This document shows positions 1 through 64,000 of a stretch of DNA of 64,000 nucleotides, in pieces; position 1 is the stretch's first letter; the number at the start of each line of letters is the position of its first letter. The translations under genes and the position numbers were made by a program. The notes beneath the pieces were generated by a model. That model made no database searches and was not told where the DNA came from. It saw only the letters and a list, made by a program, of their open reading frames with translations. The DNA comes from a virus. The stretch lies in the IMG/VR virus record IMGVR_UViG_3300025120_000017, positions 32,001 through 96,000 of that record, one strand, 5' to 3'.

Positions 1-927
1 TTTTCCTATTCTAACATCTCTCCACTGTCCTTTTCGTTTACCTGACATAAATTTTCTAGGCTCCATGATAACTGATCTAACATTATCACCATCATCTCCT
101 GTTAATATTTTAGTAAAGATAATATCAAAAGGATCTTCTACTACTAAATTAATATCATTGCTTTGTGTGAACCCGTTAAATTTATTTCTAATTAATGAAT
201 CGTTTGTTAATAGATATTGTGCAGTGTCATTACACATTACAATTTTCTTTTCAGTTTTCTTATGATGTATAACAAATGATTCACTTACATGATTATGTCC
301 TATTAACTGTTTAAGATCATTATCTCCACTATATATCATAACAGATTTTGCTTTAGCCATGTAGTGAGCAGATATGGCAAATATAAGATCATCACCTTCA
401 CATCCATTAATCTTAACAGTTTTAATACCTACAAGCTCTTTAATATCTTTTAAGAATTCATCAAATATCGAATACACTGCAGACCAATTAAATGATTTGT
501 CTTTTACTCTAGTTCCTTTATAATCTATTGATAATGATGCAATGTCTTGTAAGTGTTTTAATTGTTCAGCTTCAGCATTTTTATATTCTTCAGCAGTTGC
601 AATTACATTTCCTTCTAAATCTAAAAGGTTTCCACTTTTATCTAAATCTGGCTCATATGATGCATATGATTTGTCTTGAAAGAAATCATTTCTCCAAGAG
701 TAATCATCTACTGTAATAATAATTTCATTTATTATATTTGCAGACTTTCTAACATCTGAAGATAAATCCATTGTGAGTTTATGTATTAATGAATTTTTAT
801 CTTTTTCTTGCTTATCTTTATCATCTGTTTTTAAAAACATTGGAGATGTTGTATCAAATGCTCCGCATACTGATAAAGTTTTATGTAAATAGAAGTTTCC
901 ATCTATTAAGTAAGTTAATTTTTTCAT
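1..927 (-). CDS. rnh: RNase H / 5'-3' exonuclease (T4 rnh-like), truncated at window start
   Basis: Not in the ORF track; translated by hand from ATG at 927: MKKLTYLIDGNFYL...VDDYSWR...YKGTR...EGDDLI...SGDNDLKQL...ILTGDDGDNV. These are FEN/5'-nuclease acidic motifs. ATGA overlap with the gp44 stop. Confidence 0.9.
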   Translation of the reverse strand, partial: MKKLTYLIDGNFYLHKTLSVCGAFDTTSPMFLKTDDKDKQEKDKNSLIHKLTMDLSSDVRKSANIINEIIITVDDYSWRNDFFQDKSYASYEPDLDKSGNLLDLEGNVIATAEEYKNAEAEQLKHLQDIASLSIDYKGTRVKDKSFNWSAVYSIFDEFLKDIKELVGIKTVKINGCEGDDLIFAISAHYMAKAKSVMIYSGDNDLKQLIGHNHVSESFVIHHKKTEKKIVMCNDTAQYLLTNDSLIRNKFNGFTQSNDINLVVEDPFDIIFTKILTGDDGDNVRSVIMEPRKFMSGKRKGQWRDVRIGK

Positions 928-1883
928 GAATTTGTTAATTTATGAATGTTAAATACTAATGCTGCTAATGCGTTCATCTTATCAGCAACAAACTGTGACT
1001 TGTACATCCAATCTGCTTGCAGTGATGTGATAGGACCTAATAGCATTATTTTATCGCTTTGTTCTTTATTAATGTAATCGCCTAAATCCTTTCCTAAAGC
1101 CATAATAACATTATCTTCGTTACCTAGATAGTTTTTATAAATATAACTATAAATTTGAAAATATGTTACCTTTTTGATGAAGAACATTTCAAATAATTCT
1201 TTAAATTCTCCTGTAAATTTATCCAAGTCATCTTCGTTAATAACTGTCTTACCTTCAGAGTTAATACTCTGTAAAAAAGTAATGGTACTTCTAAGATCTG
1301 GAAAGTATTCTTTAACTATTTTAAGTATTGCAGGTGGTGTAATTTGTATTCCTTCGTTTTTAGAAATTTTATGAACTCTTATGATATATTGCTTTATTAA
1401 ATCCCTTTCATCTTCTTTACTAAAATTAAAATCAACACAATCAAATCTAGATTTCATATGATCAGGTATCTTAGTGAAATAATTACAGGTTGCAATAAAT
1501 TTAGTAGTTGAGGAAAATTGTTCCATTGCACCTCTCATTGCTTTAAAATAAGAATCTGATGCACCATCAAACTCATCAAGAATTACTATCTTTTCTTTTC
1601 TATCTACACCTTCAAAGCTTAATGCAATATTTGAACAAAAATCAGTAATCTTATTTCTAACCGTATCTACACCAGTTTCGATAGAGCAATTTATATACAT
1701 AGAGCTTTTACCTTTTGCAATGATACGTGCTAGGCTAGTTTTACCCAACCCTGCTGATCCATGCAGTAGCATATGATTCTGAATTCCATTATTTACCTTA
1801 GTGATAATCCGCTCAGGAAGAATCATATCTTCTATGCTTTGTGGTCTATACTTCTCTACCCAAATGCTATTTTTAATGCTCAT
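924..1883 (-). CDS. gp44: clamp loader AAA+ subunit (gp44/RFC-like)
   Basis: WVEKYRP, Walker A GSAGLGKT, Walker B ILDEFD, TCNY, SRF motif. Confidence 0.95.
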   Translation of the reverse strand: MSIKNSIWVEKYRPQSIEDMILPERIITKVNNGIQNHMLLHGSAGLGKTSLARIIAKGKSSMYINCSIETGVDTVRNKITDFCSNIALSFEGVDRKEKIVILDEFDGASDSYFKAMRGAMEQFSSTTKFIATCNYFTKIPDHMKSRFDCVDFNFSKEDERDLIKQYIIRVHKISKNEGIQITPPAILKIVKEYFPDLRSTITFLQSINSEGKTVINEDDLDKFTGEFKELFEMFFIKKVTYFQIYSYIYKNYLGNEDNVIMALGKDLGDYINKEQSDKIMLLGPITSLQADWMYKSQFVADKMNALAALVFNIHKLTNS

Positions 1884-1901
1884 ATAATGTATTTTTATTT
1901 G

Positions 1902-1930
1902 TTAAATACAATAGATGGTTAATATGTTTT
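1902..1930 (-). promoter_or_regulatory. putative middle-type promoter AAAACA-N17-ATTTAA upstream of gp44
   Basis: Bipartite motif that recurs upstream of several replication genes. Confidence 0.45.
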
Positions 1931-1936
1931 AAAAAA

Positions 1937-2575
1937 ATGAAAGAAATAGCTGAAGTGACTTATATTAAAAATGAATTAAGCCCATCATGGTTTATTGAAA
2001 AACCTATAGATTTTGAATATAAGGTATATCAACTAATGGCGTTTTTAAAGAAATGTGGAAATAATGTAAATAATGGATATTGGTTTCCAGATTTTGAAAT
2101 AATAGAAAAACGATATAAAGACATCGAAAGTTTTAAAGAAAGCTCTGAAATTATTTATGCTAATAAACATGATAAAGAGCTATTTGATTACATCTATGAT
2201 TTACCTAATAACTCTAATGAGTATGCTCAAGTGACTAGGATAGTTGAATTTGGTTATAATGTAATTGGTAATATGTACTATGAGTTAAGAGCTCATATGG
2301 AATATATTATTGCAAATATTAAAATTTTTAATAAAATAAAAAATAAAAGAAAATCTCCTATATATTTTATAGAATCTTGTGATACTGGAATTATAGAAAA
2401 ATATAAAGTAGGAAAATCATCAATTATTAATTTAGGGACGTTTCATTCAAATAATTATAGTTTTTTAAACAATGAAGAAAACTACATACAAATAATTTCA
2501 AATATATCTATAGATGCTGAAAGGTGTTTGATTCCTATTGCTAGGAATCTTATTAAATCGGGAGATTATTTTTAA
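1937..2575 (+). CDS. hypothetical protein, possibly host-derived
   Basis: 212-aa ORF against the main direction. N-terminus WFIEKPIDFEYKVYQLMAFL recalls a conserved Bacteroidota hypothetical family (from memory, unverified). Confidence 0.75.
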   Translation: MKEIAEVTYIKNELSPSWFIEKPIDFEYKVYQLMAFLKKCGNNVNNGYWFPDFEIIEKRYKDIESFKESSEIIYANKHDKELFDYIYDLPNNSNEYAQVTRIVEFGYNVIGNMYYELRAHMEYIIANIKIFNKIKNKRKSPIYFIESCDTGIIEKYKVGKSSIINLGTFHSNNYSFLNNEENYIQIISNISIDAERCLIPIARNLIKSGDYF

Positions 2576-3188
2576 TGCTTTTATATATTCCGCTTATTTT
2601 AGTTTTATCATCAGGGTATATGCTTCTTAAATAGTTTTTATGCCTATTAAGTATTTTATTTAAAATAGCCTTTTCATTATCTTGTTCAAGCTTAAAAAAA
2701 TCTATTATGTTTTTAGAAAACTTTTCACCATATAATGATTTGATATTAGAACTATAATGAAAGCTGCTGTTGCTCTTTAAAAAGTGTAAACTAGTGCATC
2801 TACTGCATATGAAATGCCTAATGTTTCTTGATCCCCATTCTACAAATATTTCAGCTCCACAATTTATACAATTATATTCTGTGCCTGTGCTTATTTTATA
2901 AAAATCATTTTTTGAGACAACTGTCTTTTGATTATATAGTGGAATAAATGAAGGGTATAATGGAAAAAGGCGCTTAGCTTTAGTAGATGATATTTTAGTA
3001 TAAATAGTTTCATTCCATTGAACTAACATATTACAAAACCTATCATCACCATAAAAGGAAGAAAGATATTTATGAGTTGTAAACAAATGTCTTCCATTCT
3101 TAGAAAATTTATTAGTAGATAATCCTTTAAATATTCTATCTACTGCAAACCCTTTCCTATATTTATGCCTTTTAAATTTATGAAGCAC
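2553..3188 (-). CDS. hypothetical protein with CxxC...CxxC zinc ribbon
   Basis: CINC and CSRC pair; basic protein; fills the gap between neighbours. Confidence 0.65.
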   Translation of the reverse strand: MLHKFKRHKYRKGFAVDRIFKGLSTNKFSKNGRHLFTTHKYLSSFYGDDRFCNMLVQWNETIYTKISSTKAKRLFPLYPSFIPLYNQKTVVSKNDFYKISTGTEYNCINCGAEIFVEWGSRNIRHFICSRCTSLHFLKSNSSFHYSSNIKSLYGEKFSKNIIDFFKLEQDNEKAILNKILNRHKNYLRSIYPDDKTKISGIYKSIKNNLPI

Positions 3189-3191
3189 TAA

Positions 3192-4364
3192 TTATGATTT
3201 TAAGAAATGTGATAATGGTTTAATACGAGATTCGCCTAACTTTTTAAGATCCTCTTTTGCTTTCTTTTCATCTTTTTTGAGCTCAGCAATATCTTCCTTA
3301 TTGTCATCAATAAGTTTCTTTTCTTTTTGAATTAATTGTGTAAATTTATCAGTATCTGTTGCTGATTTCTTTTTATCTTCTAATTCTTTAATCTTTTCGT
3401 TAGAAGAATCAATATCCTTTTGTGCTTGTTCAGCTGCATCATTATATCCTTTAATGTCTGCCTCTAATTTACTTCTAGGATCATCATCTTTAGGTTCTTC
3501 TTTAGGTTCTTCTTTAGGTTCTTCATCTTTAGACTCACCATCTTCAGCAGATTTAGTTAAAGGTTCAGTATCTTTAGACTCATCATCTTCAGCAGATTTA
3601 GTTAAAGGTTCAGTATCTTTAGACTCACCATCTTTATCGTCATCTTTAGCAGAATCATCTTCTGCTTTCTTTACTGCGTCTTTTGCATCTTTATTTGTAA
3701 TAGGCTCACCATCATCATCGGTTTTTTGCTTAACCTCTTTTTCAATACTACCAATCTCTGCAGCAATTTCTCCGATTTCTGATTTTATACTAGCAATTTC
3801 AGAATTATATGCTCTTACATTTGCCATAGAAACTTGAAACTTCTTATGTAATTTAAAAAGACTTAGTTGATATTTTAACTTAGCATACTTTTCATATTTT
3901 GAAACTACTGGAGATTCTTTCTTTAGATCATCAAGAGGTTTCTTTACTTTATCATCTATTGATTTAATTGCTGCATCATATGATTTTTTTAATGCAACTC
4001 TTTCTTTATCTTTTATTTCAGATTCTTTATCATTATCACTTATGCTTTTTGACTTTTGTACATAATTTTTTGCTGCTTGGTCATATCCTTTATACTTAGC
4101 TTTAACTAATTTACGGCCTCTTAGAACATTTCTAATGTCTTTAAAAAGACCTTCGTTAATAAACCCGTTAGATTCTAATAAAAGGTCATTAATGCTCATT
4201 TCTATATTAGATTCGCAAAACGTATCAACACCTGCAGGTGCAATAATATACAAATATGCTGCTAGCCACTCTGCTTTAGTATACTTATCATATTCTGGGC
4301 AAGATCTATTCAAGAGAAATGTTTCATTCATTTCTTCATATTGTGATATATTTAAAAGCATCAT
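3192..4364 (-). CDS. coiled-coil/acidic-repeat putative head-associated protein
   Basis: 390-aa ORF with LLE/INE motifs, an acidic repeat linker and C-terminal IKPLSHFLKS. True start may be ATG 4331, downstream of a TAAATATA motif at 4347-4354. Confidence 0.7.
   Translation of the reverse strand: MMLLNISQYEEMNETFLLNRSCPEYDKYTKAEWLAAYLYIIAPAGVDTFCESNIEMSINDLLLESNGFINEGLFKDIRNVLRGRKLVKAKYKGYDQAAKNYVQKSKSISDNDKESEIKDKERVALKKSYDAAIKSIDDKVKKPLDDLKKESPVVSKYEKYAKLKYQLSLFKLHKKFQVSMANVRAYNSEIASIKSEIGEIAAEIGSIEKEVKQKTDDDGEPITNKDAKDAVKKAEDDSAKDDDKDGESKDTEPLTKSAEDDESKDTEPLTKSAEDGESKDEEPKEEPKEEPKDDDPRSKLEADIKGYNDAAEQAQKDIDSSNEKIKELEDKKKSATDTDKFTQLIQKEKKLIDDNKEDIAELKKDEKKAKEDLKKLGESRIKPLSHFLKS
3489..3634. 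repeat. coding tandem repeats: 12-bp x3 (EEPK) and 45-bp x~2.4 (ESKDTEPLTKSAEDx)
   Basis: tttaggttcttc x3, followed by copies of atctttagactcaYcatcttcagcagatttagttaaaggttcagt. Confidence 0.9.
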
Positions 4365-4816
4365 GATTTTCTATTTTGTATTTTTCTATAAACTAATTCA
4401 AATGTAATTGAAAAAATAGTTTTCATTGTTACAAATGATATTACTATATTTAATAAGCTATCAAATAATAAAATTGATTTTGCTAGGAATATTAAACTGA
4501 ATTGAATATTTTGCAGTAGGTGCCAACCATCTGTAAAGCTGACTAATATAGTTGAGCTATATGGAAACCTTTCTATGTACATAGGTTTATGCATTCCTAA
4601 ATAATACCAAGGTTTTTTATAGTTAGGTAATGGCATCTTATTTGAATATGATGTTTTATCTAAATACACTGTTTTATCTATTTTCCATTTCATTTTCCAA
4701 CTACTACTCTTATTCCACCAATTCTTCTTAAATCTGCCTAATGCGCTACTATCTTTTAACGCATTTATAAAACCAATAAGTATTGTGAATATTATTATTA
4801 TGAATATATCTAACAT
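4361..4816 (-). CDS. membrane protein
   Basis: Hydrophobic N-terminus and C-terminal helices; ERFPYSSTILVSFTDGWH motif. Confidence 0.7.
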   Translation of the reverse strand: MLDIFIIIIFTILIGFINALKDSSALGRFKKNWWNKSSSWKMKWKIDKTVYLDKTSYSNKMPLPNYKKPWYYLGMHKPMYIERFPYSSTILVSFTDGWHLLQNIQFSLIFLAKSILLFDSLLNIVISFVTMKTIFSITFELVYRKIQNRKS

Positions 4817-4830
4817 TGTAATGTTTTATT

Positions 4831-5538
4831 TTAATCCCACCAGTATTTATTAATTAATTGAACAAATTTACTTCTATAATTCTGAAATAACTCTATATGC
4901 TCTAATCCCTCTATCTTATCTACTATTTCAAATAACCGTTCACCGCCTGATTTACCTTTATGATCAGCTTGTTTAATATCCATAGTAATAAACATTTTAG
5001 AACCTTCTCCTAGCCTAGTTAATAAGGCATACATAGTATGAGGATCGCATGATTGTCCTTCATCTACAAGAACTACTGCAGTTTCCATAGAATCACCTAA
5101 ATTCCTTCCTCTTAAATAAGGCATAGGTAAAAACACTATCTCTTCCTCATCAATAGCTTTATTAATTCTATTTAGTTTAGAAGCACCGTTACTATAATTT
5201 GCTTTAATAGCATCTAAGAATGGTTGCATATAAACTGCGTTTTTATCCTTTTCAGTTCCAGGGATAGCACCAAATTTAGCAAACTGAGATAATTCTACAG
5301 GCGGTCTTGTGCAATATATTTTTTGGATTTCCCCTCTAAATAATAAATCTAAAGCAACATTCATTGATAGTGTAGACTTTGAAGTCCCTGGACTACCATT
5401 TAATATTGAACACGTAGATGTTAGCATTATAGCTTTAGCTTCCTTTTGTTCTTGAGTAAGAGTAATATCAAACTTAATAGGACTCTTTCTTTTCTTTTTT
5501 GGATGAACTTGTGTTATGCTTTTATTTGAGTGTGACAT
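4831..5538 (-). CDS. phoH: PhoH-family ATPase
   Basis: GSPGTSKS P-loop, TRP, G-x-IPG, YLRGRN, DEGQ, LLTRLGEGSK, D-x-x-Q-x-D. Confidence 0.92.
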   Translation of the reverse strand: MSHSNKSITQVHPKKKRKSPIKFDITLTQEQKEAKAIMLTSTCSILNGSPGTSKSTLSMNVALDLLFRGEIQKIYCTRPPVELSQFAKFGAIPGTEKDKNAVYMQPFLDAIKANYSNGASKLNRINKAIDEEEIVFLPMPYLRGRNLGDSMETAVVLVDEGQSCDPHTMYALLTRLGEGSKMFITMDIKQADHKGKSGGERLFEIVDKIEGLEHIELFQNYRSKFVQLINKYWWD

Positions 5539-5575
5539 AATTATTGATTTTAATATTTATTAATTATATATGCAT

Positions 5576-5607
5576 AAAAAAACGCTAGGAAAAAATCCTA
5601 GCGTTTT
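5576..5607 (-). terminator. intrinsic terminator after major capsid gene
   Basis: Stem ACGCTAGGA / TCCTAGCGT with a U-tract on the minus strand. Confidence 0.85.
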
Positions 5608-5641
5608 ATAAATTATGATCTAAGGGTTAATCCTTTAAGGA

Positions 5642-7327
5642 TTATGCCCAGTATCCATCAACTAAATCGGAAACTCCGAATGTTAAGTACATTGTTTCTG
5701 GGTGGTGACCTGCTCTAACTAATGCATATCTAGATTTGATAGCAATTTTTGGAGCCATAGTACCTTCAGCAATTGTCTCAACAGTATCAGCCATAATATA
5801 AGGCATGAATACTAAACCAGGAGTTTGACCATCACCTTTTCTACCAATAGCAATTCTTGTATCTCCCCATTCCATGTTAGGATCAACATAGATAGCAAGA
5901 CCAGCAAGATTACCAATTGGGTAAAGTGCGCCAGCAACTTGGTTTATTGTATTAGCGATTGGTGCAGCAATAAATCCAGCACAGTCTTGTAAACCTGAAG
6001 CAGTTTGAGCAGAACATACTGCAAACGTAGCAGGTCCTCTTCTTCCTCTAACAGAAACCATATTTGATGCAGCAAGAATTCTTGACATCAATCTTCTCTG
6101 TCTAGTTGAAAGGTTTTCAGCACCTGTGTTAACTGCATCAACTTGAGTAACTGAAGTACCTGCGCCAAAATACATAAATGATGGAGTTGAAACCTGAGCT
6201 TCTGTACCTACAGTTAATGTTGCAGCAGTAGCACCTAATACTAAGTGAAGTGATACACCAGATGTTGCAGTGATGTTAGCGTGATTAATTTTACCTAGGT
6301 CAAAAATGTTTCCTAAGATATCCTTATTCACGTTTTGAGTTAATTCATTTGCTAAGATTTGGTTTACTTGAGCAACAGCATCAATACCAAACTGCTTTAA
6401 ATCCTGAACTTGCTCTCTTGTTACAGCTGCAGCAGCTTGAACAGTTTTAGCCTCAACAGATTTACTGAATAATGTAATGTTCATTGTATTATCTGGAGTA
6501 GTTTCTCCTTCTAATCTTGACATTGCATCAGTTGAATCATATCGGTTACTTGAGAATCCTTGAATATGATCTTCTACACCTTTTACTAATTCTGCTTTAG
6601 AAATAATCTTTGTTGTAGCACTTGCACCAGTAACAGCAATTGCAGTTCCACCAACAGCAGTGTTAGCAGGAATAGCATCAGCAACTGAGTAATTTACACC
6701 AGCTGAATCAACCAATACTTCTGGCAATTTGAAAATTGCAAATCCATCAATTCTAGACTGACCTAAGAATGTAACAGATAAAGTACCTGTACCTGTTCCA
6801 GCAGGAATAGTATATGCAGTGTTAGCAGCTACACCTGTATAAACATCAAGTTTAGCTTTAATGAAAATTGGAGAATTTTTACCATCTCCAGCAGTTCCTG
6901 CAGGATATAGTGAATTTTGTGGAACATAACCAGCTTTACCACCAGCATAAACAAAATCCATGTAAGAAAGCATTCCAACAGGACCGTTCATTGGGATAAC
7001 AGGTACTAATTCCAATCCAATAGTTTGTGCAGCAACTTGAATTGCTAATGGAAGTAATGAATAAGGAACATCACCTGAACCTGTATCACCAGTACTCCAT
7101 CCATTACCAGGATTTTCAGGTAATGATACAGCACCCATACCATTTACAGATGCTTTATGTGCGAAAAAGTTATTTTCATTTAATGAACTGCTAGCTCTCT
7201 GAGCTTCGTAGTTCTCTTGGATTTGCAATGCTTTAGACATCCATCCAAGTTTGTGTGCAGGTACTTCTCCAACAGTTGATTCTACAACTGGCTTCCAAGT
7301 TTGCATCAATTTTGACTCGTTTAACAT
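5642..7327 (-). CDS. gp23: major capsid protein (gp23-like)
   Basis: LVPVIPMNGPVG, SVEAKT, QDLKQFGID, ILANEL, GLVFMPY, GTMAPKIAIKSRYAL; follows protease and portal. Confidence 0.95.
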   Translation of the reverse strand: MLNESKLMQTWKPVVESTVGEVPAHKLGWMSKALQIQENYEAQRASSSLNENNFFAHKASVNGMGAVSLPENPGNGWSTGDTGSGDVPYSLLPLAIQVAAQTIGLELVPVIPMNGPVGMLSYMDFVYAGGKAGYVPQNSLYPAGTAGDGKNSPIFIKAKLDVYTGVAANTAYTIPAGTGTGTLSVTFLGQSRIDGFAIFKLPEVLVDSAGVNYSVADAIPANTAVGGTAIAVTGASATTKIISKAELVKGVEDHIQGFSSNRYDSTDAMSRLEGETTPDNTMNITLFSKSVEAKTVQAAAAVTREQVQDLKQFGIDAVAQVNQILANELTQNVNKDILGNIFDLGKINHANITATSGVSLHLVLGATAATLTVGTEAQVSTPSFMYFGAGTSVTQVDAVNTGAENLSTRQRRLMSRILAASNMVSVRGRRGPATFAVCSAQTASGLQDCAGFIAAPIANTINQVAGALYPIGNLAGLAIYVDPNMEWGDTRIAIGRKGDGQTPGLVFMPYIMADTVETIAEGTMAPKIAIKSRYALVRAGHHPETMYLTFGVSDLVDGYWA

Positions 7328-7344
7328 TTTTTTGTTAATTTTTT

Positions 7345-8979
7345 TTAATGATTTGTTTTGAAGTTTTTATTATAGCCTTCAACAATTCTTAGTCTTCTAG
7401 CTGCTATTGCATTTTCTACTTCCTCAGCAGTTTTTTGCACTGGCATCTTTGAAGATTCTTTAATCATTTCAATTGTAGTGTTAGCAAATGTTGCATTCCA
7501 AAATTCTGTAACAGAACTTTCAGTTAGAAATTCACAAATTGTAGCTCTTTTAACAATTGATGATTTTTTAGATTCAGATAATGCTTCCCATAATTCTGTG
7601 TATTTTCCTGGCATCATTGATTTCCAGAAAGGTTCCTCAGTTTTATTAAACTCATTTTCCTCTTTTACTAATTCTTGTTTCTCTTCAGCTTTTTGCTTCT
7701 TAGCATCATCGATAATAGAATCAATTTTTTTATATAATCCAGTTATATATGTTTCAGATAAAGAAACATCAACTTTCTTTTTACGTTTTATTGGATTTTC
7801 TGTAAGTGCGCCTTCTTCTAATTTTGTTACAACATCAGTTGCTTCATCAGACCACTTCTCAATCCCAGTAACAGTTTCAGTAACATGTTCAGACCAATCT
7901 TCGATTCCTGATACAGTTTCAGTAACATGCTCAGACCAATTTTCGATTCCTGATACTGTAGTAGTTGCTTCATCGGACCAATCTTCGATTGCAGTAACAG
8001 TTTCAGTAACATGTTCAGACCAATCTTCGATTCCTGATACAGTTTCAGTAACATGCTCAGACCAATTTTCGATTCCTGATACAGTTTCAGTAACATGCTC
8101 AGACCAATTTTCGATTCCTGTTAGTTTATCTTCAAGAACTTTAATTCTATCAGATTCTGATTTAATTGTAGTGAACTCTTCAACTACATGATTAGACCAA
8201 TCCTCAATACCTTTAATCTTATCATTAATTAAATTTATAGATTCCTGTAATACATTACTATTGATATTATCAGCAATTTCATCATTTTGCTTAATAATTG
8301 CATTTTGTGCTTTCTGTAATTTATCAAGGTTTTCTTTAAGAGAATCAATAGTTTCTTTAGTGTATTTTGTAAATCCGTTAAGATCATCTTCAGATATAAA
8401 CTTCTGGTTATCTATTACAGGCTTCTTAGATAATTTAGATTCTGCAACTTCATACATAAAAAAGTTTGAAGATTTTGCATTTTCAATACCATAAGATTCG
8501 TTAACTGTATTTAATACTGCATTTTCAAATCCAGGGTCTGCAACTAAATCATATGTAAATAATTTATGAATCTTTACAGACTTATCTTCAGTTACTGTAC
8601 CTGCAGCTCTTGATGATATATGAAGAGGTACTCCTGCATCAACTAATGCCTTTGCATTTTTTCCTGCATCTGTATCAAGTAACTTTATTCTACCGTATAC
8701 TTTATTATCTTTTTCATCAAACCAAATTTTCTCTATAACATGAGAAGAATTTTTTAAGCTTGTTTCAAAAACCTTAGGGTGATCTAATTCACCTACAGCT
8801 TTACCTTGCTCAACTACCTTTTGTAATTGTGTTAAGTGAGGTAAAAAACCATCCTTAGTATAAATTCGACCATTTCTATTTTCTTCACCTAACTCAGTAA
8901 ACATACCCTCAAGTGTATAAGGATCAGATGTTTTCCCAATACTGGTTGATGATTTTTCTACTAATAATAATTCTTTCAT
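7345..8979 (-). CDS. gp21: prohead protease fused to scaffold/core domain (gp21+gp22-like)
   Basis: NRNGRIY, GELDHP, ISSRAAG, YDLVADPGF; long C-terminal coiled-coil region with 14-aa repeats. Confidence 0.92.
   Translation of the reverse strand: MKELLLVEKSSTSIGKTSDPYTLEGMFTELGEENRNGRIYTKDGFLPHLTQLQKVVEQGKAVGELDHPKVFETSLKNSSHVIEKIWFDEKDNKVYGRIKLLDTDAGKNAKALVDAGVPLHISSRAAGTVTEDKSVKIHKLFTYDLVADPGFENAVLNTVNESYGIENAKSSNFFMYEVAESKLSKKPVIDNQKFISEDDLNGFTKYTKETIDSLKENLDKLQKAQNAIIKQNDEIADNINSNVLQESINLINDKIKGIEDWSNHVVEEFTTIKSESDRIKVLEDKLTGIENWSEHVTETVSGIENWSEHVTETVSGIEDWSEHVTETVTAIEDWSDEATTTVSGIENWSEHVTETVSGIEDWSEHVTETVTGIEKWSDEATDVVTKLEEGALTENPIKRKKKVDVSLSETYITGLYKKIDSIIDDAKKQKAEEKQELVKEENEFNKTEEPFWKSMMPGKYTELWEALSESKKSSIVKRATICEFLTESSVTEFWNATFANTTIEMIKESSKMPVQKTAEEVENAIAARRLRIVEGYNKNFKTNH
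7825..8118 (-). repeat. 7 x 42-bp in-frame tandem repeat (GIENWSEHVTETVS)
   Basis: Visible in both DNA and protein; includes a duplicated 126-bp higher-order unit. Confidence 0.95.
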
Positions 8980-9039
8980 TTTTATAGAATTTTATTTTAT
9001 TTGTTTTATTTATTTATTTATTTAAGTTGTGTTAACTTC

Positions 9040-10686
9040 TTAGAAGCCTAAATCCAAATCTGTATCAGGTTTACTATCTTTTTCGCTATCTTCACCTTCG
9101 TCACCTTCTTTATTATTTGTATTTATTTCTTCATCTTCTTTAGTCTTTAATTGCTCATTAAGGCGGATTTCATCTTCTGTCATTTTTAAATACTTTTTAA
9201 CAAGGTATTCATTAGAGAAGTATCTAACTTCATTACCTTCTTCATCAAAGTCAACTAATGAATCTTTAGCAGATGATATAACATCAATTCTTGCTTTAAA
9301 CATTTCCATTTCTTTAATTTCTTCAAATACATCATATTTAGACCAATCTAAATAAACATCAGCATCAAAGCTTGGGTCATCTTTAAGTTCTATAATATCT
9401 ACTTTAGTTTGTAATATAGTAGGCTTGACTAAAATTTCTTGAAATTGTGCTCGTATTCTACTTAAAAACCGCTCAAAATATATTTCTTCTCTGGTATATC
9501 CTTCAGGTGAAGATTCCCATGTAGGAGATTCATCTTTAATAAATCGGTTTTTAGGTAATTTAGAAACTGATATTAATTTATCTCTAAAGTATTCTAATTG
9601 ACCTGTGTCTGATAAATCAGGACCTTCACCGCCAATGGTTTCAATCTGTGGAGTTCCACTATCACCTTCAGGAACCCAATATTCTTTATTGAACGGTAAC
9701 ATTGGTTTACCATTAACTTCTAATTCACCGCTATCTGTATCAAAATTAATGTTTTCTCTATATGCTTGCATTAAGTTAGATACTGTTTGCTTTGCAATGT
9801 TTTTAGATTTACCTGCTACAGGTATAATAAATTTAGTTTTATATGAAGAATTTACAACAGACCAAATAATTCTTGACTGTTCCATGATTCTTAAAAGATT
9901 AAATGATCTTACAAGCCTTTCAGCATATGAAATTCTACCTTCGCTATTAATTGCAGAATATGATAATAAAATAACCTGGGAATCATTAAGTTCTCTAGCT
10001 TTAATAGGATCATTATCATATTGGATCCAACCTCTTGTACCATCTTTAAACACTTTAGGTGTTAGTGAAATTGGATCAAGTTCTTTAAATCCAATAATAT
10101 TCTTATTAGATCTATCCCAAATAATTTCAAATGATAGGTAACCATCTACTGCATATTTTTTACCATAATGCCATGCAGTATTTTCATTCTTAAAGCCGAA
10201 CATTCTATACATCTTTCTAAAATTAGAAGATAGCGTTTCATTAATTCGTTTTCTTTCTGATTTTTTTATATTAAGATCTTCTTCCCATTTAATATTAGCA
10301 AAGTATTTCTTTGTGTCATACACAATTAGTTCATCTACAAGAATATCTAAAATTTGTTCAATTTCATCTTGTAAACTATATTTTCTTAACTGATCTCTTT
10401 TAGCAGGATATTCCTGGTCAAAAAATGGAATGTTCTTTTTGCTATAAACATCTGCAGCTGCAAAATTATAAAGATCATTTAAGTCAACATTATCTTGGCC
10501 GTATCGAAGAAGTGAATTGTTTTGTTGCCATCCTAATTCATTTTCTAAACTACCAATAGCCTCAGAGTTTAGTATAACAGAATCCTTATAATCAAATCCT
10601 TTCCCTGCAAGATTTCTTAGTGAAGGTGAGTTAAATGTACTCCCTCCAGTTTTTATTGTTTTTAAGCTTTTATATATACTTGCCAT
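9040..10686 (-). CDS. gp20: portal protein (gp20-like)
   Basis: YAVDG, ELDP, ISYAERL, NLLRIMEQS, EYWVP, IETIGG, YFRDKL, TREEIYF. Confidence 0.93.
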   Translation of the reverse strand: MASIYKSLKTIKTGGSTFNSPSLRNLAGKGFDYKDSVILNSEAIGSLENELGWQQNNSLLRYGQDNVDLNDLYNFAAADVYSKKNIPFFDQEYPAKRDQLRKYSLQDEIEQILDILVDELIVYDTKKYFANIKWEEDLNIKKSERKRINETLSSNFRKMYRMFGFKNENTAWHYGKKYAVDGYLSFEIIWDRSNKNIIGFKELDPISLTPKVFKDGTRGWIQYDNDPIKARELNDSQVILLSYSAINSEGRISYAERLVRSFNLLRIMEQSRIIWSVVNSSYKTKFIIPVAGKSKNIAKQTVSNLMQAYRENINFDTDSGELEVNGKPMLPFNKEYWVPEGDSGTPQIETIGGEGPDLSDTGQLEYFRDKLISVSKLPKNRFIKDESPTWESSPEGYTREEIYFERFLSRIRAQFQEILVKPTILQTKVDIIELKDDPSFDADVYLDWSKYDVFEEIKEMEMFKARIDVISSAKDSLVDFDEEGNEVRYFSNEYLVKKYLKMTEDEIRLNEQLKTKEDEEINTNNKEGDEGEDSEKDSKPDTDLDLGF

Positions 10687-10689
10687 CTT

Positions 10690-11301
10690 CTATAGTTTTG
10701 ACGCTTTGTATTTTTTAATCATTTCATCGTAGTCAATACCTTCAAAATTCTCAATAGATAAGAATGCAACATTAATCCAAGTTTCATAACTACAAACATA
10801 TACCCTACTTTTTCTGCTTGGTATATACTTTCTTATTGCAAATGGAAATCCGTATTTTGTTAAAAGTATTTTTAGTACGTTATATTTATATTTAATTCTT
10901 GCTTGTAATAGTGCATTTCCTGCATTTCTCCCAGTAGACTGTGATTTATAGAATTCTCCATATAGTTGAGTAAGCATGTTTAAGATATACCATTTATATG
11001 GATATGGAATAAAATTAAGATTTAATGCTAAATCATAAACATTGCCATTATCTTCTTTAATCGTTCCTAAACTTATAACAATAGGCTTCTTATCATAATA
11101 ATCTAAAATCTTTTTACCTTTAGGATTATATGTAAATATGTGTATCTTTCCAGGTTCTAAATGTCCTTTTTGTTGAGGAGCACGTGCAACAGATAAATTT
11201 TCAAATTTTTTAGCGCTTGTATACCAGCTATATGAATCTGATTTAGCTTTTCGTAAACCTACACGATTTTGGATTTTTTTAATTTCAGTTAAGAGTGTCA
11301 T
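10690..11301 (-). CDS. gp2: DNA end protector-like protein (gp2)
   Basis: PGKIHIFTYNPK..LDYYDKKP..LNLNFIP..AIRKY; adjacent to gp4. Confidence 0.7.
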   Translation of the reverse strand: MTLLTEIKKIQNRVGLRKAKSDSYSWYTSAKKFENLSVARAPQQKGHLEPGKIHIFTYNPKGKKILDYYDKKPIVISLGTIKEDNGNVYDLALNLNFIPYPYKWYILNMLTQLYGEFYKSQSTGRNAGNALLQARIKYKYNVLKILLTKYGFPFAIRKYIPSRKSRVYVCSYETWINVAFLSIENFEGIDYDEMIKKYKASKL

Positions 11302-11768
11302 ACGTTTTTAAACCAAGTCTCATCTGCTATTCTAAACTTCCATCCTTTAGATTCGCAGTATTTTAGTGCAGCTTGAAATTTGCACATATTTTTTGTGTAC
11401 TGTTCTAGATTATATAAATAACTCTTAAGTGATTTTTTTGTTTTTCTCTTTGGTTGAGAAGGTTTTAGAAGATGCTGGCGCGGCTTTACCTCTATTAATA
11501 CACGTTTACCTGTATCTAATACAATTAAAAAGTCTGGATAGTATGTAGCATATCTATTATTGTATGTATCAAAGTACTTAATGCCTACAGGTTCACTAGA
11601 CCAATTAGTTACGTTAGGATTTCTCTCAGCCCATACACAAAATCTATATTCCCATGAGCTTCTATAAATAACAGGACCTTTGCCAAAATATTTTTTAGAT
11701 TCATTTATTGGAAAATACCCTTGTTTGGTTTTGGCGTCTTTTCTAGGTTTTAAATTTTTTATTGACAA
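11298..11768 (-). CDS. gp4: head completion nuclease (gp4, TnsA-like)
   Basis: YRSSWE, WSSEP, YYPDF, LIEVKP, KFQAA..YCESKGWKF. Confidence 0.88.
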   Translation of the reverse strand: MSIKNLKPRKDAKTKQGYFPINESKKYFGKGPVIYRSSWEYRFCVWAERNPNVTNWSSEPVGIKYFDTYNNRYATYYPDFLIVLDTGKRVLIEVKPRQHLLKPSQPKRKTKKSLKSYLYNLEQYTKNMCKFQAALKYCESKGWKFRIADETWFKNV

Positions 11769-11783
11769 CCCATAAAATTATTT

Positions 11784-12614
11784 TTATGTATTAAATAAGT
11801 CAGTCCCATCATCATTATTAAATCCTGCATCTAGTGAAATAAACTTACCCTTATCTTTTTTAGGTCGAAGTTCTTTAAATCCTTTTGCATATCCATTGAT
11901 ACATATTGATGTAAAGTATGAAAATGGATTAGGGTCTTTTACTACTGCATTAGTTTTATAAACCCAACACTCAGAATATTTAATATCATCTTTAGGCAAT
12001 CCAAGTATTTTATACTTTACTCTAACTCTTGTTTTTAAAGGATCAAAAATACCTGTTTGATTATTTGAAAATGTTTTTAGTAATAGTTCAGAAACTGTTG
12101 GCATTTCAGGTGGTAGCCTATATCCAGGTTTTTTAAATAAGTGTGGGTTAGCTTTAATGAAACCTTCTCGTGCTACTGTCCAATCAATATTTAAGTCTGT
12201 AATCTTTAAATAACTAATTTTTTTATCTTTTCGTATTCCTATTTCAACTCCTGAAACTGTTTCACATTTTAAAATTGACTCTCTGTTGCTAGGGTCTTTA
12301 TAAAATTTCATGTCTCTTGATTCACTTGATAATTCTATTTTTCCACCACTTCCTTTATAGTCAATTAATTCAAAGCCAAAAGATCTTACAGAATAAGGAT
12401 TAAATTTTGTCCATCTTTTAATTAAATCAAAGTATGCTTCAGATAAGCAATGCTGTTTATCATCATCGCAAGAGTAATATAATTTTCTTTGTGTTCTTTG
12501 GGCAAGCTTCATTAACATGTCTAATCCTTTACGTGTTAAGCTTTCTTGTTCTATAGACAAATACAGTTCTTCTAAAAGATCTACATTGTTTACATAATTT
12601 CTTGTTCTTGCCAT
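11784..12614 (-). CDS. gp55: late-transcription sigma factor (gp55-like) with ~150-aa insertion
   Basis: NYVNNVDLLEEL, KFNP ... NPFSYFTSIC. Start placed at MARTRN (12614) because the longer ORF start overlaps a terminator. Confidence 0.8.
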   Translation of the reverse strand: MARTRNYVNNVDLLEELYLSIEQESLTRKGLDMLMKLAQRTQRKLYYSCDDDKQHCLSEAYFDLIKRWTKFNPYSVRSFGFELIDYKGSGGKIELSSESRDMKFYKDPSNRESILKCETVSGVEIGIRKDKKISYLKITDLNIDWTVAREGFIKANPHLFKKPGYRLPPEMPTVSELLLKTFSNNQTGIFDPLKTRVRVKYKILGLPKDDIKYSECWVYKTNAVVKDPNPFSYFTSICINGYAKGFKELRPKKDKGKFISLDAGFNNDDGTDLFNT

Positions 12615-12637
12615 TTTTAGAGTATTTGGTATAATTA

Positions 12638-12666
12638 TTAAATCAAATAACTTGGAGAAATGTTTA
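12638..12666 (-). promoter_or_regulatory. putative middle-type promoter TAAACA-N17-ATTTAA upstream of gp55
   Basis: Recurrent motif, directly after a terminator. Confidence 0.55.
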
Positions 12667-12694
12667 AAAAAACGGGCAGCAAATGCCACCCGTC
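12666..12694 (-). terminator. intrinsic terminator
   Basis: Minus strand ACGGGTGGC-ATTT-GCTGCCCGT followed by a T run. Confidence 0.75.
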
Positions 12695-12721
12695 TAATAT
12701 AATTTAAGAATTGTTTTTAAC

Positions 12722-13309
12722 CTATTTTTTATGAGTATATCCTAACTTAGACATTCTCTCATGATCTTCAGGTTTTTCTGCTTTATATGCTTTTCCTGTT
12801 TCAGTATCATACATCATATGGGGTTTAAACTCTTTTTCATTAGTTTCACCTGCAACACAATCATCACAGTCTTCATCATAAGAGCTATGTACATCACATG
12901 ATTCATTAACTACAGATTCAAATATCCATTGAGCAAGTTCCTCACCTTCCATAGATTTCATTACATTAATAATATCCTCAGCTACATAATTAAGCTCATC
13001 CCATATTGCAAATCTACCTAAATCCTCAGTAAAAGTTTCTCCATCAGATACATTAACTGTAAATGTTGTATCAGGTTTACCTTCACTGCCATCTCTACCC
13101 CAATCATGCGCTATCTCTAAAATAAATGAGTTTGCACGTTGTTTGAATTCATATGTAATTGTTCTTGAATACTTATCAACTCTAAATTTAGCTAATTTTA
13201 CTTTATATGGTTTAAGCTGTTTAGCTAATTCCTTGCTAACACCATTCCAAAAACCCTTATCATTATATGATTCTTTTGATTCATTTAAGAACTCTCTATA
13301 TCCTTTCAT
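12722..13309 (-). CDS. putative capsid-targeted internal protein (modular)
   Basis: Starts MKGYREFLNE; internal VVNE and TNE linkers. Confidence 0.7.
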   Translation of the reverse strand: MKGYREFLNESKESYNDKGFWNGVSKELAKQLKPYKVKLAKFRVDKYSRTITYEFKQRANSFILEIAHDWGRDGSEGKPDTTFTVNVSDGETFTEDLGRFAIWDELNYVAEDIINVMKSMEGEELAQWIFESVVNESCDVHSSYDEDCDDCVAGETNEKEFKPHMMYDTETGKAYKAEKPEDHERMSKLGYTHKK

Positions 13310-13327
13310 CTTAGGTTACTTTTTATT

Positions 13328-13903
13328 TTATATGGTTATAGAATTAAGCATTTCTTCTTTTCTAAATACTAAACTTCTTGGATCATCAGAAAGAGCAAAG
13401 GTAGTACTGTACATAGCGCTAAGCTTAGCACCAATATCTTTACCATTTTTATCAGTTACGATATATTCTTTAAATGCATTTGATGCTCTACCAAAGTCTT
13501 TAACAGTATAAACATTAGTGTCTGTGTTAAACTTAGAACCAATCTTTATTTTATTGAAGATTTTAGTTCCAAGCATGCTAATTTTGCTTCCAGATATATC
13601 TGCTTCATTAACATGCTTTGCTTCATCAAGTAATTCTTCTTTATCAGCCAAGAAATCATTCAATGAAATTCTAATTGCATTCAAATCATCTTCTGCTTCA
13701 TCAATTAACCTTTTGTGTTCTGGTACTTTAACATTTCTTGTTTTTGCAAGTACTTCTTCATGACAAGTATCAATTAACCCCCAAATTTCTGAAATTGTAA
13801 TAATATCTTTCTTATCTTTCTTAGAAAAATTCTTAGACTTCTTTATTTGTTTGATAGTTTCTTTGTCGTAATTTTCATTTAAAAAGCTTTTATAACTCTT
13901 CAT
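13328..13903 (-). CDS. putative capsid-targeted internal protein (modular)
   Basis: Starts MKSYKSFLNE; internal EAKHVNE linker. Confidence 0.7.
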   Translation of the reverse strand: MKSYKSFLNENYDKETIKQIKKSKNFSKKDKKDIITISEIWGLIDTCHEEVLAKTRNVKVPEHKRLIDEAEDDLNAIRISLNDFLADKEELLDEAKHVNEADISGSKISMLGTKIFNKIKIGSKFNTDTNVYTVKDFGRASNAFKEYIVTDKNGKDIGAKLSAMYSTTFALSDDPRSLVFRKEEMLNSITI

Positions 13904-13922
13904 CTAAAATGTTTTTTATTTT

Positions 13923-15602
13923 TTATTCATAAGGAACAAAACTAAATGTCTTATCCATCTTATCTGAGTCATTATCCTTTTCTTCATATGAAATTACATC
14001 GCCAACCATTGCAATAGTGTCAACATAAAAGTTATAAACATCAAGACCTATTGTTTTACTTAAAACTTTCTTTGGTTTATTACCTAAGTATATTGCACCA
14101 TCTTCACGAAATTGATAATCATCTGTATCTTTTCTTAATTTCTTAAAAACGCTCTTAACTGTATCAGATAATGCTTTTGGTACTGATGCAACAAATTCAT
14201 CAAATGACTTATCTTCATTAACTTTTCCTAAAGCTTTCTTTAATTCAATGTTAAGTAATTCAAGAACATTAGTAATTCCATCAACTTCTTCATTTGTATA
14301 CTTTGCTTTAGCTTCTAACAAAAACTTAACCTTTTCAGATTTAGCAATAGTACATTTAGAATCTAAAGATTTAAAAGATTTAGAACAATCTGACTTTTCT
14401 CCTTCGTTCATTGAATCATAAAAAGATAACGCTTCATCAAGTTCAGTAAAGATTGCATCAGAATCTTTAACCATTTTTGATAAATTGATGTCTTTAACCT
14501 TTTTAGCAAATTCTACTGCCTTTAAGTTTACTTTAATACTTTCAAGAACTGGGATAATATCTAACTTATAACCTTTAGCAAAAGATTCCACAATAGAATC
14601 AAAATTGTCTCCGGTAATTTCTGTCATTTCATTTGTTCTTTCAAAAGAATTTACAGTATTAAGTAATATTTTGTTATTTGCTAATTTAATGAAAGATGTT
14701 TTAAAACTTTCGTTAGCCATTTTTATACTCTTTACACATTCAATAACAGCATACTCATTAGCGTTATCAAACATAAACTCAAGTACTGATTTAACATCTT
14801 TGTCAAAATAATCAACAACTCTTGTTACATTAAGAGCAGTTAATATAGATTCTTTCCCAAAGAATTCATTTTCACCGATAAAGAATTTGTTTTCGCCTTC
14901 ATCAGTTGCTACTATTTTAATATAGCCATTTTTTGTTTCCATTACAAATTCACCAGCATCTGCATTAAACATAGATAATGCTCTAAGTCCATAATTAAAT
15001 TTACCAGAAACTTTACCTTCAAATTTCTTTAGACTTGTTAGTGATGAGTTGGTTTCGTAATTTATTCCATTTAAGTTAAAAACATAACCACTTTCAGTAA
15101 TCATTACTGGTGATACATGTTCTTTTTCAACAATTGCTTTAACAGAGTTGCTTACCGCAAATTCCACCTTTTCATAATTTTCTAAAAATACTCTTAAAGA
15201 TGGTATAAATTTAAAAGCTTTTAATTTATGTAAGTTTTCTTTAATCTTAGATTCCTTCATAGGAACTAATTCATTAAGAGTGTCAATTGCAGACTGATAA
15301 GTTGCTCTATGATTACTTGAATCTAATGAGTTAAGAATCTGTTCTAATTGTACACCTACTTGATTTTCATTGATAAACTTAGAGTAATCATTGATGAATC
15401 CATCAACTTCTGAAATCCAATTGTATGCATTAAGAGTGTTCATAAAAGAACCGAATAATCCAGGATTAACACCTTTCTTAAATTCATATATACCTTTTGA
15501 GCAAATACTATTAGCTTCAGCATGATCTTTAACAGATTCATTAAGAGTTTCTAATTTTTCAATTAAGTTAAATTTTTCTTTGATATTGATTTTCATTTCC
15601 AA
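13923..15602 (-). CDS. putative prohead core/structural protein
   Basis: 559 aa with several LNE/INE/VNE motifs; TAAATATA motif upstream; in-frame ATG at 15596. Confidence 0.6.
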   Translation of the reverse strand: MEMKINIKEKFNLIEKLETLNESVKDHAEANSICSKGIYEFKKGVNPGLFGSFMNTLNAYNWISEVDGFINDYSKFINENQVGVQLEQILNSLDSSNHRATYQSAIDTLNELVPMKESKIKENLHKLKAFKFIPSLRVFLENYEKVEFAVSNSVKAIVEKEHVSPVMITESGYVFNLNGINYETNSSLTSLKKFEGKVSGKFNYGLRALSMFNADAGEFVMETKNGYIKIVATDEGENKFFIGENEFFGKESILTALNVTRVVDYFDKDVKSVLEFMFDNANEYAVIECVKSIKMANESFKTSFIKLANNKILLNTVNSFERTNEMTEITGDNFDSIVESFAKGYKLDIIPVLESIKVNLKAVEFAKKVKDINLSKMVKDSDAIFTELDEALSFYDSMNEGEKSDCSKSFKSLDSKCTIAKSEKVKFLLEAKAKYTNEEVDGITNVLELLNIELKKALGKVNEDKSFDEFVASVPKALSDTVKSVFKKLRKDTDDYQFREDGAIYLGNKPKKVLSKTIGLDVYNFYVDTIAMVGDVISYEEKDNDSDKMDKTFSFVPYE

Positions 15603-15620
15603 ACCATTTATTTTTTATAT

Positions 15621-16469
15621 TTATTCACTTTCTTTGTTAGGATAAAAGTTGCCCTTATTATTTTCTGTTGGCCACACTGATTTAGTGACTGTATATTTAC
15701 CTCCTGAACTATCTGTTTCATTAGCAGGAGTTTCACGAGTTGCAGGCGATGATGCATTAACTGTGTTTACTTTATATACAATCTTGCTCATAGAAGTACC
15801 TGCAAAAAGTTCAGTATCTTTCTTAAATAATGGATAATCAGCATGCACTTCTATATCAAATGTTACTTTTATTTCTTTCTTATCAGTAAAACTAAATTCC
15901 ATAGTTCTTTCCTTTTCAACACTATCAGGAATAAAAAAATGACAAGGTACTTTAATACCTTGTGTATCTACATAATAGTAAACATTCTTATATAAGTTTT
16001 CCATTGTTGATTGAATACATTTAAAAATATCTATAATAGAGTCAACAAATATAGTTATTGACATATCAACTTTAAGTGGCATATTTTGAAATTCTGCATT
16101 ATATTCAAGAACTTCGCCATCTGATGTATTTTTTAAAAAGTTAGCTCGAGTAAATTTATTTGTTAAGTATTCTTCTTGTATTGAAATATTATTTAATGAT
16201 ACATGAGCTCTTGGGTATTTATTATAAACAGATTCAGCTGCTTGACCATTATCAAGGTTATATTCATTTAAAAATATATCACTTAAAAATCTTTCAGATC
16301 CTGCAATCGTAAAGTAAAAAGGTACATCTACTTTAGTTTTTTCACTATTAATAACATTATGCCAATATATCTTATCTTTAAAAGAATGCAAGGTACCTAC
16401 TAGAATTGATCTTATAAGTACATCATCTTTATTTTGAAAAGTATTATATATGTGTGGAAGGTCGCTCAT
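15621..16469 (-). CDS. gp15: tail sheath stabilizer/terminator (gp15-like)
   Basis: IRSILVG..F, VDVPFYF, ERFL, YPR, MPLKVDMSITI pattern. Confidence 0.7.
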   Translation of the reverse strand: MSDLPHIYNTFQNKDDVLIRSILVGTLHSFKDKIYWHNVINSEKTKVDVPFYFTIAGSERFLSDIFLNEYNLDNGQAAESVYNKYPRAHVSLNNISIQEEYLTNKFTRANFLKNTSDGEVLEYNAEFQNMPLKVDMSITIFVDSIIDIFKCIQSTMENLYKNVYYYVDTQGIKVPCHFFIPDSVEKERTMEFSFTDKKEIKVTFDIEVHADYPLFKKDTELFAGTSMSKIVYKVNTVNASSPATRETPANETDSSGGKYTVTKSVWPTENNKGNFYPNKESE

Positions 16470-16481
16470 ATAATATATTTA

Positions 16482-18185
16482 TTATGTTTTTTCTATTGCC
16501 ATTTCACTAAAGCCACTTTTCTTAACAACTTCTATCTTATAATCAAAAATCTCTGATGGTAATTCAGCATGATTTATCACAAATACATTCATATCAAGCT
16601 CATCAACTATTTTTCTAGTTAATGAAAGCAATTCATAAATACCATGACCATCAATATTTCCAAGAAGCTCATCAAGAAATAATAAATTAATTCCAGGAAA
16701 GTTTCTTTTCATTATTTTAATAATTGATATAAGGACAGCAAAATCAGCTTTTTTATGTTCACCTGTGCTTAATGTCTTTACAGAAATAGTAGAACCCATG
16801 CTTGTAATAACTGAATTAAATTTATCATCTATTTCAATTTTATATGGAAAATGCAATTTTCTAGTAAATTCATTAATTGACTTATTTAATCCAGGTAAAA
16901 CAGATTTAAGGATTTGTTTCTTAACACCATCCTCTGCAAATATTTTAGATATTTCAGAATATAGGAATTCTTCCTTACTTAAATTATCTAAGCTATTCAT
17001 AAGATTGTCTATTTTATCAACAGTATTCTTTAATATGCCATCAAATTCTGAGCTGTCGCTTTCAAGACTTTCTTTTGTCATTTTATATTCATGTGCAAGA
17101 GTTGATAAATTACTCTTAATAGTGCTTAGCTTATTACTTAACTGTGATCGCTTGTCTTGAACCTTTTTACTTGCATCAAGAATAGTAGTTCTCATTGCAT
17201 TTTTAGAATCAACTAATTTATCAAAATCTTCTTTCTTTTTAATTAAGCTAGTCCGTGTCTTAAGCAATTCATTCTTAAGATCTTTATGATAATCAGTTGT
17301 TAAATCACTTGTGCAGGTTGGGCATTTACCTAAATCATATAAATCTATTTGCTTATCAACATTTTTAATCTCTGTTTTATATTTTGATATATCAGAATTA
17401 TAAGTAGATATATCTGATCTTAAATCAGAATCTTTTTGTGTTATTAAATCTTGTTTACCTTTAATAGTTACTAATACATCTTCTATTTTTTTTGACGTTT
17501 CCCGCAAATCTTTAATCCTTGGAATTAAACTATCAAGAGCTTCATTAATCTTTTCTTTATTAAGGCTATTCATGGTTTCTAACTTCTGAGTAATATCTGA
17601 TTTGCTCTCGGTAAGAACTGTGATTTTTCCATTAATGTTTTTAAGCTCGGTGTTATAATCAAGTACTTTCCTATTTAGTCTCTCATAAACCTTATTGAAT
17701 ACAATAAAGCTAAATATCTGGTCAATGATTTTTCTCTTATCAGACGGAGACATATTTAAAAACGACTTAAACTTATCTATTGATATAGTTACAATGTTGT
17801 TATATGTGCTTTGTGGTATTTTATAGTATTCTGTTTCAAGTATCTCCTGTACATTCTTTTTACCTGCAGTATCTTCAGGTTCACCATCTATAGTTACATC
17901 AAATATATTAGGCTTCATACCTCTTTTTAATTCAATAATGCTTCCTCCTGCCTCAAATAAGATTCGACCATAGAGATCTTTTTTATTTGTCCGATTAGGA
18001 AGATCGCCCATGTTCTTACCATCAACTTTACCATATAAAAGATATCCAATAACTTCTCTTATTGTGCTTTTACCAACTCCTGAAACACCGTAAAGTAAAT
18101 AGAAGTTAGGATCTCTTAAATCAACTTTTTGCAATCCATTTCCATATGAATTGAAATTTTTAAATTCTAATTCTAATATTCTCAT
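16482..18185 (-). CDS. gp46: Rad50/SbcC-like recombination ATPase (gp46)
   Basis: FKNFNSYGN, GVSGVGKS, CPTC zinc hook, LSTGE, LLFLDE, VINH. Confidence 0.95.
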   Translation of the reverse strand: MRILELEFKNFNSYGNGLQKVDLRDPNFYLLYGVSGVGKSTIREVIGYLLYGKVDGKNMGDLPNRTNKKDLYGRILFEAGGSIIELKRGMKPNIFDVTIDGEPEDTAGKKNVQEILETEYYKIPQSTYNNIVTISIDKFKSFLNMSPSDKRKIIDQIFSFIVFNKVYERLNRKVLDYNTELKNINGKITVLTESKSDITQKLETMNSLNKEKINEALDSLIPRIKDLRETSKKIEDVLVTIKGKQDLITQKDSDLRSDISTYNSDISKYKTEIKNVDKQIDLYDLGKCPTCTSDLTTDYHKDLKNELLKTRTSLIKKKEDFDKLVDSKNAMRTTILDASKKVQDKRSQLSNKLSTIKSNLSTLAHEYKMTKESLESDSSEFDGILKNTVDKIDNLMNSLDNLSKEEFLYSEISKIFAEDGVKKQILKSVLPGLNKSINEFTRKLHFPYKIEIDDKFNSVITSMGSTISVKTLSTGEHKKADFAVLISIIKIMKRNFPGINLLFLDELLGNIDGHGIYELLSLTRKIVDELDMNVFVINHAELPSEIFDYKIEVVKKSGFSEMAIEKT

Positions 18186-19246
18186 GATACTTCTTTAATT
18201 ATTTCATCAATTATCTTTATTGCTTTTTTCCTATCAGTTTCTTCAGGAAGTCTCTTTTTAATTTCTGTTTGGATTAATTCATCATGATCCATATTTTCAC
18301 TTACCTCAGCTACATCATCATCAATAACCTCATCTTCATATTGTTGAAGTTCTAGGTTCCTAGCAAGATCCTTTATCTTTTCAGCAGATTTCCAGAATTT
18401 TGATGCATTCTTTGCGAGAACTGAGTTAGCAACCTGAATGTCTATAAAATTATTAGGTGCAACTTTGGCTATTTTTTCAAATAGCTCTTTATTGAATTCC
18501 GTGAACCTAAATTTAAGATGTTTAGGAGATATAGTATTTTCATAAAAAGTTTCATTACCTGTCTCAAGATCCAAATAATACATTCCTTTTTTATTATCTG
18601 CATCACCTCTTGTGATTTCAAAAGGACTTCCCATGATATTAATATTCTTAACATCTTGTTGCCAATGTATATGTCCAGAAAATACTCTTTTATATCCTGC
18701 AGTTGATGTTGTTGATCCACCTTCTTTCGCATCAATCTTTACATACTTATTATATTGAGTTCCGCTAAATGTACCATGCATAAATGCGTAATCTGGTTTA
18801 TATTGCTTTTGATATTCTTTAAGCGTTTCACCTTCCTCTTTAACTGTTGCTCTCCAAGGCATTAAAAATAACTTATGCTGTCTTACATTAATACATGCAG
18901 GATTTTTCCATATGTTTACATTAGGAATCCATTTAAGAGAATCAAGACTTGTGATTTCTGTGCTATCTTTTTTATAAATATCATGATTTCCTGCAATGAT
19001 ATGAACTTGTCCTAATTTTGCTAGTCTTTCATAAACCTTTATTCCTATATCAAGTGCTTTTAGATTTGTACTTTGTCTATTATCAAATACATCTCCACAA
19101 TGTATGATAAGATCACCTTCTTTCCAATTCTTTTCAATCGTTGGTATAATAAAGTTAAAATGCGCAGATGAAATAATATCCATCCACTCATTACTATTAC
19201 TTCTTGCGCCTATATGCGTGTCCGTAAAAAGCCAAATTCCTGCCAT
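18182..19246 (-). CDS. gp47: Mre11/SbcD-like nuclease (gp47)
   Basis: DTHIG, GDVFD, GNHD, MH, SGHIH. Confidence 0.95.
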   Translation of the reverse strand: MAGIWLFTDTHIGARSNSNEWMDIISSAHFNFIIPTIEKNWKEGDLIIHCGDVFDNRQSTNLKALDIGIKVYERLAKLGQVHIIAGNHDIYKKDSTEITSLDSLKWIPNVNIWKNPACINVRQHKLFLMPWRATVKEEGETLKEYQKQYKPDYAFMHGTFSGTQYNKYVKIDAKEGGSTTSTAGYKRVFSGHIHWQQDVKNINIMGSPFEITRGDADNKKGMYYLDLETGNETFYENTISPKHLKFRFTEFNKELFEKIAKVAPNNFIDIQVANSVLAKNASKFWKSAEKIKDLARNLELQQYEDEVIDDDVAEVSENMDHDELIQTEIKKRLPEETDRKKAIKIIDEIIKEVS

Positions 19247-19684
19247 TTAAAATAATGCTTTTGATTTATAATGGCCACTATCTGATAATTCAGATAATAG
19301 CATTTCTTTAAATTTTATTGATAATTTTGCGTAAAAATCTTTAGGTTCTATATTAAGATATGACGTTGCAATATCAAATATTTGTACTTGTGTATACTGT
19401 GATTCTAATCTAAGCTTACAGAATCCATAAAATTTATTAGTTTCTTCTATATTTAAAGTAATTCTCTTTTTAATATCAGCAGTAGGTATTTTATCTACAA
19501 TTTTTCTTATTACACTATCATTATTAATATGATTCTCAAGATCTTTAATGCTTTGTAATTTCTCAACATAGTCTTGTTCATAATTAGTATAAACAGGAGA
19601 GTTTGTGTCAATTTCTAATTTAGTATCATGCTTTGTGACATCTGCATCATAATACCGGTTTTCATTATAATATGATTTATCCAC
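19247..19684 (-). CDS. possible late-transcription co-activator (gp33-like)
   Basis: C-terminal half (NIEPKDFYAKLSIKFKEMLLSE) resembles the gp33 helical core; ends KALF. Confidence 0.45.
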   Translation of the reverse strand: MDKSYYNENRYYDADVTKHDTKLEIDTNSPVYTNYEQDYVEKLQSIKDLENHINNDSVIRKIVDKIPTADIKKRITLNIEETNKFYGFCKLRLESQYTQVQIFDIATSYLNIEPKDFYAKLSIKFKEMLLSELSDSGHYKSKALF

Positions 19685-19700
19685 GTTTTTTTATTTTTTT

Positions 19701-20993
19701 TTAATTATCTTCTACTAAAACATCAGTTTCTGATAATATCATATAATCATAATCAATGTTTAATAAACATTTAGTGTGTTTACCAGCGCCATCTCTTACT
19801 TTAAGTAATTTAAGCCAGTATTCTTTATTAAGATTCATCTCAGAGTCTTGAATAATTGCCATGATATTATCGGCAGTATGAGCTAAACCAGCAGATTCAG
19901 CAATATTTGCCATAGTAACTTCAGTAGAATCAAAGCCACCTCTATTTGTTTGTGTTGCGCTAATCACAACAACATCATTCTTTTGTGAAAACGCTCTAAG
20001 ATCTTCAGATATATTCTTAATTTTAATATACGTTTGTTCTGTGTTTGGGTTTCTAATATCTCTAAGAATATTAATGTAATCAATAATAACAACATCAAAC
20101 TTAATGCCTGTAGTTTCTTGAATATTTTTAAGATACACATCAATGTCATCAACAGTTCCAGTGGATGTAGGGAATTCAACAACTCTTAATTCACCTGGAT
20201 CCATTAGAGATTGATTTTTGAATGCTTTAATCTTTTTCTCCATGAATTCAGTATTCCTAGATTTTGATTCATAATCATCTATTGAGATTCCTAATACATT
20301 TGCACCAACTCTTTTAAGAATCTTTTGGCCACTCATTTCAAGAGTTACATATATAACATTCTTGCCTTTTTTAATATACTCAGCAGCATCATGTGCCATG
20401 AATAATGATTTCCCTGTGTTAGGCGGTGCAACATAAACATTTAATGTCTTTTTTGTATACCCGCCCATCAGTCTATCAACAAACATATAATTAGTTGTGA
20501 TAGTTGAAAGTGAATCTAATTTATGATCTATTGCATTATAGAAACTTAATCCTAAATCATTATTAAAATTGATTGAATTTCTGCCATTTATAATATCCTT
20601 AACTTGTCTTATTATACCTTCAACATTTTCAGGAGATACTTGTTGTGTGCTAACGAACTCAAGGGTATCTGTTAAACTACTATCTAGGTTTTTCCATAAT
20701 ATCCAAGATTCTGCAGTTCTTTTAACCCAGTCAATATCATATTTCTCTAAAGGATTTTCAAAGATTTTATTATATAACCCACCGTCAATTTGAATATCTT
20801 TAGATTTAACTAACATCCATAACTGTTCCTTAGTTGGAGTTTGTTTAAATTTACTCCAATATGCTTTTACTATTATTGCTAAAGTATCAATTTCTTTAAT
20901 TTCAAAGAATCCTTTATCAACAGAAGAAAGATAATGAGGATTCTCTAAAGCATATAGTAAAAAAACTTTTTCAAATTCACCAGTATTAATCAT
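19701..20993 (-). CDS. gp41: replicative DnaB-like helicase (gp41)
   Basis: APPNTGKS, YVTLEM, IIDYINI, SATQTNR, ESAGLAHTAD, LKVR. Confidence 0.95.
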   Translation of the reverse strand: MINTGEFEKVFLLYALENPHYLSSVDKGFFEIKEIDTLAIIVKAYWSKFKQTPTKEQLWMLVKSKDIQIDGGLYNKIFENPLEKYDIDWVKRTAESWILWKNLDSSLTDTLEFVSTQQVSPENVEGIIRQVKDIINGRNSINFNNDLGLSFYNAIDHKLDSLSTITTNYMFVDRLMGGYTKKTLNVYVAPPNTGKSLFMAHDAAEYIKKGKNVIYVTLEMSGQKILKRVGANVLGISIDDYESKSRNTEFMEKKIKAFKNQSLMDPGELRVVEFPTSTGTVDDIDVYLKNIQETTGIKFDVVIIDYINILRDIRNPNTEQTYIKIKNISEDLRAFSQKNDVVVISATQTNRGGFDSTEVTMANIAESAGLAHTADNIMAIIQDSEMNLNKEYWLKLLKVRDGAGKHTKCLLNIDYDYMILSETDVLVEDN

Positions 20994-21002
20994 TTTTTAT
21001 TT

Positions 21003-21031
21003 TTAAATAGTTATTAAGTATGAAATGTTTA
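21003..21031 (-). promoter_or_regulatory. putative middle-type promoter TAAACA-N17-ATTTAA upstream of helicase
   Basis: Recurrent motif. Confidence 0.55.
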
Positions 21032-21045
21032 AAAGAATCTGAATA

Positions 21046-22299
21046 TTAATCAACTAATTCATCAGATTCTTCAATTTCATCTATCAAACTATCAATTTCT
21101 TCTTCAATTTCATCAGATCCAAATGAAAATGCTTCTACGATTACTTCATCAAGCCTATCTTTTACTGGCTCCATTACTCTTGCAGTAAAAAGCTCAGATT
21201 TATCAACAGTTTCACCTAGATGCTCAACCACAAATTTTAATGCGCTTTCTCTAGGTTCAAAATATAGGGTAACAGTTTCTTCGCCTGTTTTAGTTTCTTT
21301 AGTAGAAGTAAATGGTTTACAAATTTTCTTACTTGATTCTGATAGCTTATCAAATTGCTTTTGTGTCCATATTTTTCCTTTGCCAATTCCACAATTATCC
21401 CAGCTTATAAAAGGATGTACTCCAATGTATCTATTAAACCTCTTTCTAAAGTCAATATGGAATTCTATTGCTATAGGTTGTGCAAATCTATTCTTTAGAG
21501 TTTTTGCTTTACATATGATGCCTGTTTGTCGTTTAACATCTTTTTTATCTTCTCTTAATTTAGATTTGCTTAAACAGAGTGTAACTGATGCACTGTACTT
21601 ATTACCTTCTCCACCTCCTACAACCATAGGATCTCCATACCCGCCAATGTTTACACCAACATGATTGGTATAAATCATAGGTACTCCGATTAATCCAAGA
21701 TCTAATGTAATATTTCTAAATAAGGATCTTATTCCTTTTGCTCTTGTAAAATCTGCTTTATGGTTTTCTTCTTTTGCATCTTCAATTTCTTTATTAGATG
21801 CAATCATTCCAATGCTATCTAATATAATTAACATCTTTGGAATAGTTCCCCCACTTATTTTTACTTCTTTAAGGTCCTTAACAACTGTGGTTAAAGTACT
21901 CTTTAGTTTATCAATATCACCTACTGGCATATACATAAACTTACTCTTTCCTTTTAGGCTTGTATCTATTCCAAACTTTTCTAACATTGAATGATCTAAT
22001 GCTGCCTCAGTATCAATGTACATTATAGAATACCCAGATTCTTGAGCATTCTTAATAACATTTAAACATACAAATGTTTTACCTGCACCAGATTCACCTG
22101 CCATTTGATAAATCTTATTATTTGCTATGCCGCCTTTTATTGATCCTGAGACTGCTGCATTTAAAATCCAATTTCCTGTATCAATTTGGTCAGTTATTCT
22201 ACCAATATTTGAATTGCCAAGATCCATTGTACTTAATGGGTTTATTTTATTTAAGCTCCCAAAAATATCATCTATTGATCTTTCTTGTTTTTTTGCCAT
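21046..22299 (-). CDS. uvsX: RecA-like recombinase UvsX
   Basis: DTG..LNA..SGS, GESGAGKT, YIDTEAA, LDSIG, TNH, GGG, KNRF. Confidence 0.95.
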   Translation of the reverse strand: MAKKQERSIDDIFGSLNKINPLSTMDLGNSNIGRITDQIDTGNWILNAAVSGSIKGGIANNKIYQMAGESGAGKTFVCLNVIKNAQESGYSIMYIDTEAALDHSMLEKFGIDTSLKGKSKFMYMPVGDIDKLKSTLTTVVKDLKEVKISGGTIPKMLIILDSIGMIASNKEIEDAKEENHKADFTRAKGIRSLFRNITLDLGLIGVPMIYTNHVGVNIGGYGDPMVVGGGEGNKYSASVTLCLSKSKLREDKKDVKRQTGIICKAKTLKNRFAQPIAIEFHIDFRKRFNRYIGVHPFISWDNCGIGKGKIWTQKQFDKLSESSKKICKPFTSTKETKTGEETVTLYFEPRESALKFVVEHLGETVDKSELFTARVMEPVKDRLDEVIVEAFSFGSDEIEEEIDSLIDEIEESDELVD

Positions 22300-22310
22300 A
22301 TCTTTTTATT

Positions 22311-23528
22311 TTAAAATAATTTTTTAGCAGTATGAAGACTCGCTGTAAGTGGTTTATATTTCATTGCCTCTATGATGTTATTTACTGGACCCAGTAAAGT
22401 TTTCTCAAATTGAGTATCATAATCCATAGCCAAAGCAAACTCTTTAGGGTGATCTCCTCGCCTATATGAAAATTTATCAAACTTTTCAGATATACTTGCT
22501 GCATAATACCACTTAACCTTATCACCTGATCTTAGGCTATCATACTTATTCTTTAGCTTTGGATTTTTATTAAGTAAATGATTATGTACACCTGCTCCTC
22601 TAACGTGTGCAGGACAGTGAGGACCTATTTCTAGAGATGCTTCATCTTCTAATATAAATTTATTATAATCACCTATAGATGTGTTTTTAGAAATATCATC
22701 TATATCTGATATTAGAAATTGCTTCTTTATGCTAGATAATTCATTAGCCAAATCCTTAATTTCAAAAGAAGCACCTTTCTTAAACATCCACTTTACTACA
22801 TCAGCAAGAATATTTCTACAAAATGCTGGAGTTTGTGCTTGAATCATTTCTAATCCAGTTGCTTTAATTTTTTGGAGAGGTTCATAAATTTTACCATCTG
22901 CCCATGCCATTTCTTGAACATACTTTTTCTTTGCTGTCCAAATCCCATGATATGCTATAGATTCTAATTCAAACATTAAGTAATTATCTGTATTATAATG
23001 CTTTGCATATTTTTCAAATGCATTTGTTAAATAACTACCTAATCTTGCGTCTGTCATAGTAAGAACAAAATCATTTACATGACCTGTCCAATTAACATTA
23101 TCCAATGCTTCTTGAAATGTTGCATAGCAAGAATCTGTGTCCATATAAACAACTACAGGATTTTCACATGGCTTTACATTTTCTGTTATAACATCTGGGC
23201 ATTTTTCTTTAAGTGCATTAAGAAGTTCTTTATCTCTATGAAATGCTTTCCAGAAATATTGATTTAGAACAGTTTCACTATACTTAATTGCATCTTGTCC
23301 TTGTAATGTGATTGCTTCTGCTAATCTAACATCAAAGAATCTAAAATGCTCATTACCTAATGCACCATAAATACTGTTAAGTGCAATTTTTTCGGCCATT
23401 TGCATAGTGTCATACACAAGAGCTTCATTTTCAAGCTGATGAATAGTGTTAACCAATTCTTGTTTACTTAAAGAATTAAAGTCAACACTATCCAGCTCAT
23501 CAGTATGAATTTCTGATATATTAATCAT
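22311..23528 (-). CDS. gp43: family B DNA polymerase, C-terminal half
   Basis: KIALNSIYGALGN (motif B), YMDTDS (motif C), KKKY, KATGLE; ends KKLF. Confidence 0.93.
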   Translation of the reverse strand: MINISEIHTDELDSVDFNSLSKQELVNTIHQLENEALVYDTMQMAEKIALNSIYGALGNEHFRFFDVRLAEAITLQGQDAIKYSETVLNQYFWKAFHRDKELLNALKEKCPDVITENVKPCENPVVVYMDTDSCYATFQEALDNVNWTGHVNDFVLTMTDARLGSYLTNAFEKYAKHYNTDNYLMFELESIAYHGIWTAKKKYVQEMAWADGKIYEPLQKIKATGLEMIQAQTPAFCRNILADVVKWMFKKGASFEIKDLANELSSIKKQFLISDIDDISKNTSIGDYNKFILEDEASLEIGPHCPAHVRGAGVHNHLLNKNPKLKNKYDSLRSGDKVKWYYAASISEKFDKFSYRRGDHPKEFALAMDYDTQFEKTLLGPVNNIIEAMKYKPLTASLHTAKKLF

Positions 23529-24286
23529 TAATCAACTGTATCAGTTAAAGCAACTACATTTATAATCTTTTCATCTACGCTCTTTAAGATTATTTTATCA
23601 TCAAATGTATATGCTGAATAAGTTTCATTTTCAACTAATGCCATTAAAGTCTTATCTACTTTATATTCACCTTCAGTTGAAACTTGATCCATGTTATCAT
23701 TAATGTCAATTTCAAAAGAATTTTCTGATTTAACTTTAATACTTCCATTAATTGAGAATGTAATGTAAGGATTGGTATCAAACTTCTCTAAACTTTTAAT
23801 TTGCTTTAATTCATTAGATGTTATCTGAAATGAATTCCCAGCAGAATCACAATTAGTTAAAGTATCAATAGCTTTCTGAGGAACACTAACAAATTCAATT
23901 AATGCAGGATCACCACCTTTAAGAGTAACTTTTAATTTACCATCAGTTATAACAAATCTAGTTGCAAAATTTTCAGATTCATATTCATTATAATCAATAG
24001 TGATTCTTATGTCATTCCCATTGAGGTATGAAAATGCATCAGCAAGTTTTTTACCACTATAAAAAGTACATTTTACAACACTATTAATAGTATCTTCTTC
24101 AAAGAAATCTGATAATTTGTATCTTAGTGATTTAATCAGTGACTTACTCTCAATATAAGAATCTGAAATTATCTTATCATTGTCAATTGTAAAGTACACT
24201 GTGCTAGCTGAGCTTAATTTAGCAAGCATTCCAATAAATTTTGTAAACTCTGTTACATTTACTCCAGTTAATTCTACTTTTTTCAT
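23528..24286 (-). CDS. gp45: sliding clamp (gp45/PCNA-like)
   Basis: 252 aa, acidic two-domain pattern with GDP linker, located inside the polymerase locus; no diagnostic catalytic motif is possible for this family. Confidence 0.7.
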   Translation of the reverse strand: MKKVELTGVNVTEFTKFIGMLAKLSSASTVYFTIDNDKIISDSYIESKSLIKSLRYKLSDFFEEDTINSVVKCTFYSGKKLADAFSYLNGNDIRITIDYNEYESENFATRFVITDGKLKVTLKGGDPALIEFVSVPQKAIDTLTNCDSAGNSFQITSNELKQIKSLEKFDTNPYITFSINGSIKVKSENSFEIDINDNMDQVSTEGEYKVDKTLMALVENETYSAYTFDDKIILKSVDEKIINVVALTDTVD

Positions 24287-24303
24287 AAATTTTACGTTTT
24301 TAA

Positions 24304-24332
24304 TTTAATACTAATTATGTTACATTTGTTTA
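24304..24332 (-). promoter_or_regulatory. putative middle-type promoter TAAACA-N17-ATTAAA upstream of clamp
   Basis: Recurrent motif overlapping the stop of the polymerase N-half. Confidence 0.45.
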
Positions 24333-25789
24333 AGCTTTTGTTTTAATTCATGTGCAAGCTTATCACATTTCTTAAATCTAGTTTGGTCAATTTTACGTTG
24401 TGCATATAAATTATCAAAAATGGTCTTAAGAGTACTCCCATTTGTTGTAAATTTACAACCTGATATAGATATAATTTCTTTATTATTAGATCTATCTATT
24501 TTTTTAGATAATTCTTTATACTTATCAAAAGATTCTTCTTTTCCATACTTATCTGTCATATTAGGTGTATTTTTACCTATAAATGATTCAGGTGATAAAT
24601 TTAACTGACGAGCAATGGATGGATATAGTGAACTAAAGTCAAAGCATGTTGCAGCACCGTGCATTCCAGTAATAGGCGCTTTAACATATGCACCTACATA
24701 TTCTTCTTTTTCATTTCCTCTGCCTGATTTTTTTGGAATTACTTTATATTCTGCTAAATATCCTTTTGACATTAATCCTTCAGTAATGTTTACTGCTGAT
24801 TGACATTTAGCAACTTCGCATGCTGACATATTTGATAATGCTAATAATGCATTAAGAGTTTTACAAGTGTCATGAATTAATAATACATTAATTGTATCTA
24901 CATTATTATAGAGAACATATTTCTTATAATCATTTTCATACATTTCTTGTAATGTCCCGCCATATTTTAATTTACCTACACCTAACACAGCATTAGATAT
25001 AAATTCAAGGCTTAATGATTCTTTAACTCTAATAGTTTTATCATTCTTTTCAAACACTTTCATGTAATCAATGATTACAAAATGATTAGGGTTATTATAT
25101 CTATCTAATGTATTGGTTGGTGATATTTGTTTATAATCTAAACCAAGATTCATCATTCTTCTTTTTAGATAAGGCCAATCAAAGTCTTCAAAATACCATC
25201 CTGTTATAATATGAAACTTTTTACATATTTCTATAAAAAATTGAAGAAGCTCAGTTTCATTATTAACTTTCTTATATTTAAAAACTATAGGTCTATTGTT
25301 ATTTACTGATGTAAAATAGTCATCAATAAATCCTTGCATCTTATTTTGCTGCTCATGATTAAAATCTTCTTTATATCCAACAGTGATGCTTTGAATCTTT
25401 TTATTTTTATCCACATAAGTAAAAGTAATAGTGGTTACTTTTTCTTTTGCTACATTTACATCAGGAAATCCATCAATGACCTCGGTCTCAATATCACAAA
25501 ATAGCATTTTAGGAAATGCTAATTTATATAGAGTATTTTGCAACTCTTTAGGCTGTGTATTAATCCATTCCCATATAGAAAACTTATTTATATTATATTT
25601 ACTAGCCTTTTCATAGTTTTTCTTTACTGGCTTTCCTAAATAAGATTTGAATGTTTTATCTGCTTTTGCTGATTTACATTCATCCCAATACCAAAAATTT
25701 TCTTTAGGTACATCTATAAATTTACGTTCATTATTTTCTATATAAGATATTTTTACTATCTTATGTGTTTGCTCTGTCGCTAGTATCAT
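24320..25789 (-). CDS. gp43: family B DNA polymerase, N-terminal half (3'-5' exonuclease + motif A)
   Basis: DIET (ExoI), GWY..FDWPY (ExoII), YNNVD (ExoIII), GAYV, FDFSSLYPS (motif A), LSPES. Confidence 0.93.
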   Translation of the reverse strand: MILATEQTHKIVKISYIENNERKFIDVPKENFWYWDECKSAKADKTFKSYLGKPVKKNYEKASKYNINKFSIWEWINTQPKELQNTLYKLAFPKMLFCDIETEVIDGFPDVNVAKEKVTTITFTYVDKNKKIQSITVGYKEDFNHEQQNKMQGFIDDYFTSVNNNRPIVFKYKKVNNETELLQFFIEICKKFHIITGWYFEDFDWPYLKRRMMNLGLDYKQISPTNTLDRYNNPNHFVIIDYMKVFEKNDKTIRVKESLSLEFISNAVLGVGKLKYGGTLQEMYENDYKKYVLYNNVDTINVLLIHDTCKTLNALLALSNMSACEVAKCQSAVNITEGLMSKGYLAEYKVIPKKSGRGNEKEEYVGAYVKAPITGMHGAATCFDFSSLYPSIARQLNLSPESFIGKNTPNMTDKYGKEESFDKYKELSKKIDRSNNKEIISISGCKFTTNGSTLKTIFDNLYAQRKIDQTRFKKCDKLAHELKQKLKQM

Positions 25790-26006
25790 CTTTAGGGTTG
25801 TCTACAGGTTTAAAGTTTTCATATATTAAATTTACTAAACCAATCTCGTCATCAGTAAATTCAATAATGTTTGGTTTATCACTCTTGAATCCTATGCTAT
25901 CGTCTTTTAAAGATGATTCATGTATTCTTTTTAAGATAGTAATAAAGGTATCTATTTCTTCACCAACTAATTCTAAACCTAGTATAGTTTCTAAATTTAT
26001 TGTCAT
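25761..26006 (-). CDS. hypothetical protein
   Basis: 81-aa acidic ORF packed between dUTPase and polymerase. Confidence 0.6.
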   Translation of the reverse strand: MTINLETILGLELVGEEIDTFITILKRIHESSLKDDSIGFKSDKPNIIEFTDDEIGLVNLIYENFKPVDNPKDDTSDRANT

Positions 26007-26007
26007 A

Positions 26008-26487
26008 TTAGTATCCTTGTTTTTGTCTATTTACGTTTTCACTTGCTTTAGCAAAGTACATATTATAGACTTCTTTAGGAGTAATTCCAATAATTATTCC
26101 AAAATTCATAAAGAAATGAAACATATCAACAAACTCCATTTTAAGTTCTTTAATATCGCCTGGTGTTAAATCAGATATTTTTTTACCTCTAATAGAAGAA
26201 TTGCTTTTTTTCCAAGGTTTCCATGCAGCATTACCTACGCCATCTTCTATTCCACCTAAAGCATCCATAAATTCGCCGATTTCATCATTAAGAGCATGTT
26301 TATTCATAAAGCTAAAATCAACAATCTCACCAATAGTGATTTTTGAAAAATCATACCCATATACAGTTTCTTGCATATATTTTTGATGATTCCAGCAATT
26401 TGCTAAAGTATCTTCATTATTGTCTAAATCTACTTTATGCACATCATTAACTTTTAATTCTGATAGCTTATTATCTATATTTGCCAT
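26008..26487 (-). CDS. dimeric dUTPase/dCTPase (gp56-like all-alpha NTP pyrophosphatase)
   Basis: DEIGE, WKPWKK, EFVDMFHF, Y..K..EN..RQ..GY. Confidence 0.88.
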   Translation of the reverse strand: MANIDNKLSELKVNDVHKVDLDNNEDTLANCWNHQKYMQETVYGYDFSKITIGEIVDFSFMNKHALNDEIGEFMDALGGIEDGVGNAAWKPWKKSNSSIRGKKISDLTPGDIKELKMEFVDMFHFFMNFGIIIGITPKEVYNMYFAKASENVNRQKQGY

Positions 26488-26499
26488 AATCTTTTATTA

Positions 26500-26529
26500 T
26501 TAAATATCAAGCAATAGCTAAAATGTTTA
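26500..26529 (-). promoter_or_regulatory. putative middle-type promoter TAAACA-N18-ATTTAA for the dUTPase-polymerase operon
   Basis: Recurrent motif at a divergent junction. Confidence 0.5.
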
Positions 26530-27029
26530 AGATGGTTGAAAATTTATTTACAGAAGATGGAAAAACTAATCCATTTGCAATATGTGAACATACCTTTAAG
26601 TGGATTTTAGAGCATATACCTAAAGGATCTACTATTGTTGAATTAGGTAGTGGGACAGGAACTAAAGAACTGTGTAAGCACTATACTGTATATTCTGTTG
26701 AAGATAACCTAAAATGGGTAAATTATGTTAATGAGTCTAATTACATACATGCTCCTTTAATATCATACGGAGATCATATGTGGTTTAATGAATCTATCAT
26801 TAAAGAAAGGTTGCCAAGTGATTATTCATTTTTATTAATAGATGGACCTCATGCACATCGAGTAGGATTTCATAAGCATATTAATCTGTTTAATCAAACC
26901 ATACCTTGGATTTTTGATGACACTCATGCTGATCATAATTTATTAGAGGCTATAAAATGCTCAGAATTATTAAAAAGACCATATAAAACATATCAAGGAG
27001 TAATTAAGAAATTTACTATAATTAAATAA
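26523..27029 (+). CDS. class I SAM-dependent methyltransferase-like protein
   Basis: IVELGSGTGT, YSVE, LIDGP, IFDD; start may be 26532. Confidence 0.8.
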   Translation: MFKMVENLFTEDGKTNPFAICEHTFKWILEHIPKGSTIVELGSGTGTKELCKHYTVYSVEDNLKWVNYVNESNYIHAPLISYGDHMWFNESIIKERLPSDYSFLLIDGPHAHRVGFHKHINLFNQTIPWIFDDTHADHNLLEAIKCSELLKRPYKTYQGVIKKFTIIK

Positions 27030-27051
27030 AATATACCATATAATAAATATA

Positions 27052-27636
27052 ATGAAAACTAGAACAGACTTATTAGAATTTATAATAAGTGAAAAAAAAC
27101 CAAAAAAATATCTTGAGATTGGAATACAACAGGGATTCAATTTTGATACAATAAAAGTACCTTATAAAGTAGGTGTTGAACCTTTTCCTAGGAGAGTTCA
27201 AGATAATGTACTAACTCTTAAATCAGATGATTTTTTTAAAAGTGATAATCCTGAATATAAGGGGTTTGATTTAATTTTTATAGATGGGCTACATACTGAA
27301 GATCAAACATGGAGAGATTTGCTTAATTCATTAGACCGTTTGAATCATGGAGGTATAATTGTAATGCATGATGCATTGCCTCATAATTTAAAATACACTA
27401 CTATGTCATGGTGTGGAACTTCATATAAAGCAATAATGAAAGCAGCACAGACACCTGGATTAATTGTTAAAACCTGGGAGCAAGATCATGGATGTGCAGT
27501 GATTGTTAAAGAAAGTAAGAATGATTTATATGTATCTACAATCACTACAGACTTTGAAGATCTTTGGAAAGATAATGCAGCTATTGTAGGTAAATCTAAT
27601 ACTGAGGAAATCATTAACTTTATTAAATCTTTATAA
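27052..27636 (+). CDS. SAM-dependent methyltransferase (Methyltransf_24-like)
   Basis: YLEIG..G, SDDFF, FDLIFIDGLH, GGIIVMHD. Confidence 0.88.
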   Translation: MKTRTDLLEFIISEKKPKKYLEIGIQQGFNFDTIKVPYKVGVEPFPRRVQDNVLTLKSDDFFKSDNPEYKGFDLIFIDGLHTEDQTWRDLLNSLDRLNHGGIIVMHDALPHNLKYTTMSWCGTSYKAIMKAAQTPGLIVKTWEQDHGCAVIVKESKNDLYVSTITTDFEDLWKDNAAIVGKSNTEEIINFIKSL

Positions 27637-27638
27637 TA

Positions 27639-28193
27639 ATGGAACTTAGCATATTATTATGTTCACTGCCTAACAGACTTAAACAATTTTCAGTAATAGA
27701 AGAACTTACAAAACAGGCTAAAGGTAAGCCAGTTGAAATTTTATATCTTGGTGATAATTGGCAAATGAGCGTAGGTGAAAAGAGAAATAACTTAATATAT
27801 CTTGCAACTGGTAAATACATATGTTTTGTAGATGATGATGATCGGGTTGAGCCTAATTATGTTAGTGATATTTTAGATGCAATAAATCAACATGGTACAG
27901 ATTGCATTAATTTTCAAGCATCTGTTAGTATAAACGAATCTAATCCTATGATTTGCCATTATTCAAAAGAGTTCACTGAAAATGTAAATTTACCAACAAT
28001 GTATTTAAGACAACCTAATCATTTAATGGTATGGAAAAAGAGTATTGTTGAATTGTTTCCAGAAATTAATGTAGGTGAAGATAATCTCTTTGGTGAAAAT
28101 ATGGCCAAAAAAAATTATAGTGAATATAATATAGATAAAGTCCTATACCACTATGATTTTAATTCAAATACAACTGAAGCACAAAAAAGATAA
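27639..28193 (+). CDS. glycosyltransferase family 2
   Basis: LSILL, GEKRN, ATGKYICFVDDDD, GED. Confidence 0.88.
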   Translation: MELSILLCSLPNRLKQFSVIEELTKQAKGKPVEILYLGDNWQMSVGEKRNNLIYLATGKYICFVDDDDRVEPNYVSDILDAINQHGTDCINFQASVSINESNPMICHYSKEFTENVNLPTMYLRQPNHLMVWKKSIVELFPEINVGEDNLFGENMAKKNYSEYNIDKVLYHYDFNSNTTEAQKR

Positions 28194-28195
28194 TT

Positions 28196-28780
28196 ATGAA
28201 AAACAAGATTTTAATAACCGGTACAGGTAGAAGCGGTACAACTATTCTTGTAAAATTGTTATCATTACTAGGATTAGATACAGGATACCAAAACCTAACA
28301 AGTGATGAAATAGAACAGTATATAAATCAAAATAGCAGAGGAGGTCTTGAAATCTATTTAGATCCAGATAATGAAAATTATCCATTAATATGTAAAGCAC
28401 CTCAATTTTATAATAGAATACCTGAATTATCTAAGAAGTACAAAATTAAGAAAGTATTTGTACCTATGAGAGATTTAGAAATAACAGCAAAATCTAGAGC
28501 AAAGCATGGAGTAAGTCCAGGCGGGTTATGGAATGCAAGTGATGTAAACAGCCAAATGAATCATAATGCTAAAGTAGTTTATCAAATAGCAATAGATTGT
28601 GCATCAAATGACATACCTTTAGATTTTATAGACTTTGATAGATTTACAAGCGATAGCTTATATGCATATAATGTTTATAGTAGATTTTGTGAATTAGCAT
28701 CTGATAATAAACATGACTTTACATCATTCTTAAACATTTATAAAAGTATAATAGATCATAGTAAAATAACAACTAAATGA
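28196..28780 (+). CDS. sulfotransferase-fold protein
   Basis: ITGTGRSGTT (PAPS 5'-PSB loop), KAP, MRD...S (3'-PB). Confidence 0.75.
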   Translation: MKNKILITGTGRSGTTILVKLLSLLGLDTGYQNLTSDEIEQYINQNSRGGLEIYLDPDNENYPLICKAPQFYNRIPELSKKYKIKKVFVPMRDLEITAKSRAKHGVSPGGLWNASDVNSQMNHNAKVVYQIAIDCASNDIPLDFIDFDRFTSDSLYAYNVYSRFCELASDNKHDFTSFLNIYKSIIDHSKITTK

Positions 28781-29511
28781 AAGAAGTAGACATTGTAATT
28801 ATAAGTAATGCAAAAGATGGAGCTCTTTTAAATGAAACTCAGAGATGTATTGAATCTCTTTATGAATCAGAAGATGCATTTATTATACAATTTAATGTAT
28901 TTGTGGTTGAGAGCAATAAAGATGTTAATTATGATACATATTATAATGTAAAAACTATTTACACTGAATTACCTTTTGGTTATCATAGATACTTAAATAT
29001 TGGTAGAAAAGCAGGAAATGCTGAATATGTGGTTCTTTGTAATAATGATTTAACATTTGATAAGAATTGGGCATCAATCGCAATTGATGTAATGAAAAAG
29101 AGAAATATATGGAGTGCAGGATGCTGTAACCCAAATAAAAAAAATCATATATCATATATTGAATCTGGTAAAGAATATGAAGATGGTTGGGCAGTATCAA
29201 ATCATATCACGGGATGGTGTATATTCCAAAAGCGAGAAATATATGAACATATAGGAGATCTTGATGAAGATTTTGAATTTTGGTATTGTGATAATGATTA
29301 TTCAAGAACTTTACAAGAACATTTATTTTATCATACTCTTATAATTGGCTCAAGAGTATTTCATCATAATGGTAATTTAGGAGTTACTGTAAAAACCGAA
29401 GAAGATGAAGATAGAAAAGCCTACCTTACATCAGGTGGTGAAAAAACATATCAAAACAAGTGGGGTGTTGGAGGTTGGATGACTCTTAAGAAATTAACTA
29501 AAAAAGACTAG
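28777..29511 (+). CDS. glycosyltransferase family 2
   Basis: VDIVII, LNIG, YVVLCNND, GWC, IGDLDEDF..WYCDND. Confidence 0.88.
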   Translation: MKEVDIVIISNAKDGALLNETQRCIESLYESEDAFIIQFNVFVVESNKDVNYDTYYNVKTIYTELPFGYHRYLNIGRKAGNAEYVVLCNNDLTFDKNWASIAIDVMKKRNIWSAGCCNPNKKNHISYIESGKEYEDGWAVSNHITGWCIFQKREIYEHIGDLDEDFEFWYCDNDYSRTLQEHLFYHTLIIGSRVFHHNGNLGVTVKTEEDEDRKAYLTSGGEKTYQNKWGVGGWMTLKKLTKKD

Positions 29512-29530
29512 AAATAATCCTAGTCTTTTT
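29501..29530. terminator. bidirectional intrinsic terminator between convergent genes
   Basis: AAAAAGACTAG-N8-CTAGTCTTTTT. Confidence 0.8.
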
Positions 29531-29531
29531 A

Positions 29532-30197
29532 TTATTTTTTGTCTACATAATGTGGAAGTCCTTTTTCCTTAGTCTTTGCAAACTTTCTTAACGTTTTTTC
29601 AGGAAGCTCAGAAATTTTAATAATTTCTTCAGCATATTCAGGTTCTAATTCTTCTTTTGTTATATTGCCTCTCTTATATTGAAGTGCAATAGCAAATAAC
29701 CTTCGCTGTGCTTTAGAATCAGCTCTCTCAAGCAAAGAATCTAAATTTTCCATAACTTCTATGCCAGTTTTAGATTCAATAAAATCTTTAACCATTTTAT
29801 AAAACTCTTCTCTATCATCAGAGTTTTTAAGTAGTTTAGCAGCGTCTCTTAATTTACTTTTAAGTATAGTAAACATCATTCCCATTTTTTCTGAAACTTC
29901 ATCTAGTGTATCTGATACACCTTCGGTTAAAAACACAACACTATCATTAGATGAATTATCTAACTTAAGTCTATATTTCTTAACAGCAGAATCAATGACT
30001 TTTTGAATGTCTGGGTATTCAGCGCCAGCTTTAACCAATTCATCTATACTTATTATGAGAGTATCTTTTTTATTACTATCATCTATGTATATTTCAAATC
30101 CTTGGGTAAACTTTCCTAACTTTTTTTCTATAGTTTTTTTAGCATTTTCCAAAGATTCATTAATATTCACGGAATAAAAATTATCAAGATCTTTCAT
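29532..30197 (-). CDS. modular putative internal protein with C-terminal DUF3008-like domain
   Basis: MKDLDNFY..INE start; SKAQRRLFAIAL..KRG...LRKFAKTKEKGLP. Confidence 0.7.
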   Translation of the reverse strand: MKDLDNFYSVNINESLENAKKTIEKKLGKFTQGFEIYIDDSNKKDTLIISIDELVKAGAEYPDIQKVIDSAVKKYRLKLDNSSNDSVVFLTEGVSDTLDEVSEKMGMMFTILKSKLRDAAKLLKNSDDREEFYKMVKDFIESKTGIEVMENLDSLLERADSKAQRRLFAIALQYKRGNITKEELEPEYAEEIIKISELPEKTLRKFAKTKEKGLPHYVDKK

Positions 30198-30206
30198 TTA
30201 CTAATA

Positions 30207-30464
30207 TTATTTTTTTACAACCTTTGCAATAACTTCTTTATTACCAGCTACTATTGCTTTATGTTCTGATCTATTAATACTATATGACTTTCCGTCAATT
30301 ATAACATTTTTTTGGTTAAGAGATTCAACTTTTAAATCACCAGAAGATTTAGCAGGTTCAGGAATTACTGTTTTAGATTCTTCTTTAGAACCTTCAGTAG
30401 TTTCAACATTCTTTAACTTCTCAACAGCCTCGTCTAAAGTTTTTTCAGTTTTCTTTTTAGCCAT
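30207..30464 (-). CDS. hypothetical protein
   Basis: 85-aa Lys/Glu-rich ORF within the operon. Confidence 0.7.
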   Translation of the reverse strand: MAKKKTEKTLDEAVEKLKNVETTEGSKEESKTVIPEPAKSSGDLKVESLNQKNVIIDGKSYSINRSEHKAIVAGNKEVIAKVVKK

Positions 30465-30475
30465 AACGTGTATTT

Positions 30476-31669
30476 TTATTTTTTGTTTTTAAATTTTCGC
30501 CAATCACTAAAACTATAATAGTTTTCATTTATAGTTTCTTTAGCAATCTTTGAATGTATTAGCCTTACATAATTATTTATATACTTTTTCATATTTATAT
30601 CTATAATTGGAGTAATTTTTTTACGCTCTTTTCTAAATGATGAAAATAGTATTTTATAAATATCTGCAAGATTTGGGTTATTATTAATAATATCTTGTAT
30701 TTTTTTATTCTTTATAAATGATGTATTAAGTTTAAACTCAGGCATTAAAGCAAATGTAGGTTTCTTTAAATCAAAGTCTTCTATAAAAATAGAATTATCA
30801 TCTATGAACATTGATATTAATGTACTTAATAAATCTATATATCTTTCATCAGGACTACTTCCTATTGCATTTACCTTTGTCATTGAATCAGTTTCACCAA
30901 GCCATTCAATGAACTTATATATCAATAATCCTATTTCATCTGATGAAGATTTATTAACTTTTTTATGTAATGATAGTTGATGAAATATCGGATCTATAGT
31001 TTTTGCTGTGTAAACTTTATCATTGTTGCTAAACTCAAATATAAAACCTTCAATAGATTTGTCAATGTCTCCATTTAATGTAGTTTTCTTTAATCTAGGA
31101 TTTAAAATTTTAATAATATGTCGTGTAAAACTATTTGTGTTAAAACTAATCATTAAATCAGACTTATCAGTTTTTATAAAATTCAAAATCTTTTCTTTTT
31201 GTAATTCGCTTAACTCTCCATTAAAATACACTTTAGGTGTAGATGTTTTAAGAAGTTTTGACCACTTAAGAAGTGTTTTAGTGTCATTTATAATAGAATT
31301 ATCATCTTTATCTTCTAATCCTATTAGATGTGTTAATATAAGTCCATTCTTAGGAATATTTTCATATATAACATTAGTAGGCTTATTATTATAAAAATAT
31401 TCAAAAAAGAAGAATACTTCATCAGGAATTTTTGATAAATCTAATGAATTTATATGAGCAATAGGCTTTTCATATAGAGATGTTATAGTTCTTTGTATTT
31501 TATTAAGAGGATATCTCTTATCTCTAGCAAAAAATATTAATTCATTGTTGCTTTTCTTAAATCCAAATTTAGTTCCAGTAAGTTTTTCAGATACTTTTAC
31601 ATTTGAATTAAGAAGTTGCTTCAGAAAGTCTTCACCTAGTTCGTTATAGAAATCTTTTATTTCCTTCAT
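30476..31669 (-). CDS. RNA-ligase-like nucleotidyltransferase with capsid-targeting-like N-terminus
   Basis: SEKLTG (motif I variant), FFFEY (III), EGFIF (IV), AK (V); starts MKEIKDFYNE. Confidence 0.6.
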   Translation of the reverse strand: MKEIKDFYNELGEDFLKQLLNSNVKVSEKLTGTKFGFKKSNNELIFFARDKRYPLNKIQRTITSLYEKPIAHINSLDLSKIPDEVFFFFEYFYNNKPTNVIYENIPKNGLILTHLIGLEDKDDNSIINDTKTLLKWSKLLKTSTPKVYFNGELSELQKEKILNFIKTDKSDLMISFNTNSFTRHIIKILNPRLKKTTLNGDIDKSIEGFIFEFSNNDKVYTAKTIDPIFHQLSLHKKVNKSSSDEIGLLIYKFIEWLGETDSMTKVNAIGSSPDERYIDLLSTLISMFIDDNSIFIEDFDLKKPTFALMPEFKLNTSFIKNKKIQDIINNNPNLADIYKILFSSFRKERKKITPIIDINMKKYINNYVRLIHSKIAKETINENYYSFSDWRKFKNKK

Positions 31670-31701
31670 TCTTTACGAATTTATAGTTTTAATATTTAAT
31701 T

Positions 31702-31730
31702 AAACAACAAAGACGGTCCGAAGACCGTCC
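31702..31730 (-). terminator. intrinsic terminator with UUCG tetraloop
   Basis: Minus strand GGACGGTC-TTCG-GACCGTCT-TTGTTGTTT. Confidence 0.85.
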
Positions 31731-31760
31731 TTATAATATTTATTATTAGAATTTAAGATG

Positions 31761-32744
31761 CTAATTAAGAGCTTGGCTTAAATAAAAATCAACATCACCA
31801 CTAACTTTAGCGTAGTCCTTTTTAATATTAGGCTCTTTTAAGATACTTGAAATTATTTTCATATCTACATCGCCTTGTGGATATGACTGATCTAATCTAC
31901 TTGATAAATCATTTAAAACGCTAGCAACATCAGGCTCATCTTTTTCTATATCTTTAATAGTAAACTCAAGTTGTCTTTGAAGATACGGTGAATCTATAGT
32001 ATTTCCTTCATTAACTCCAGACTCTTCAGACATATTCATATATCTATAAAGTTTATTATATAATGCTCTAAGATCTTTTGTTAAAGTGCGAATTTTTTTG
32101 CTATCATCTTTCATGATCATACTGTAAATATGTTCACCATCTGCATCATCTTTAATTAACGCTCTAAGATCGGCAAAATCCTTAGCAGCCTGAGCAGCAT
32201 TTTCAACAACTAATGATTCTTTGATCTTATGCTTTCTCATAAAATCTCTCGCCATATCAATTGCATTTCTTAAATCAGTAACATCTAGTTCTGCCCAGGT
32301 TATATTACCTTGTAAAAGTACTTCAGATTCATCATCCCACTTTGCAGTAGTTCTCATATCACCTTGATCATAAATTAATTCTTCAAGATCTCCAATTTCC
32401 TCAACATAATCATTATTTGATTCATTAATATTTGTGGCATTAATTACTCTTTTACCAAGTTTTGATAATTTATAATGAGTTTCGCCATTTTTCTCAAAAG
32501 TTACTAAATATCTGGAATTCTTTTTAATCCACTGAGGACTAGTTTTTCTACCGCTCTCTTCATTAGCAGATTTAATGTATTCCATTAAGTCAGTTTTACA
32601 ACAAGATCCTTGCTCAGATACAAATCCAAGAATTTTTTGTCTAACTGGAGCATTTGCACCAACTACTGTTGATGCATACTTTCCATATTTTCTCTTAACT
32701 TGAATAGTTCTTCTTTCGTTTAAAAAGCTTTTATAACTCTTCAT
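31761..32744 (-). CDS. putative capsid-targeted polyprotein (4 modules; first is wHTH-like)
   Basis: Start moved to MKSYKSFLNE (32744); INE, VVE and VNE linkers. Confidence 0.75.
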   Translation of the reverse strand: MKSYKSFLNERRTIQVKRKYGKYASTVVGANAPVRQKILGFVSEQGSCCKTDLMEYIKSANEESGRKTSPQWIKKNSRYLVTFEKNGETHYKLSKLGKRVINATNINESNNDYVEEIGDLEELIYDQGDMRTTAKWDDESEVLLQGNITWAELDVTDLRNAIDMARDFMRKHKIKESLVVENAAQAAKDFADLRALIKDDADGEHIYSMIMKDDSKKIRTLTKDLRALYNKLYRYMNMSEESGVNEGNTIDSPYLQRQLEFTIKDIEKDEPDVASVLNDLSSRLDQSYPQGDVDMKIISSILKEPNIKKDYAKVSGDVDFYLSQALN

Positions 32745-32769
32745 TTTAAATGTTTTTATTTTTGATGAT

Positions 32770-33774
32770 TTAAAATACAATCATAGATTCATCTCCATTA
32801 ACTTCAACGAATTTTATATTATTTGATTTAAGTATTTTAATTACATCTTTCATTGTCATCATTCCAGATATGGATTCATCTCCGATAACAAAAGACATTT
32901 TCTTAGATAATTTTTTTAATTGAGCCGCAGTAGATTCATCAAAATCATCAAATTCAATTTCAGATAATTCCCCAGCATAATCAGCAAGCTCTGATGGTAC
33001 ATCAGATTCATTAACCTTCCCAAAAGATTCTTCAACTCTATCAGAAACAACAATTCCTAAGTATTTCTCAATTTCTTCTTTTGAGAATCCTTTCTTAGCC
33101 AATTCATCGATTATCTTTGTTAAAGTACTTCCTACAATAGAGTCAAGTTTTCTTTTCATAAGCTTAACATCGCCTGCTTCACCAATAAACTCTTCAGCAT
33201 TTTCTTTATCTTCAGCATCAACATCCTCAACATCGTATTCTTCATCACCGACTTTAAATGTTTTTTCGTCATTTGCAATTGCCTTAGCTCTAGCAGCACT
33301 GAATGCATTTCCTTCTTTAACAGATTCAAATTGATGTCCTACAATTTTAAGACCTGCTACGCCTGGAAAAAATTCCCCTTGATCTGTTTGTATTCTACCG
33401 CTTGATGCTGAATGACGAGGTTCAGAAAAACCTTTAACTACAATAGCATCACCTCTAAAGTCTTTAGTCTTATAAGGTAATTTAACAACTTTTCCGGTTT
33501 TTTCATCTACTAACTTAGCTGATTCATTAACTGATTCGTTAGCAAATCTTGCCACGCCTTTATCAAATGCCTTATGATATTTTTTAGGAATATGGTCAGA
33601 TTTTAGGTAACTAATAAGTTCCTCTGCGCTATCCCACATTTGGTTAGCTGCCTCATCTGCATCGCTTGTATATTGACCAGCTGCATTAATGATTTCCATT
33701 GCAATATCCTGGTCAAGTCCATACATTTCATTAACAGACTTGCTTTTATTTATAAACCTTTTATAACTTTTCAT
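32770..33774 (-). CDS. putative capsid-targeted polyprotein (about 5 modules)
   Basis: MKSYKRFINKSKSVNE; linkers NESVNE, SVKE, IGE, VNE. Confidence 0.75.
   Translation of the reverse strand: MKSYKRFINKSKSVNEMYGLDQDIAMEIINAAGQYTSDADEAANQMWDSAEELISYLKSDHIPKKYHKAFDKGVARFANESVNESAKLVDEKTGKVVKLPYKTKDFRGDAIVVKGFSEPRHSASSGRIQTDQGEFFPGVAGLKIVGHQFESVKEGNAFSAARAKAIANDEKTFKVGDEEYDVEDVDAEDKENAEEFIGEAGDVKLMKRKLDSIVGSTLTKIIDELAKKGFSKEEIEKYLGIVVSDRVEESFGKVNESDVPSELADYAGELSEIEFDDFDESTAAQLKKLSKKMSFVIGDESISGMMTMKDVIKILKSNNIKFVEVNGDESMIVF
33001..33180 (-). repeat. 180-bp module, copy 1 (copy 2 at 34568-34747)
   Basis: EAGDVKLMKRK...KVNESD, 56/60 aa identical to copy 2. Confidence 0.95.
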
Positions 33775-33786
33775 TTTAAATCTTTT

Positions 33787-34515
33787 TTATTTTATTTTCA
33801 ATAAGTCATTTATAAACTTTTCAACATCCTTTCCTTTACTTAAAATAACATCAGCAGTTTCATCATCTTCACTAAATGGTATAGGATATTCTATTGCAAT
33901 TCCATTACCTGCTTTGGATATATTAGCGTCATATCTATCAATATCTTGGATTGATGTGTTTTTAACTTTACCTGTCTTATTAAAATTTGATAGTACTGAA
34001 ATTAAAGTACTAATCTCATCTTCATCAAAAACCATTTCAGATTCACCATTAAAATCTATAGCAACACCCTGAGATGCTTTAGATACCGATACATCAGATT
34101 CATTAACTGATTCATTCATTGGAATATCAACACCTAGTAATATTACGCTAACAGTTGGAGTACCACCTACGCTAAATCCTGGCAAAAATGCTTTAGCTTT
34201 TTTTCCTTTTTTAGATATTGATTCGCCTGCCTTCTTTATAATATTTCTAATCTTTGCAGTTTTTGGATCATCTTCATCAGTAAATGATGAATATCCATTA
34301 TCGTCATCATATACTTTAATATCTTTAAGAGCTTTAGCAGTAAAATCAAACTTTAAAACAGGAAATTCCTTTCTTCCATCCATGTTAAGTTCAAGTTTAG
34401 GATTTTGTAATAAACCTGTCTTCATCATGACATCTTGTGCATATTTAATCTGTGCATCTGTAAAATTATCATTAACATGCTTTGCTTCATTAACAAAACT
34501 TTTATAACTTTTCAT
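33787..34515 (-). CDS. putative capsid-targeted polyprotein (2 modules)
   Basis: MKSYKSFVNEAKHVN; NESVNE linker. Confidence 0.75.
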   Translation of the reverse strand: MKSYKSFVNEAKHVNDNFTDAQIKYAQDVMMKTGLLQNPKLELNMDGRKEFPVLKFDFTAKALKDIKVYDDDNGYSSFTDEDDPKTAKIRNIIKKAGESISKKGKKAKAFLPGFSVGGTPTVSVILLGVDIPMNESVNESDVSVSKASQGVAIDFNGESEMVFDEDEISTLISVLSNFNKTGKVKNTSIQDIDRYDANISKAGNGIAIEYPIPFSEDDETADVILSKGKDVEKFINDLLKIK

Positions 34516-34528
34516 CTTAAACTATTTT

Positions 34529-35143
34529 TTATTTTTCAGTGGATGCCATATTTCCTTCACCGTCTGCATCTGATTCATTAACCTTTTTAAAAGATTCTTC
34601 AACTCTATCAGAAACAACAATCTCCATATACTTTTCGATTTCCTCTTTTGAAAAACCTTTCTTAGCTAATTCATCGATAATCTTCTTTAGTGTAGATCCT
34701 ACAATAGAGTCAAGTTTTCTTTTCATAAGCTTAACATCTCCTGCTTCAGTAATTCCTGATAATGCTTCAGTAACTTTTGCAGTTATTTCTTGGTCATCAT
34801 TAACAACTTCATCACCATCTCCGGATTTTGTTGGTTTACCTTTTGCTACTTCTTTATCTTCTATTTCATCAGATGATTCATCACCATCACCCATATCTTT
34901 AGAAACCTCTTTGCCAGCACCGTTTCCATTTTCTTGGTCTTCGTTATCTGCTTTTACCATTTCTGAAACTTCTCCGTCCCATTCTGATTCTATTTCGTTA
35001 AAGAATTTTTTCTTTTCTCCAGTAGATAAGTCAGCAGGTGAATCCGCGCCGTACTCAGCTAATTTTTCTTTAAAGAAATCTGCATATTCTTTTTGCTTTT
35101 TAGACTTCTCTTCTTCTAGTATAATTTGTCCTAAACTTCTCAT
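34529..35143 (-). CDS. acidic putative prohead core/internal protein
   Basis: MRSLGQIILE start; acidic; carries the duplicated 60-aa module. Confidence 0.7.
   Translation of the reverse strand: MRSLGQIILEEEKSKKQKEYADFFKEKLAEYGADSPADLSTGEKKKFFNEIESEWDGEVSEMVKADNEDQENGNGAGKEVSKDMGDGDESSDEIEDKEVAKGKPTKSGDGDEVVNDDQEITAKVTEALSGITEAGDVKLMKRKLDSIVGSTLKKIIDELAKKGFSKEEIEKYMEIVVSDRVEESFKKVNESDADGEGNMASTEK
34568..34747 (-). repeat. 180-bp module, copy 2
   Basis: Near-identical to 33001-33180. Confidence 0.95.
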
Positions 35144-35165
35144 AGTGAGTTTTATTTTTTGTTTT

Positions 35166-35173
35166 TATATTTA
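35166..35173 (-). promoter_or_regulatory. putative late promoter TAAATATA (representative copy)
   Basis: Same octamer at 4347, 15616, 16474, 37381, 40355, 45002, 56709, 62347 and 62984, each upstream of a gene start. Confidence 0.55.
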
Positions 35174-35179
35174 ATCTAT

Positions 35180-35842
35180 TTATTTAATTCCATTCACAGG
35201 CATTCTAACCATTTCCTTATTAAACCGCTTTTCTTTATTTTCTTTAAATCCAAATCTTTTATAAAATTCTTTAAGTCTAGATGTTGAGCTTCCAAATTTA
35301 TCTGTTGTATCAAGAGTTAATATAAAACTTTGGTTATCTGCAAATTTAATAAGATCTTCCATGATTCTTGATCCTATTCCACTATTTTTATGAGTTTTAT
35401 TTACTTCTAAATAATTTAGCATAATAACATCTTCATTAGTTGTTATTGGATAATAGGATAATTTAATATCTTCAACAGGAAACTTCTTTAGTATGCTATC
35501 AGCAAATTCTTTAACCATTTTGGTTTTAGTTTTAATATCTTCTTTAAGGCCATCATATTTTTTATAACTTAATAGCCAACCTCTTAGCACTTTAGTAATT
35601 GAATCTGCGTGAGTTCCTTCAGGTTTTTCTATTGTTGTAATATTAACAGTAATATCACCATCTTGTAAACTTACTACTCCCGCATCTTGAAGAATTTTAT
35701 ATTCTTTTTCTCCATATGTATTTTTAATAAAATATGCAACTTGTCCTAAAAGATCATATTGACTGTTTTCAACCATTACATTAGGTATAGTACCAATAGG
35801 ATATAATTTAGATTGATTAATAAATTTTTTTAACCTCTTCAT
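35180..35842 (-). CDS. GNAT acetyltransferase domain protein with capsid-targeting-like N-terminus
   Basis: LEVNKTHKNSGIGSRIM (motif A), LKEFYKRFGF (motif B); starts MKRLKKFIN. Confidence 0.8.
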   Translation of the reverse strand: MKRLKKFINQSKLYPIGTIPNVMVENSQYDLLGQVAYFIKNTYGEKEYKILQDAGVVSLQDGDITVNITTIEKPEGTHADSITKVLRGWLLSYKKYDGLKEDIKTKTKMVKEFADSILKKFPVEDIKLSYYPITTNEDVIMLNYLEVNKTHKNSGIGSRIMEDLIKFADNQSFILTLDTTDKFGSSTSRLKEFYKRFGFKENKEKRFNKEMVRMPVNGIK

Positions 35843-37362
35843 AAATATATTTCTTTTATTTTATATGGAAACTTTTGTTCTTTATATATTTTCTGTCTTG
35901 CCTTGCCATGAAAGTATACTAAATTCTTTTTAGTACTTCTTAAAATGTCAGTATAATCAAAAACATATAATATAGCCTTATCATCGTGAAGTCTTAATCC
36001 TCTACCTAAACTTTGTCTTATAATTATATCACTTTTAAAACTTTCAGTTAAGTGTATGTAATGTATATTTTTTACATTAATTCCAGTAGAAAAAGTACCA
36101 TAAGATGCTACAAGAACTTTATCTTTCCCATGTTCCATAAGATGTTTGATTTCATTCCTAGCGTTTTTATCAACCCCGCCATCAATGTAATAAACTTTCT
36201 TATTAGTATTTTCATTTATATATTTATAAAGGTCCTTGCCATATACTGTTCTATGAAATAGTACTAATTCATTGCCTTTACATTTATCAACAACTCTTTT
36301 TATAACTTCAATACGTTGTTTATTTTGTATGATAACATCTTGCTCCATTCTAAGAAGCTTTGATTTGTCATCTATTGTTGCTGTGATTTCATCAAAAGAT
36401 TCTTTTATTTTATCTGAGTGATGTAATTCTAAAACATTTATAAAAAGCTTAGATATATGACCTTTATCTTGAAGTTCTTTTGCTTTTATTTCAGTAATAA
36501 GTGGACCTAGATATGCTTGTAATGTTAGCCAATCAAGAGTTCCTTTTTTAGGTACTGTACCTGTTAGACCAAATCTTCTATCTGCACTATGACACCTTCC
36601 TAAAATATCTTGAATTGATTTTGCTTTTACTTTATGAGTTTCATCACAGCATATAGTATCAAATGCCGATAAGAAACTATCAGAAAATTTAACTAGACTT
36701 TGAAATGTTCCTACGAAAATATTTTGGTCATATGTATATTCTTTTGATTCTCCTCCATGAATTTGCTTTATTTCTAATAGTGTTTTATTATTAGGTTTTA
36801 AAAAGCTATTATATTCATGAAAGTCTTCAAATGCTTGTATTACTAAATTGATTGTAGGTACAATCATAAGACATTTTTTAGATAATCCTTTATCTAATAA
36901 ATATGAAAATGCTATATAAATGATTAAAGATTTTCCTGCACTGGTAGCAAGTTCACTAATAGATAATTTATATTTAAGTATTTTATAGGCAGAGTTAATT
37001 TGATAATCTCTAGGAGCAAACGGTTCACCTTTTTTATCAGTAGCATCTTCAAATTTGCTATTTACCCATTCACTAAATTCGTTAAATTCCAAATCATAAA
37101 AAAGATTTCTTAAACCGTCTATTTCAATATCATAACGATATTTTTTAGCAACTTCTCTAAGCTCCATCCATAATCCTGATGGCACATACTTATCTTGATG
37201 AAAATATGATATTATACCATTCCATTTTGCCTTAACTGGGTTAGGTAAAAAATTATAGTATTCTAGTTTTTTTGTTAATGATTTTTGGAGTTGCCCTTTT
37301 TCAGTCCTATCAGCATCTACTAAAGTAAGAATCCTATTATTATGTGATAGTGTGAATTTCAT
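35839..37362 (-). CDS. uvsW: SF2 DNA helicase UvsW
   Basis: WNG.I, RDYQ, ATSAGKS, DETH, GLTGT, STGIN, QSLGRGLR. Confidence 0.93.
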   Translation of the reverse strand: MKFTLSHNNRILTLVDADRTEKGQLQKSLTKKLEYYNFLPNPVKAKWNGIISYFHQDKYVPSGLWMELREVAKKYRYDIEIDGLRNLFYDLEFNEFSEWVNSKFEDATDKKGEPFAPRDYQINSAYKILKYKLSISELATSAGKSLIIYIAFSYLLDKGLSKKCLMIVPTINLVIQAFEDFHEYNSFLKPNNKTLLEIKQIHGGESKEYTYDQNIFVGTFQSLVKFSDSFLSAFDTICCDETHKVKAKSIQDILGRCHSADRRFGLTGTVPKKGTLDWLTLQAYLGPLITEIKAKELQDKGHISKLFINVLELHHSDKIKESFDEITATIDDKSKLLRMEQDVIIQNKQRIEVIKRVVDKCKGNELVLFHRTVYGKDLYKYINENTNKKVYYIDGGVDKNARNEIKHLMEHGKDKVLVASYGTFSTGINVKNIHYIHLTESFKSDIIIRQSLGRGLRLHDDKAILYVFDYTDILRSTKKNLVYFHGKARQKIYKEQKFPYKIKEIYL

Positions 37363-37385
37363 TAATGTGTATTTTTATAATATAT

Positions 37386-37850
37386 TTAATAACCGCCACT
37401 TAGGAACCTAGTTGACTCTATTAAGTATTTTATTGCAAATCCAATCTTATCAATAGTTTCAATAGTTCTTCTATAATAATCTATTTGGTTTTCTAATACA
37501 GTTTTAAAATTTGTCTTAGGTTCAAGATCAGCATCAATATGTTTATGTATTTCACTATCATTTAATCTAACATTATATTCTGTCTTATACTTAAAATACA
37601 TATGCTTTCGTTCTTCACCAATTCTTTCGCTATGTTTGCGAATTTTTGAGCGTAGGTTAGAAATTTTATCACTTAACCTATGTCTTTGTGAAGATGTATG
37701 TACTTGTAACTCAGCAACTTCTTTAATATCAGTTAGTTTACTTATAATATTTTCATGGATAAATTTACCAATTTCATCTCTTTCAGATTCAAACTTTAAT
37801 TCAAGTTCTTGAACCTTTTTATAATATGCATCTTTTTGTTCTTTGTTCAT
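37386..37850 (-). CDS. uvsY: recombination mediator UvsY-like
   Basis: Helical 154-aa protein next to uvsW; HIDAD ... GFAIKYLIE..RF..G C-terminus. Confidence 0.65.
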   Translation of the reverse strand: MNKEQKDAYYKKVQELELKFESERDEIGKFIHENIISKLTDIKEVAELQVHTSSQRHRLSDKISNLRSKIRKHSERIGEERKHMYFKYKTEYNVRLNDSEIHKHIDADLEPKTNFKTVLENQIDYYRRTIETIDKIGFAIKYLIESTRFLSGGY

Positions 37851-38074
37851 TAAAATAGAGAATTGTCTGCTGACTTATCAGCGTTTGTTATTGTTTTATC
37901 TATAGGATCAGATGTAGGAATTTCATCTACATCATTAATGATTAATTTAGATGTTGCTTTTTTTCTATATGCTCTTATAAACCATTTTCCTAAAGGTAAT
38001 TTTAAATCGCCAGTAGGTGCTTTAGTTGCCTTTTTAAATAATATACCTATTTCTTTATACATAATACATATCAT
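37850..38074 (-). CDS. small hypothetical protein
   Basis: 74-aa ORF between primase and uvsY; ends NSLF. Confidence 0.55.
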   Translation of the reverse strand: MICIMYKEIGILFKKATKAPTGDLKLPLGKWFIRAYRKKATSKLIINDVDEIPTSDPIDKTITNADKSADNSLF

Positions 38075-39137
38075 ATTTTGTTTTACTAAAATATGTAGAC
38101 AATTTATTTAATGATTCTGAGTATTCACGATTATCATAAACATATTTTATCACTTCGTTCAAATCTTTAAGTCTTTTGTTTTTATATTTAAAATCTTTAA
38201 AGAATTTTGACCACATAAAGCATTGCTTATTTATCTTTATTTTATCTATAGCATTAGTTTTACCTGTCTTATCGTTATCGTAAAAATATCTAATATTATC
38301 CATATCATCAAAAAATTCTTTTAATTTAGTTGCACCTGCGGTTGCTACGCTATTTGGTAAAAAGAATGAATCTAACGGACCTTCAAAAACTGTGAGAGGT
38401 ATTTCAAGGTTTACATTAAAGATATTGAATATTAAAGATAAGTTATCGCAAGTACCTTTAAACACAATATCTTTAAAATCTATATCATATCGCATTTCTT
38501 CATTTAACTTTGAAAAGTCTTTTGTCAGATATTTAGGACCACCGTCAAGATTTTTTATTTGTAACCCAACTACTTTATCTTCTCCTATTTTATTTAGGAT
38601 CCATACTTCTCTCTTCTTCCATTTATTTACTCTAAATAATAGTTGATTCTTTACACTTTGTAATAATCTATCTTTTATAAATTGTTCTGACCAATCATAG
38701 TATGCATAAGATTTTAATCCATAAAAATCTTTAATTCTTTTAGTGAGTATAGAATTTTCATGCAAGAACTTAAAATATTCACTACTGTTTTGAAGAGTGA
38801 TATGTTGTCTATTCTTACTATTATTTTTTAAGATCTCTGCAATATTTTTAATATAATCAGCATTTCCTATTTTTTTACCAAATGCTTTAAAGAATCTAAA
38901 TGCTCCCCAATATTTTGCTACGCATTCGCCATTAAAGCAATGGAATTTCATTGTATCAAAATAAAAATATCCACGTTTTTTTGTTCTATCTTTAACAGAG
39001 TCTCCGCATACTGGACAGGCCATTAATAATTCAGATCCTTTATTTCTTAGCTTTCTTTTATGAACATCTGTAAATGTATCATTAAGAATGTCTTGTATGG
39101 TTTCTGTTAAATGATTTTTTAAATTATCTTTACACAT
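38055..39137 (-). CDS. gp61: DNA primase (gp61-like)
   Basis: CPVCGDS..RG..HCFN zinc domain; TOPRIM EGPLDS, YDND, KDLNE. Confidence 0.93.
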   Translation of the reverse strand: MCKDNLKNHLTETIQDILNDTFTDVHKRKLRNKGSELLMACPVCGDSVKDRTKKRGYFYFDTMKFHCFNGECVAKYWGAFRFFKAFGKKIGNADYIKNIAEILKNNSKNRQHITLQNSSEYFKFLHENSILTKRIKDFYGLKSYAYYDWSEQFIKDRLLQSVKNQLLFRVNKWKKREVWILNKIGEDKVVGLQIKNLDGGPKYLTKDFSKLNEEMRYDIDFKDIVFKGTCDNLSLIFNIFNVNLEIPLTVFEGPLDSFFLPNSVATAGATKLKEFFDDMDNIRYFYDNDKTGKTNAIDKIKINKQCFMWSKFFKDFKYKNKRLKDLNEVIKYVYDNREYSESLNKLSTYFSKTKYDMYYV

Positions 39138-39147
39138 ATAATAGTAT

Positions 39148-39177
39148 AAAAAAAAGGGTGGGACTTATCCCACCCTT
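39148..39177 (-). terminator. intrinsic terminator after SSB
   Basis: AAGGGTGGGA-N4-TCCCACCCTT followed by a T run on the minus strand. Confidence 0.85.
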
Positions 39178-39204
39178 ATATAGTTACATTAATAGATTTA
39201 TCAA

Positions 39205-40233
39205 TTAAAGGTCTAAATCAAGATCATCTAGAAAATTATTAATGTTTTCGTCAGATTCTATTTCAACTGTTTTTTCTTTAGCAATAGGTTCAGATGTAGG
39301 TCTTGCATTTTTTAAAGCAGAACCAGACTCAACTTCATCTATCACATCATCAATAGATTCTGTAGATGCAGATGGTGTTGACTTATCAGCTTCTTTATTA
39401 ACAACTCCACTTATTTGCATTTCTCGTTTAGGTGCTGCAGTTGTCCCGAAAGATATTCCAGTTTTTTCAGTAATAATACTAAGCAATAGCGACTTTCGTT
39501 CTGCATCCATAGGAACATAAATGTATGGCTTCATAAGTTCTTCGCCTGTTTTAATAAATTCTAAAAATTCAGGTTTAGATTCAGTAGTAAATGATTCTCC
39601 TTTAAATTGTAATTCGCCTTTTTCTTGCCATTCACAACCATCATAATTCCAATACCCTCCTTTAAGACCAACGTTTACTTCTAAACTTCTTCCTATAAGT
39701 GGATTGAAGATATCTTCAGCTTTTTTACCCATCTTAATAGCTTTTGCATCAAGATTTACTTTACCATCAATTACTTTATGAACTTGTATAGGGCATTTCC
39801 ATACCATCAGCTTACCTTCATTCTCTGGTGTTACTAAATCTTTTTCTACATAAACTAAATAAAAGAAACTAGATTTTGGCTTAATTTCATCTGCAAGATC
39901 TTCAGATCTCTGATTTGTTTTTCCTTCTCTTTTTAATTTAAAGAATGCTCCCATAGCTTCGCATTTTTCGCCAATTGAGAACGGAGAGTCAAAATATCCA
40001 CCTTCATCAGCAGAATTCTTTAAATAGAATGTCTTTTTCTCAACGAAGTTTCTTTTAGGATTAAATCCGTCAGGATTAGCCAACCAATAAACAGGTCTTA
40101 CCACAGCAGAATATACTTTATCTTTTGCTTGGTTTGGATCTGGTTTAAATAAGTTAGTTGAATTTGAACTTTGCGACTGAGCAGGAGCTTCGAAGTCGTC
40201 CATGTTTACATTGAAAATGTCTAAATTTTCCAT
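39205..40233 (-). CDS. gp32: single-stranded DNA-binding protein (gp32-like)
   Basis: PENEGK, IFNP..G, G..NYD, acidic tail ending FLDDLDLDL. Confidence 0.85.
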   Translation of the reverse strand: MENLDIFNVNMDDFEAPAQSQSSNSTNLFKPDPNQAKDKVYSAVVRPVYWLANPDGFNPKRNFVEKKTFYLKNSADEGGYFDSPFSIGEKCEAMGAFFKLKREGKTNQRSEDLADEIKPKSSFFYLVYVEKDLVTPENEGKLMVWKCPIQVHKVIDGKVNLDAKAIKMGKKAEDIFNPLIGRSLEVNVGLKGGYWNYDGCEWQEKGELQFKGESFTTESKPEFLEFIKTGEELMKPYIYVPMDAERKSLLLSIITEKTGISFGTTAAPKREMQISGVVNKEADKSTPSASTESIDDVIDEVESGSALKNARPTSEPIAKEKTVEIESDENINNFLDDLDLDL

Positions 40234-40407
40234 AATTTACCGTTTTTACTTTTGTTAAATTTTAATTACAATAGTTAAATTCTTTTAAGCGCTTAATTGT
40301 TTTAACCTTTGTTACCTTTTTTTATAAAAAAGAGTTTTTTATTCTTTTCTATAGTATATTTAATCAACTAGGTTATGTTTATTTGCTTAATTTTATAACA
40401 TTTTTCA

Positions 40408-41412
40408 CTAAATTTTTACTGCTTCTACATCTAAACTTTCCATAAAATTTTCAGGAATGTTACCTAATTTATCTTGATCTTTTAAGTACTCAATAGTATC
40501 TTGAATTGCATCATGAATTGTTTTAACAGGTTTCCATTCTGTAAACATTTGTGCTTTTACACTATTTGCATAAATACTATGAGCTTCTCCATTAATTTCA
40601 GGAAATTGAATAAAGTCAACTTTTTTACCCATCTTATATGCAATTACTTTAACAATATCTATAAGACTTGTTGCTCTACCCGTTCCTAAATTAAAAGTGC
40701 CTGTGATATCTTTGTTATCTAACAAGAGTCTATGAAATGCGTTTACATCATCAACGTGTATAAAATCTCTTTCTCTTGTTTCATCACCAAATATGATTGG
40801 TTTATTGCCTTGCATATATCTAATGATAACTCCTGCAAAAAGCGGTGGAACTGTTCTTGTATAGTCTTGCATACACCCAGCAACATTAAAGTATCTTAAT
40901 GCAACCCATTTCATACCATATAGTTTTTTATATGATTCTGCTAGTGAAGCAACTGCAGCTTTTGAAGTACTATAAATTGTTTTAGGATTAGATTGTTCTT
41001 CTCTATATCCTCCTTGATATAAATAAGAATCTTCATATACAGCGCTAGTTTCACTAAAAACAACTTTAACATTATATTTTACAGCAATGTTAAAAACATT
41101 GATACTTCCCATTAAGTTATTATCATAGCAATCAGCTTGATTCTTATCACAATCATAAATGCTAACAAGACCCGCAAAATGATAGATAATATCTACACCT
41201 CCTAAAATATCAATAGCATCTTCAAGATCATTAGGTTTTCTAATATCACCTTCATAAAACTTTACCTTATCATGAATCTCTGGCATATAAGTACCTTGAC
41301 CTAAATTATCTAAAATAGCAATGTTGTCACTATCATAGCCTTCTTTTAATAAATCAGCGATAAAATTAGTTCCTATAAAACCACATCCACCTGTTATCAG
41401 AATCTTTTTCAT
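40408..41412 (-). CDS. NAD-dependent nucleotide-sugar epimerase/dehydratase (GalE-like)
   Basis: ITGGCGFIG, YSTSK, LRYFNVAG, RDFIHVDD, FNLGTG. Confidence 0.93.
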   Translation of the reverse strand: MKKILITGGCGFIGTNFIADLLKEGYDSDNIAILDNLGQGTYMPEIHDKVKFYEGDIRKPNDLEDAIDILGGVDIIYHFAGLVSIYDCDKNQADCYDNNLMGSINVFNIAVKYNVKVVFSETSAVYEDSYLYQGGYREEQSNPKTIYSTSKAAVASLAESYKKLYGMKWVALRYFNVAGCMQDYTRTVPPLFAGVIIRYMQGNKPIIFGDETRERDFIHVDDVNAFHRLLLDNKDITGTFNLGTGRATSLIDIVKVIAYKMGKKVDFIQFPEINGEAHSIYANSVKAQMFTEWKPVKTIHDAIQDTIEYLKDQDKLGNIPENFMESLDVEAVKI

Positions 41413-41425
41413 TTCTTTTTATTAA

Positions 41426-41454
41426 TTGAATAACAGTTATCTTATTTTTGTTTA
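41426..41454 (-). promoter_or_regulatory. putative middle-type promoter TAAACA-N17-ATTCAA
   Basis: Recurrent motif upstream of the epimerase. Confidence 0.45.
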
Positions 41455-41478
41455 AAATTAAAAAAATTAGAGTATTCT

Positions 41479-41506
41479 TAAACAAATATCTGGATTGTGT
41501 ATTTAA
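41479..41506 (+). promoter_or_regulatory. putative middle-type promoter TAAACA-N16-ATTTAA
   Basis: Recurrent motif upstream of guanylate kinase, on the matching strand. Confidence 0.45.
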
Positions 41507-41638
41507 TATATTGTAAAATCTCTAAGGAAGTTGAGACTCTGATTCTTTTAGAGTAACTATAAGGAGTTAATATTCTGAAACTATAAAGAGAAGAAATAGA
41601 ATATAAAAAGTATACATATAATAACTAAATGCATCTTA

Positions 41639-42115
41639 ATGAAAAGTAGAATAATAATAGTAGGAGCAGGTGGATCTGGTAAAGACCATTTAAGACAAAG
41701 ATTTATTGATAGAGGATATAAACCTAGTATAAGTTATACCACAAGACCTCCTAGAGATGGAGAAATTGAAGGGGTAGATTATTATTTCATTAATGAAGGC
41801 GCTTTTAAGTATGCGATAAAGCAAGGTGAGTTTTTTGAGTTTAGAGAATTTAACAGCTGGTATTATGGAACAAGTAATGTTGCTTTTAAATCTGCTAACT
41901 TATTTATAATGACTCCGCCTTCAATACATAAATTATCTAAAGAGATTAGAGAAACTTCTTTTATAATTTATTTAGATATACCAGAACATATTCGCATAAA
42001 GCGTCTTTCTGATAGAAAAGATGCAGATAGTGTTAAAAGAAGAGTAATTGCAGATAAAGAAATGTTTGATTGGTTTGTGGATTATGATCTTAGAATATCT
42101 GATCCTAACTTTTGA
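41639..42115 (+). CDS. gmk: guanylate kinase
   Basis: GAGGSGKD, SYTTRPPRDGE.EGVDYYF, YYGT. Confidence 0.9.
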   Translation: MKSRIIIVGAGGSGKDHLRQRFIDRGYKPSISYTTRPPRDGEIEGVDYYFINEGAFKYAIKQGEFFEFREFNSWYYGTSNVAFKSANLFIMTPPSIHKLSKEIRETSFIIYLDIPEHIRIKRLSDRKDADSVKRRVIADKEMFDWFVDYDLRISDPNF

Positions 42116-42136
42116 TTAAATAAACTACCTTCCTTA

Positions 42137-42190
42137 TACAGCGAGGTTGCTAAATATTAAATTGTAACATTCTCTAAGCAACCTCCTGTA
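42137..42190. other. inverted repeat (14-bp arms, 25-nt loop) between convergent genes
   Basis: TACAGcGAGGTTGCT ... AGCAACCTCCTGTA. Confidence 0.7.
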
Positions 42191-42195
42191 CTTTC

Positions 42196-42702
42196 TTAAT
42201 ATCTTGTTATCTTTTTTATTGCTCGTTTGTCCCAAATACAACCTGATGAAACATCCCAAGGTCTAATCCAACTTCCTATAGGTCCCCACGGGTGTTTAAT
42301 TTCTATTCCTTGCCATCCATCTTTTTCAACATCTTCCCATTTTATACCACTAACAGTATCTGGAAATCCTATTAAACCATATTTTGCCTCAAAGTCTTTT
42401 TGAGACATGTCTTTACCTAATCTTAATACGTTTTTATAGTTTATCTCTATTTTATGAAGGTTTCCTGCTTCCCAATCTGGCATATTTTGTCTAACCCAAT
42501 CAATCCACTCAGTTCCAAATGAATACCATAAACCGCTAGGCTTAAAGTTCATATAGCTTTTAGCAGGAGTGTTTTTTTGTTTTGTGTTTCGAGTTTTTAT
42601 AGTATAATCAGATGACATTATAACTTTATCACTTGATTTTATTTTAGCATAATCTTCATCTACTATAATTTTATTTTCAAAAAACTTATCTAACCTTTTC
42701 AT
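42196..42702 (-). CDS. hypothetical protein, possible ADP-ribosyltransferase-like fold, capsid-targeting-like start
   Basis: Start moved to MKRLDKFFE (42702); KPSGLWYS..KNVL..GWQGIEI..IWDKRAIK. Confidence 0.55.
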   Translation of the reverse strand: MKRLDKFFENKIIVDEDYAKIKSSDKVIMSSDYTIKTRNTKQKNTPAKSYMNFKPSGLWYSFGTEWIDWVRQNMPDWEAGNLHKIEINYKNVLRLGKDMSQKDFEAKYGLIGFPDTVSGIKWEDVEKDGWQGIEIKHPWGPIGSWIRPWDVSSGCIWDKRAIKKITRY

Positions 42703-42703
42703 T

Positions 42704-43210
42704 TTATTTCTTAAATTGAGGCTCAATTCCAAATTGCTCAAAAAGCCTTTCAAGCGGTTTGGTAAAATTTCCTCTTTTGTTTTTATATTCAGGTATTTTC
42801 TTTTTGCCGTTAACTGCTTTAACTAATTTATTATAAGAACTCTTCATTAGTATAGGCCTTCTTGGTTTTTCAGTAGGGTGAATCCATAATTCACCTTCTT
42901 GTATTTTATTATGTTCTAAATAATTTGCAAGATTTCTTAAAAAACTTATTATATCAATATGCTTAGACAACCCTAACCTATTAAATGAATTAGTTATTTT
43001 ACCTTCAAGTGCATTTGCTTGAAATTGTATTGCTCCTCTACATAAACCTTTTCCAGTTTCATCAGGAAGCTCTGCAACTAATTTATGCTGATGGTCTAAT
43101 ACAATTTCTTCAGGTGGATATTTATTACCTAATAAAGGACATATGCCTTTTTGCTCAGCATGCCATTTTTCTTTAAGTGCTTTTATATCTTTGCTTTCTA
43201 ATTGCTTCAT
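42704..43210 (-). CDS. gp49: endonuclease VII (Holliday junction resolvase, gp49-like)
   Basis: Q.GICP, LDHQH, G.CRG, NALEGKI, YL...IHP. Confidence 0.8.
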   Translation of the reverse strand: MKQLESKDIKALKEKWHAEQKGICPLLGNKYPPEEIVLDHQHKLVAELPDETGKGLCRGAIQFQANALEGKITNSFNRLGLSKHIDIISFLRNLANYLEHNKIQEGELWIHPTEKPRRPILMKSSYNKLVKAVNGKKKIPEYKNKRGNFTKPLERLFEQFGIEPQFKK

Positions 43211-43506
43211 TTATTTGTAGGTAAAAGTTTCCAAACATATATTGAATCTGAATGTGTTAAAAACTTTCCACCATCTTCAGTTTCTTCTAATATCTCTTTA
43301 ACTATATTAGTGCTTAATTTTCCACATATAAACCTGAAATTTACAGTAGGCTTAAATGGAATAGGGCCTCTAAATGCATCGTTATTTTCAATATTAGGAG
43401 TGTGTCCTTTTTCTCTATAGCAATAACCTAAAGCATCTGGGCTTAATAAATCAAGCTTGTTTAATATTTCCATATTAATATGAGTTTGCTTTATCTTCAT
43501 CCCCAA
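43207..43506 (-). CDS. hypothetical protein
   Basis: 99-aa ORF overlapping its neighbours in the operon. Confidence 0.55.
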   Translation of the reverse strand: MGMKIKQTHINMEILNKLDLLSPDALGYCYREKGHTPNIENNDAFRGPIPFKPTVNFRFICGKLSTNIVKEILEETEDGGKFLTHSDSIYVWKLLPTNK

Positions 43507-43751
43507 TCGCTATCAGCTTGATTATTATTTATCTCATCTTCTGCTATTTTCTTAATAAGCATTTCAAACTTAACAGATGTTGTTCCACTATAAATATTTT
43601 CCATTTCATCCATTTTTCTAGCAGCATCTAAAAAAGCTTCTAAATTAACTCCATTTCCACCTTTTTTATTTATAATTTGCATTTGCTTTAAAACAAGCTT
43701 TTCCATATCATTGCTTGTGTTCCTATGATTCATTTCTTGTATAGTTTTCAT
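43497..43751 (-). CDS. hypothetical protein
   Basis: 84-aa ORF, translationally coupled to neighbours. Confidence 0.6.
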   Translation of the reverse strand: MKTIQEMNHRNTSNDMEKLVLKQMQIINKKGGNGVNLEAFLDAARKMDEMENIYSGTTSVKFEMLIKKIAEDEINNNQADSDWG

Positions 43752-44329
43752 CAGTATGTAATATCTTTTTTATCTTGTGCTATAATTGATTTTATTTCCT
43801 TCACAAGCTTTGCAGTTGTTTTAGGATACCTATTTGTTCCAAAGTTATTGTAGAAACTTATAAAGCCATCTTCAGCTATGTCAATAAATAAAGTATCTTT
43901 TGCATTAACAAAGCCTTTCTTAGTAACACAGTCATATTCAAAAAATACATCATATTCACCATCAGCGTTATTAACGCCAATATCATATGTTGCTTTAGGG
44001 CCATTAGGAAACTTGCTTGTTAAAAACGCCGCAACTGATTCAGGCGTTATAGGTGCTTTAGCTTCTAAAATATTTCCATCTTTATCAAAGAAATCATCTG
44101 GGTCTAAATGATAATATCCCATTATGTCACTCACAATATCTTGATGGTCTGAATTATCCATATCATATTCCTTCTTAATGAACGCTTTAATTTTATCATC
44201 AGAAGGTTGACCTTTTCCTAAAACTTTTTTAATCTTAGCGATAGAATTATATTTATGATCTCTGTCGCTATCTTCACTTAAATGTGAATACTTCTTAGCT
44301 TCGTTTAAAAATTCGTTTAAGCTTTTCAT
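43751..44329 (-). CDS. putative capsid-targeted internal protein (2 modules)
   Basis: MKSLNEFLNE start; ILE linker. Confidence 0.7.
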   Translation of the reverse strand: MKSLNEFLNEAKKYSHLSEDSDRDHKYNSIAKIKKVLGKGQPSDDKIKAFIKKEYDMDNSDHQDIVSDIMGYYHLDPDDFFDKDGNILEAKAPITPESVAAFLTSKFPNGPKATYDIGVNNADGEYDVFFEYDCVTKKGFVNAKDTLFIDIAEDGFISFYNNFGTNRYPKTTAKLVKEIKSIIAQDKKDITY

Positions 44330-44330
44330 T

Positions 44331-44984
44331 TTAAAATTTTAATTTCTTTCCTAGTGCTGCACCTATTGCAGTACCTACAAGTCTACTTGTGAGTACATTA
44401 TATAAAGGCGAGTTATCTTTAATGCCTAAAGTGTTTGCTAATAATTTACCTATAGATTTACCGAAAGCTAAACCTCCGATACCTCCTAGTATAGAACCAA
44501 ATATTCCTTCATTAAGTAATTCGATTTGTGATTCATTAACGCTTTCAGGATTCATAAATATATCAATAATAGCAGATGCCTGTTCTTTAGTTAATTCCAT
44601 TTCAACATCTTCCTCATCTTCATCTTCTTCCATATCAGCTAAAATGTCACTAAACTTTCTAACCTTCACGGTCCCAGTAGGTATATCACCACTTCCCAAT
44701 GAATTACCATTAGGTAATGAAACTCCACCCATTCCGTTTACATTTGCTCCGGTTGCTGCTCCAAGATCTTCTCCAACTGCATCAGCATTTGTTTCATATA
44801 TTTCAATAGAGTTATTTTCCAGTTCATCTAAAAATCCAACTATAGAATCTTCATTATTTGATTCATAATAATTAGTTGATGTCATTGCTATTCCTTGCTT
44901 TGACCATGTACCATCTTTATATATTTCTTGAGCTTCCCTAGCGTCTCTTACTGCTACTTCTATGTAATATTTGTACTTGCTCAT
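44331..44984 (-). CDS. modular protein with capsid N-arm-like motif and C-terminal Gly-rich amphipathic segment
   Basis: Start moved to MSKYK (44984), downstream of TAAATATA; VNGMGGVSLP..GSGDIP; LLNE-GIFGSILGG. Confidence 0.7.
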   Translation of the reverse strand: MSKYKYYIEVAVRDAREAQEIYKDGTWSKQGIAMTSTNYYESNNEDSIVGFLDELENNSIEIYETNADAVGEDLGAATGANVNGMGGVSLPNGNSLGSGDIPTGTVKVRKFSDILADMEEDEDEEDVEMELTKEQASAIIDIFMNPESVNESQIELLNEGIFGSILGGIGGLAFGKSIGKLLANTLGIKDNSPLYNVLTSRLVGTAIGAALGKKLKF

Positions 44985-45010
44985 TTTTAAGTTATTCTTT
45001 TTATATTTAA

Positions 45011-45574
45011 TCAACCTTTCATAAACTTCATTTCAGTAGTAGTGTAATTAAACGTTACATCAAATGTATCAAAACCTGCAATATTTTCACTATAACTTAT
45101 TTGAAATTCACTTATGGCACTAAATATGCAATCTTTAAATACTCTACTAAACATTATAGTTCCATCATTATCTAATATATGTACTGGTAAATCAAACATA
45201 TATGCCTTAGGATTACTAAAGTCATATTTCTCATGAAATGCATCTAACATTATCCAATAATTAACATATCCATTTATCATTTTAAATGTTATAGTTAATG
45301 ACTTATCACTTAAATCTTGTGGATTTATACTTGCTCTATTTTGTCTAGTTATTGCAGTAGGCGTATACTTATCTTTGTAAAAAGGTTCAGGGACATCGTA
45401 CCCAAATGTAGGTATAGTGATTGCTTGCACGGTTCCTTTAACAAGTTCTATTGGGCTATCAATATATGATGGCATTCTTTTTACATATGGTCTATAAAAA
45501 GCATCAATTTCTGTGGATATGAAATCTTTAGGAAACCCTACATAAAATAAATCTTTTCTACTTAAATCACTCAT
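45011..45574 (-). CDS. tail tube-fold protein (gp3/gp19-like)
   Basis: VQAITIP, LTITF, NY, ILD, F.DC...IS, FDVTFNY pattern. Confidence 0.6.
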   Translation of the reverse strand: MSDLSRKDLFYVGFPKDFISTEIDAFYRPYVKRMPSYIDSPIELVKGTVQAITIPTFGYDVPEPFYKDKYTPTAITRQNRASINPQDLSDKSLTITFKMINGYVNYWIMLDAFHEKYDFSNPKAYMFDLPVHILDNDGTIMFSRVFKDCIFSAISEFQISYSENIAGFDTFDVTFNYTTTEMKFMKG

Positions 45575-45580
45575 TTATTA

Positions 45581-47863
45581 TTAGCTTGTTTGTCCTCTAT
45601 TTGTTGGTCCAAATGTATTAAAATTACTTCCTCTTACTTGGGAAGATAGTCTATTAATTTCTTTATCACTTGCAGTGTTTCCTAAGGTTTGTCTTTCTGC
45701 GCTCATTCCCATTGATACTTTCCTAGCAATTTCTCTTTCTATGCTTTCTTGATATGTAAGAGCATCAGCGTTTAAAGTCTTTATAGTGGTTTGCTGTTGT
45801 GCAATAACAAGAGACTGATCTGAATTAATTTCACTTAATTCTTTTATCTTATCATTAAGATTTTTAAGAGCATCTTTTACATCATCGGTAGTTTTTGTTT
45901 GACTGTCAATAAACCTACCCGAATATAATAAAGTTTCTGGTGAATTTTTACCTACTTTAGTAGTAATAAAGAAATTAGAATTAACAGCTCCTGCTATTTG
46001 TTGATATATTTCTTTAGTAATTCTAAAAAGTATTTGGCCTTTTTCTCTTTTTACGCTCTCATTATTTTCTTGAGTAAGTTTAAGTACTTCCCCATTACTT
46101 GGCGTAAAGTTTAAATATATTTCACCTATTTTAGTTAAATCAAAACTCACTGCTTCATCTTCTATTACATCAAAAATGTTAAAAAGTATATAATTATCAA
46201 ATGGGCTTACGGAGATAGATCCTAGATTTTGTCCAAATATGTTTTTAGTACCACTTGAAGATTTATCTACTATTTTATTATCTGAATTTATAATAACAGT
46301 ACTTGCTGATATATTTACATTTTTAGTTTCTTTAAACGAAGTAATATTTTTACTATAAAGATCAGTGTTATTTATATTTGTATCTTCTGATGAATTATTA
46401 GTGTCTCCAAGTAAATTAATAACTTTTTTATTATAAACATCAAATGATTGTATATTACTTTTAAGATTTATCTTAATAAGTTCTTGTCCATATTTAGCAG
46501 GGTTAAAACTTAAATAAGTACCTCTTTTTTCAGATATGCTATTAGTATTTACATTTAATATCTTAAGAGTGTACTCAATTTTAAAACTTAATGCGCTTCC
46601 TCCATATTTTAAAACTGGTCTAAACTCATTAGGATCTGAATAATTACTATCTTGAATGTATGATAGTTCAGAGGTTCTTATAAATGAGCTTATGTCATCA
46701 AATTCTGTCCCGTCACTTGCAACAACTTTTATTTTAACAGATCCTACTATTGTTGGATCATATATAAGTAAATCACCCTTATTCATACTAAGATTCAGAG
46801 TAGTGTCAAGACCTGTTTCAAGAGCAACCCAATAAGAACCTGCATCTAAATTATTTAAAAATGTATTATTTGATAAGTTTGGAGTACCTGTGCTAATTCT
46901 ATAAGAACCTATAAACTCATAACTACTAATTGTGTTAGGTAATTGCTCAGAAACAACTAATTCGTGTAATGCAATATATGAACTTCCTGCATTATTTAAT
47001 GTTGTCATATAATCTCCAAATATTACACTATTGAATGTACCATAAAACTCGATATAATCACCATTTGTGCTATCATTTATGTATACACCCACATCATTAA
47101 ACTCATCACTAGATGATATGCTAGATATCTCTGCATCTGTTATATGAGTGTATATTTGATTAGATTTCTTCTCAAACTTTGAAAACATACCTGCCTGTAT
47201 TTCAATATTAGCAGTATCATAAAACCCTTGCCCATTAGTTATCTTATATGCAAGAATGTCTGCATTAGCAGATTGTTGAAATTGTGTTTTATATGAATCT
47301 TTTAAATATCTTAATGCAGGAACTTTATATTCAATATATGTTGAGTATTGTCTACCTCCATATAAAAATGGATTACCATTAAGCGTAATCCAATTATCCT
47401 CAAATGTAAAAATACCATTAAGTAAGTTTACTTTAACATTTTTTTTATCATTTACTGATACTCTTATGCTTGCTCCATCATTTTCATTAAATGAAAAACC
47501 TTGAATAAAATGTAATCTAACAGTATCATAAATAACACCTTCAGACGCTGACCATGATAATGGTAAACTGGCAGTATTAGTTAGTTTAGCATCAGCATCA
47601 TTATATGGAGATCCTAGCTTATTTGTTGTTAATAGAGCATAATTAATATTCTTATCATCAATGTTAACAACTGATCTGTTTCTAGTGTTTGCTGTGAAAG
47701 CTTCTGTGCCATCGGTATTCATTACTTGTCTCTGCGAATTATGCGCATTTTCCATTAAATAAAAACCTGCATCTGTTGTATTAATAGCATCAGGTGATGA
47801 AGCATCATAGTATATGTATTCAACTAATATATTATTTGAAGAAAGATTTAAGAATAAACTCAT
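45581..47863 (-). CDS. large putative virion structural protein
   Basis: 760 aa, rich in Asn/Ser/Thr and aromatics, C-terminal coiled coil, in the tail cluster. Confidence 0.65.
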   Translation of the reverse strand: MSLFLNLSSNNILVEYIYYDASSPDAINTTDAGFYLMENAHNSQRQVMNTDGTEAFTANTRNRSVVNIDDKNINYALLTTNKLGSPYNDADAKLTNTASLPLSWSASEGVIYDTVRLHFIQGFSFNENDGASIRVSVNDKKNVKVNLLNGIFTFEDNWITLNGNPFLYGGRQYSTYIEYKVPALRYLKDSYKTQFQQSANADILAYKITNGQGFYDTANIEIQAGMFSKFEKKSNQIYTHITDAEISSISSSDEFNDVGVYINDSTNGDYIEFYGTFNSVIFGDYMTTLNNAGSSYIALHELVVSEQLPNTISSYEFIGSYRISTGTPNLSNNTFLNNLDAGSYWVALETGLDTTLNLSMNKGDLLIYDPTIVGSVKIKVVASDGTEFDDISSFIRTSELSYIQDSNYSDPNEFRPVLKYGGSALSFKIEYTLKILNVNTNSISEKRGTYLSFNPAKYGQELIKINLKSNIQSFDVYNKKVINLLGDTNNSSEDTNINNTDLYSKNITSFKETKNVNISASTVIINSDNKIVDKSSSGTKNIFGQNLGSISVSPFDNYILFNIFDVIEDEAVSFDLTKIGEIYLNFTPSNGEVLKLTQENNESVKREKGQILFRITKEIYQQIAGAVNSNFFITTKVGKNSPETLLYSGRFIDSQTKTTDDVKDALKNLNDKIKELSEINSDQSLVIAQQQTTIKTLNADALTYQESIEREIARKVSMGMSAERQTLGNTASDKEINRLSSQVRGSNFNTFGPTNRGQTS

Positions 47864-48616
47864 TTAAAATTGTATTATTTTATACGAAAGCCCTATACCT
47901 ATTTGAGGTACTATAGTAAAATTTGTACCAAGCCCTATTCCAAAATATGGGCCCACATTGAACCTTTTGTTATTTAATTTCTTTAAAGATGGAAGTATCT
48001 TTGGATCTAACACAACTGGTGTTATAGATTCAGCATTAAATCCTGGATGTTTACTTGTTACACTAACAATTAAATCATTACCATCCTCACTTAAAACTAT
48101 TTCTGCATCAAATATAAGCTCATCTCTATCAATAGTAAACTCACCTACATTTATTGCACTGTCTGCAGTAACAATAATTAACTTACCTGCAAGATGCCTT
48201 TCATTCCCTGGATTATAAATAGTGTCTTTACTGAACGGGACTTTAAATGTTGAGTCATTTATTTTAAATACGGTTGAATTAACTGTGACAGTATCATGAA
48301 TAACCTTAACGCCTGCATTTACATATACAACTGGCTTAGACTTAAGTTCTTTAGATAAATTATTAACTTTTTTATATAAAGATTTATTATAAACTTTAAG
48401 ATCTTTAAGTTCTGATACCATGCTCTTTTTTTGACTAACTAATTGGCCGTTTTTTAATACAGTTGTTTTAATAGTATCTTGCATAGCTTCAATATTATTA
48501 TTCTTTAAAATAAGGTCAGCTTGCACAGATTTCTTAGAGTCATGCGAACACTTTAATAGGAATAGTAAACATAATACTATTCCTATATATACTATATCTC
48601 TTTTTTTAAGTTTCAT
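47864..48616 (-). CDS. membrane-anchored coiled-coil protein, spanin-like candidate
   Basis: N-terminal TM/lipobox-like LLKC, coiled coil, C-terminal amphipathic beta hairpin ending in Phe. Confidence 0.55.
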   Translation of the reverse strand: MKLKKRDIVYIGIVLCLLFLLKCSHDSKKSVQADLILKNNNIEAMQDTIKTTVLKNGQLVSQKKSMVSELKDLKVYNKSLYKKVNNLSKELKSKPVVYVNAGVKVIHDTVTVNSTVFKINDSTFKVPFSKDTIYNPGNERHLAGKLIIVTADSAINVGEFTIDRDELIFDAEIVLSEDGNDLIVSVTSKHPGFNAESITPVVLDPKILPSLKKLNNKRFNVGPYFGIGLGTNFTIVPQIGIGLSYKIIQF

Positions 48617-51600
48617 TAAACAAGTGGTATTGGTTCTGTGTATACATTTGCATAAATATCTTCTAAATTAGTTTCACCGCTATTACTAGAAGTGTAAGGA
48701 TCAATAGTTCTATATAATGTGTTTGGGTGCATAGTTCCTTCATTTCTATAAGTTACCTCAAATTCAGCAAATGCTTCTTGTCCTAATTGAGGAGTTATGA
48801 ACTTTTCAACTCCGGTTGAAGTTTCATATATATGTAGTTGCTGTCCTCCTCGACCTTTTGCAGATATAATATTACCAAAGTCAGTTGAGCCATCTAATAC
48901 AGTTGAAGCATTTGCATACCATGATAAATCAGCATTTACACCACCAGGAGTATCAAAATTCTTAAATCCTGAAAATGGAACGCCTGTTATAAAATCAAAA
49001 TCATTTATTACAGTATTTCCTCGATTAGGATTTTTAAGTCCATTAAGGTTAATTATAAAATATGTTCCTTTATAAACAGGGTCATAAAATTTCTGAGTTC
49101 TTTGTCTGAATTGTGAAACTATTGTATCATTTTTCCAGTTAGAGTTATCATATGTCTCCCAATCATAGGTCATATAGTATGCATTAGGTTCATCAGATGC
49201 TCTTTCTAGCTTTCTATCATTATAGACATTCCTTTCATTCTTTGTCACGCCTCCAGTAGTACGTCGGATAGCAATCACGCCGCTAGGAATTTGCGGCACA
49301 TCACCGAGAGGTCTTATAACATTTATACTTGATGAACCTGATGCATATTGTACTGTCTGGTGAAGTCCATCAAAATGTGTATGAAATGGTAGATTTTCAT
49401 TTCTTAAATATGGAAAACCTCCTTTAACAAACCCAGACTTTAATGGCCGATATGCATTTATGATATATTCTCCGCTATTATTAAGTCTATAATTATCTGG
49501 TGTAGGAACCCCAGTTCCATCATTATATGTAATTCTGGTATTTAGCGCTATTGTATCACTATTAGGAAATATTTGTTTAGGAAATCTACCAAAATAATTT
49601 GGTAAAACTACCCTAAATTTACTATCAAACCCTCTAGGTGCAAGCATTGATAGGCCATCATTTCCATATAAATCATTTATACTAGTCACAGAGTTTTTTA
49701 TAGCATTTTTTAAACCTACTGGTGTAGTTATATTAAATGTATTTCCTGTTGTTGCTCTTACAAGATATGTACTATTTAATGCATTATAATCAAACGCTGG
49801 ATTATCTTGTAATCCTGGCAGAGGTTTATCAGATCCATACCCGTGTATACCTTCTATAGTACTAAAGGCTCCTCTTAAATATACATCTCTTGTGTCTGCT
49901 AGCACAGCTCCATTACATACATAATAACCTTTAAACTCACCAGACCCTTTTCCTGGGAATGCCATTGACCACTGATTATATGTAGCTGTACCCCCAGCCC
50001 CATTTGGTTCACTTCCTTGATTCCATGAATATCTACCAATCTCATTACCCGTGCCAGATGCTGTTTGCCCATAGAGTCCTCGAGTTCTTGTAAAGAAATT
50101 AAAACTAGACATTTTAATTTCACCAACCATTATTATTGAGCCTGTTGGTAAACCTACTTTTTGAGGTGATTCCCATTTTACTATACCATGTCCACCATTA
50201 ACTGCAACATACCCTTCTTTATTTTCTGCTAATCCATACTCTCTTATACGAACGGTTCCATATAAATCTAAGGATCCTGTTGGCATTTTTTTATGACCTT
50301 CATCTAAATATAATTCAATGTTCTTATCTTTATTAACATCTGACGGATCAATGTTTCCAGCAGCATCTTTCTGCTGATTAAAGAACCCTGGAAAAATACC
50401 TAAACGAGTTAATGATTTATCTTTACCAACAAACCCATCTGCTATATTATATCCTAATGAATTAAAATCTAATCCATCTTCAGGTAGAAAATTATATGCG
50501 CTTGCGGTTGATCCATATGCCATAGGATTGGATCCACTAGGTATTCTGAAATTCATTGCGCTATATCCCATTATAGGAGTATCATAGCCTTGACCTAAGT
50601 AAAATACATTAGATGTTGAAGTTTGATTTCCTTTTCTTGCTTCTATTCTAGTTTGTCCTATTCTTAGCTGAGTATCTCTATAATTATTTGCATTTCTATA
50701 ATCATATGTTTTGGAAAGAATCTGTCTTCTTTTCTTATATGTTCCTTGTGTACTCCATGTATTTGCAGCCTCTTCCTCTACAACATCATTAACAATAATA
50801 AGTTCATTTGCATTCTTATCAAATGAAGAATTAGCATTTCTACCAATTACAGTTGAGTTAATATTATCTATATAACTTGCAGCTTTTGTTTTTGCCACAG
50901 TGCTTGATAGCGATATGCCACCATATCTTGTTATAAATTGACTAGTTGTACTAGAAAAATAAGTGTCTGCTGGATTATCACTACCTATTATTGCAAAACT
51001 ATCTTTTATATTATATTCTGTATATGTATCTGTGTTAAAGAAGTTAGACCAATCTGTTATTTTACTAATTGTCTTAATCTCTGCTCTTGAATATCCTGCA
51101 CTTAATCTAAATGTATTTGCACCTGTGCTTCTAAGATTAATACTTCCTACTGATGTTATACCAAAGTCAAAATTTCTATTTAATACTGCAAGCTTAGTAA
51201 ATGAGTCATATACACCGTAATTACTTACGCCTTTATATAATGCATCATAATCAGGATGTGTTTTATTAAGACCTATTGCAATACCATTAGTATATTCGCT
51301 ATTAGGATCTTTACCATTAGTAGCTAACGTGGGAAATGGATCTTTATAGTCATTTTGTCCTATTATTAACATAGGTACATCGCTTTCCTCTGTTGGAAAA
51401 TTAGAAAAATGTGGTTCAAATGTTCCATTATCTTTAAACATTGAAAGATATCTTGCAAGAACTAGTGAATTATTACCTAATCCTAGTGCAGCAAAATCTA
51501 AACCTTTATCAATATATCCGCTAGTTCCAGCACTATCATCCTCATCATTAATACTAGCTGCATTAATTAAATGATCATTTAAGGTTTTATAACTTCCGCC

Positions 51601-52041
51601 TAAAGTACCATTAGGAACAACAGAACCAGTGGTTGATGATGGATTAGAAAGTATTATTGAAATAGAGCCATCACCAGCAGGGCCAGCAGGGCCAGCAGGT
51701 CCTTTTATGTTAAGTCCGCTATTTACCCAAGGAGCACTAGGTCCAGCAGATCCTGCTAAATAGTATTGTATATCACCATCAGCTTTTAAACGAAAATCAT
51801 TATTTTTAAAAGATCCGTCAGTTGGTACATTTATTGTGCCTGTTGTTGTAGAATCAGCACCAAACCATTCAGATCCTCTAATACCTCTACTACCTGCAGG
51901 TCCACCTGGTCCGTCTGGGCCAGCAGGGCCTTGTGGCCCGCCTCCTGCTGCTATAAGTTGGTCAAAGTTATAGTTAACCTTTTCAACTAATTCTAAGATG
52001 TCATTAGAACCATATAATTCTTTAATTATGATTGAACTCAT
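48616..52041 (-). CDS. baseplate/tail fibre protein with collagen-like repeats and tail-collar-like domain
   Basis: KVNYNFDQL (gp9/gp10-like), GPQGPAGPDGPGGPAG, LPTGSII..GYYVCNG..LPNYFGRF. Confidence 0.75.
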   Translation of the reverse strand: MSSIIIKELYGSNDILELVEKVNYNFDQLIAAGGGPQGPAGPDGPGGPAGSRGIRGSEWFGADSTTTGTINVPTDGSFKNNDFRLKADGDIQYYLAGSAGPSAPWVNSGLNIKGPAGPAGPAGDGSISIILSNPSSTTGSVVPNGTLGGSYKTLNDHLINAASINDEDDSAGTSGYIDKGLDFAALGLGNNSLVLARYLSMFKDNGTFEPHFSNFPTEESDVPMLIIGQNDYKDPFPTLATNGKDPNSEYTNGIAIGLNKTHPDYDALYKGVSNYGVYDSFTKLAVLNRNFDFGITSVGSINLRSTGANTFRLSAGYSRAEIKTISKITDWSNFFNTDTYTEYNIKDSFAIIGSDNPADTYFSSTTSQFITRYGGISLSSTVAKTKAASYIDNINSTVIGRNANSSFDKNANELIIVNDVVEEEAANTWSTQGTYKKRRQILSKTYDYRNANNYRDTQLRIGQTRIEARKGNQTSTSNVFYLGQGYDTPIMGYSAMNFRIPSGSNPMAYGSTASAYNFLPEDGLDFNSLGYNIADGFVGKDKSLTRLGIFPGFFNQQKDAAGNIDPSDVNKDKNIELYLDEGHKKMPTGSLDLYGTVRIREYGLAENKEGYVAVNGGHGIVKWESPQKVGLPTGSIIMVGEIKMSSFNFFTRTRGLYGQTASGTGNEIGRYSWNQGSEPNGAGGTATYNQWSMAFPGKGSGEFKGYYVCNGAVLADTRDVYLRGAFSTIEGIHGYGSDKPLPGLQDNPAFDYNALNSTYLVRATTGNTFNITTPVGLKNAIKNSVTSINDLYGNDGLSMLAPRGFDSKFRVVLPNYFGRFPKQIFPNSDTIALNTRITYNDGTGVPTPDNYRLNNSGEYIINAYRPLKSGFVKGGFPYLRNENLPFHTHFDGLHQTVQYASGSSSINVIRPLGDVPQIPSGVIAIRRTTGGVTKNERNVYNDRKLERASDEPNAYYMTYDWETYDNSNWKNDTIVSQFRQRTQKFYDPVYKGTYFIINLNGLKNPNRGNTVINDFDFITGVPFSGFKNFDTPGGVNADLSWYANASTVLDGSTDFGNIISAKGRGGQQLHIYETSTGVEKFITPQLGQEAFAEFEVTYRNEGTMHPNTLYRTIDPYTSSNSGETNLEDIYANVYTEPIPLV

Positions 52042-52043
52042 AG

Positions 52044-55000
52044 TTAATTAGATTTTATTTTAATTACAAAGGCTAATGTTACATCTTTATCACTAGGTAA
52101 TGAATATTCAAAAGTTTTATCATAATCATTTTCCTTAATCCCACTGATAATAACATCATTTAGTTTAGTAAAGCCATTCTGTAACAATTCTTGTACGTTA
52201 TATTTATCTTCGATGTAAATGATACTTTCACCAATAGGAGTAAATTTACCATAAACCTCTACATTAACTACTTCATATCTTGGCAATATATTAGTTAGTA
52301 CATACCTGCCTACATCATCATCTAAAGTATTAAGATCATCAAAATTAAATCGTGTATTAACATATGTGTTAAAGAGTGAAGAAAGACTAGGTGATATTTG
52401 ATTTATCAACTTATCTTTAGTTCGTAATTTACCTTTTATTTTATACACTTTATTTATGTCATTATTTGTTCTAAAAAGAGTGTATAATATTTCTTTATCA
52501 GGAAGCAACCCTGTGCCTGTACTTGTTATATCAGATGATGTAAACTTTTCTAATGATATATTATCAGGTATGTTCATTATTGCTGATCCTAGCATACTAG
52601 GAACATCCTTAGGTTCAACATATCCAGGTAATGATACAAATGTTTTTTTATCTACATATTTTCTATAATAATTATGATCCCAATCACTTCTAAAAATATA
52701 ACTATCTAACTTATCAATAGCAATTTCAGAAATGCTCCACCATTGTGGCTTTAATTGACTTTCACTAGATAATTCTAATACAGTAAGAGGGTTATCAGGG
52801 TTTACTTTATTTATGTACTGTTGTTTATATAGAGCAAATTCTGGATAATTAGAAAAGAATTGAACGTTTTTAAACAATAACTGATCTCTAATTTCTTTAT
52901 TAAATTTAGTTCCATGATTATCATTAAAGAAAACTATGTCATTAACTTTAGGAGAGAAGTTACCTTTAACTCTACTTATAGGTGTTAAGTATGTGTTATT
53001 AAGATTTGTAATTACTGATCCTACTGGCTTATAATCATTATCACTCACGGCATTAGTAATAAAAGGCTCAGATTTTAAATAATCGGCCTTTGCATTAATA
53101 TCACTATTAATAAACTCTATAGTAAACTCATCTTCTGATTTAACTACATTACCGCTAGCATCTTCATCAAAACTTATATATTCTATTGAAGGATTTCCAT
53201 TATTTACTTTGTTAAATATTTCACCAAAACTTAAATTTTGAATAATACCAGTAAATGCATTAAACCCGCCATCTCTATATATTGGAGTTTCTTTAACACT
53301 ATTAGCAAAATTTGGATATATGTTTAGATATGAGTTATTAAAAGCTGCATAAGTAAGCCCAGTAGTACTAAACTCAAATATACTTGCTTTAATACTATCA
53401 GAACTAACCTCTTGGATTCCATCAATTTTTATTATTCCTTTTATTGTGGTTATTTCTATTTTATTATATCGTCCACTTTCATCAGGTAATATCTGTGTCC
53501 TAAAATCTGGTAAGCTATTATCTGTGCTATTTTGAAATCCTTTTATGATAAATGAACCATCTAGTGCTATGTCCCATGTTTTATTATCAGCTGCATCATA
53601 TGGAGCAAATGCACCAAGTAATAATATATCAGAAATTACATTATCAGCACTATATTTATCTTTAATTACATATAAACTACTTCTATCTAAATATCTTTGA
53701 TTGTTTTCATCAAGGGTTAAGTAAAAATCATCAAGGTTTGCTTCTATATAAAATGTTATAGTTTTATATTTTTTATTTTCTATTATTTTATATGATAATG
53801 GACTTGTAGTATCATTTGTAAGTACTGCTGCAAATTTATATCCATTAAAATAATTACTTGGATAAGTAACAATATTCTTAATATTGAAGTTTAACGGAGT
53901 TTCATATTCATTTCTACGCTTTATGATTAATTTAGCTCCCCTAAACATTACGCTAGAATATGATACATCATTTCCACCAGAAAAAATACTATACTTTATT
54001 CTTCTAGGAATGTCAACAGTTGCACTTACTCTCTCTTGAATAAAATAATTTGAAAATTTATCAGATGTCATATCTATAATGTCAGCTTGTGATATAAAAT
54101 CTTCAAAGTATGAAAAAGTATCAATCCTTTCAATATCAGTTAAATATGGAGGAAATTTTTGTAGGTAATACCATTCATGAGTAAAGTATCTTGTATCTGC
54201 TGTTTTATAAAACCTACTAGGTGAAAATGAAGTAAAGCCAAATGCAGTAGATGTATTAAGCCTATAGCCATTTTCTCTAACATCTTTTCCATCATCATCA
54301 AATACCCATTTATTAATAAACGGTATAATTCTACCCGGTGTTGCTAATGTAGGTAATTCATTTTCAGATAGCCTATTATACTCATTATCTATTTTAGGAG
54401 ATTCATTTGTTGTTTCATTAATGATCCCAACAAGACTAGCAAATCCACTATCAGAAAAAGAATTCATAGCCGATGATATGTTTATAGGTGTAGTAACACC
54501 TATATTGTTTGTGATGTAATTTATTTGCTTTTCTATATACCCATCACCATCTTTTTTATAATCACTTCTAAACTGGTCAATATCAAACTGCTTTATAGGA
54601 TAGCATGATAATAAACCAACTTCATTAGGCTTATTATTATATATGTAAGCATAATTACCAGGTGATAAAAAAATTGATTCATCATCTTCTATATCAACTA
54701 TTACATATTTAAAAAAGTCTGTAAAATCTATAAGAGTTCTGCCGTCAAGTACATAATCATCAGTATATCTATACACTCCTTTAATTTTACTAAACCATGT
54801 GTTTGTTTTTAAGAATTTTGTATTATTAAAATATGAAAAGAATTCAGCATCAACTCTGATTCTACTTACTTTACTTGTTTTTCCTCCTATTAGTGTTGAT
54901 TCTAAAATCCATGAAGATGTTGGTGCATATGTAGTTGCTCCTATATCATCATATCCTTTAAAATGGGTAGATGCTGTTCTAAATGTACTATTATAATCTG

Positions 55001-56690
55001 AAACATTAATAAAGCTTAAGTCATTAAAATTAATAGTAATAGATGGCGCCGTAGGCTTATTTGAATATATAAGCCATTTATAAGTATTTGCAAAATCATT
55101 TTCAACTCTTGATGCAATGATTACTTTATTACCTATGTTAACTGCGCTTAATCCAAAATCATCATCATTGCTTGCATACTTATTTATAACGTCTGTTAAT
55201 GCCTTTGCACTATTTTCAGGCAATCCTGCAGAAGAAAATTTATTTGATATGAATGTACCTTGAGGTAAAGAACTATCCGCAATAAATGAACCTATTTTAG
55301 AAAAATCTGCATTATACTCATTAACTTTTTTAAGACGTACTTCAACATTATTTATGTTTCCTGTTATTGTTAATTCAACATACCCTTTTCCAGATGTGCT
55401 TACATTTTTTGCAGGTATGACACCTACAGATTCATCTGTGTATCCTTTAAAATCAATTAACTCTATTTCTTTATTTTTTAATACTATTTCATTAGTACTC
55501 CAGTCTGTATTGGTATTTACATTAAAATACTTATTAGTAGTTCCTTTAACATATGGAATATAATTACTGTTTTTTATATCAGCGGATAACAGGTCATAGT
55601 TTGTTAATCCATTTATGAATAGTTTAACCCCATTTTCATTCTTAAACGTAAAGTTCTTTTTATCATTAATGTTTATTTGATCATTAGTGAAAACATCTTT
55701 ATTTTGTTTAAAATTTTGTGGTTTTTTATTATAAAAATCTTTACCATTTAGATAAAATTTGCTAATAACTTCAGTATTAACAAAGAATCCGAAATATCTA
55801 GATACTTCATAATCATCTTTATTCTCATCATCAAATAAGAACTCGAAGTTTATCATATTAGCACATATGACAGAGTTTCGCTCAAATCCATTAGTTACAT
55901 TATTATCAAATTCTGTAATTGTTTTATCACTAGCATAAAAATTATCAAAAGATTCTTCAGGCTCCTCAGTAAACCCACTCTTTTTTAATGATATTCCATT
56001 ATATGTAGAGTATTCATTATTATTATATTTTATTGTAATAGGAGACTCTGGAAAATTATTATCTTGTAAATGATTTCTAAGGTATTTTCCAATGACAGTG
56101 TTTTCACTCATGTCATATACTTTATGAATTTCGCTATTTTTTAAAATAGTATTAAAAAAGTAATCTGATGTGTTTCCATTAAGGTAATCTGGATTATATA
56201 TCTGCTTTTCTATTACATCATTATATGATGTTATAATATCTCTAGTGTTAATAGAAACAGGGTCATTAAGTCTAAAAATAACAAAATTTTCAGGAATGTC
56301 ACTTCCTTCTAACCAAGATGGTGCAAAATATGCAAGTTGTTCAGGGTATTCTTTGGAAACTTTAGGGTATGCACCTTGTGTATACTGTGTATAATATTGT
56401 TGTGCATATGTATTTTTAACACTTAAGAAGTTTTCATTCTGTGCTAATTTATATACCAGTGATGCAGGTGTCTTGCCTTCATTAAATAATTGATAAACAT
56501 CTGAAGAGAATTTTCTCCTTTCATTAGTTTTAACTGCTTTATATCTATTTAAGCTAAGCTCTTTATCTGCGTCAATTGTCTCTAAATATATTTGACCTTT
56601 ACTATCAACTACAAGTTTTATATTACCTGTAAGCTTAGGGTTAGTTTTTATTAAAGAATAGCTATTTTTTCCTGTAAAAGGTGTGCTCAT
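52044..56690 (-). CDS. very large putative baseplate/structural protein
   Basis: 1548-aa ORF with TAAATATA upstream, in the structural cluster. Confidence 0.65.
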   Translation of the reverse strand: MSTPFTGKNSYSLIKTNPKLTGNIKLVVDSKGQIYLETIDADKELSLNRYKAVKTNERRKFSSDVYQLFNEGKTPASLVYKLAQNENFLSVKNTYAQQYYTQYTQGAYPKVSKEYPEQLAYFAPSWLEGSDIPENFVIFRLNDPVSINTRDIITSYNDVIEKQIYNPDYLNGNTSDYFFNTILKNSEIHKVYDMSENTVIGKYLRNHLQDNNFPESPITIKYNNNEYSTYNGISLKKSGFTEEPEESFDNFYASDKTITEFDNNVTNGFERNSVICANMINFEFLFDDENKDDYEVSRYFGFFVNTEVISKFYLNGKDFYNKKPQNFKQNKDVFTNDQININDKKNFTFKNENGVKLFINGLTNYDLLSADIKNSNYIPYVKGTTNKYFNVNTNTDWSTNEIVLKNKEIELIDFKGYTDESVGVIPAKNVSTSGKGYVELTITGNINNVEVRLKKVNEYNADFSKIGSFIADSSLPQGTFISNKFSSAGLPENSAKALTDVINKYASNDDDFGLSAVNIGNKVIIASRVENDFANTYKWLIYSNKPTAPSITINFNDLSFINVSDYNSTFRTASTHFKGYDDIGATTYAPTSSWILESTLIGGKTSKVSRIRVDAEFFSYFNNTKFLKTNTWFSKIKGVYRYTDDYVLDGRTLIDFTDFFKYVIVDIEDDESIFLSPGNYAYIYNNKPNEVGLLSCYPIKQFDIDQFRSDYKKDGDGYIEKQINYITNNIGVTTPINISSAMNSFSDSGFASLVGIINETTNESPKIDNEYNRLSENELPTLATPGRIIPFINKWVFDDDGKDVRENGYRLNTSTAFGFTSFSPSRFYKTADTRYFTHEWYYLQKFPPYLTDIERIDTFSYFEDFISQADIIDMTSDKFSNYFIQERVSATVDIPRRIKYSIFSGGNDVSYSSVMFRGAKLIIKRRNEYETPLNFNIKNIVTYPSNYFNGYKFAAVLTNDTTSPLSYKIIENKKYKTITFYIEANLDDFYLTLDENNQRYLDRSSLYVIKDKYSADNVISDILLLGAFAPYDAADNKTWDIALDGSFIIKGFQNSTDNSLPDFRTQILPDESGRYNKIEITTIKGIIKIDGIQEVSSDSIKASIFEFSTTGLTYAAFNNSYLNIYPNFANSVKETPIYRDGGFNAFTGIIQNLSFGEIFNKVNNGNPSIEYISFDEDASGNVVKSEDEFTIEFINSDINAKADYLKSEPFITNAVSDNDYKPVGSVITNLNNTYLTPISRVKGNFSPKVNDIVFFNDNHGTKFNKEIRDQLLFKNVQFFSNYPEFALYKQQYINKVNPDNPLTVLELSSESQLKPQWWSISEIAIDKLDSYIFRSDWDHNYYRKYVDKKTFVSLPGYVEPKDVPSMLGSAIMNIPDNISLEKFTSSDITSTGTGLLPDKEILYTLFRTNNDINKVYKIKGKLRTKDKLINQISPSLSSLFNTYVNTRFNFDDLNTLDDDVGRYVLTNILPRYEVVNVEVYGKFTPIGESIIYIEDKYNVQELLQNGFTKLNDVIISGIKENDYDKTFEYSLPSDKDVTLAFVIKIKSN

Positions 56691-56764
56691 CTACTTCTTA
56701 TTTCTTTTTATATTTAATTAATATACCTAATAGAAATAATCAAGCGATATATAATATCATATTC

Positions 56765-59700
56765 TTAATCAGTAATATCAGTAGTTACATTTCCAGATAG
56801 TTTATTAAATGTATTTTGGTATGTAAGCGTTGGTATATCAGAAGAACTTACAGAGTTAGATTTGTATCTTGAATTTATTTCTAAATCAAACGAAAATATC
56901 TGCTCATCATAAAATACATCGAATCCTAATATCTTAGAAAATAATACTTGAGTAACTCCGGATGCTCCACCTACTCTACCTGTACCTCCTGTGCCTGGAC
57001 CAAAATAATCTGTCATTCTAAATTGATAAACAATTTGGATTGATATACCTTTTTCGGTACCTTTTTCTAAATTTAATTTACTAGGTGTATCATTACCATT
57101 AACCCTAACGTCTTTATATTCTTGTGGTACCATATACATATAGCAACCACATGATTTTGATCCTATTAAATACTTATCATCATCTTGAAAAGATAATTTA
57201 TTGGTATTTTTATTAATATCCATATATAAAGGAGATTGTTTATAAAATACAGTATCATCATTTTCCCTATCAAGCGGCGCATATTTAGATACTGTTGTAT
57301 TACTTCTAATAAATTCAGTGATATTAGGAGAAGATGTTGCTGATATACCTGCTTGTAATACAGGATGCTCTGCGTGTACATATACTGAATCATTTGTTAA
57401 TGTACTAGTTACTCCAGGTATGTCTCCGCTCCCTGGAGCAGTCACATTATCAGTTGTTGCTACTCCGCTCCATATAAAGTTTTCAGGAGTAGCAACATAA
57501 TTAGCAGTTGCTCCTGGAGTATTAGAAACAAGATATTCATTATATGAACCTACTGGAGAATTAACAACCCCGGTATCACCAACAAGTGCATTAGTTTCAT
57601 ATATTGCCTTAGTTCCTGTAACATCACTATTTCTAACATACACAAATTGACCATTTACTTGAGCAGATTGTGAAGGTAGCTTAACTGCTGTTCCGCCAGG
57701 TCCTAATGTATTTAAAGTATCTTCTTGAAGTGGATTACTTAACCCTATAGCAGGAGTTGAATATTTAAGATTTAATGTTCTTATTAACTTAGATCCACCT
57801 GATGCTGTGTATAATTCAATATCTGTAGCGGCAGCATTTTCAATTCTTAAGAAATAGTTCTTAGATACTATAACACCTTTAGGCTTATCAAGGTCGCTTA
57901 CAATATCTTTATAATTTCCAGCAAAAACAGAAACAAATTCATTTTGTTGAATAATTTTTTGGTTTCCTAAATCATCTTCAATTTTAATAACTAATACTCC
58001 TAAAGTCTTTTCAACTTGTGCCCTTAATGAATCAATTTCATTTTGCATTTCCTGTAGCTTGTCAAAAATAGAAATAACATTTCGTTCTGATGTTAAATAG
58101 CCACTTGCTAAATTAAAAGCTTGGTGAGCATAAAATGTATCATTTTGTGAAAATTGGTCTGCTATATGACCATCAATTCCTTTAGCAGTTAAGTCCTGTT
58201 GTAATTTAATATTAACTTTCTCATCTGATGCTTCTTTAACTATTGATAATATGTCTTTAGAAACTCCTAAGTCATCTGGGAAATCTATTCTTATAATGTC
58301 TGAATATTCTGATTCCAATGGATTACTAGGATATCCTGCCTCTGAAATAGACCTTATTCTAATTTCAACAGATTCATTAGGTTGAATTGAAATATCTAAT
58401 TGGTTAATGTTAACTGAATCGCCATCTTCTGTGTTTTGTGCAGCCCATGCATATGATCCTGATATTGCATCAAATACCCTATGCCTTAAAGGAGTTTTAG
58501 TGCTTATCCAATTTGAGTATACTCCATTAAGCTCAGTGCCATCATTAGAAGTTCTTTTAAATTCTTCTAAGTTATTTGCGGATCCTCCTTTTGTTAGGTA
58601 TCTATGCTCAACTAAAAATTGAATAACATCTTGTGTACTGCCATCTATTGCAGTTTTTTCTATAGGCAAATCAAAAAATCCTCTAATTCTATATTTAGCA
58701 GAAGCAGCTGATGTTGTTTTATCACTTGCTTTAGTAATGATGTCATTAACTGTTGTGTTATATAATGTTTCAGTACTAGCACGCTCGTCAATAAGATTTG
58801 CTAATTTATTTTTATCAGTCTGTCTATCTACATCAGTTTTATATGTTTTAGTACTAACCTCATTTCTAAGTTTTTTAACAGATTCATCTAATTGATTTAA
58901 TTGGCTTTTAAGTGAATTCTTTTCTTTATTAAGTGATTCAATTTCTTTATTACTCTGTACATCAGTTATATGTTTATTAATTTGAACTACTTGTAATTCA
59001 GTAGGATTTTCCGATGCAGAAAAAGATACTCTATTAGGTACCACGCCTTTGCTAGATGGTGGTATGTTCTCATTTGCTATGCTTAATAGAGTAGCGCCAA
59101 AATCAACAACGTTTTCTTGGTAATATGTTTCTAATGTCTTTATAATGCCGTTATCATTAATAGATAATTCACTTGAATAAAAACCAACGCCTGGTGTCCA
59201 ATTATCAGATGGTTGATTTGATAATGGGTCTATAGGTTTAATAAATTGTACTATATATTCATTAAACCCTACTCCTATTTGTACATCAGGAACTAATGGA
59301 GTTGTACTATAAAACTTAAGATTATCTGATCCTACTGTAACAGAGTCATAGCCTTCAACAAGAATCACAGAAACTGTATTTGTAGCGAAGTCAATATTAG
59401 TAATGGAGTATCTTGTGTTTTTTGAATTTTTATTAACTAATACAGAATCTCCTATTTTTAATTGTTGAGTTTCAAGTAAATTAGATGTCTTATCGTTATA
59501 TGTTAATTTATCTAATTGAAATTTAATATTTTTCTTAATTGCATTAACTCCATTAACTTCAACTGTTTCATTTTCTTCAAATGATCTAAGTACTGAAAAA
59601 TTTCCATAAAATCTAGATTCTTTTGGAGGTAGCTTAATAACATCTTCATCTAATGCATATTCTATTCCTGCACCTACTATAGTGTCAATAAAATCATTAT

Positions 59701-60238
59701 AATCAATGTTAGAATTTCCTTTAAAGCTTTGATTAAAAAGAGATAGCTTACTATCATCATTAAGATTTAATATAAACCTATGTGATTTAGCTTCTCTAGT
59801 ATCAGGATTTATTTCTTTTCCAAAATTATATGTAACATATAAGTAAGGATTTAAAAAAGATTCAAAAAACCAGTTATTTTTATTTTGAAAGCTAGTAGGT
59901 ACTTTAATATTTTTTATATCACTAGCAGCTTTCATTAAGCTTGTTGTTGCAACTGTTCTAAATGTACCGTCTTGTAATCTAATTGATGCATCACTACCTG
60001 ATAGCCCAGTAAGCTGTTTAATGTTTTCATCTATTCGCTGAACATCTTTCTTTAATGATCCAAGTGAAGGGATTGATACTGTTTTTATCGAATTATTAGA
60101 AATATCTTCAATTTTTAACTCTACTGTATCAGCTTCACTATTAATAACATCAGATAACTTTGAAAGTATGTCTGAATTATTTCTCTGTAGCTTAATAAGA
60201 TTATCAATTACGGATGCTAATGTATTTTTGCTCTCCAT
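56765..60238 (-). CDS. large putative structural protein with coiled coils
   Basis: 1157-aa ORF; coiled-coil segments alternate with beta-rich segments. Confidence 0.65.
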   Translation of the reverse strand: MESKNTLASVIDNLIKLQRNNSDILSKLSDVINSEADTVELKIEDISNNSIKTVSIPSLGSLKKDVQRIDENIKQLTGLSGSDASIRLQDGTFRTVATTSLMKAASDIKNIKVPTSFQNKNNWFFESFLNPYLYVTYNFGKEINPDTREAKSHRFILNLNDDSKLSLFNQSFKGNSNIDYNDFIDTIVGAGIEYALDEDVIKLPPKESRFYGNFSVLRSFEENETVEVNGVNAIKKNIKFQLDKLTYNDKTSNLLETQQLKIGDSVLVNKNSKNTRYSITNIDFATNTVSVILVEGYDSVTVGSDNLKFYSTTPLVPDVQIGVGFNEYIVQFIKPIDPLSNQPSDNWTPGVGFYSSELSINDNGIIKTLETYYQENVVDFGATLLSIANENIPPSSKGVVPNRVSFSASENPTELQVVQINKHITDVQSNKEIESLNKEKNSLKSQLNQLDESVKKLRNEVSTKTYKTDVDRQTDKNKLANLIDERASTETLYNTTVNDIITKASDKTTSAASAKYRIRGFFDLPIEKTAIDGSTQDVIQFLVEHRYLTKGGSANNLEEFKRTSNDGTELNGVYSNWISTKTPLRHRVFDAISGSYAWAAQNTEDGDSVNINQLDISIQPNESVEIRIRSISEAGYPSNPLESEYSDIIRIDFPDDLGVSKDILSIVKEASDEKVNIKLQQDLTAKGIDGHIADQFSQNDTFYAHQAFNLASGYLTSERNVISIFDKLQEMQNEIDSLRAQVEKTLGVLVIKIEDDLGNQKIIQQNEFVSVFAGNYKDIVSDLDKPKGVIVSKNYFLRIENAAATDIELYTASGGSKLIRTLNLKYSTPAIGLSNPLQEDTLNTLGPGGTAVKLPSQSAQVNGQFVYVRNSDVTGTKAIYETNALVGDTGVVNSPVGSYNEYLVSNTPGATANYVATPENFIWSGVATTDNVTAPGSGDIPGVTSTLTNDSVYVHAEHPVLQAGISATSSPNITEFIRSNTTVSKYAPLDRENDDTVFYKQSPLYMDINKNTNKLSFQDDDKYLIGSKSCGCYMYMVPQEYKDVRVNGNDTPSKLNLEKGTEKGISIQIVYQFRMTDYFGPGTGGTGRVGGASGVTQVLFSKILGFDVFYDEQIFSFDLEINSRYKSNSVSSSDIPTLTYQNTFNKLSGNVTTDITD

Positions 60239-60251
60239 TTATTTAGTCTTT

Positions 60252-62327
60252 TTATTTTATTACATCTATTTCAAATATATACTTGGTTGCATCTACACAT
60301 ATAATCTCAATTATAGGTTTAGCATTAATTAAATCAGCTAATGTTAATTTTCCTACTAGCCAATTCCAAGAACCTTGATTAAAAATATTATTACCATCTG
60401 TGTAAAATATTATTTCTGATAATGAATCTATCGTAAGTGTATTTTCAAATGATATTTTATAACTTTGTCCTGTTTGCCACTTATTTACTCTATCATCAAT
60501 ATTAATTTTTATATCATTTGATACAGTAGAATCTGCGGTTTTATTTTTAAAATAATTACTAAATGTACCAAGAAATATAATATTATTTCTAGTTTTATAA
60601 TTAACATCTGCTGTGTTTGTTATACCATTCCCGCTTACATAACTAAAGCTTCCTGTATCTGTATAGCAAATTCCTATATTATTATATGATTGTACATCAT
60701 TTAGAAAAGTTAATCTATTAGGAGTTGATTTATCAATTTTAATACCATTTCCTTGATAAAACGTGTCAAGATTGTAAGTGAGAGTTTCTGTTAATTCCCC
60801 TGCCGCAAGAGAATTGATTCTCTTACTATTATTATTAATAAGATCTATTAAAGTGCTTGGGCTTTCTAATGCAATCTGTGCATTGGAAACCTGTTCACTT
60901 AAAGCACTTATGCTATTTTTTAATTCATCTATGGTTGATTGACCATAGTAAAACTTTTCTAAATTATCTACTTGAGATGATAGTGTTTGTACTTTTATAT
61001 TTAGCGTTTGAAATGTTTCTAATGTATTTTGAAGACCTATCATTGCATCAGAATATAAATCCATAGAAAATGTATTATACTCATTTATTACCTTTTCTAT
61101 TCCAACATTATCTGCGCTTGTGTCAAATTTTACATTAAGTTTAAGACCATATGAATTACCGTTTAATTTAGTAATAGGATTAGGTTTAAATTTGCTAAAT
61201 GTTTTAATAGTTGAACCATCAGCAATAGTTTCTTTAAAATCATCAATAAATAAAACACCATAAAGGTTTCTTACAGTATCACTTGGGTTAGATACGTCAT
61301 ATATATCATAATAAACAAGAACTACATTAAACTTAAAATCTTGAGCTAACGCAGTTGCATTAAATTCACTAAGTAATTGAACATTTGGATCATCAGCAAC
61401 TTTTTTATAATCAGCAGCATCCCAGTCAATGATAGCACCATCCATATTAGATACCGTCATGTTATATGTGCTAGAACCTGCAATATCAGTAGATGCTTGA
61501 ATTACTTTATTGGTTACATTACCAAATGTATTATTAGTTGAATATGTATTAGTAGTATTATTATCAAAATATGCAGTTACTGACATAGATGGGTCAACAT
61601 GAGATGTTCTACCTTCAATATTATTACCATTAGTTCCTGTCCATGATACTGCTGGTGAATAATTACTATCATTTCTTAAACCAAATAAAACATCTGCAGT
61701 ATTTCCATGTGTTGTTGGTATATGTAAGTAAACTTCTGTATATGCTTGACCGCCTTTCTTTACATTATTAACAACATCAATATCACCTAAATACTTTACA
61801 ACTCTATTATAAATATTAAGACTTGTGTTATCGGTGTTTTCAGTTTCTTCTTCATATAGGTTAGAAGATGCTGCTACTGTACTTCTAGCTGTTTGGAATC
61901 GCATTGATCCTAAATTAGTCATCCATTTCCAAAATATTCTTTCAGAGACGGTTGATTTAAGGCTATCATCGTATACCCCGCCCCCAGAGTTTGTAGAGTT
62001 AAGAATTAATGTTTCCCAGTTAAGAACATAGTTTTCAAAACTATTAGCCATATATACATTACTCTTTTGTACACCATTTATCATATCCGTGATAACTGTT
62101 GGATCTGGAGTTCCTGTATTATCATCATTCCCAATTGCTTGAAATGATGGTGCATTATTACTATTTGTAGGCTGCTTAAATGTAGGAACATCAAGACATG
62201 CAAATTTAGAAAATGTAAATCTAAAGTTATCGTCACTAAATGTTTTTGATATATCTAAAGCAGCAGAAGGAAATACATAAAATGTTCCTCCTTGGGTACT
62301 TATAGGTTTTATAAGAGGTGTTGCCAT
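60252..62327 (-). CDS. putative structural protein
   Basis: 691-aa ORF with TAAATATA upstream and a central coiled coil. Confidence 0.65.
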   Translation of the reverse strand: MATPLIKPISTQGGTFYVFPSAALDISKTFSDDNFRFTFSKFACLDVPTFKQPTNSNNAPSFQAIGNDDNTGTPDPTVITDMINGVQKSNVYMANSFENYVLNWETLILNSTNSGGGVYDDSLKSTVSERIFWKWMTNLGSMRFQTARSTVAASSNLYEEETENTDNTSLNIYNRVVKYLGDIDVVNNVKKGGQAYTEVYLHIPTTHGNTADVLFGLRNDSNYSPAVSWTGTNGNNIEGRTSHVDPSMSVTAYFDNNTTNTYSTNNTFGNVTNKVIQASTDIAGSSTYNMTVSNMDGAIIDWDAADYKKVADDPNVQLLSEFNATALAQDFKFNVVLVYYDIYDVSNPSDTVRNLYGVLFIDDFKETIADGSTIKTFSKFKPNPITKLNGNSYGLKLNVKFDTSADNVGIEKVINEYNTFSMDLYSDAMIGLQNTLETFQTLNIKVQTLSSQVDNLEKFYYGQSTIDELKNSISALSEQVSNAQIALESPSTLIDLINNNSKRINSLAAGELTETLTYNLDTFYQGNGIKIDKSTPNRLTFLNDVQSYNNIGICYTDTGSFSYVSGNGITNTADVNYKTRNNIIFLGTFSNYFKNKTADSTVSNDIKINIDDRVNKWQTGQSYKISFENTLTIDSLSEIIFYTDGNNIFNQGSWNWLVGKLTLADLINAKPIIEIICVDATKYIFEIDVIK

Positions 62328-62364
62328 ATTTGACTAATTTTCTTTTTATATTTAATTAAACATA

Positions 62365-62395
62365 AAACAAGAAAACCGAGGCAAGAAGCCTCGGC
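62365..62395 (-). terminator. intrinsic terminator
   Basis: CCGAGGC-N5-GCCTCGG with a T-rich tail on the minus strand. Confidence 0.75.
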
Positions 62396-62447
62396 TAATA
62401 AAATATTCTTAAAAATTACACATTAATAAGATATGATTAATATATTT

Positions 62448-62963
62448 TTATACAAATGATATAGTTTTCCATATAGTTGCATTATATAATTTAGCAACAT
62501 TAGCAGTAGTGTCATAAACCATTTCCCCTCCTACTAAACCTGCTATATTAATATCTCCAATTTCAGTAGTAGTTAATCTAGGTAATTTAAGTAAATCAAA
62601 CGTAGATACATCTAAACCACTAAAATTACCAGTAGATGTTTTAGCAAATAATTTCTCTGCTACTTTGTTTCCAGTTGATCCTAACACCATAAAAGATTCA
62701 TCTTTATTTAAAAGAATATCTCCATCATTTAGTGATAAATCACCAATAGTTACTCCTACGCCTAAAGATGCTACTGTAAGTCCTTCAGTTATGATTACAC
62801 CATTTGAACCAACTCCAGTGTTATCAAATTTTCCTGTAGTTGTATCTAAAATTCCTAACAGACCATTAATGCCACTAATTACTGTAGAAAAATTATCATT
62901 TATGGTAATCCTATCAGCTGCTATTGAGCTAGTACCTTGTAGTGTTGTTACGCTTATTGACAT
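62448..62963 (-). CDS. small baseplate/fibre-associated structural protein
   Basis: INDNF N-terminal motif; LPRLTT..GEMVYDTT..LYN..W C-terminal fibre-type motif. Confidence 0.65.
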   Translation of the reverse strand: MSISVTTLQGTSSIAADRITINDNFSTVISGINGLLGILDTTTGKFDNTGVGSNGVIITEGLTVASLGVGVTIGDLSLNDGDILLNKDESFMVLGSTGNKVAEKLFAKTSTGNFSGLDVSTFDLLKLPRLTTTEIGDINIAGLVGGEMVYDTTANVAKLYNATIWKTISFV

Positions 62964-62996
62964 GTTTAATTATTATTTTGTTTTATATTTATTTCA

Positions 62997-64000
62997 TTAG
63001 ATTATTCTTATATCAGTAACTCCGCTTCTTATACCGGACGAATTACTAGAAATTGCCGTTCCGTAATTAAGTAAAGTTGTGGGTATTATAGCATTAGTTA
63101 CTATATTATCTATTTGTACATTCAAATCCGTAGAAGTAGAATCGTCTAATAGTATGTATCCATCAGTAACTCCTTGTGCTGAAACTTTGAACCTACTATT
63201 TATGATATGAAACATTGCATATCTTGTAGGTATTAAAATACTACTGGCTGCCAATGAATCGTGTTTATAGTCAATAGAACAATCTTGAAACATTATATCT
63301 ACATACGCTTTTTCATTACTAGATGATATATTGAATAACGGAAATCCATCTTCAACTGTAAGTTTACATTTATCTAATTTGAATCTTGTATAAGTTTCAC
63401 TATTGTTATTAGTAAATCTAAACAAAGCTCTTTGTGTTGCTTGGTCTCCGGTCTTTATAACTATTTCATCAATATTAATATCAACATAGTTAAAAGCGTG
63501 TGTGCCCGTAGCATCGTGATATTCTTGAATATTCATTATATTAAAGTAAGAAACTTGAGCGGCTCCGCTATTAACCCATTCTAATCTTTTTGCAGTTACT
63601 TTAAACGTGTTGGTTCCAGTTATAGCATATACATTATCTGTAAACCAAGGAACTCTATCAACATTTATAAAATATTTATGCGTATCAGCAACACAGTACC
63701 CACAAGTAATTTTTCCTTTTACATTTAAGTCTATCAGTTGACTACCTTCTGCTTGGCAAAATATTGCGGCTACATTTACATTTCCTCCAACTTCAATAAC
63801 AGCACTTGATGCGTGTGCTCCTAAGAAATAGTGACCTCCCATAACATCTCCAGTTACAGACCCTTTTAGGAATCCTTGATAGGTTTCGGGAACAAGGTCG
63901 GATTGAACATAAAAGTGTGTTCCGATATCAGCTTTGTTACTTCCTGTTGGTTCTAATAAAGTTGTACTTTTTATATTAAATTCTACGGTTGACCCTTCGG
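62997..64000 (-). CDS. C-terminal part of a beta-rich (tail spike-like) protein, 5'-truncated by the window
   Basis: Frame stays open from 63842 to the window end (checked by hand). Confidence 0.65.
   Translation of the reverse strand, partial: EGSTVEFNIKSTTLLEPTGSNKADIGTHFYVQSDLVPETYQGFLKGSVTGDVMGGHYFLGAHASSAVIEVGGNVNVAAIFCQAEGSQLIDLNVKGKITCGYCVADTHKYFINVDRVPWFTDNVYAITGTNTFKVTAKRLEWVNSGAAQVSYFNIMNIQEYHDATGTHAFNYVDINIDEIVIKTGDQATQRALFRFTNNNSETYTRFKLDKCKLTVEDGFPLFNISSSNEKAYVDIMFQDCSIDYKHDSLAASSILIPTRYAMFHIINSRFKVSAQGVTDGYILLDDSTSTDLNVQIDNIVTNAIIPTTLLNYGTAISSNSSGIRSGVTDIRII

Follow-up and report, generated by a model that had tools for sequence, protein, structure and literature searches.

In bacteriophage T4, the internal proteins IPII and IPIII start with MKTYQEFIAE|A and IPI with MKTFKEF...ITE|A (NC_000866), in agreement with the T4 tag quoted in the initial annotation of the locus described here. 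Targeting is directed by residues 4 and 7 of this leader, which measures about 10-19 aa, and processing by residues 8 and 10, and gp21 cleaves after L/I-x-E (PMC9026906). In phages phiKZ, 201phi2-1 and SPN3US, many head and ejection proteins are cut after Glu by a gp21-related protease, at a three-residue motif and often at several sites (PMC9026906; PMC10052503). Polyvalent proteins combine several unrelated conflict-related domains in one polypeptide and are extensively mosaic, and their packaging and delivery together with the DNA is predicted (Iyer et al. 2017, PMC5512222); they form large enzyme arrays of 2-15 domains, often with a metallopeptidase of their own (PMC5512222).

The window analysed here, a stretch of 64,000 nucleotides, belongs to a 171,834-bp record (172-kb genome) of an uncultured jumbo phage related to T4. 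The ten N-terminal peptides that had been listed as related all proved to be real ATG starts of minus-strand ORFs, each at the upper coordinate of its gene given below; in two cases the longest ORF begins at a TTG, 12 codons (31761-32744) or 17 codons (42196-42702) before the tagged ATG. A strict tag pattern, M[KR]x[YLI]xxF[LIVY][NK]E, was searched for in all six reading frames of the 171,834-bp record. This pattern was found 14 times, each copy 0-12 codons past a stop and heading an ORF of 76-397 aa, whereas a mean of 0.002 copies was expected from composition-preserving shuffles of the N-termini. Looser variants (MRSL.., ..EY.., ..EH..) raise the genome total to about 25-29. The tag copies vary synonymously in their codons (AGT/AGC, TTA/CTT/CTA, AAT/AAC, GAA/GAG), thus the conserved entity is the peptide and not the DNA. 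The sequences behind the tag were indeed unrelated, as had been claimed: when 29 tagged proteins minus their first 16 residues were compared all-against-all by BLASTP, no match at E<=1e-3 was obtained, with the sole exception of a 59-aa module common to 32770-33774 and the variant-tagged 34529-35143.

All 14 strict tags have Y, L or I at position 4, F at position 7, L, I, V or Y at position 8 and E at position 10, and the functional positions common to the tag and the T4 leader are an aromatic residue at P7, Phe at P4, Leu/Ile/Val at P3 and Glu at P1. The exact pattern MK[ST]YKxF[LIV]NE was detected in 29 IMG/VR stretches, in 28 of them at most 33 codons from a stop, and a Gp23 capsid was present in eight of the ten large contigs with the exact tag and in all four complete ones. 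Both in this phage and in Chryseobacterium phage MA9V-2, xNE is found at tags, capsid and scaffold; the same sites elsewhere read IAE/ITE/LTE (T4), ILE (pT24) and LME (PAU), and Asn at P2 covaries across phages in tags, capsid and scaffold. With these key positions, the S77 protease described below, the shared motif and the Gp23 contigs, sequence and comparison give good support to the proposal that the tag is a capsid-targeting sequence of the T4 type. A tag-like N-terminus is no proof of packaging, as MKTFKEFIKE also opens T4 gp61.1, a small protein of unassigned location whose gene lies beside that of the primase.

The gene at 7345-8979 (minus strand) encodes a gp21-like S77 prohead protease fused to a coiled-coil scaffold, as identified by Pfam (Peptidase_S77, 44.7 bits; cut-off 27), PHROG (PHROG 207, 1e-41) and BLASTP against T4 gp21 (E=9e-13); GELDHP and ISSRAAG align with LNHP and VSSRGLG of gp21, and the catalytic His and Ser are among the aligned residues. 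TVNE161|S, where the protease domain ends, marks the boundary to the scaffold domain. The gp23-type major capsid protein with its propeptide is encoded at 5642-7327 (minus strand; Pfam Gp23, 1e-36; BLASTP against T4 gp23, E=1e-8), and its N-terminal LMQTWKPVVE aligns with LLNKWKPLLE of T4. A site of the same type as in the tags, SLNE, had been noted near the capsid N-terminus, and residues 47-51 do read SSLNE; the predicted maturation site SSLNE51|NN is located at most 4 residues from the T4 cut site LTE65 in the alignment. Cleavage is predicted at LNE51 of the capsid and at the VNE161 junction, and the genome encodes both a gp21-type S77 protease and a gp23-type capsid with a predicted site of the same motif.

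We consider it probable (roughly 0.6) that the tagged genes code for T4-like internal head proteins, expanded and partly concatenated, in which several modules behind one tag would be freed by the head protease and delivered with the DNA. The first 10-25 residues (aromatic/Leu P7, Phe P4, Leu/Ile/Val P3, Asn P2, Glu P1) would act as capsid-targeting sequence, which would dock the protein onto the scaffolding core during prohead assembly; the gp21-type serine protease 7345-8979 would then cleave after the tag Glu, as predicted for LNE51 and VNE161. At least 3-4 array genes downstream of the UvsW-like helicase gene would place several independent modules of 45-100 aa behind one tag, joined by putative linkers of the same motif, typically E-S-V-N-E|S/G/A, so that one targeting event would load several small proteins. 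These would be separated inside the head and exit with the DNA at infection, each freed module having about the size of T4 IPI*. Core binding, cleavage, retention in the head, ejection and module function are steps that we infer.

The array is co-oriented and tightly spaced, begins overlapping UvsW and ends at a terminator-like hairpin (31707-31734, minus strand) that closes the unit from UvsW to 31761. A TTAAATA motif precedes UvsW and is also found before many tail genes; late expression of the array is suggested by these motifs. The gene at 31761-32744 (minus strand; MKSYKSFLNE10|R) is a tagged four-module mosaic according to its homologues and the AF2 model, with a winged-helix module at residues 11-108 and junctions at INE108|S, VVE181|N and VNE246|G. 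In its homologues P0002-P0013 the modules are recombined and reordered, and E10 and N107-E108 are invariant whatever the neighbours. For module 11-108, AF2 gave the topology H-H-H-E-E-H (pLDDT 62-88), and the top 50 VIA-align hits were all winged-helix structures (VanR, MarR, PadR, AphA) with Z 7.9-10.2 over 70-85 residues, values only moderately over the usual background of that tool; as judged from the model, the module is a winged-helix DNA binder. The gene at 32770-33774 (minus strand) is a tagged mosaic of five modules, as seen in library matches and the AF2 model, with a leader ending SVNE16|M and junctions at ESVNE84|S, ESVKE154|G, FIGE199|A and KVNE256|S. All of its 307 library matches were module-wise; the matched proteins measure 65-1656 aa, and some of the modules occur on their own. 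Module 85-154 was modelled as beta-rich with pLDDT 94-98 at a whole-protein pTM of 0.38, and pLDDT fell below 50 at 79-82, 199-201 and 251-276, with minima at all four internal junctions.

A tagged two-module protein (MKSYKSFVNE10|A ... NE135|SVNE139|S) was recognized from its sequence at 33787-34515 (minus strand). The variant-tagged mosaic at 34529-35143 (minus strand; MRSLGQIILE|EE), identified by homologues and a match to PHROG 28651 (E=8.8e-7), keeps its leader in homologues from the syntenic relative L023 and from P0015. It carries the duplicated 59-aa module at 34568-34744, between ITE133|A and VNE190|S; this copy and that at 33001-33177 have 86% nucleotide and 93% amino-acid identity, compared with 31% in the flanks, and the identity begins after I-x-E|A and stops at VNE|S. 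An acidic, low-complexity stretch is present in 34529-35143, and the plus-strand ORF 34539-35174 is a shadow of this gene. In the mosaics (204-334 aa), searches of Pfam, PHROG and NCBIfam revealed hardly any known domain and no peptidase; fold or family assignments comprise one winged-helix module and one GNAT cargo, most modules matching none.

Modules of 31761-32744, 32770-33774, 33787-34515 and 34529-35143 measure 45-100 aa and are found again, singly or in new orders, in over 300 metagenomic proteins. At 156 of 199 module boundaries (78%), counted in related sequences and so not independent of one another, [VILMF]xE lies within 2 residues of the boundary, compared with 15.8% at random positions. 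The extended form ES[VI]NE[SG] occurs five times in the genome; four copies lie in tagged proteins and the fifth in 44331-45014. The initial annotation had proposed to compare the xNE frequency with that in replication proteins of this genome. [VIL]NE was about 1.8-fold denser in tagged bodies (0.30 vs 0.17 per 100 aa elsewhere), but 86 copies reside in untagged proteins of this AT-rich proteome, replication enzymes included, so the tripeptide alone does not mark a site. Moreover, the Glu preceding the GNAF module never varies, even where the module is repeated in tandem, and may therefore belong to the domain, and distant homologues of module 85-154 of 32770-33774 are without the Glu junction. 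Structure prediction, likewise proposed earlier, agreed in part: confidence dips at the junctions of 32770-33774, but the model of 31761-32744 was confident for one module only. Altogether, module comparison supports a polyprotein organisation of three or four array genes (31761-32744, 32770-33774, 33787-34515, 34529-35143). The wider statements that each tagged gene is a polyprotein and that most consist of short modules go too far and do not fit 30476-31669, 35180-35842, 42196-42702 and 43751-44329; three genes are clear mosaics, in about three more a candidate internal site or two can be recognized, and four lack such sites or are single domains.

Less plausibly, the tags could be true, removed leaders and the internal junctions stay uncut, so that the mosaics would remain whole as multidomain internal proteins and E-S-V-N-E would be a flexible spacer or a DNA or peptide homology for recombination; we regard this as unlikely, although it is the strongest of the alternatives. 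Its core codons GTT AAT GAA are identical in four of five junctions and provide 9-15 nt of microhomology, whereas the linker Ser is encoded by both TCN and AGC, which suggests that the peptide is under selection. Module exchange happens exactly at the linkers and the Glu junction is missing in some module homologues; however, the final hydrophobic-Asn-Glu of the linker is the very tripeptide of the tags and of the capsid and protease-scaffold sites. Packaged multidomain proteins that stay whole are known, e.g. the N4 virion RNA polymerase (PMC5512222), but a protease with so short a motif is expected to cleave exposed, low-confidence linkers in the prohead (PMC9026906).

The remaining tagged genes, all on the minus strand, are less uniform. 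The start of 35180-35842 overlaps the stop of the UvsW-like helicase gene; its leader, MKRLKKFINQ...MVE25|NSQYD, is followed by a body in which residues 131-201 match Acetyltransf_7 (27.5 bits; cut-off 27) and Acetyltransf_1 (23.8; cut-off 20.7) in Pfam by a narrow margin. In homologues the leader measures 15, 25 or 27 aa, always with M-K-x-L-x-x-F, and is followed by the conserved mature start N[ST]QYD; one homologue has an extra module after GINE|S, and in one the leader ends with ILD and not E. This gene is read here as a leader plus a single body with a C-terminal GNAT acetyltransferase domain. The gene at 30476-31669, with the tag-like start MKEIKDFYNE, probably encodes an ordinary Rnl2-type RNA ligase: ESM Atlas feature scores of 0.96-0.97 link it to clusters bearing PF09414 (RNA_ligase), and EKLTGTKF (28-35) matches EKIHGTNF (34-41) of T4 Rnl2 at the KxxG position of nucleotidyltransferase motif I; sequence searches gave no Pfam, PDB or NCBIfam match. 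It has its own TTAAATA motif and lies past the terminator. Being RNA-ligase-like and in a separate transcription unit, it is a doubtful member of the tag and cargo group, and a tag-like start can evidently belong to an ordinary enzyme. In 29532-30197, characterized by Pfam and homologues, a 14-aa leader (MKDLDNFYSVNINE14|S) is followed by candidate junctions at LTE92|G and LLE157|R and then by a DUF3008 module (residues 159-216; 31 bits, cut-off 24); in P0009 and P0010 the DUF3008 module is placed directly after the tag, ahead of the winged-helix module. Two tagged genes adjoin the head-gene block, 12722-13309 (MKGYREFLNE; internal ESVVNE136|S) and 13328-13903 (MKSYKSFLNE; internal HVNE100|A), and no Pfam or PHROG family was found for either. 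In 42196-42702 (MKRLDKFFE9|N; PHROG 8582) and 43751-44329 (MKSLNEFLNE10|A by sequence; candidate ILE89|A), no convincing internal site was seen.

The island varies between relatives. Tagged and mosaic genes were always present downstream of UvsW in 53 UvsW-anchored loci, and unrelated bodies (29) stand behind the conserved tag; the close syntenic relative L023 lacks three array genes, among them 32770-33774 and 33787-34515, and the C-terminal module behind its SLIIE|G is a different one. This variability is directly observed, as are the tags, the motif, the protease and the mosaicism with boundaries at the motif. The three absences argue against an essential structural role, and thus against the idea that the mosaics are prohead core or scaffold parts (like T4 gp22/gp67/gp68 or the phiKZ/SPN3US propeptides) that would be chopped and expelled before DNA packaging as assembly aids and not as cargo. 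T4 core proteins (PMC9026906) and SPN3US propeptides (PMC10052503) are cut at several sites and mostly exit the head, and the acidic stretch of 34529-35143 resembles gp67/gp68 tails. However, the modules are modelled as small folded domains (beta-rich with pLDDT 94-98, winged helix) and not as coiled coils, and the protease-scaffold fusion already supplies the scaffold function, making this idea rather improbable. Least credible is that the first ten codons are under a different kind of constraint, such as translation initiation where the host lacks Shine-Dalgarno sites or a signal for stability at the N-terminus, with a convergent likeness to T4. In this AT-rich genome the most frequent start is AUG AAA, many genes, those for replication included, follow an A-rich leader, and similar starts exist on T4 gp61.1 and the RNA-ligase-like gene. 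However, conservation falls on the aromatic, Phe, Leu/Ile/Val and Glu positions and not on A-rich codons, and the codons vary synonymously; leaders of 14-27 aa still end with hydrophobic-x-Glu, directly ahead of a mature start that is conserved; the exact tag goes with contigs that have a Gp23 capsid; and the motif reappears internally at module boundaries.

A further, tentative suggestion is a plug-in cargo system in the T4 superfamily outside the T-evens: any small protein set between two protease motifs behind one leader might be loaded, cut free and injected, and the linkers might be sites of module duplication and exchange between phages. Injected effector and anti-defence mini-proteins could then be read straight from sequence, and metagenomes already show hundreds of module families.

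Like polyvalent proteins, the mosaics combine several unrelated domains per polypeptide, extensive mosaicism and predicted delivery with the DNA, but they are built of 200-400 aa and mostly unknown mini-domains, have no embedded peptidase, and their release would rely on the head protease and a T4-type tag. The mosaics do not fit the description of polyvalent proteins, as the family searches showed no peptidase and hardly any known domain in their 204-334 aa. With phiKZ, 201phi2-1 and SPN3US they share multiple three-residue, Glu-ended motifs per protein (here predicted sites) and a gp21-related protease. In those phages, however, the cuts strip long propeptides from one mature protein and the motif is S/A/G-x-E, whereas the pieces between sites here are separate, independently mobile folded modules; we know of no common decapeptide tag in those phages. 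Multiple L/I-x-E sites are also a feature of the T4 core proteins gp22, gp67 and gp68, which are cut inside the T4 prohead; unlike the genes described here, which are dispensable between relatives and encode folded modules, these are conserved assembly proteins degraded to small peptides. The closest likeness is to T4 IPI, IPII, IPIII and Alt: the key leader positions agree (MKTYQEFIAE vs MKSYKSFLNE), longer leader variants exist in both (IPI in T4), and both have an S77 protease with hydrophobic-x-Glu sites (cleavage being predicted here), unrelated bodies, variable loci and products of 50-190 aa. Differences are the number of tags (about 14 strict or 25-29 loose vs 3-4 in T4), the almost fixed Asn at P2, the source, a distant uncultured jumbo relative with its protease fused to a scaffold, and the concatenation of several unrelated modules behind one tag with shuffling at the junctions, of which we found no description in the literature. 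By sequence, the tagged array is a variant of the known T4 internal-protein system, and its apparently new part is the concatenated, shuffling modules.

By its gene content, the phage belongs to the T4 superfamily as a distant relative: it encodes a Gp23-type capsid protein (5642-7327; Pfam 1e-36), a fusion of an S77 prohead protease with a coiled-coil scaffold (7345-8979), a gp20-type portal and gp2- and gp4-like head completion genes. The window covers bases 32001-96000 of an IMG/VR virus record of 171,834 bp (completeness 67% by CheckV); the window has ~30% G+C, with nearly all genes on the minus strand. The nearest capsid protein, at 47.6% identity, is that of an uncultured phage of 462 kb, followed at ~30-34% by those of Lak megaphages, Sphingomonas phage PAU, Tenacibaculum phage pT24 and Chryseobacterium phages MA9V-1 and MA9V-2.

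The initial annotation listed ten genes starting with related peptides of the type MKSYKSFLNE (the tag) and continuing with unrelated bodies. Each of the ten N-termini corresponds to a minus-strand ATG start, and pairwise BLASTP detected no similarity between the bodies. In six-frame translation, the strict tag M[KR]x[YLI]xxF[LIVY][NK]E was found 14 times genome-wide, every copy lying no more than 12 codons after a stop and opening an ORF of 76-397 aa, whereas shuffled N-termini gave a mean of 0.002 strict tags. When variants are included, among them MRSLGQIILE, MKSLKEYY and MRSLDEHKLINE, the total reaches ~25-29. The copies vary by synonymous codons, and the serines at the junctions between modules use both codon families. 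Thus, the shared tags are real, far above chance and more widespread than originally listed. Across IMG/VR, exact MK[ST]YKxF[LIV]NE occurred in 29 stretches; in 28, no more than 33 codons separate it from a stop. Eight of the ten large contigs carrying it, including all four complete ones, encode a Gp23 capsid protein. Beyond the window, at 3298-3579 (+) of the genome, a tagged protein of 93 aa (MKNLNEFLNE) shows a second tag-like sequence, VLNEFLNE/S (slash, predicted cut after Glu), near its C-terminus.

In T4 (NC_000866), IPII and IPIII open with MKTYQEFIAE/A and IPI with MKTFKEF...ITE/A. The first 10 residues of IPIII are enough for packaging, positions 4 and 7 of the T4 tag are important in targeting and 8 and 10 in processing, and gp21 cleaves after L/I-x-E (PMC9026906). 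The same four positions are conserved in the present tags, and the 19-aa leader of IPI is comparable to longer leaders of 14, 16 and 25 aa found here. In three homologues of the GNAT-domain protein (35180-35842) the leaders measure 15, 25 and 27 aa, all of them containing M-K-x-L-x-x-F, and the mature start N[ST]QYD is common to all whatever the leader length. Variable length between conserved elements is how a removable propeptide would be expected to behave. T4 gp61.1 (18966-19130), a hypothetical protein of 54 aa encoded beside the primase gene, also opens with a near-perfect capsid-targeting sequence, MKTFKEFIKE, and a tag-like start alone is therefore not proof of packaging.

The His and Ser of the protease align with those of T4 gp21. 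The capsid propeptide can be aligned with that of T4, placing LNE51 within 4 residues of the T4 LTE65 site; this is the SLNE-type site noted earlier near the capsid N-terminus. In the protease-scaffold fusion, TVNE161/S coincides exactly with the junction between the protease domain and the scaffold. The middle residue of the site covaries across phages, with xNE in tags, capsid and scaffold of both the present phage and MA9V-2, IAE, ITE and LTE in T4, ILE in pT24 and LME in PAU. This covariation connects the tags with the head protease, and we infer cleavage itself.

Within the scaffold part, 7871-8120 (-) encodes six tandem 42-nt (14-aa) repeats, GIE(N/D)WSEHVTETV(S/T); one idea is that they form a putative docking site for the tags. 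The cultured relative MA9V-2 encodes a protease-scaffold fusion of 1207 aa with many xNE sites (1985-5608), as well as an 82-aa tagged protein (MKTFTYFINE...FVNE) between a portal-side gene and the protease. In MA9V-1 and MA9V-2, the tags read MKNFFSFINE, MKTFTYFINE, MKTFFTFVNE and MKNFFQFINE, and the capsid has LNE. An untagged protein of 227 aa (44331-45014, -) contains NVNGMGGVSLPNG, much like SVNGMGAVSLPEN of the mature N-terminal segment of the capsid protein, the sites ESVNE/S and LLNE/G, and a hydrophobic glycine-rich tail; its GMG(A/G)V(S/K)LP motif recurs in small proteins downstream of UvsW in relatives (loci L035, L054, L060). Between a gp15-like gene and two tagged genes, 13923-15602 (-) encodes 559 aa of no known family with four [VIL]NE sites, the first being TLNE22/S, and may be a further processed head protein.

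Each tagged gene had been proposed to encode a polyprotein, with xNE frequency as a test. In tagged bodies, [VIL]NE occurs 13 times against 4.0 expected, in the remaining proteome 86 times against 49.5. The frequency is thus higher in tagged proteins, but only modestly (~1.8-fold in density), which makes this a weak test, and the polyprotein case was therefore rested on module boundaries and shuffling. An exhaustive HMMER search with the 32770-33774 protein returned 307 proteins of 65-1656 aa, all matching module-wise (residues 17-84, 85-154, 155-199 and 200-256) and at any position; several modules occur alone. Within 2 residues of a module boundary, [VILMF]xE is present in 156 of 199 cases (78%), compared with 15.8% for random positions within these proteins; the boundaries cannot be treated as independent events, and the Glu preceding the GNAF module may belong to that domain. 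The AlphaFold2 model of the 32770-33774 protein resembles beads on a string (pTM 0.38), with pLDDT 94-98 in the beta-rich module 85-154; confidence drops below 50 at 79-82, 199-201 and 251-276, with a further dip at 151-160, and all four internal junctions thus coincide with minima. A Foldseek search of the PDB with this model found no match at E<=0.001, and as the beta module retrieved only weak Tudor/SH3-like rows, no fold was assigned.

In twelve homologues of the 31761-32744 protein, the winged-helix module (residues 11-108) is paired with differing neighbours, among them the DUF3008 module from 29532-30197 and several from 32770-33774; the flanking E10 and N107-E108 are invariant. The window contains two copies of a 59-aa module (33001-33177 and 34568-34744; 86% nucleotide, 93% amino-acid identity), identity extending from just after I-x-E/A to VNE/S between flanks that are 31% identical. 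Of the five copies of E-S-[VI]-N-E-[SG] in the genome, four are in tagged proteins and one is in 44331-45014. Altogether, the comparative evidence for the predicted polyproteins is much stronger than that from xNE frequency.

Comparison supports the polyprotein claim for 31761-32744, 32770-33774, 33787-34515 and 34529-35143, but the claim fails for four other genes. The GNAT protein consists of a leader and a single body, and 42196-42702 and 43751-44329 have no more than one weak internal site each. The fourth, 30476-31669, is a probable Rnl2-type RNA ligase, recognized solely by the position of motif I and by ESM Atlas neighbours; Pfam, NCBIfam and PDB sequence searches, including phmmer, missed it. 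BLASTP showed it to be unrelated to a tagged protein (423 aa) from the wider clade, and relatives were found only in L023, a syntenic contig of 7.9 kb. The gene lies downstream of a terminator, with a TTAAATA motif of its own, and was withdrawn as cargo; since the product looks like an RNA ligase, MKEIKDFYNE may be no more than the N-terminus of the enzyme.

The tagged genes 35180-35842, 34529-35143, 33787-34515, 32770-33774 and 31761-32744 form a minus-strand array whose start overlaps the stop of a UvsW-like gene, with gaps of 10-20 nt and a hairpin at its end (31734-31707). TTAAATA, resembling T4 late TATAAATA, precedes UvsW and also many tail genes, and the array would be co-transcribed late. 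An upstream AAATAAAA motif was dropped as timing indicator because replication genes have it too, and a sigma-70 promoter scan was uninformative (44 sites versus 50 expected). A five-gene block on the opposite strand (26523-29511, +), in which inspection by eye suggests glycosyltransferase- and methyltransferase-like genes, runs towards the predicted cargo genes and meets them at a bidirectional terminator hairpin (29501-29530).

The array gave no blastn match among 50,697 phage records. L023 is devoid of the GNAT gene, 33787-34515 and 32770-33774, and its 31761-32744 homologue carries a different C-terminal module after SLIIE/G. At all 53 UvsW-anchored loci (UvsW identity 39-75%), tagged or mosaic genes lie downstream of UvsW; their leaders include MKHIKLFEQFINE, and the mosaics are 400-1100 aa long. 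Besides the winged helix and the GNAT domain, tagged proteins elsewhere in the genome contain R2K ATP-grasp, DUF5824 and DUF7403 domains; more than 300 metagenomic proteins have the array modules, nearly all unannotated.

If the reading of the tagged proteins as injected, cleavable cargo is true, distant uncultured relatives of T4 have expanded the internal proteins to dozens of cargo proteins per genome, in an economical format of a single address tag and many cleavable modules. Tag and junction motif would then provide a sequence-only rule for finding proteins active in the first seconds of infection, the likeliest source of new anti-defence factors, as well as a natural scheme for putting several foreign proteins into T4-type capsids.

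The three internal proteins of T4 are the textbook case of injection with phage DNA, and IPI* acts against restriction. Among the papers searched, none joins "polyprotein" with capsid targeting and a prohead protease. The logic of tag plus protease is the same as in T4. In phiKZ and SPN3US head proteins are also cut several times, but there the cuts remove propeptides; polyvalent proteins are likewise packaged multi-effector proteins, but large and with their own peptidases.
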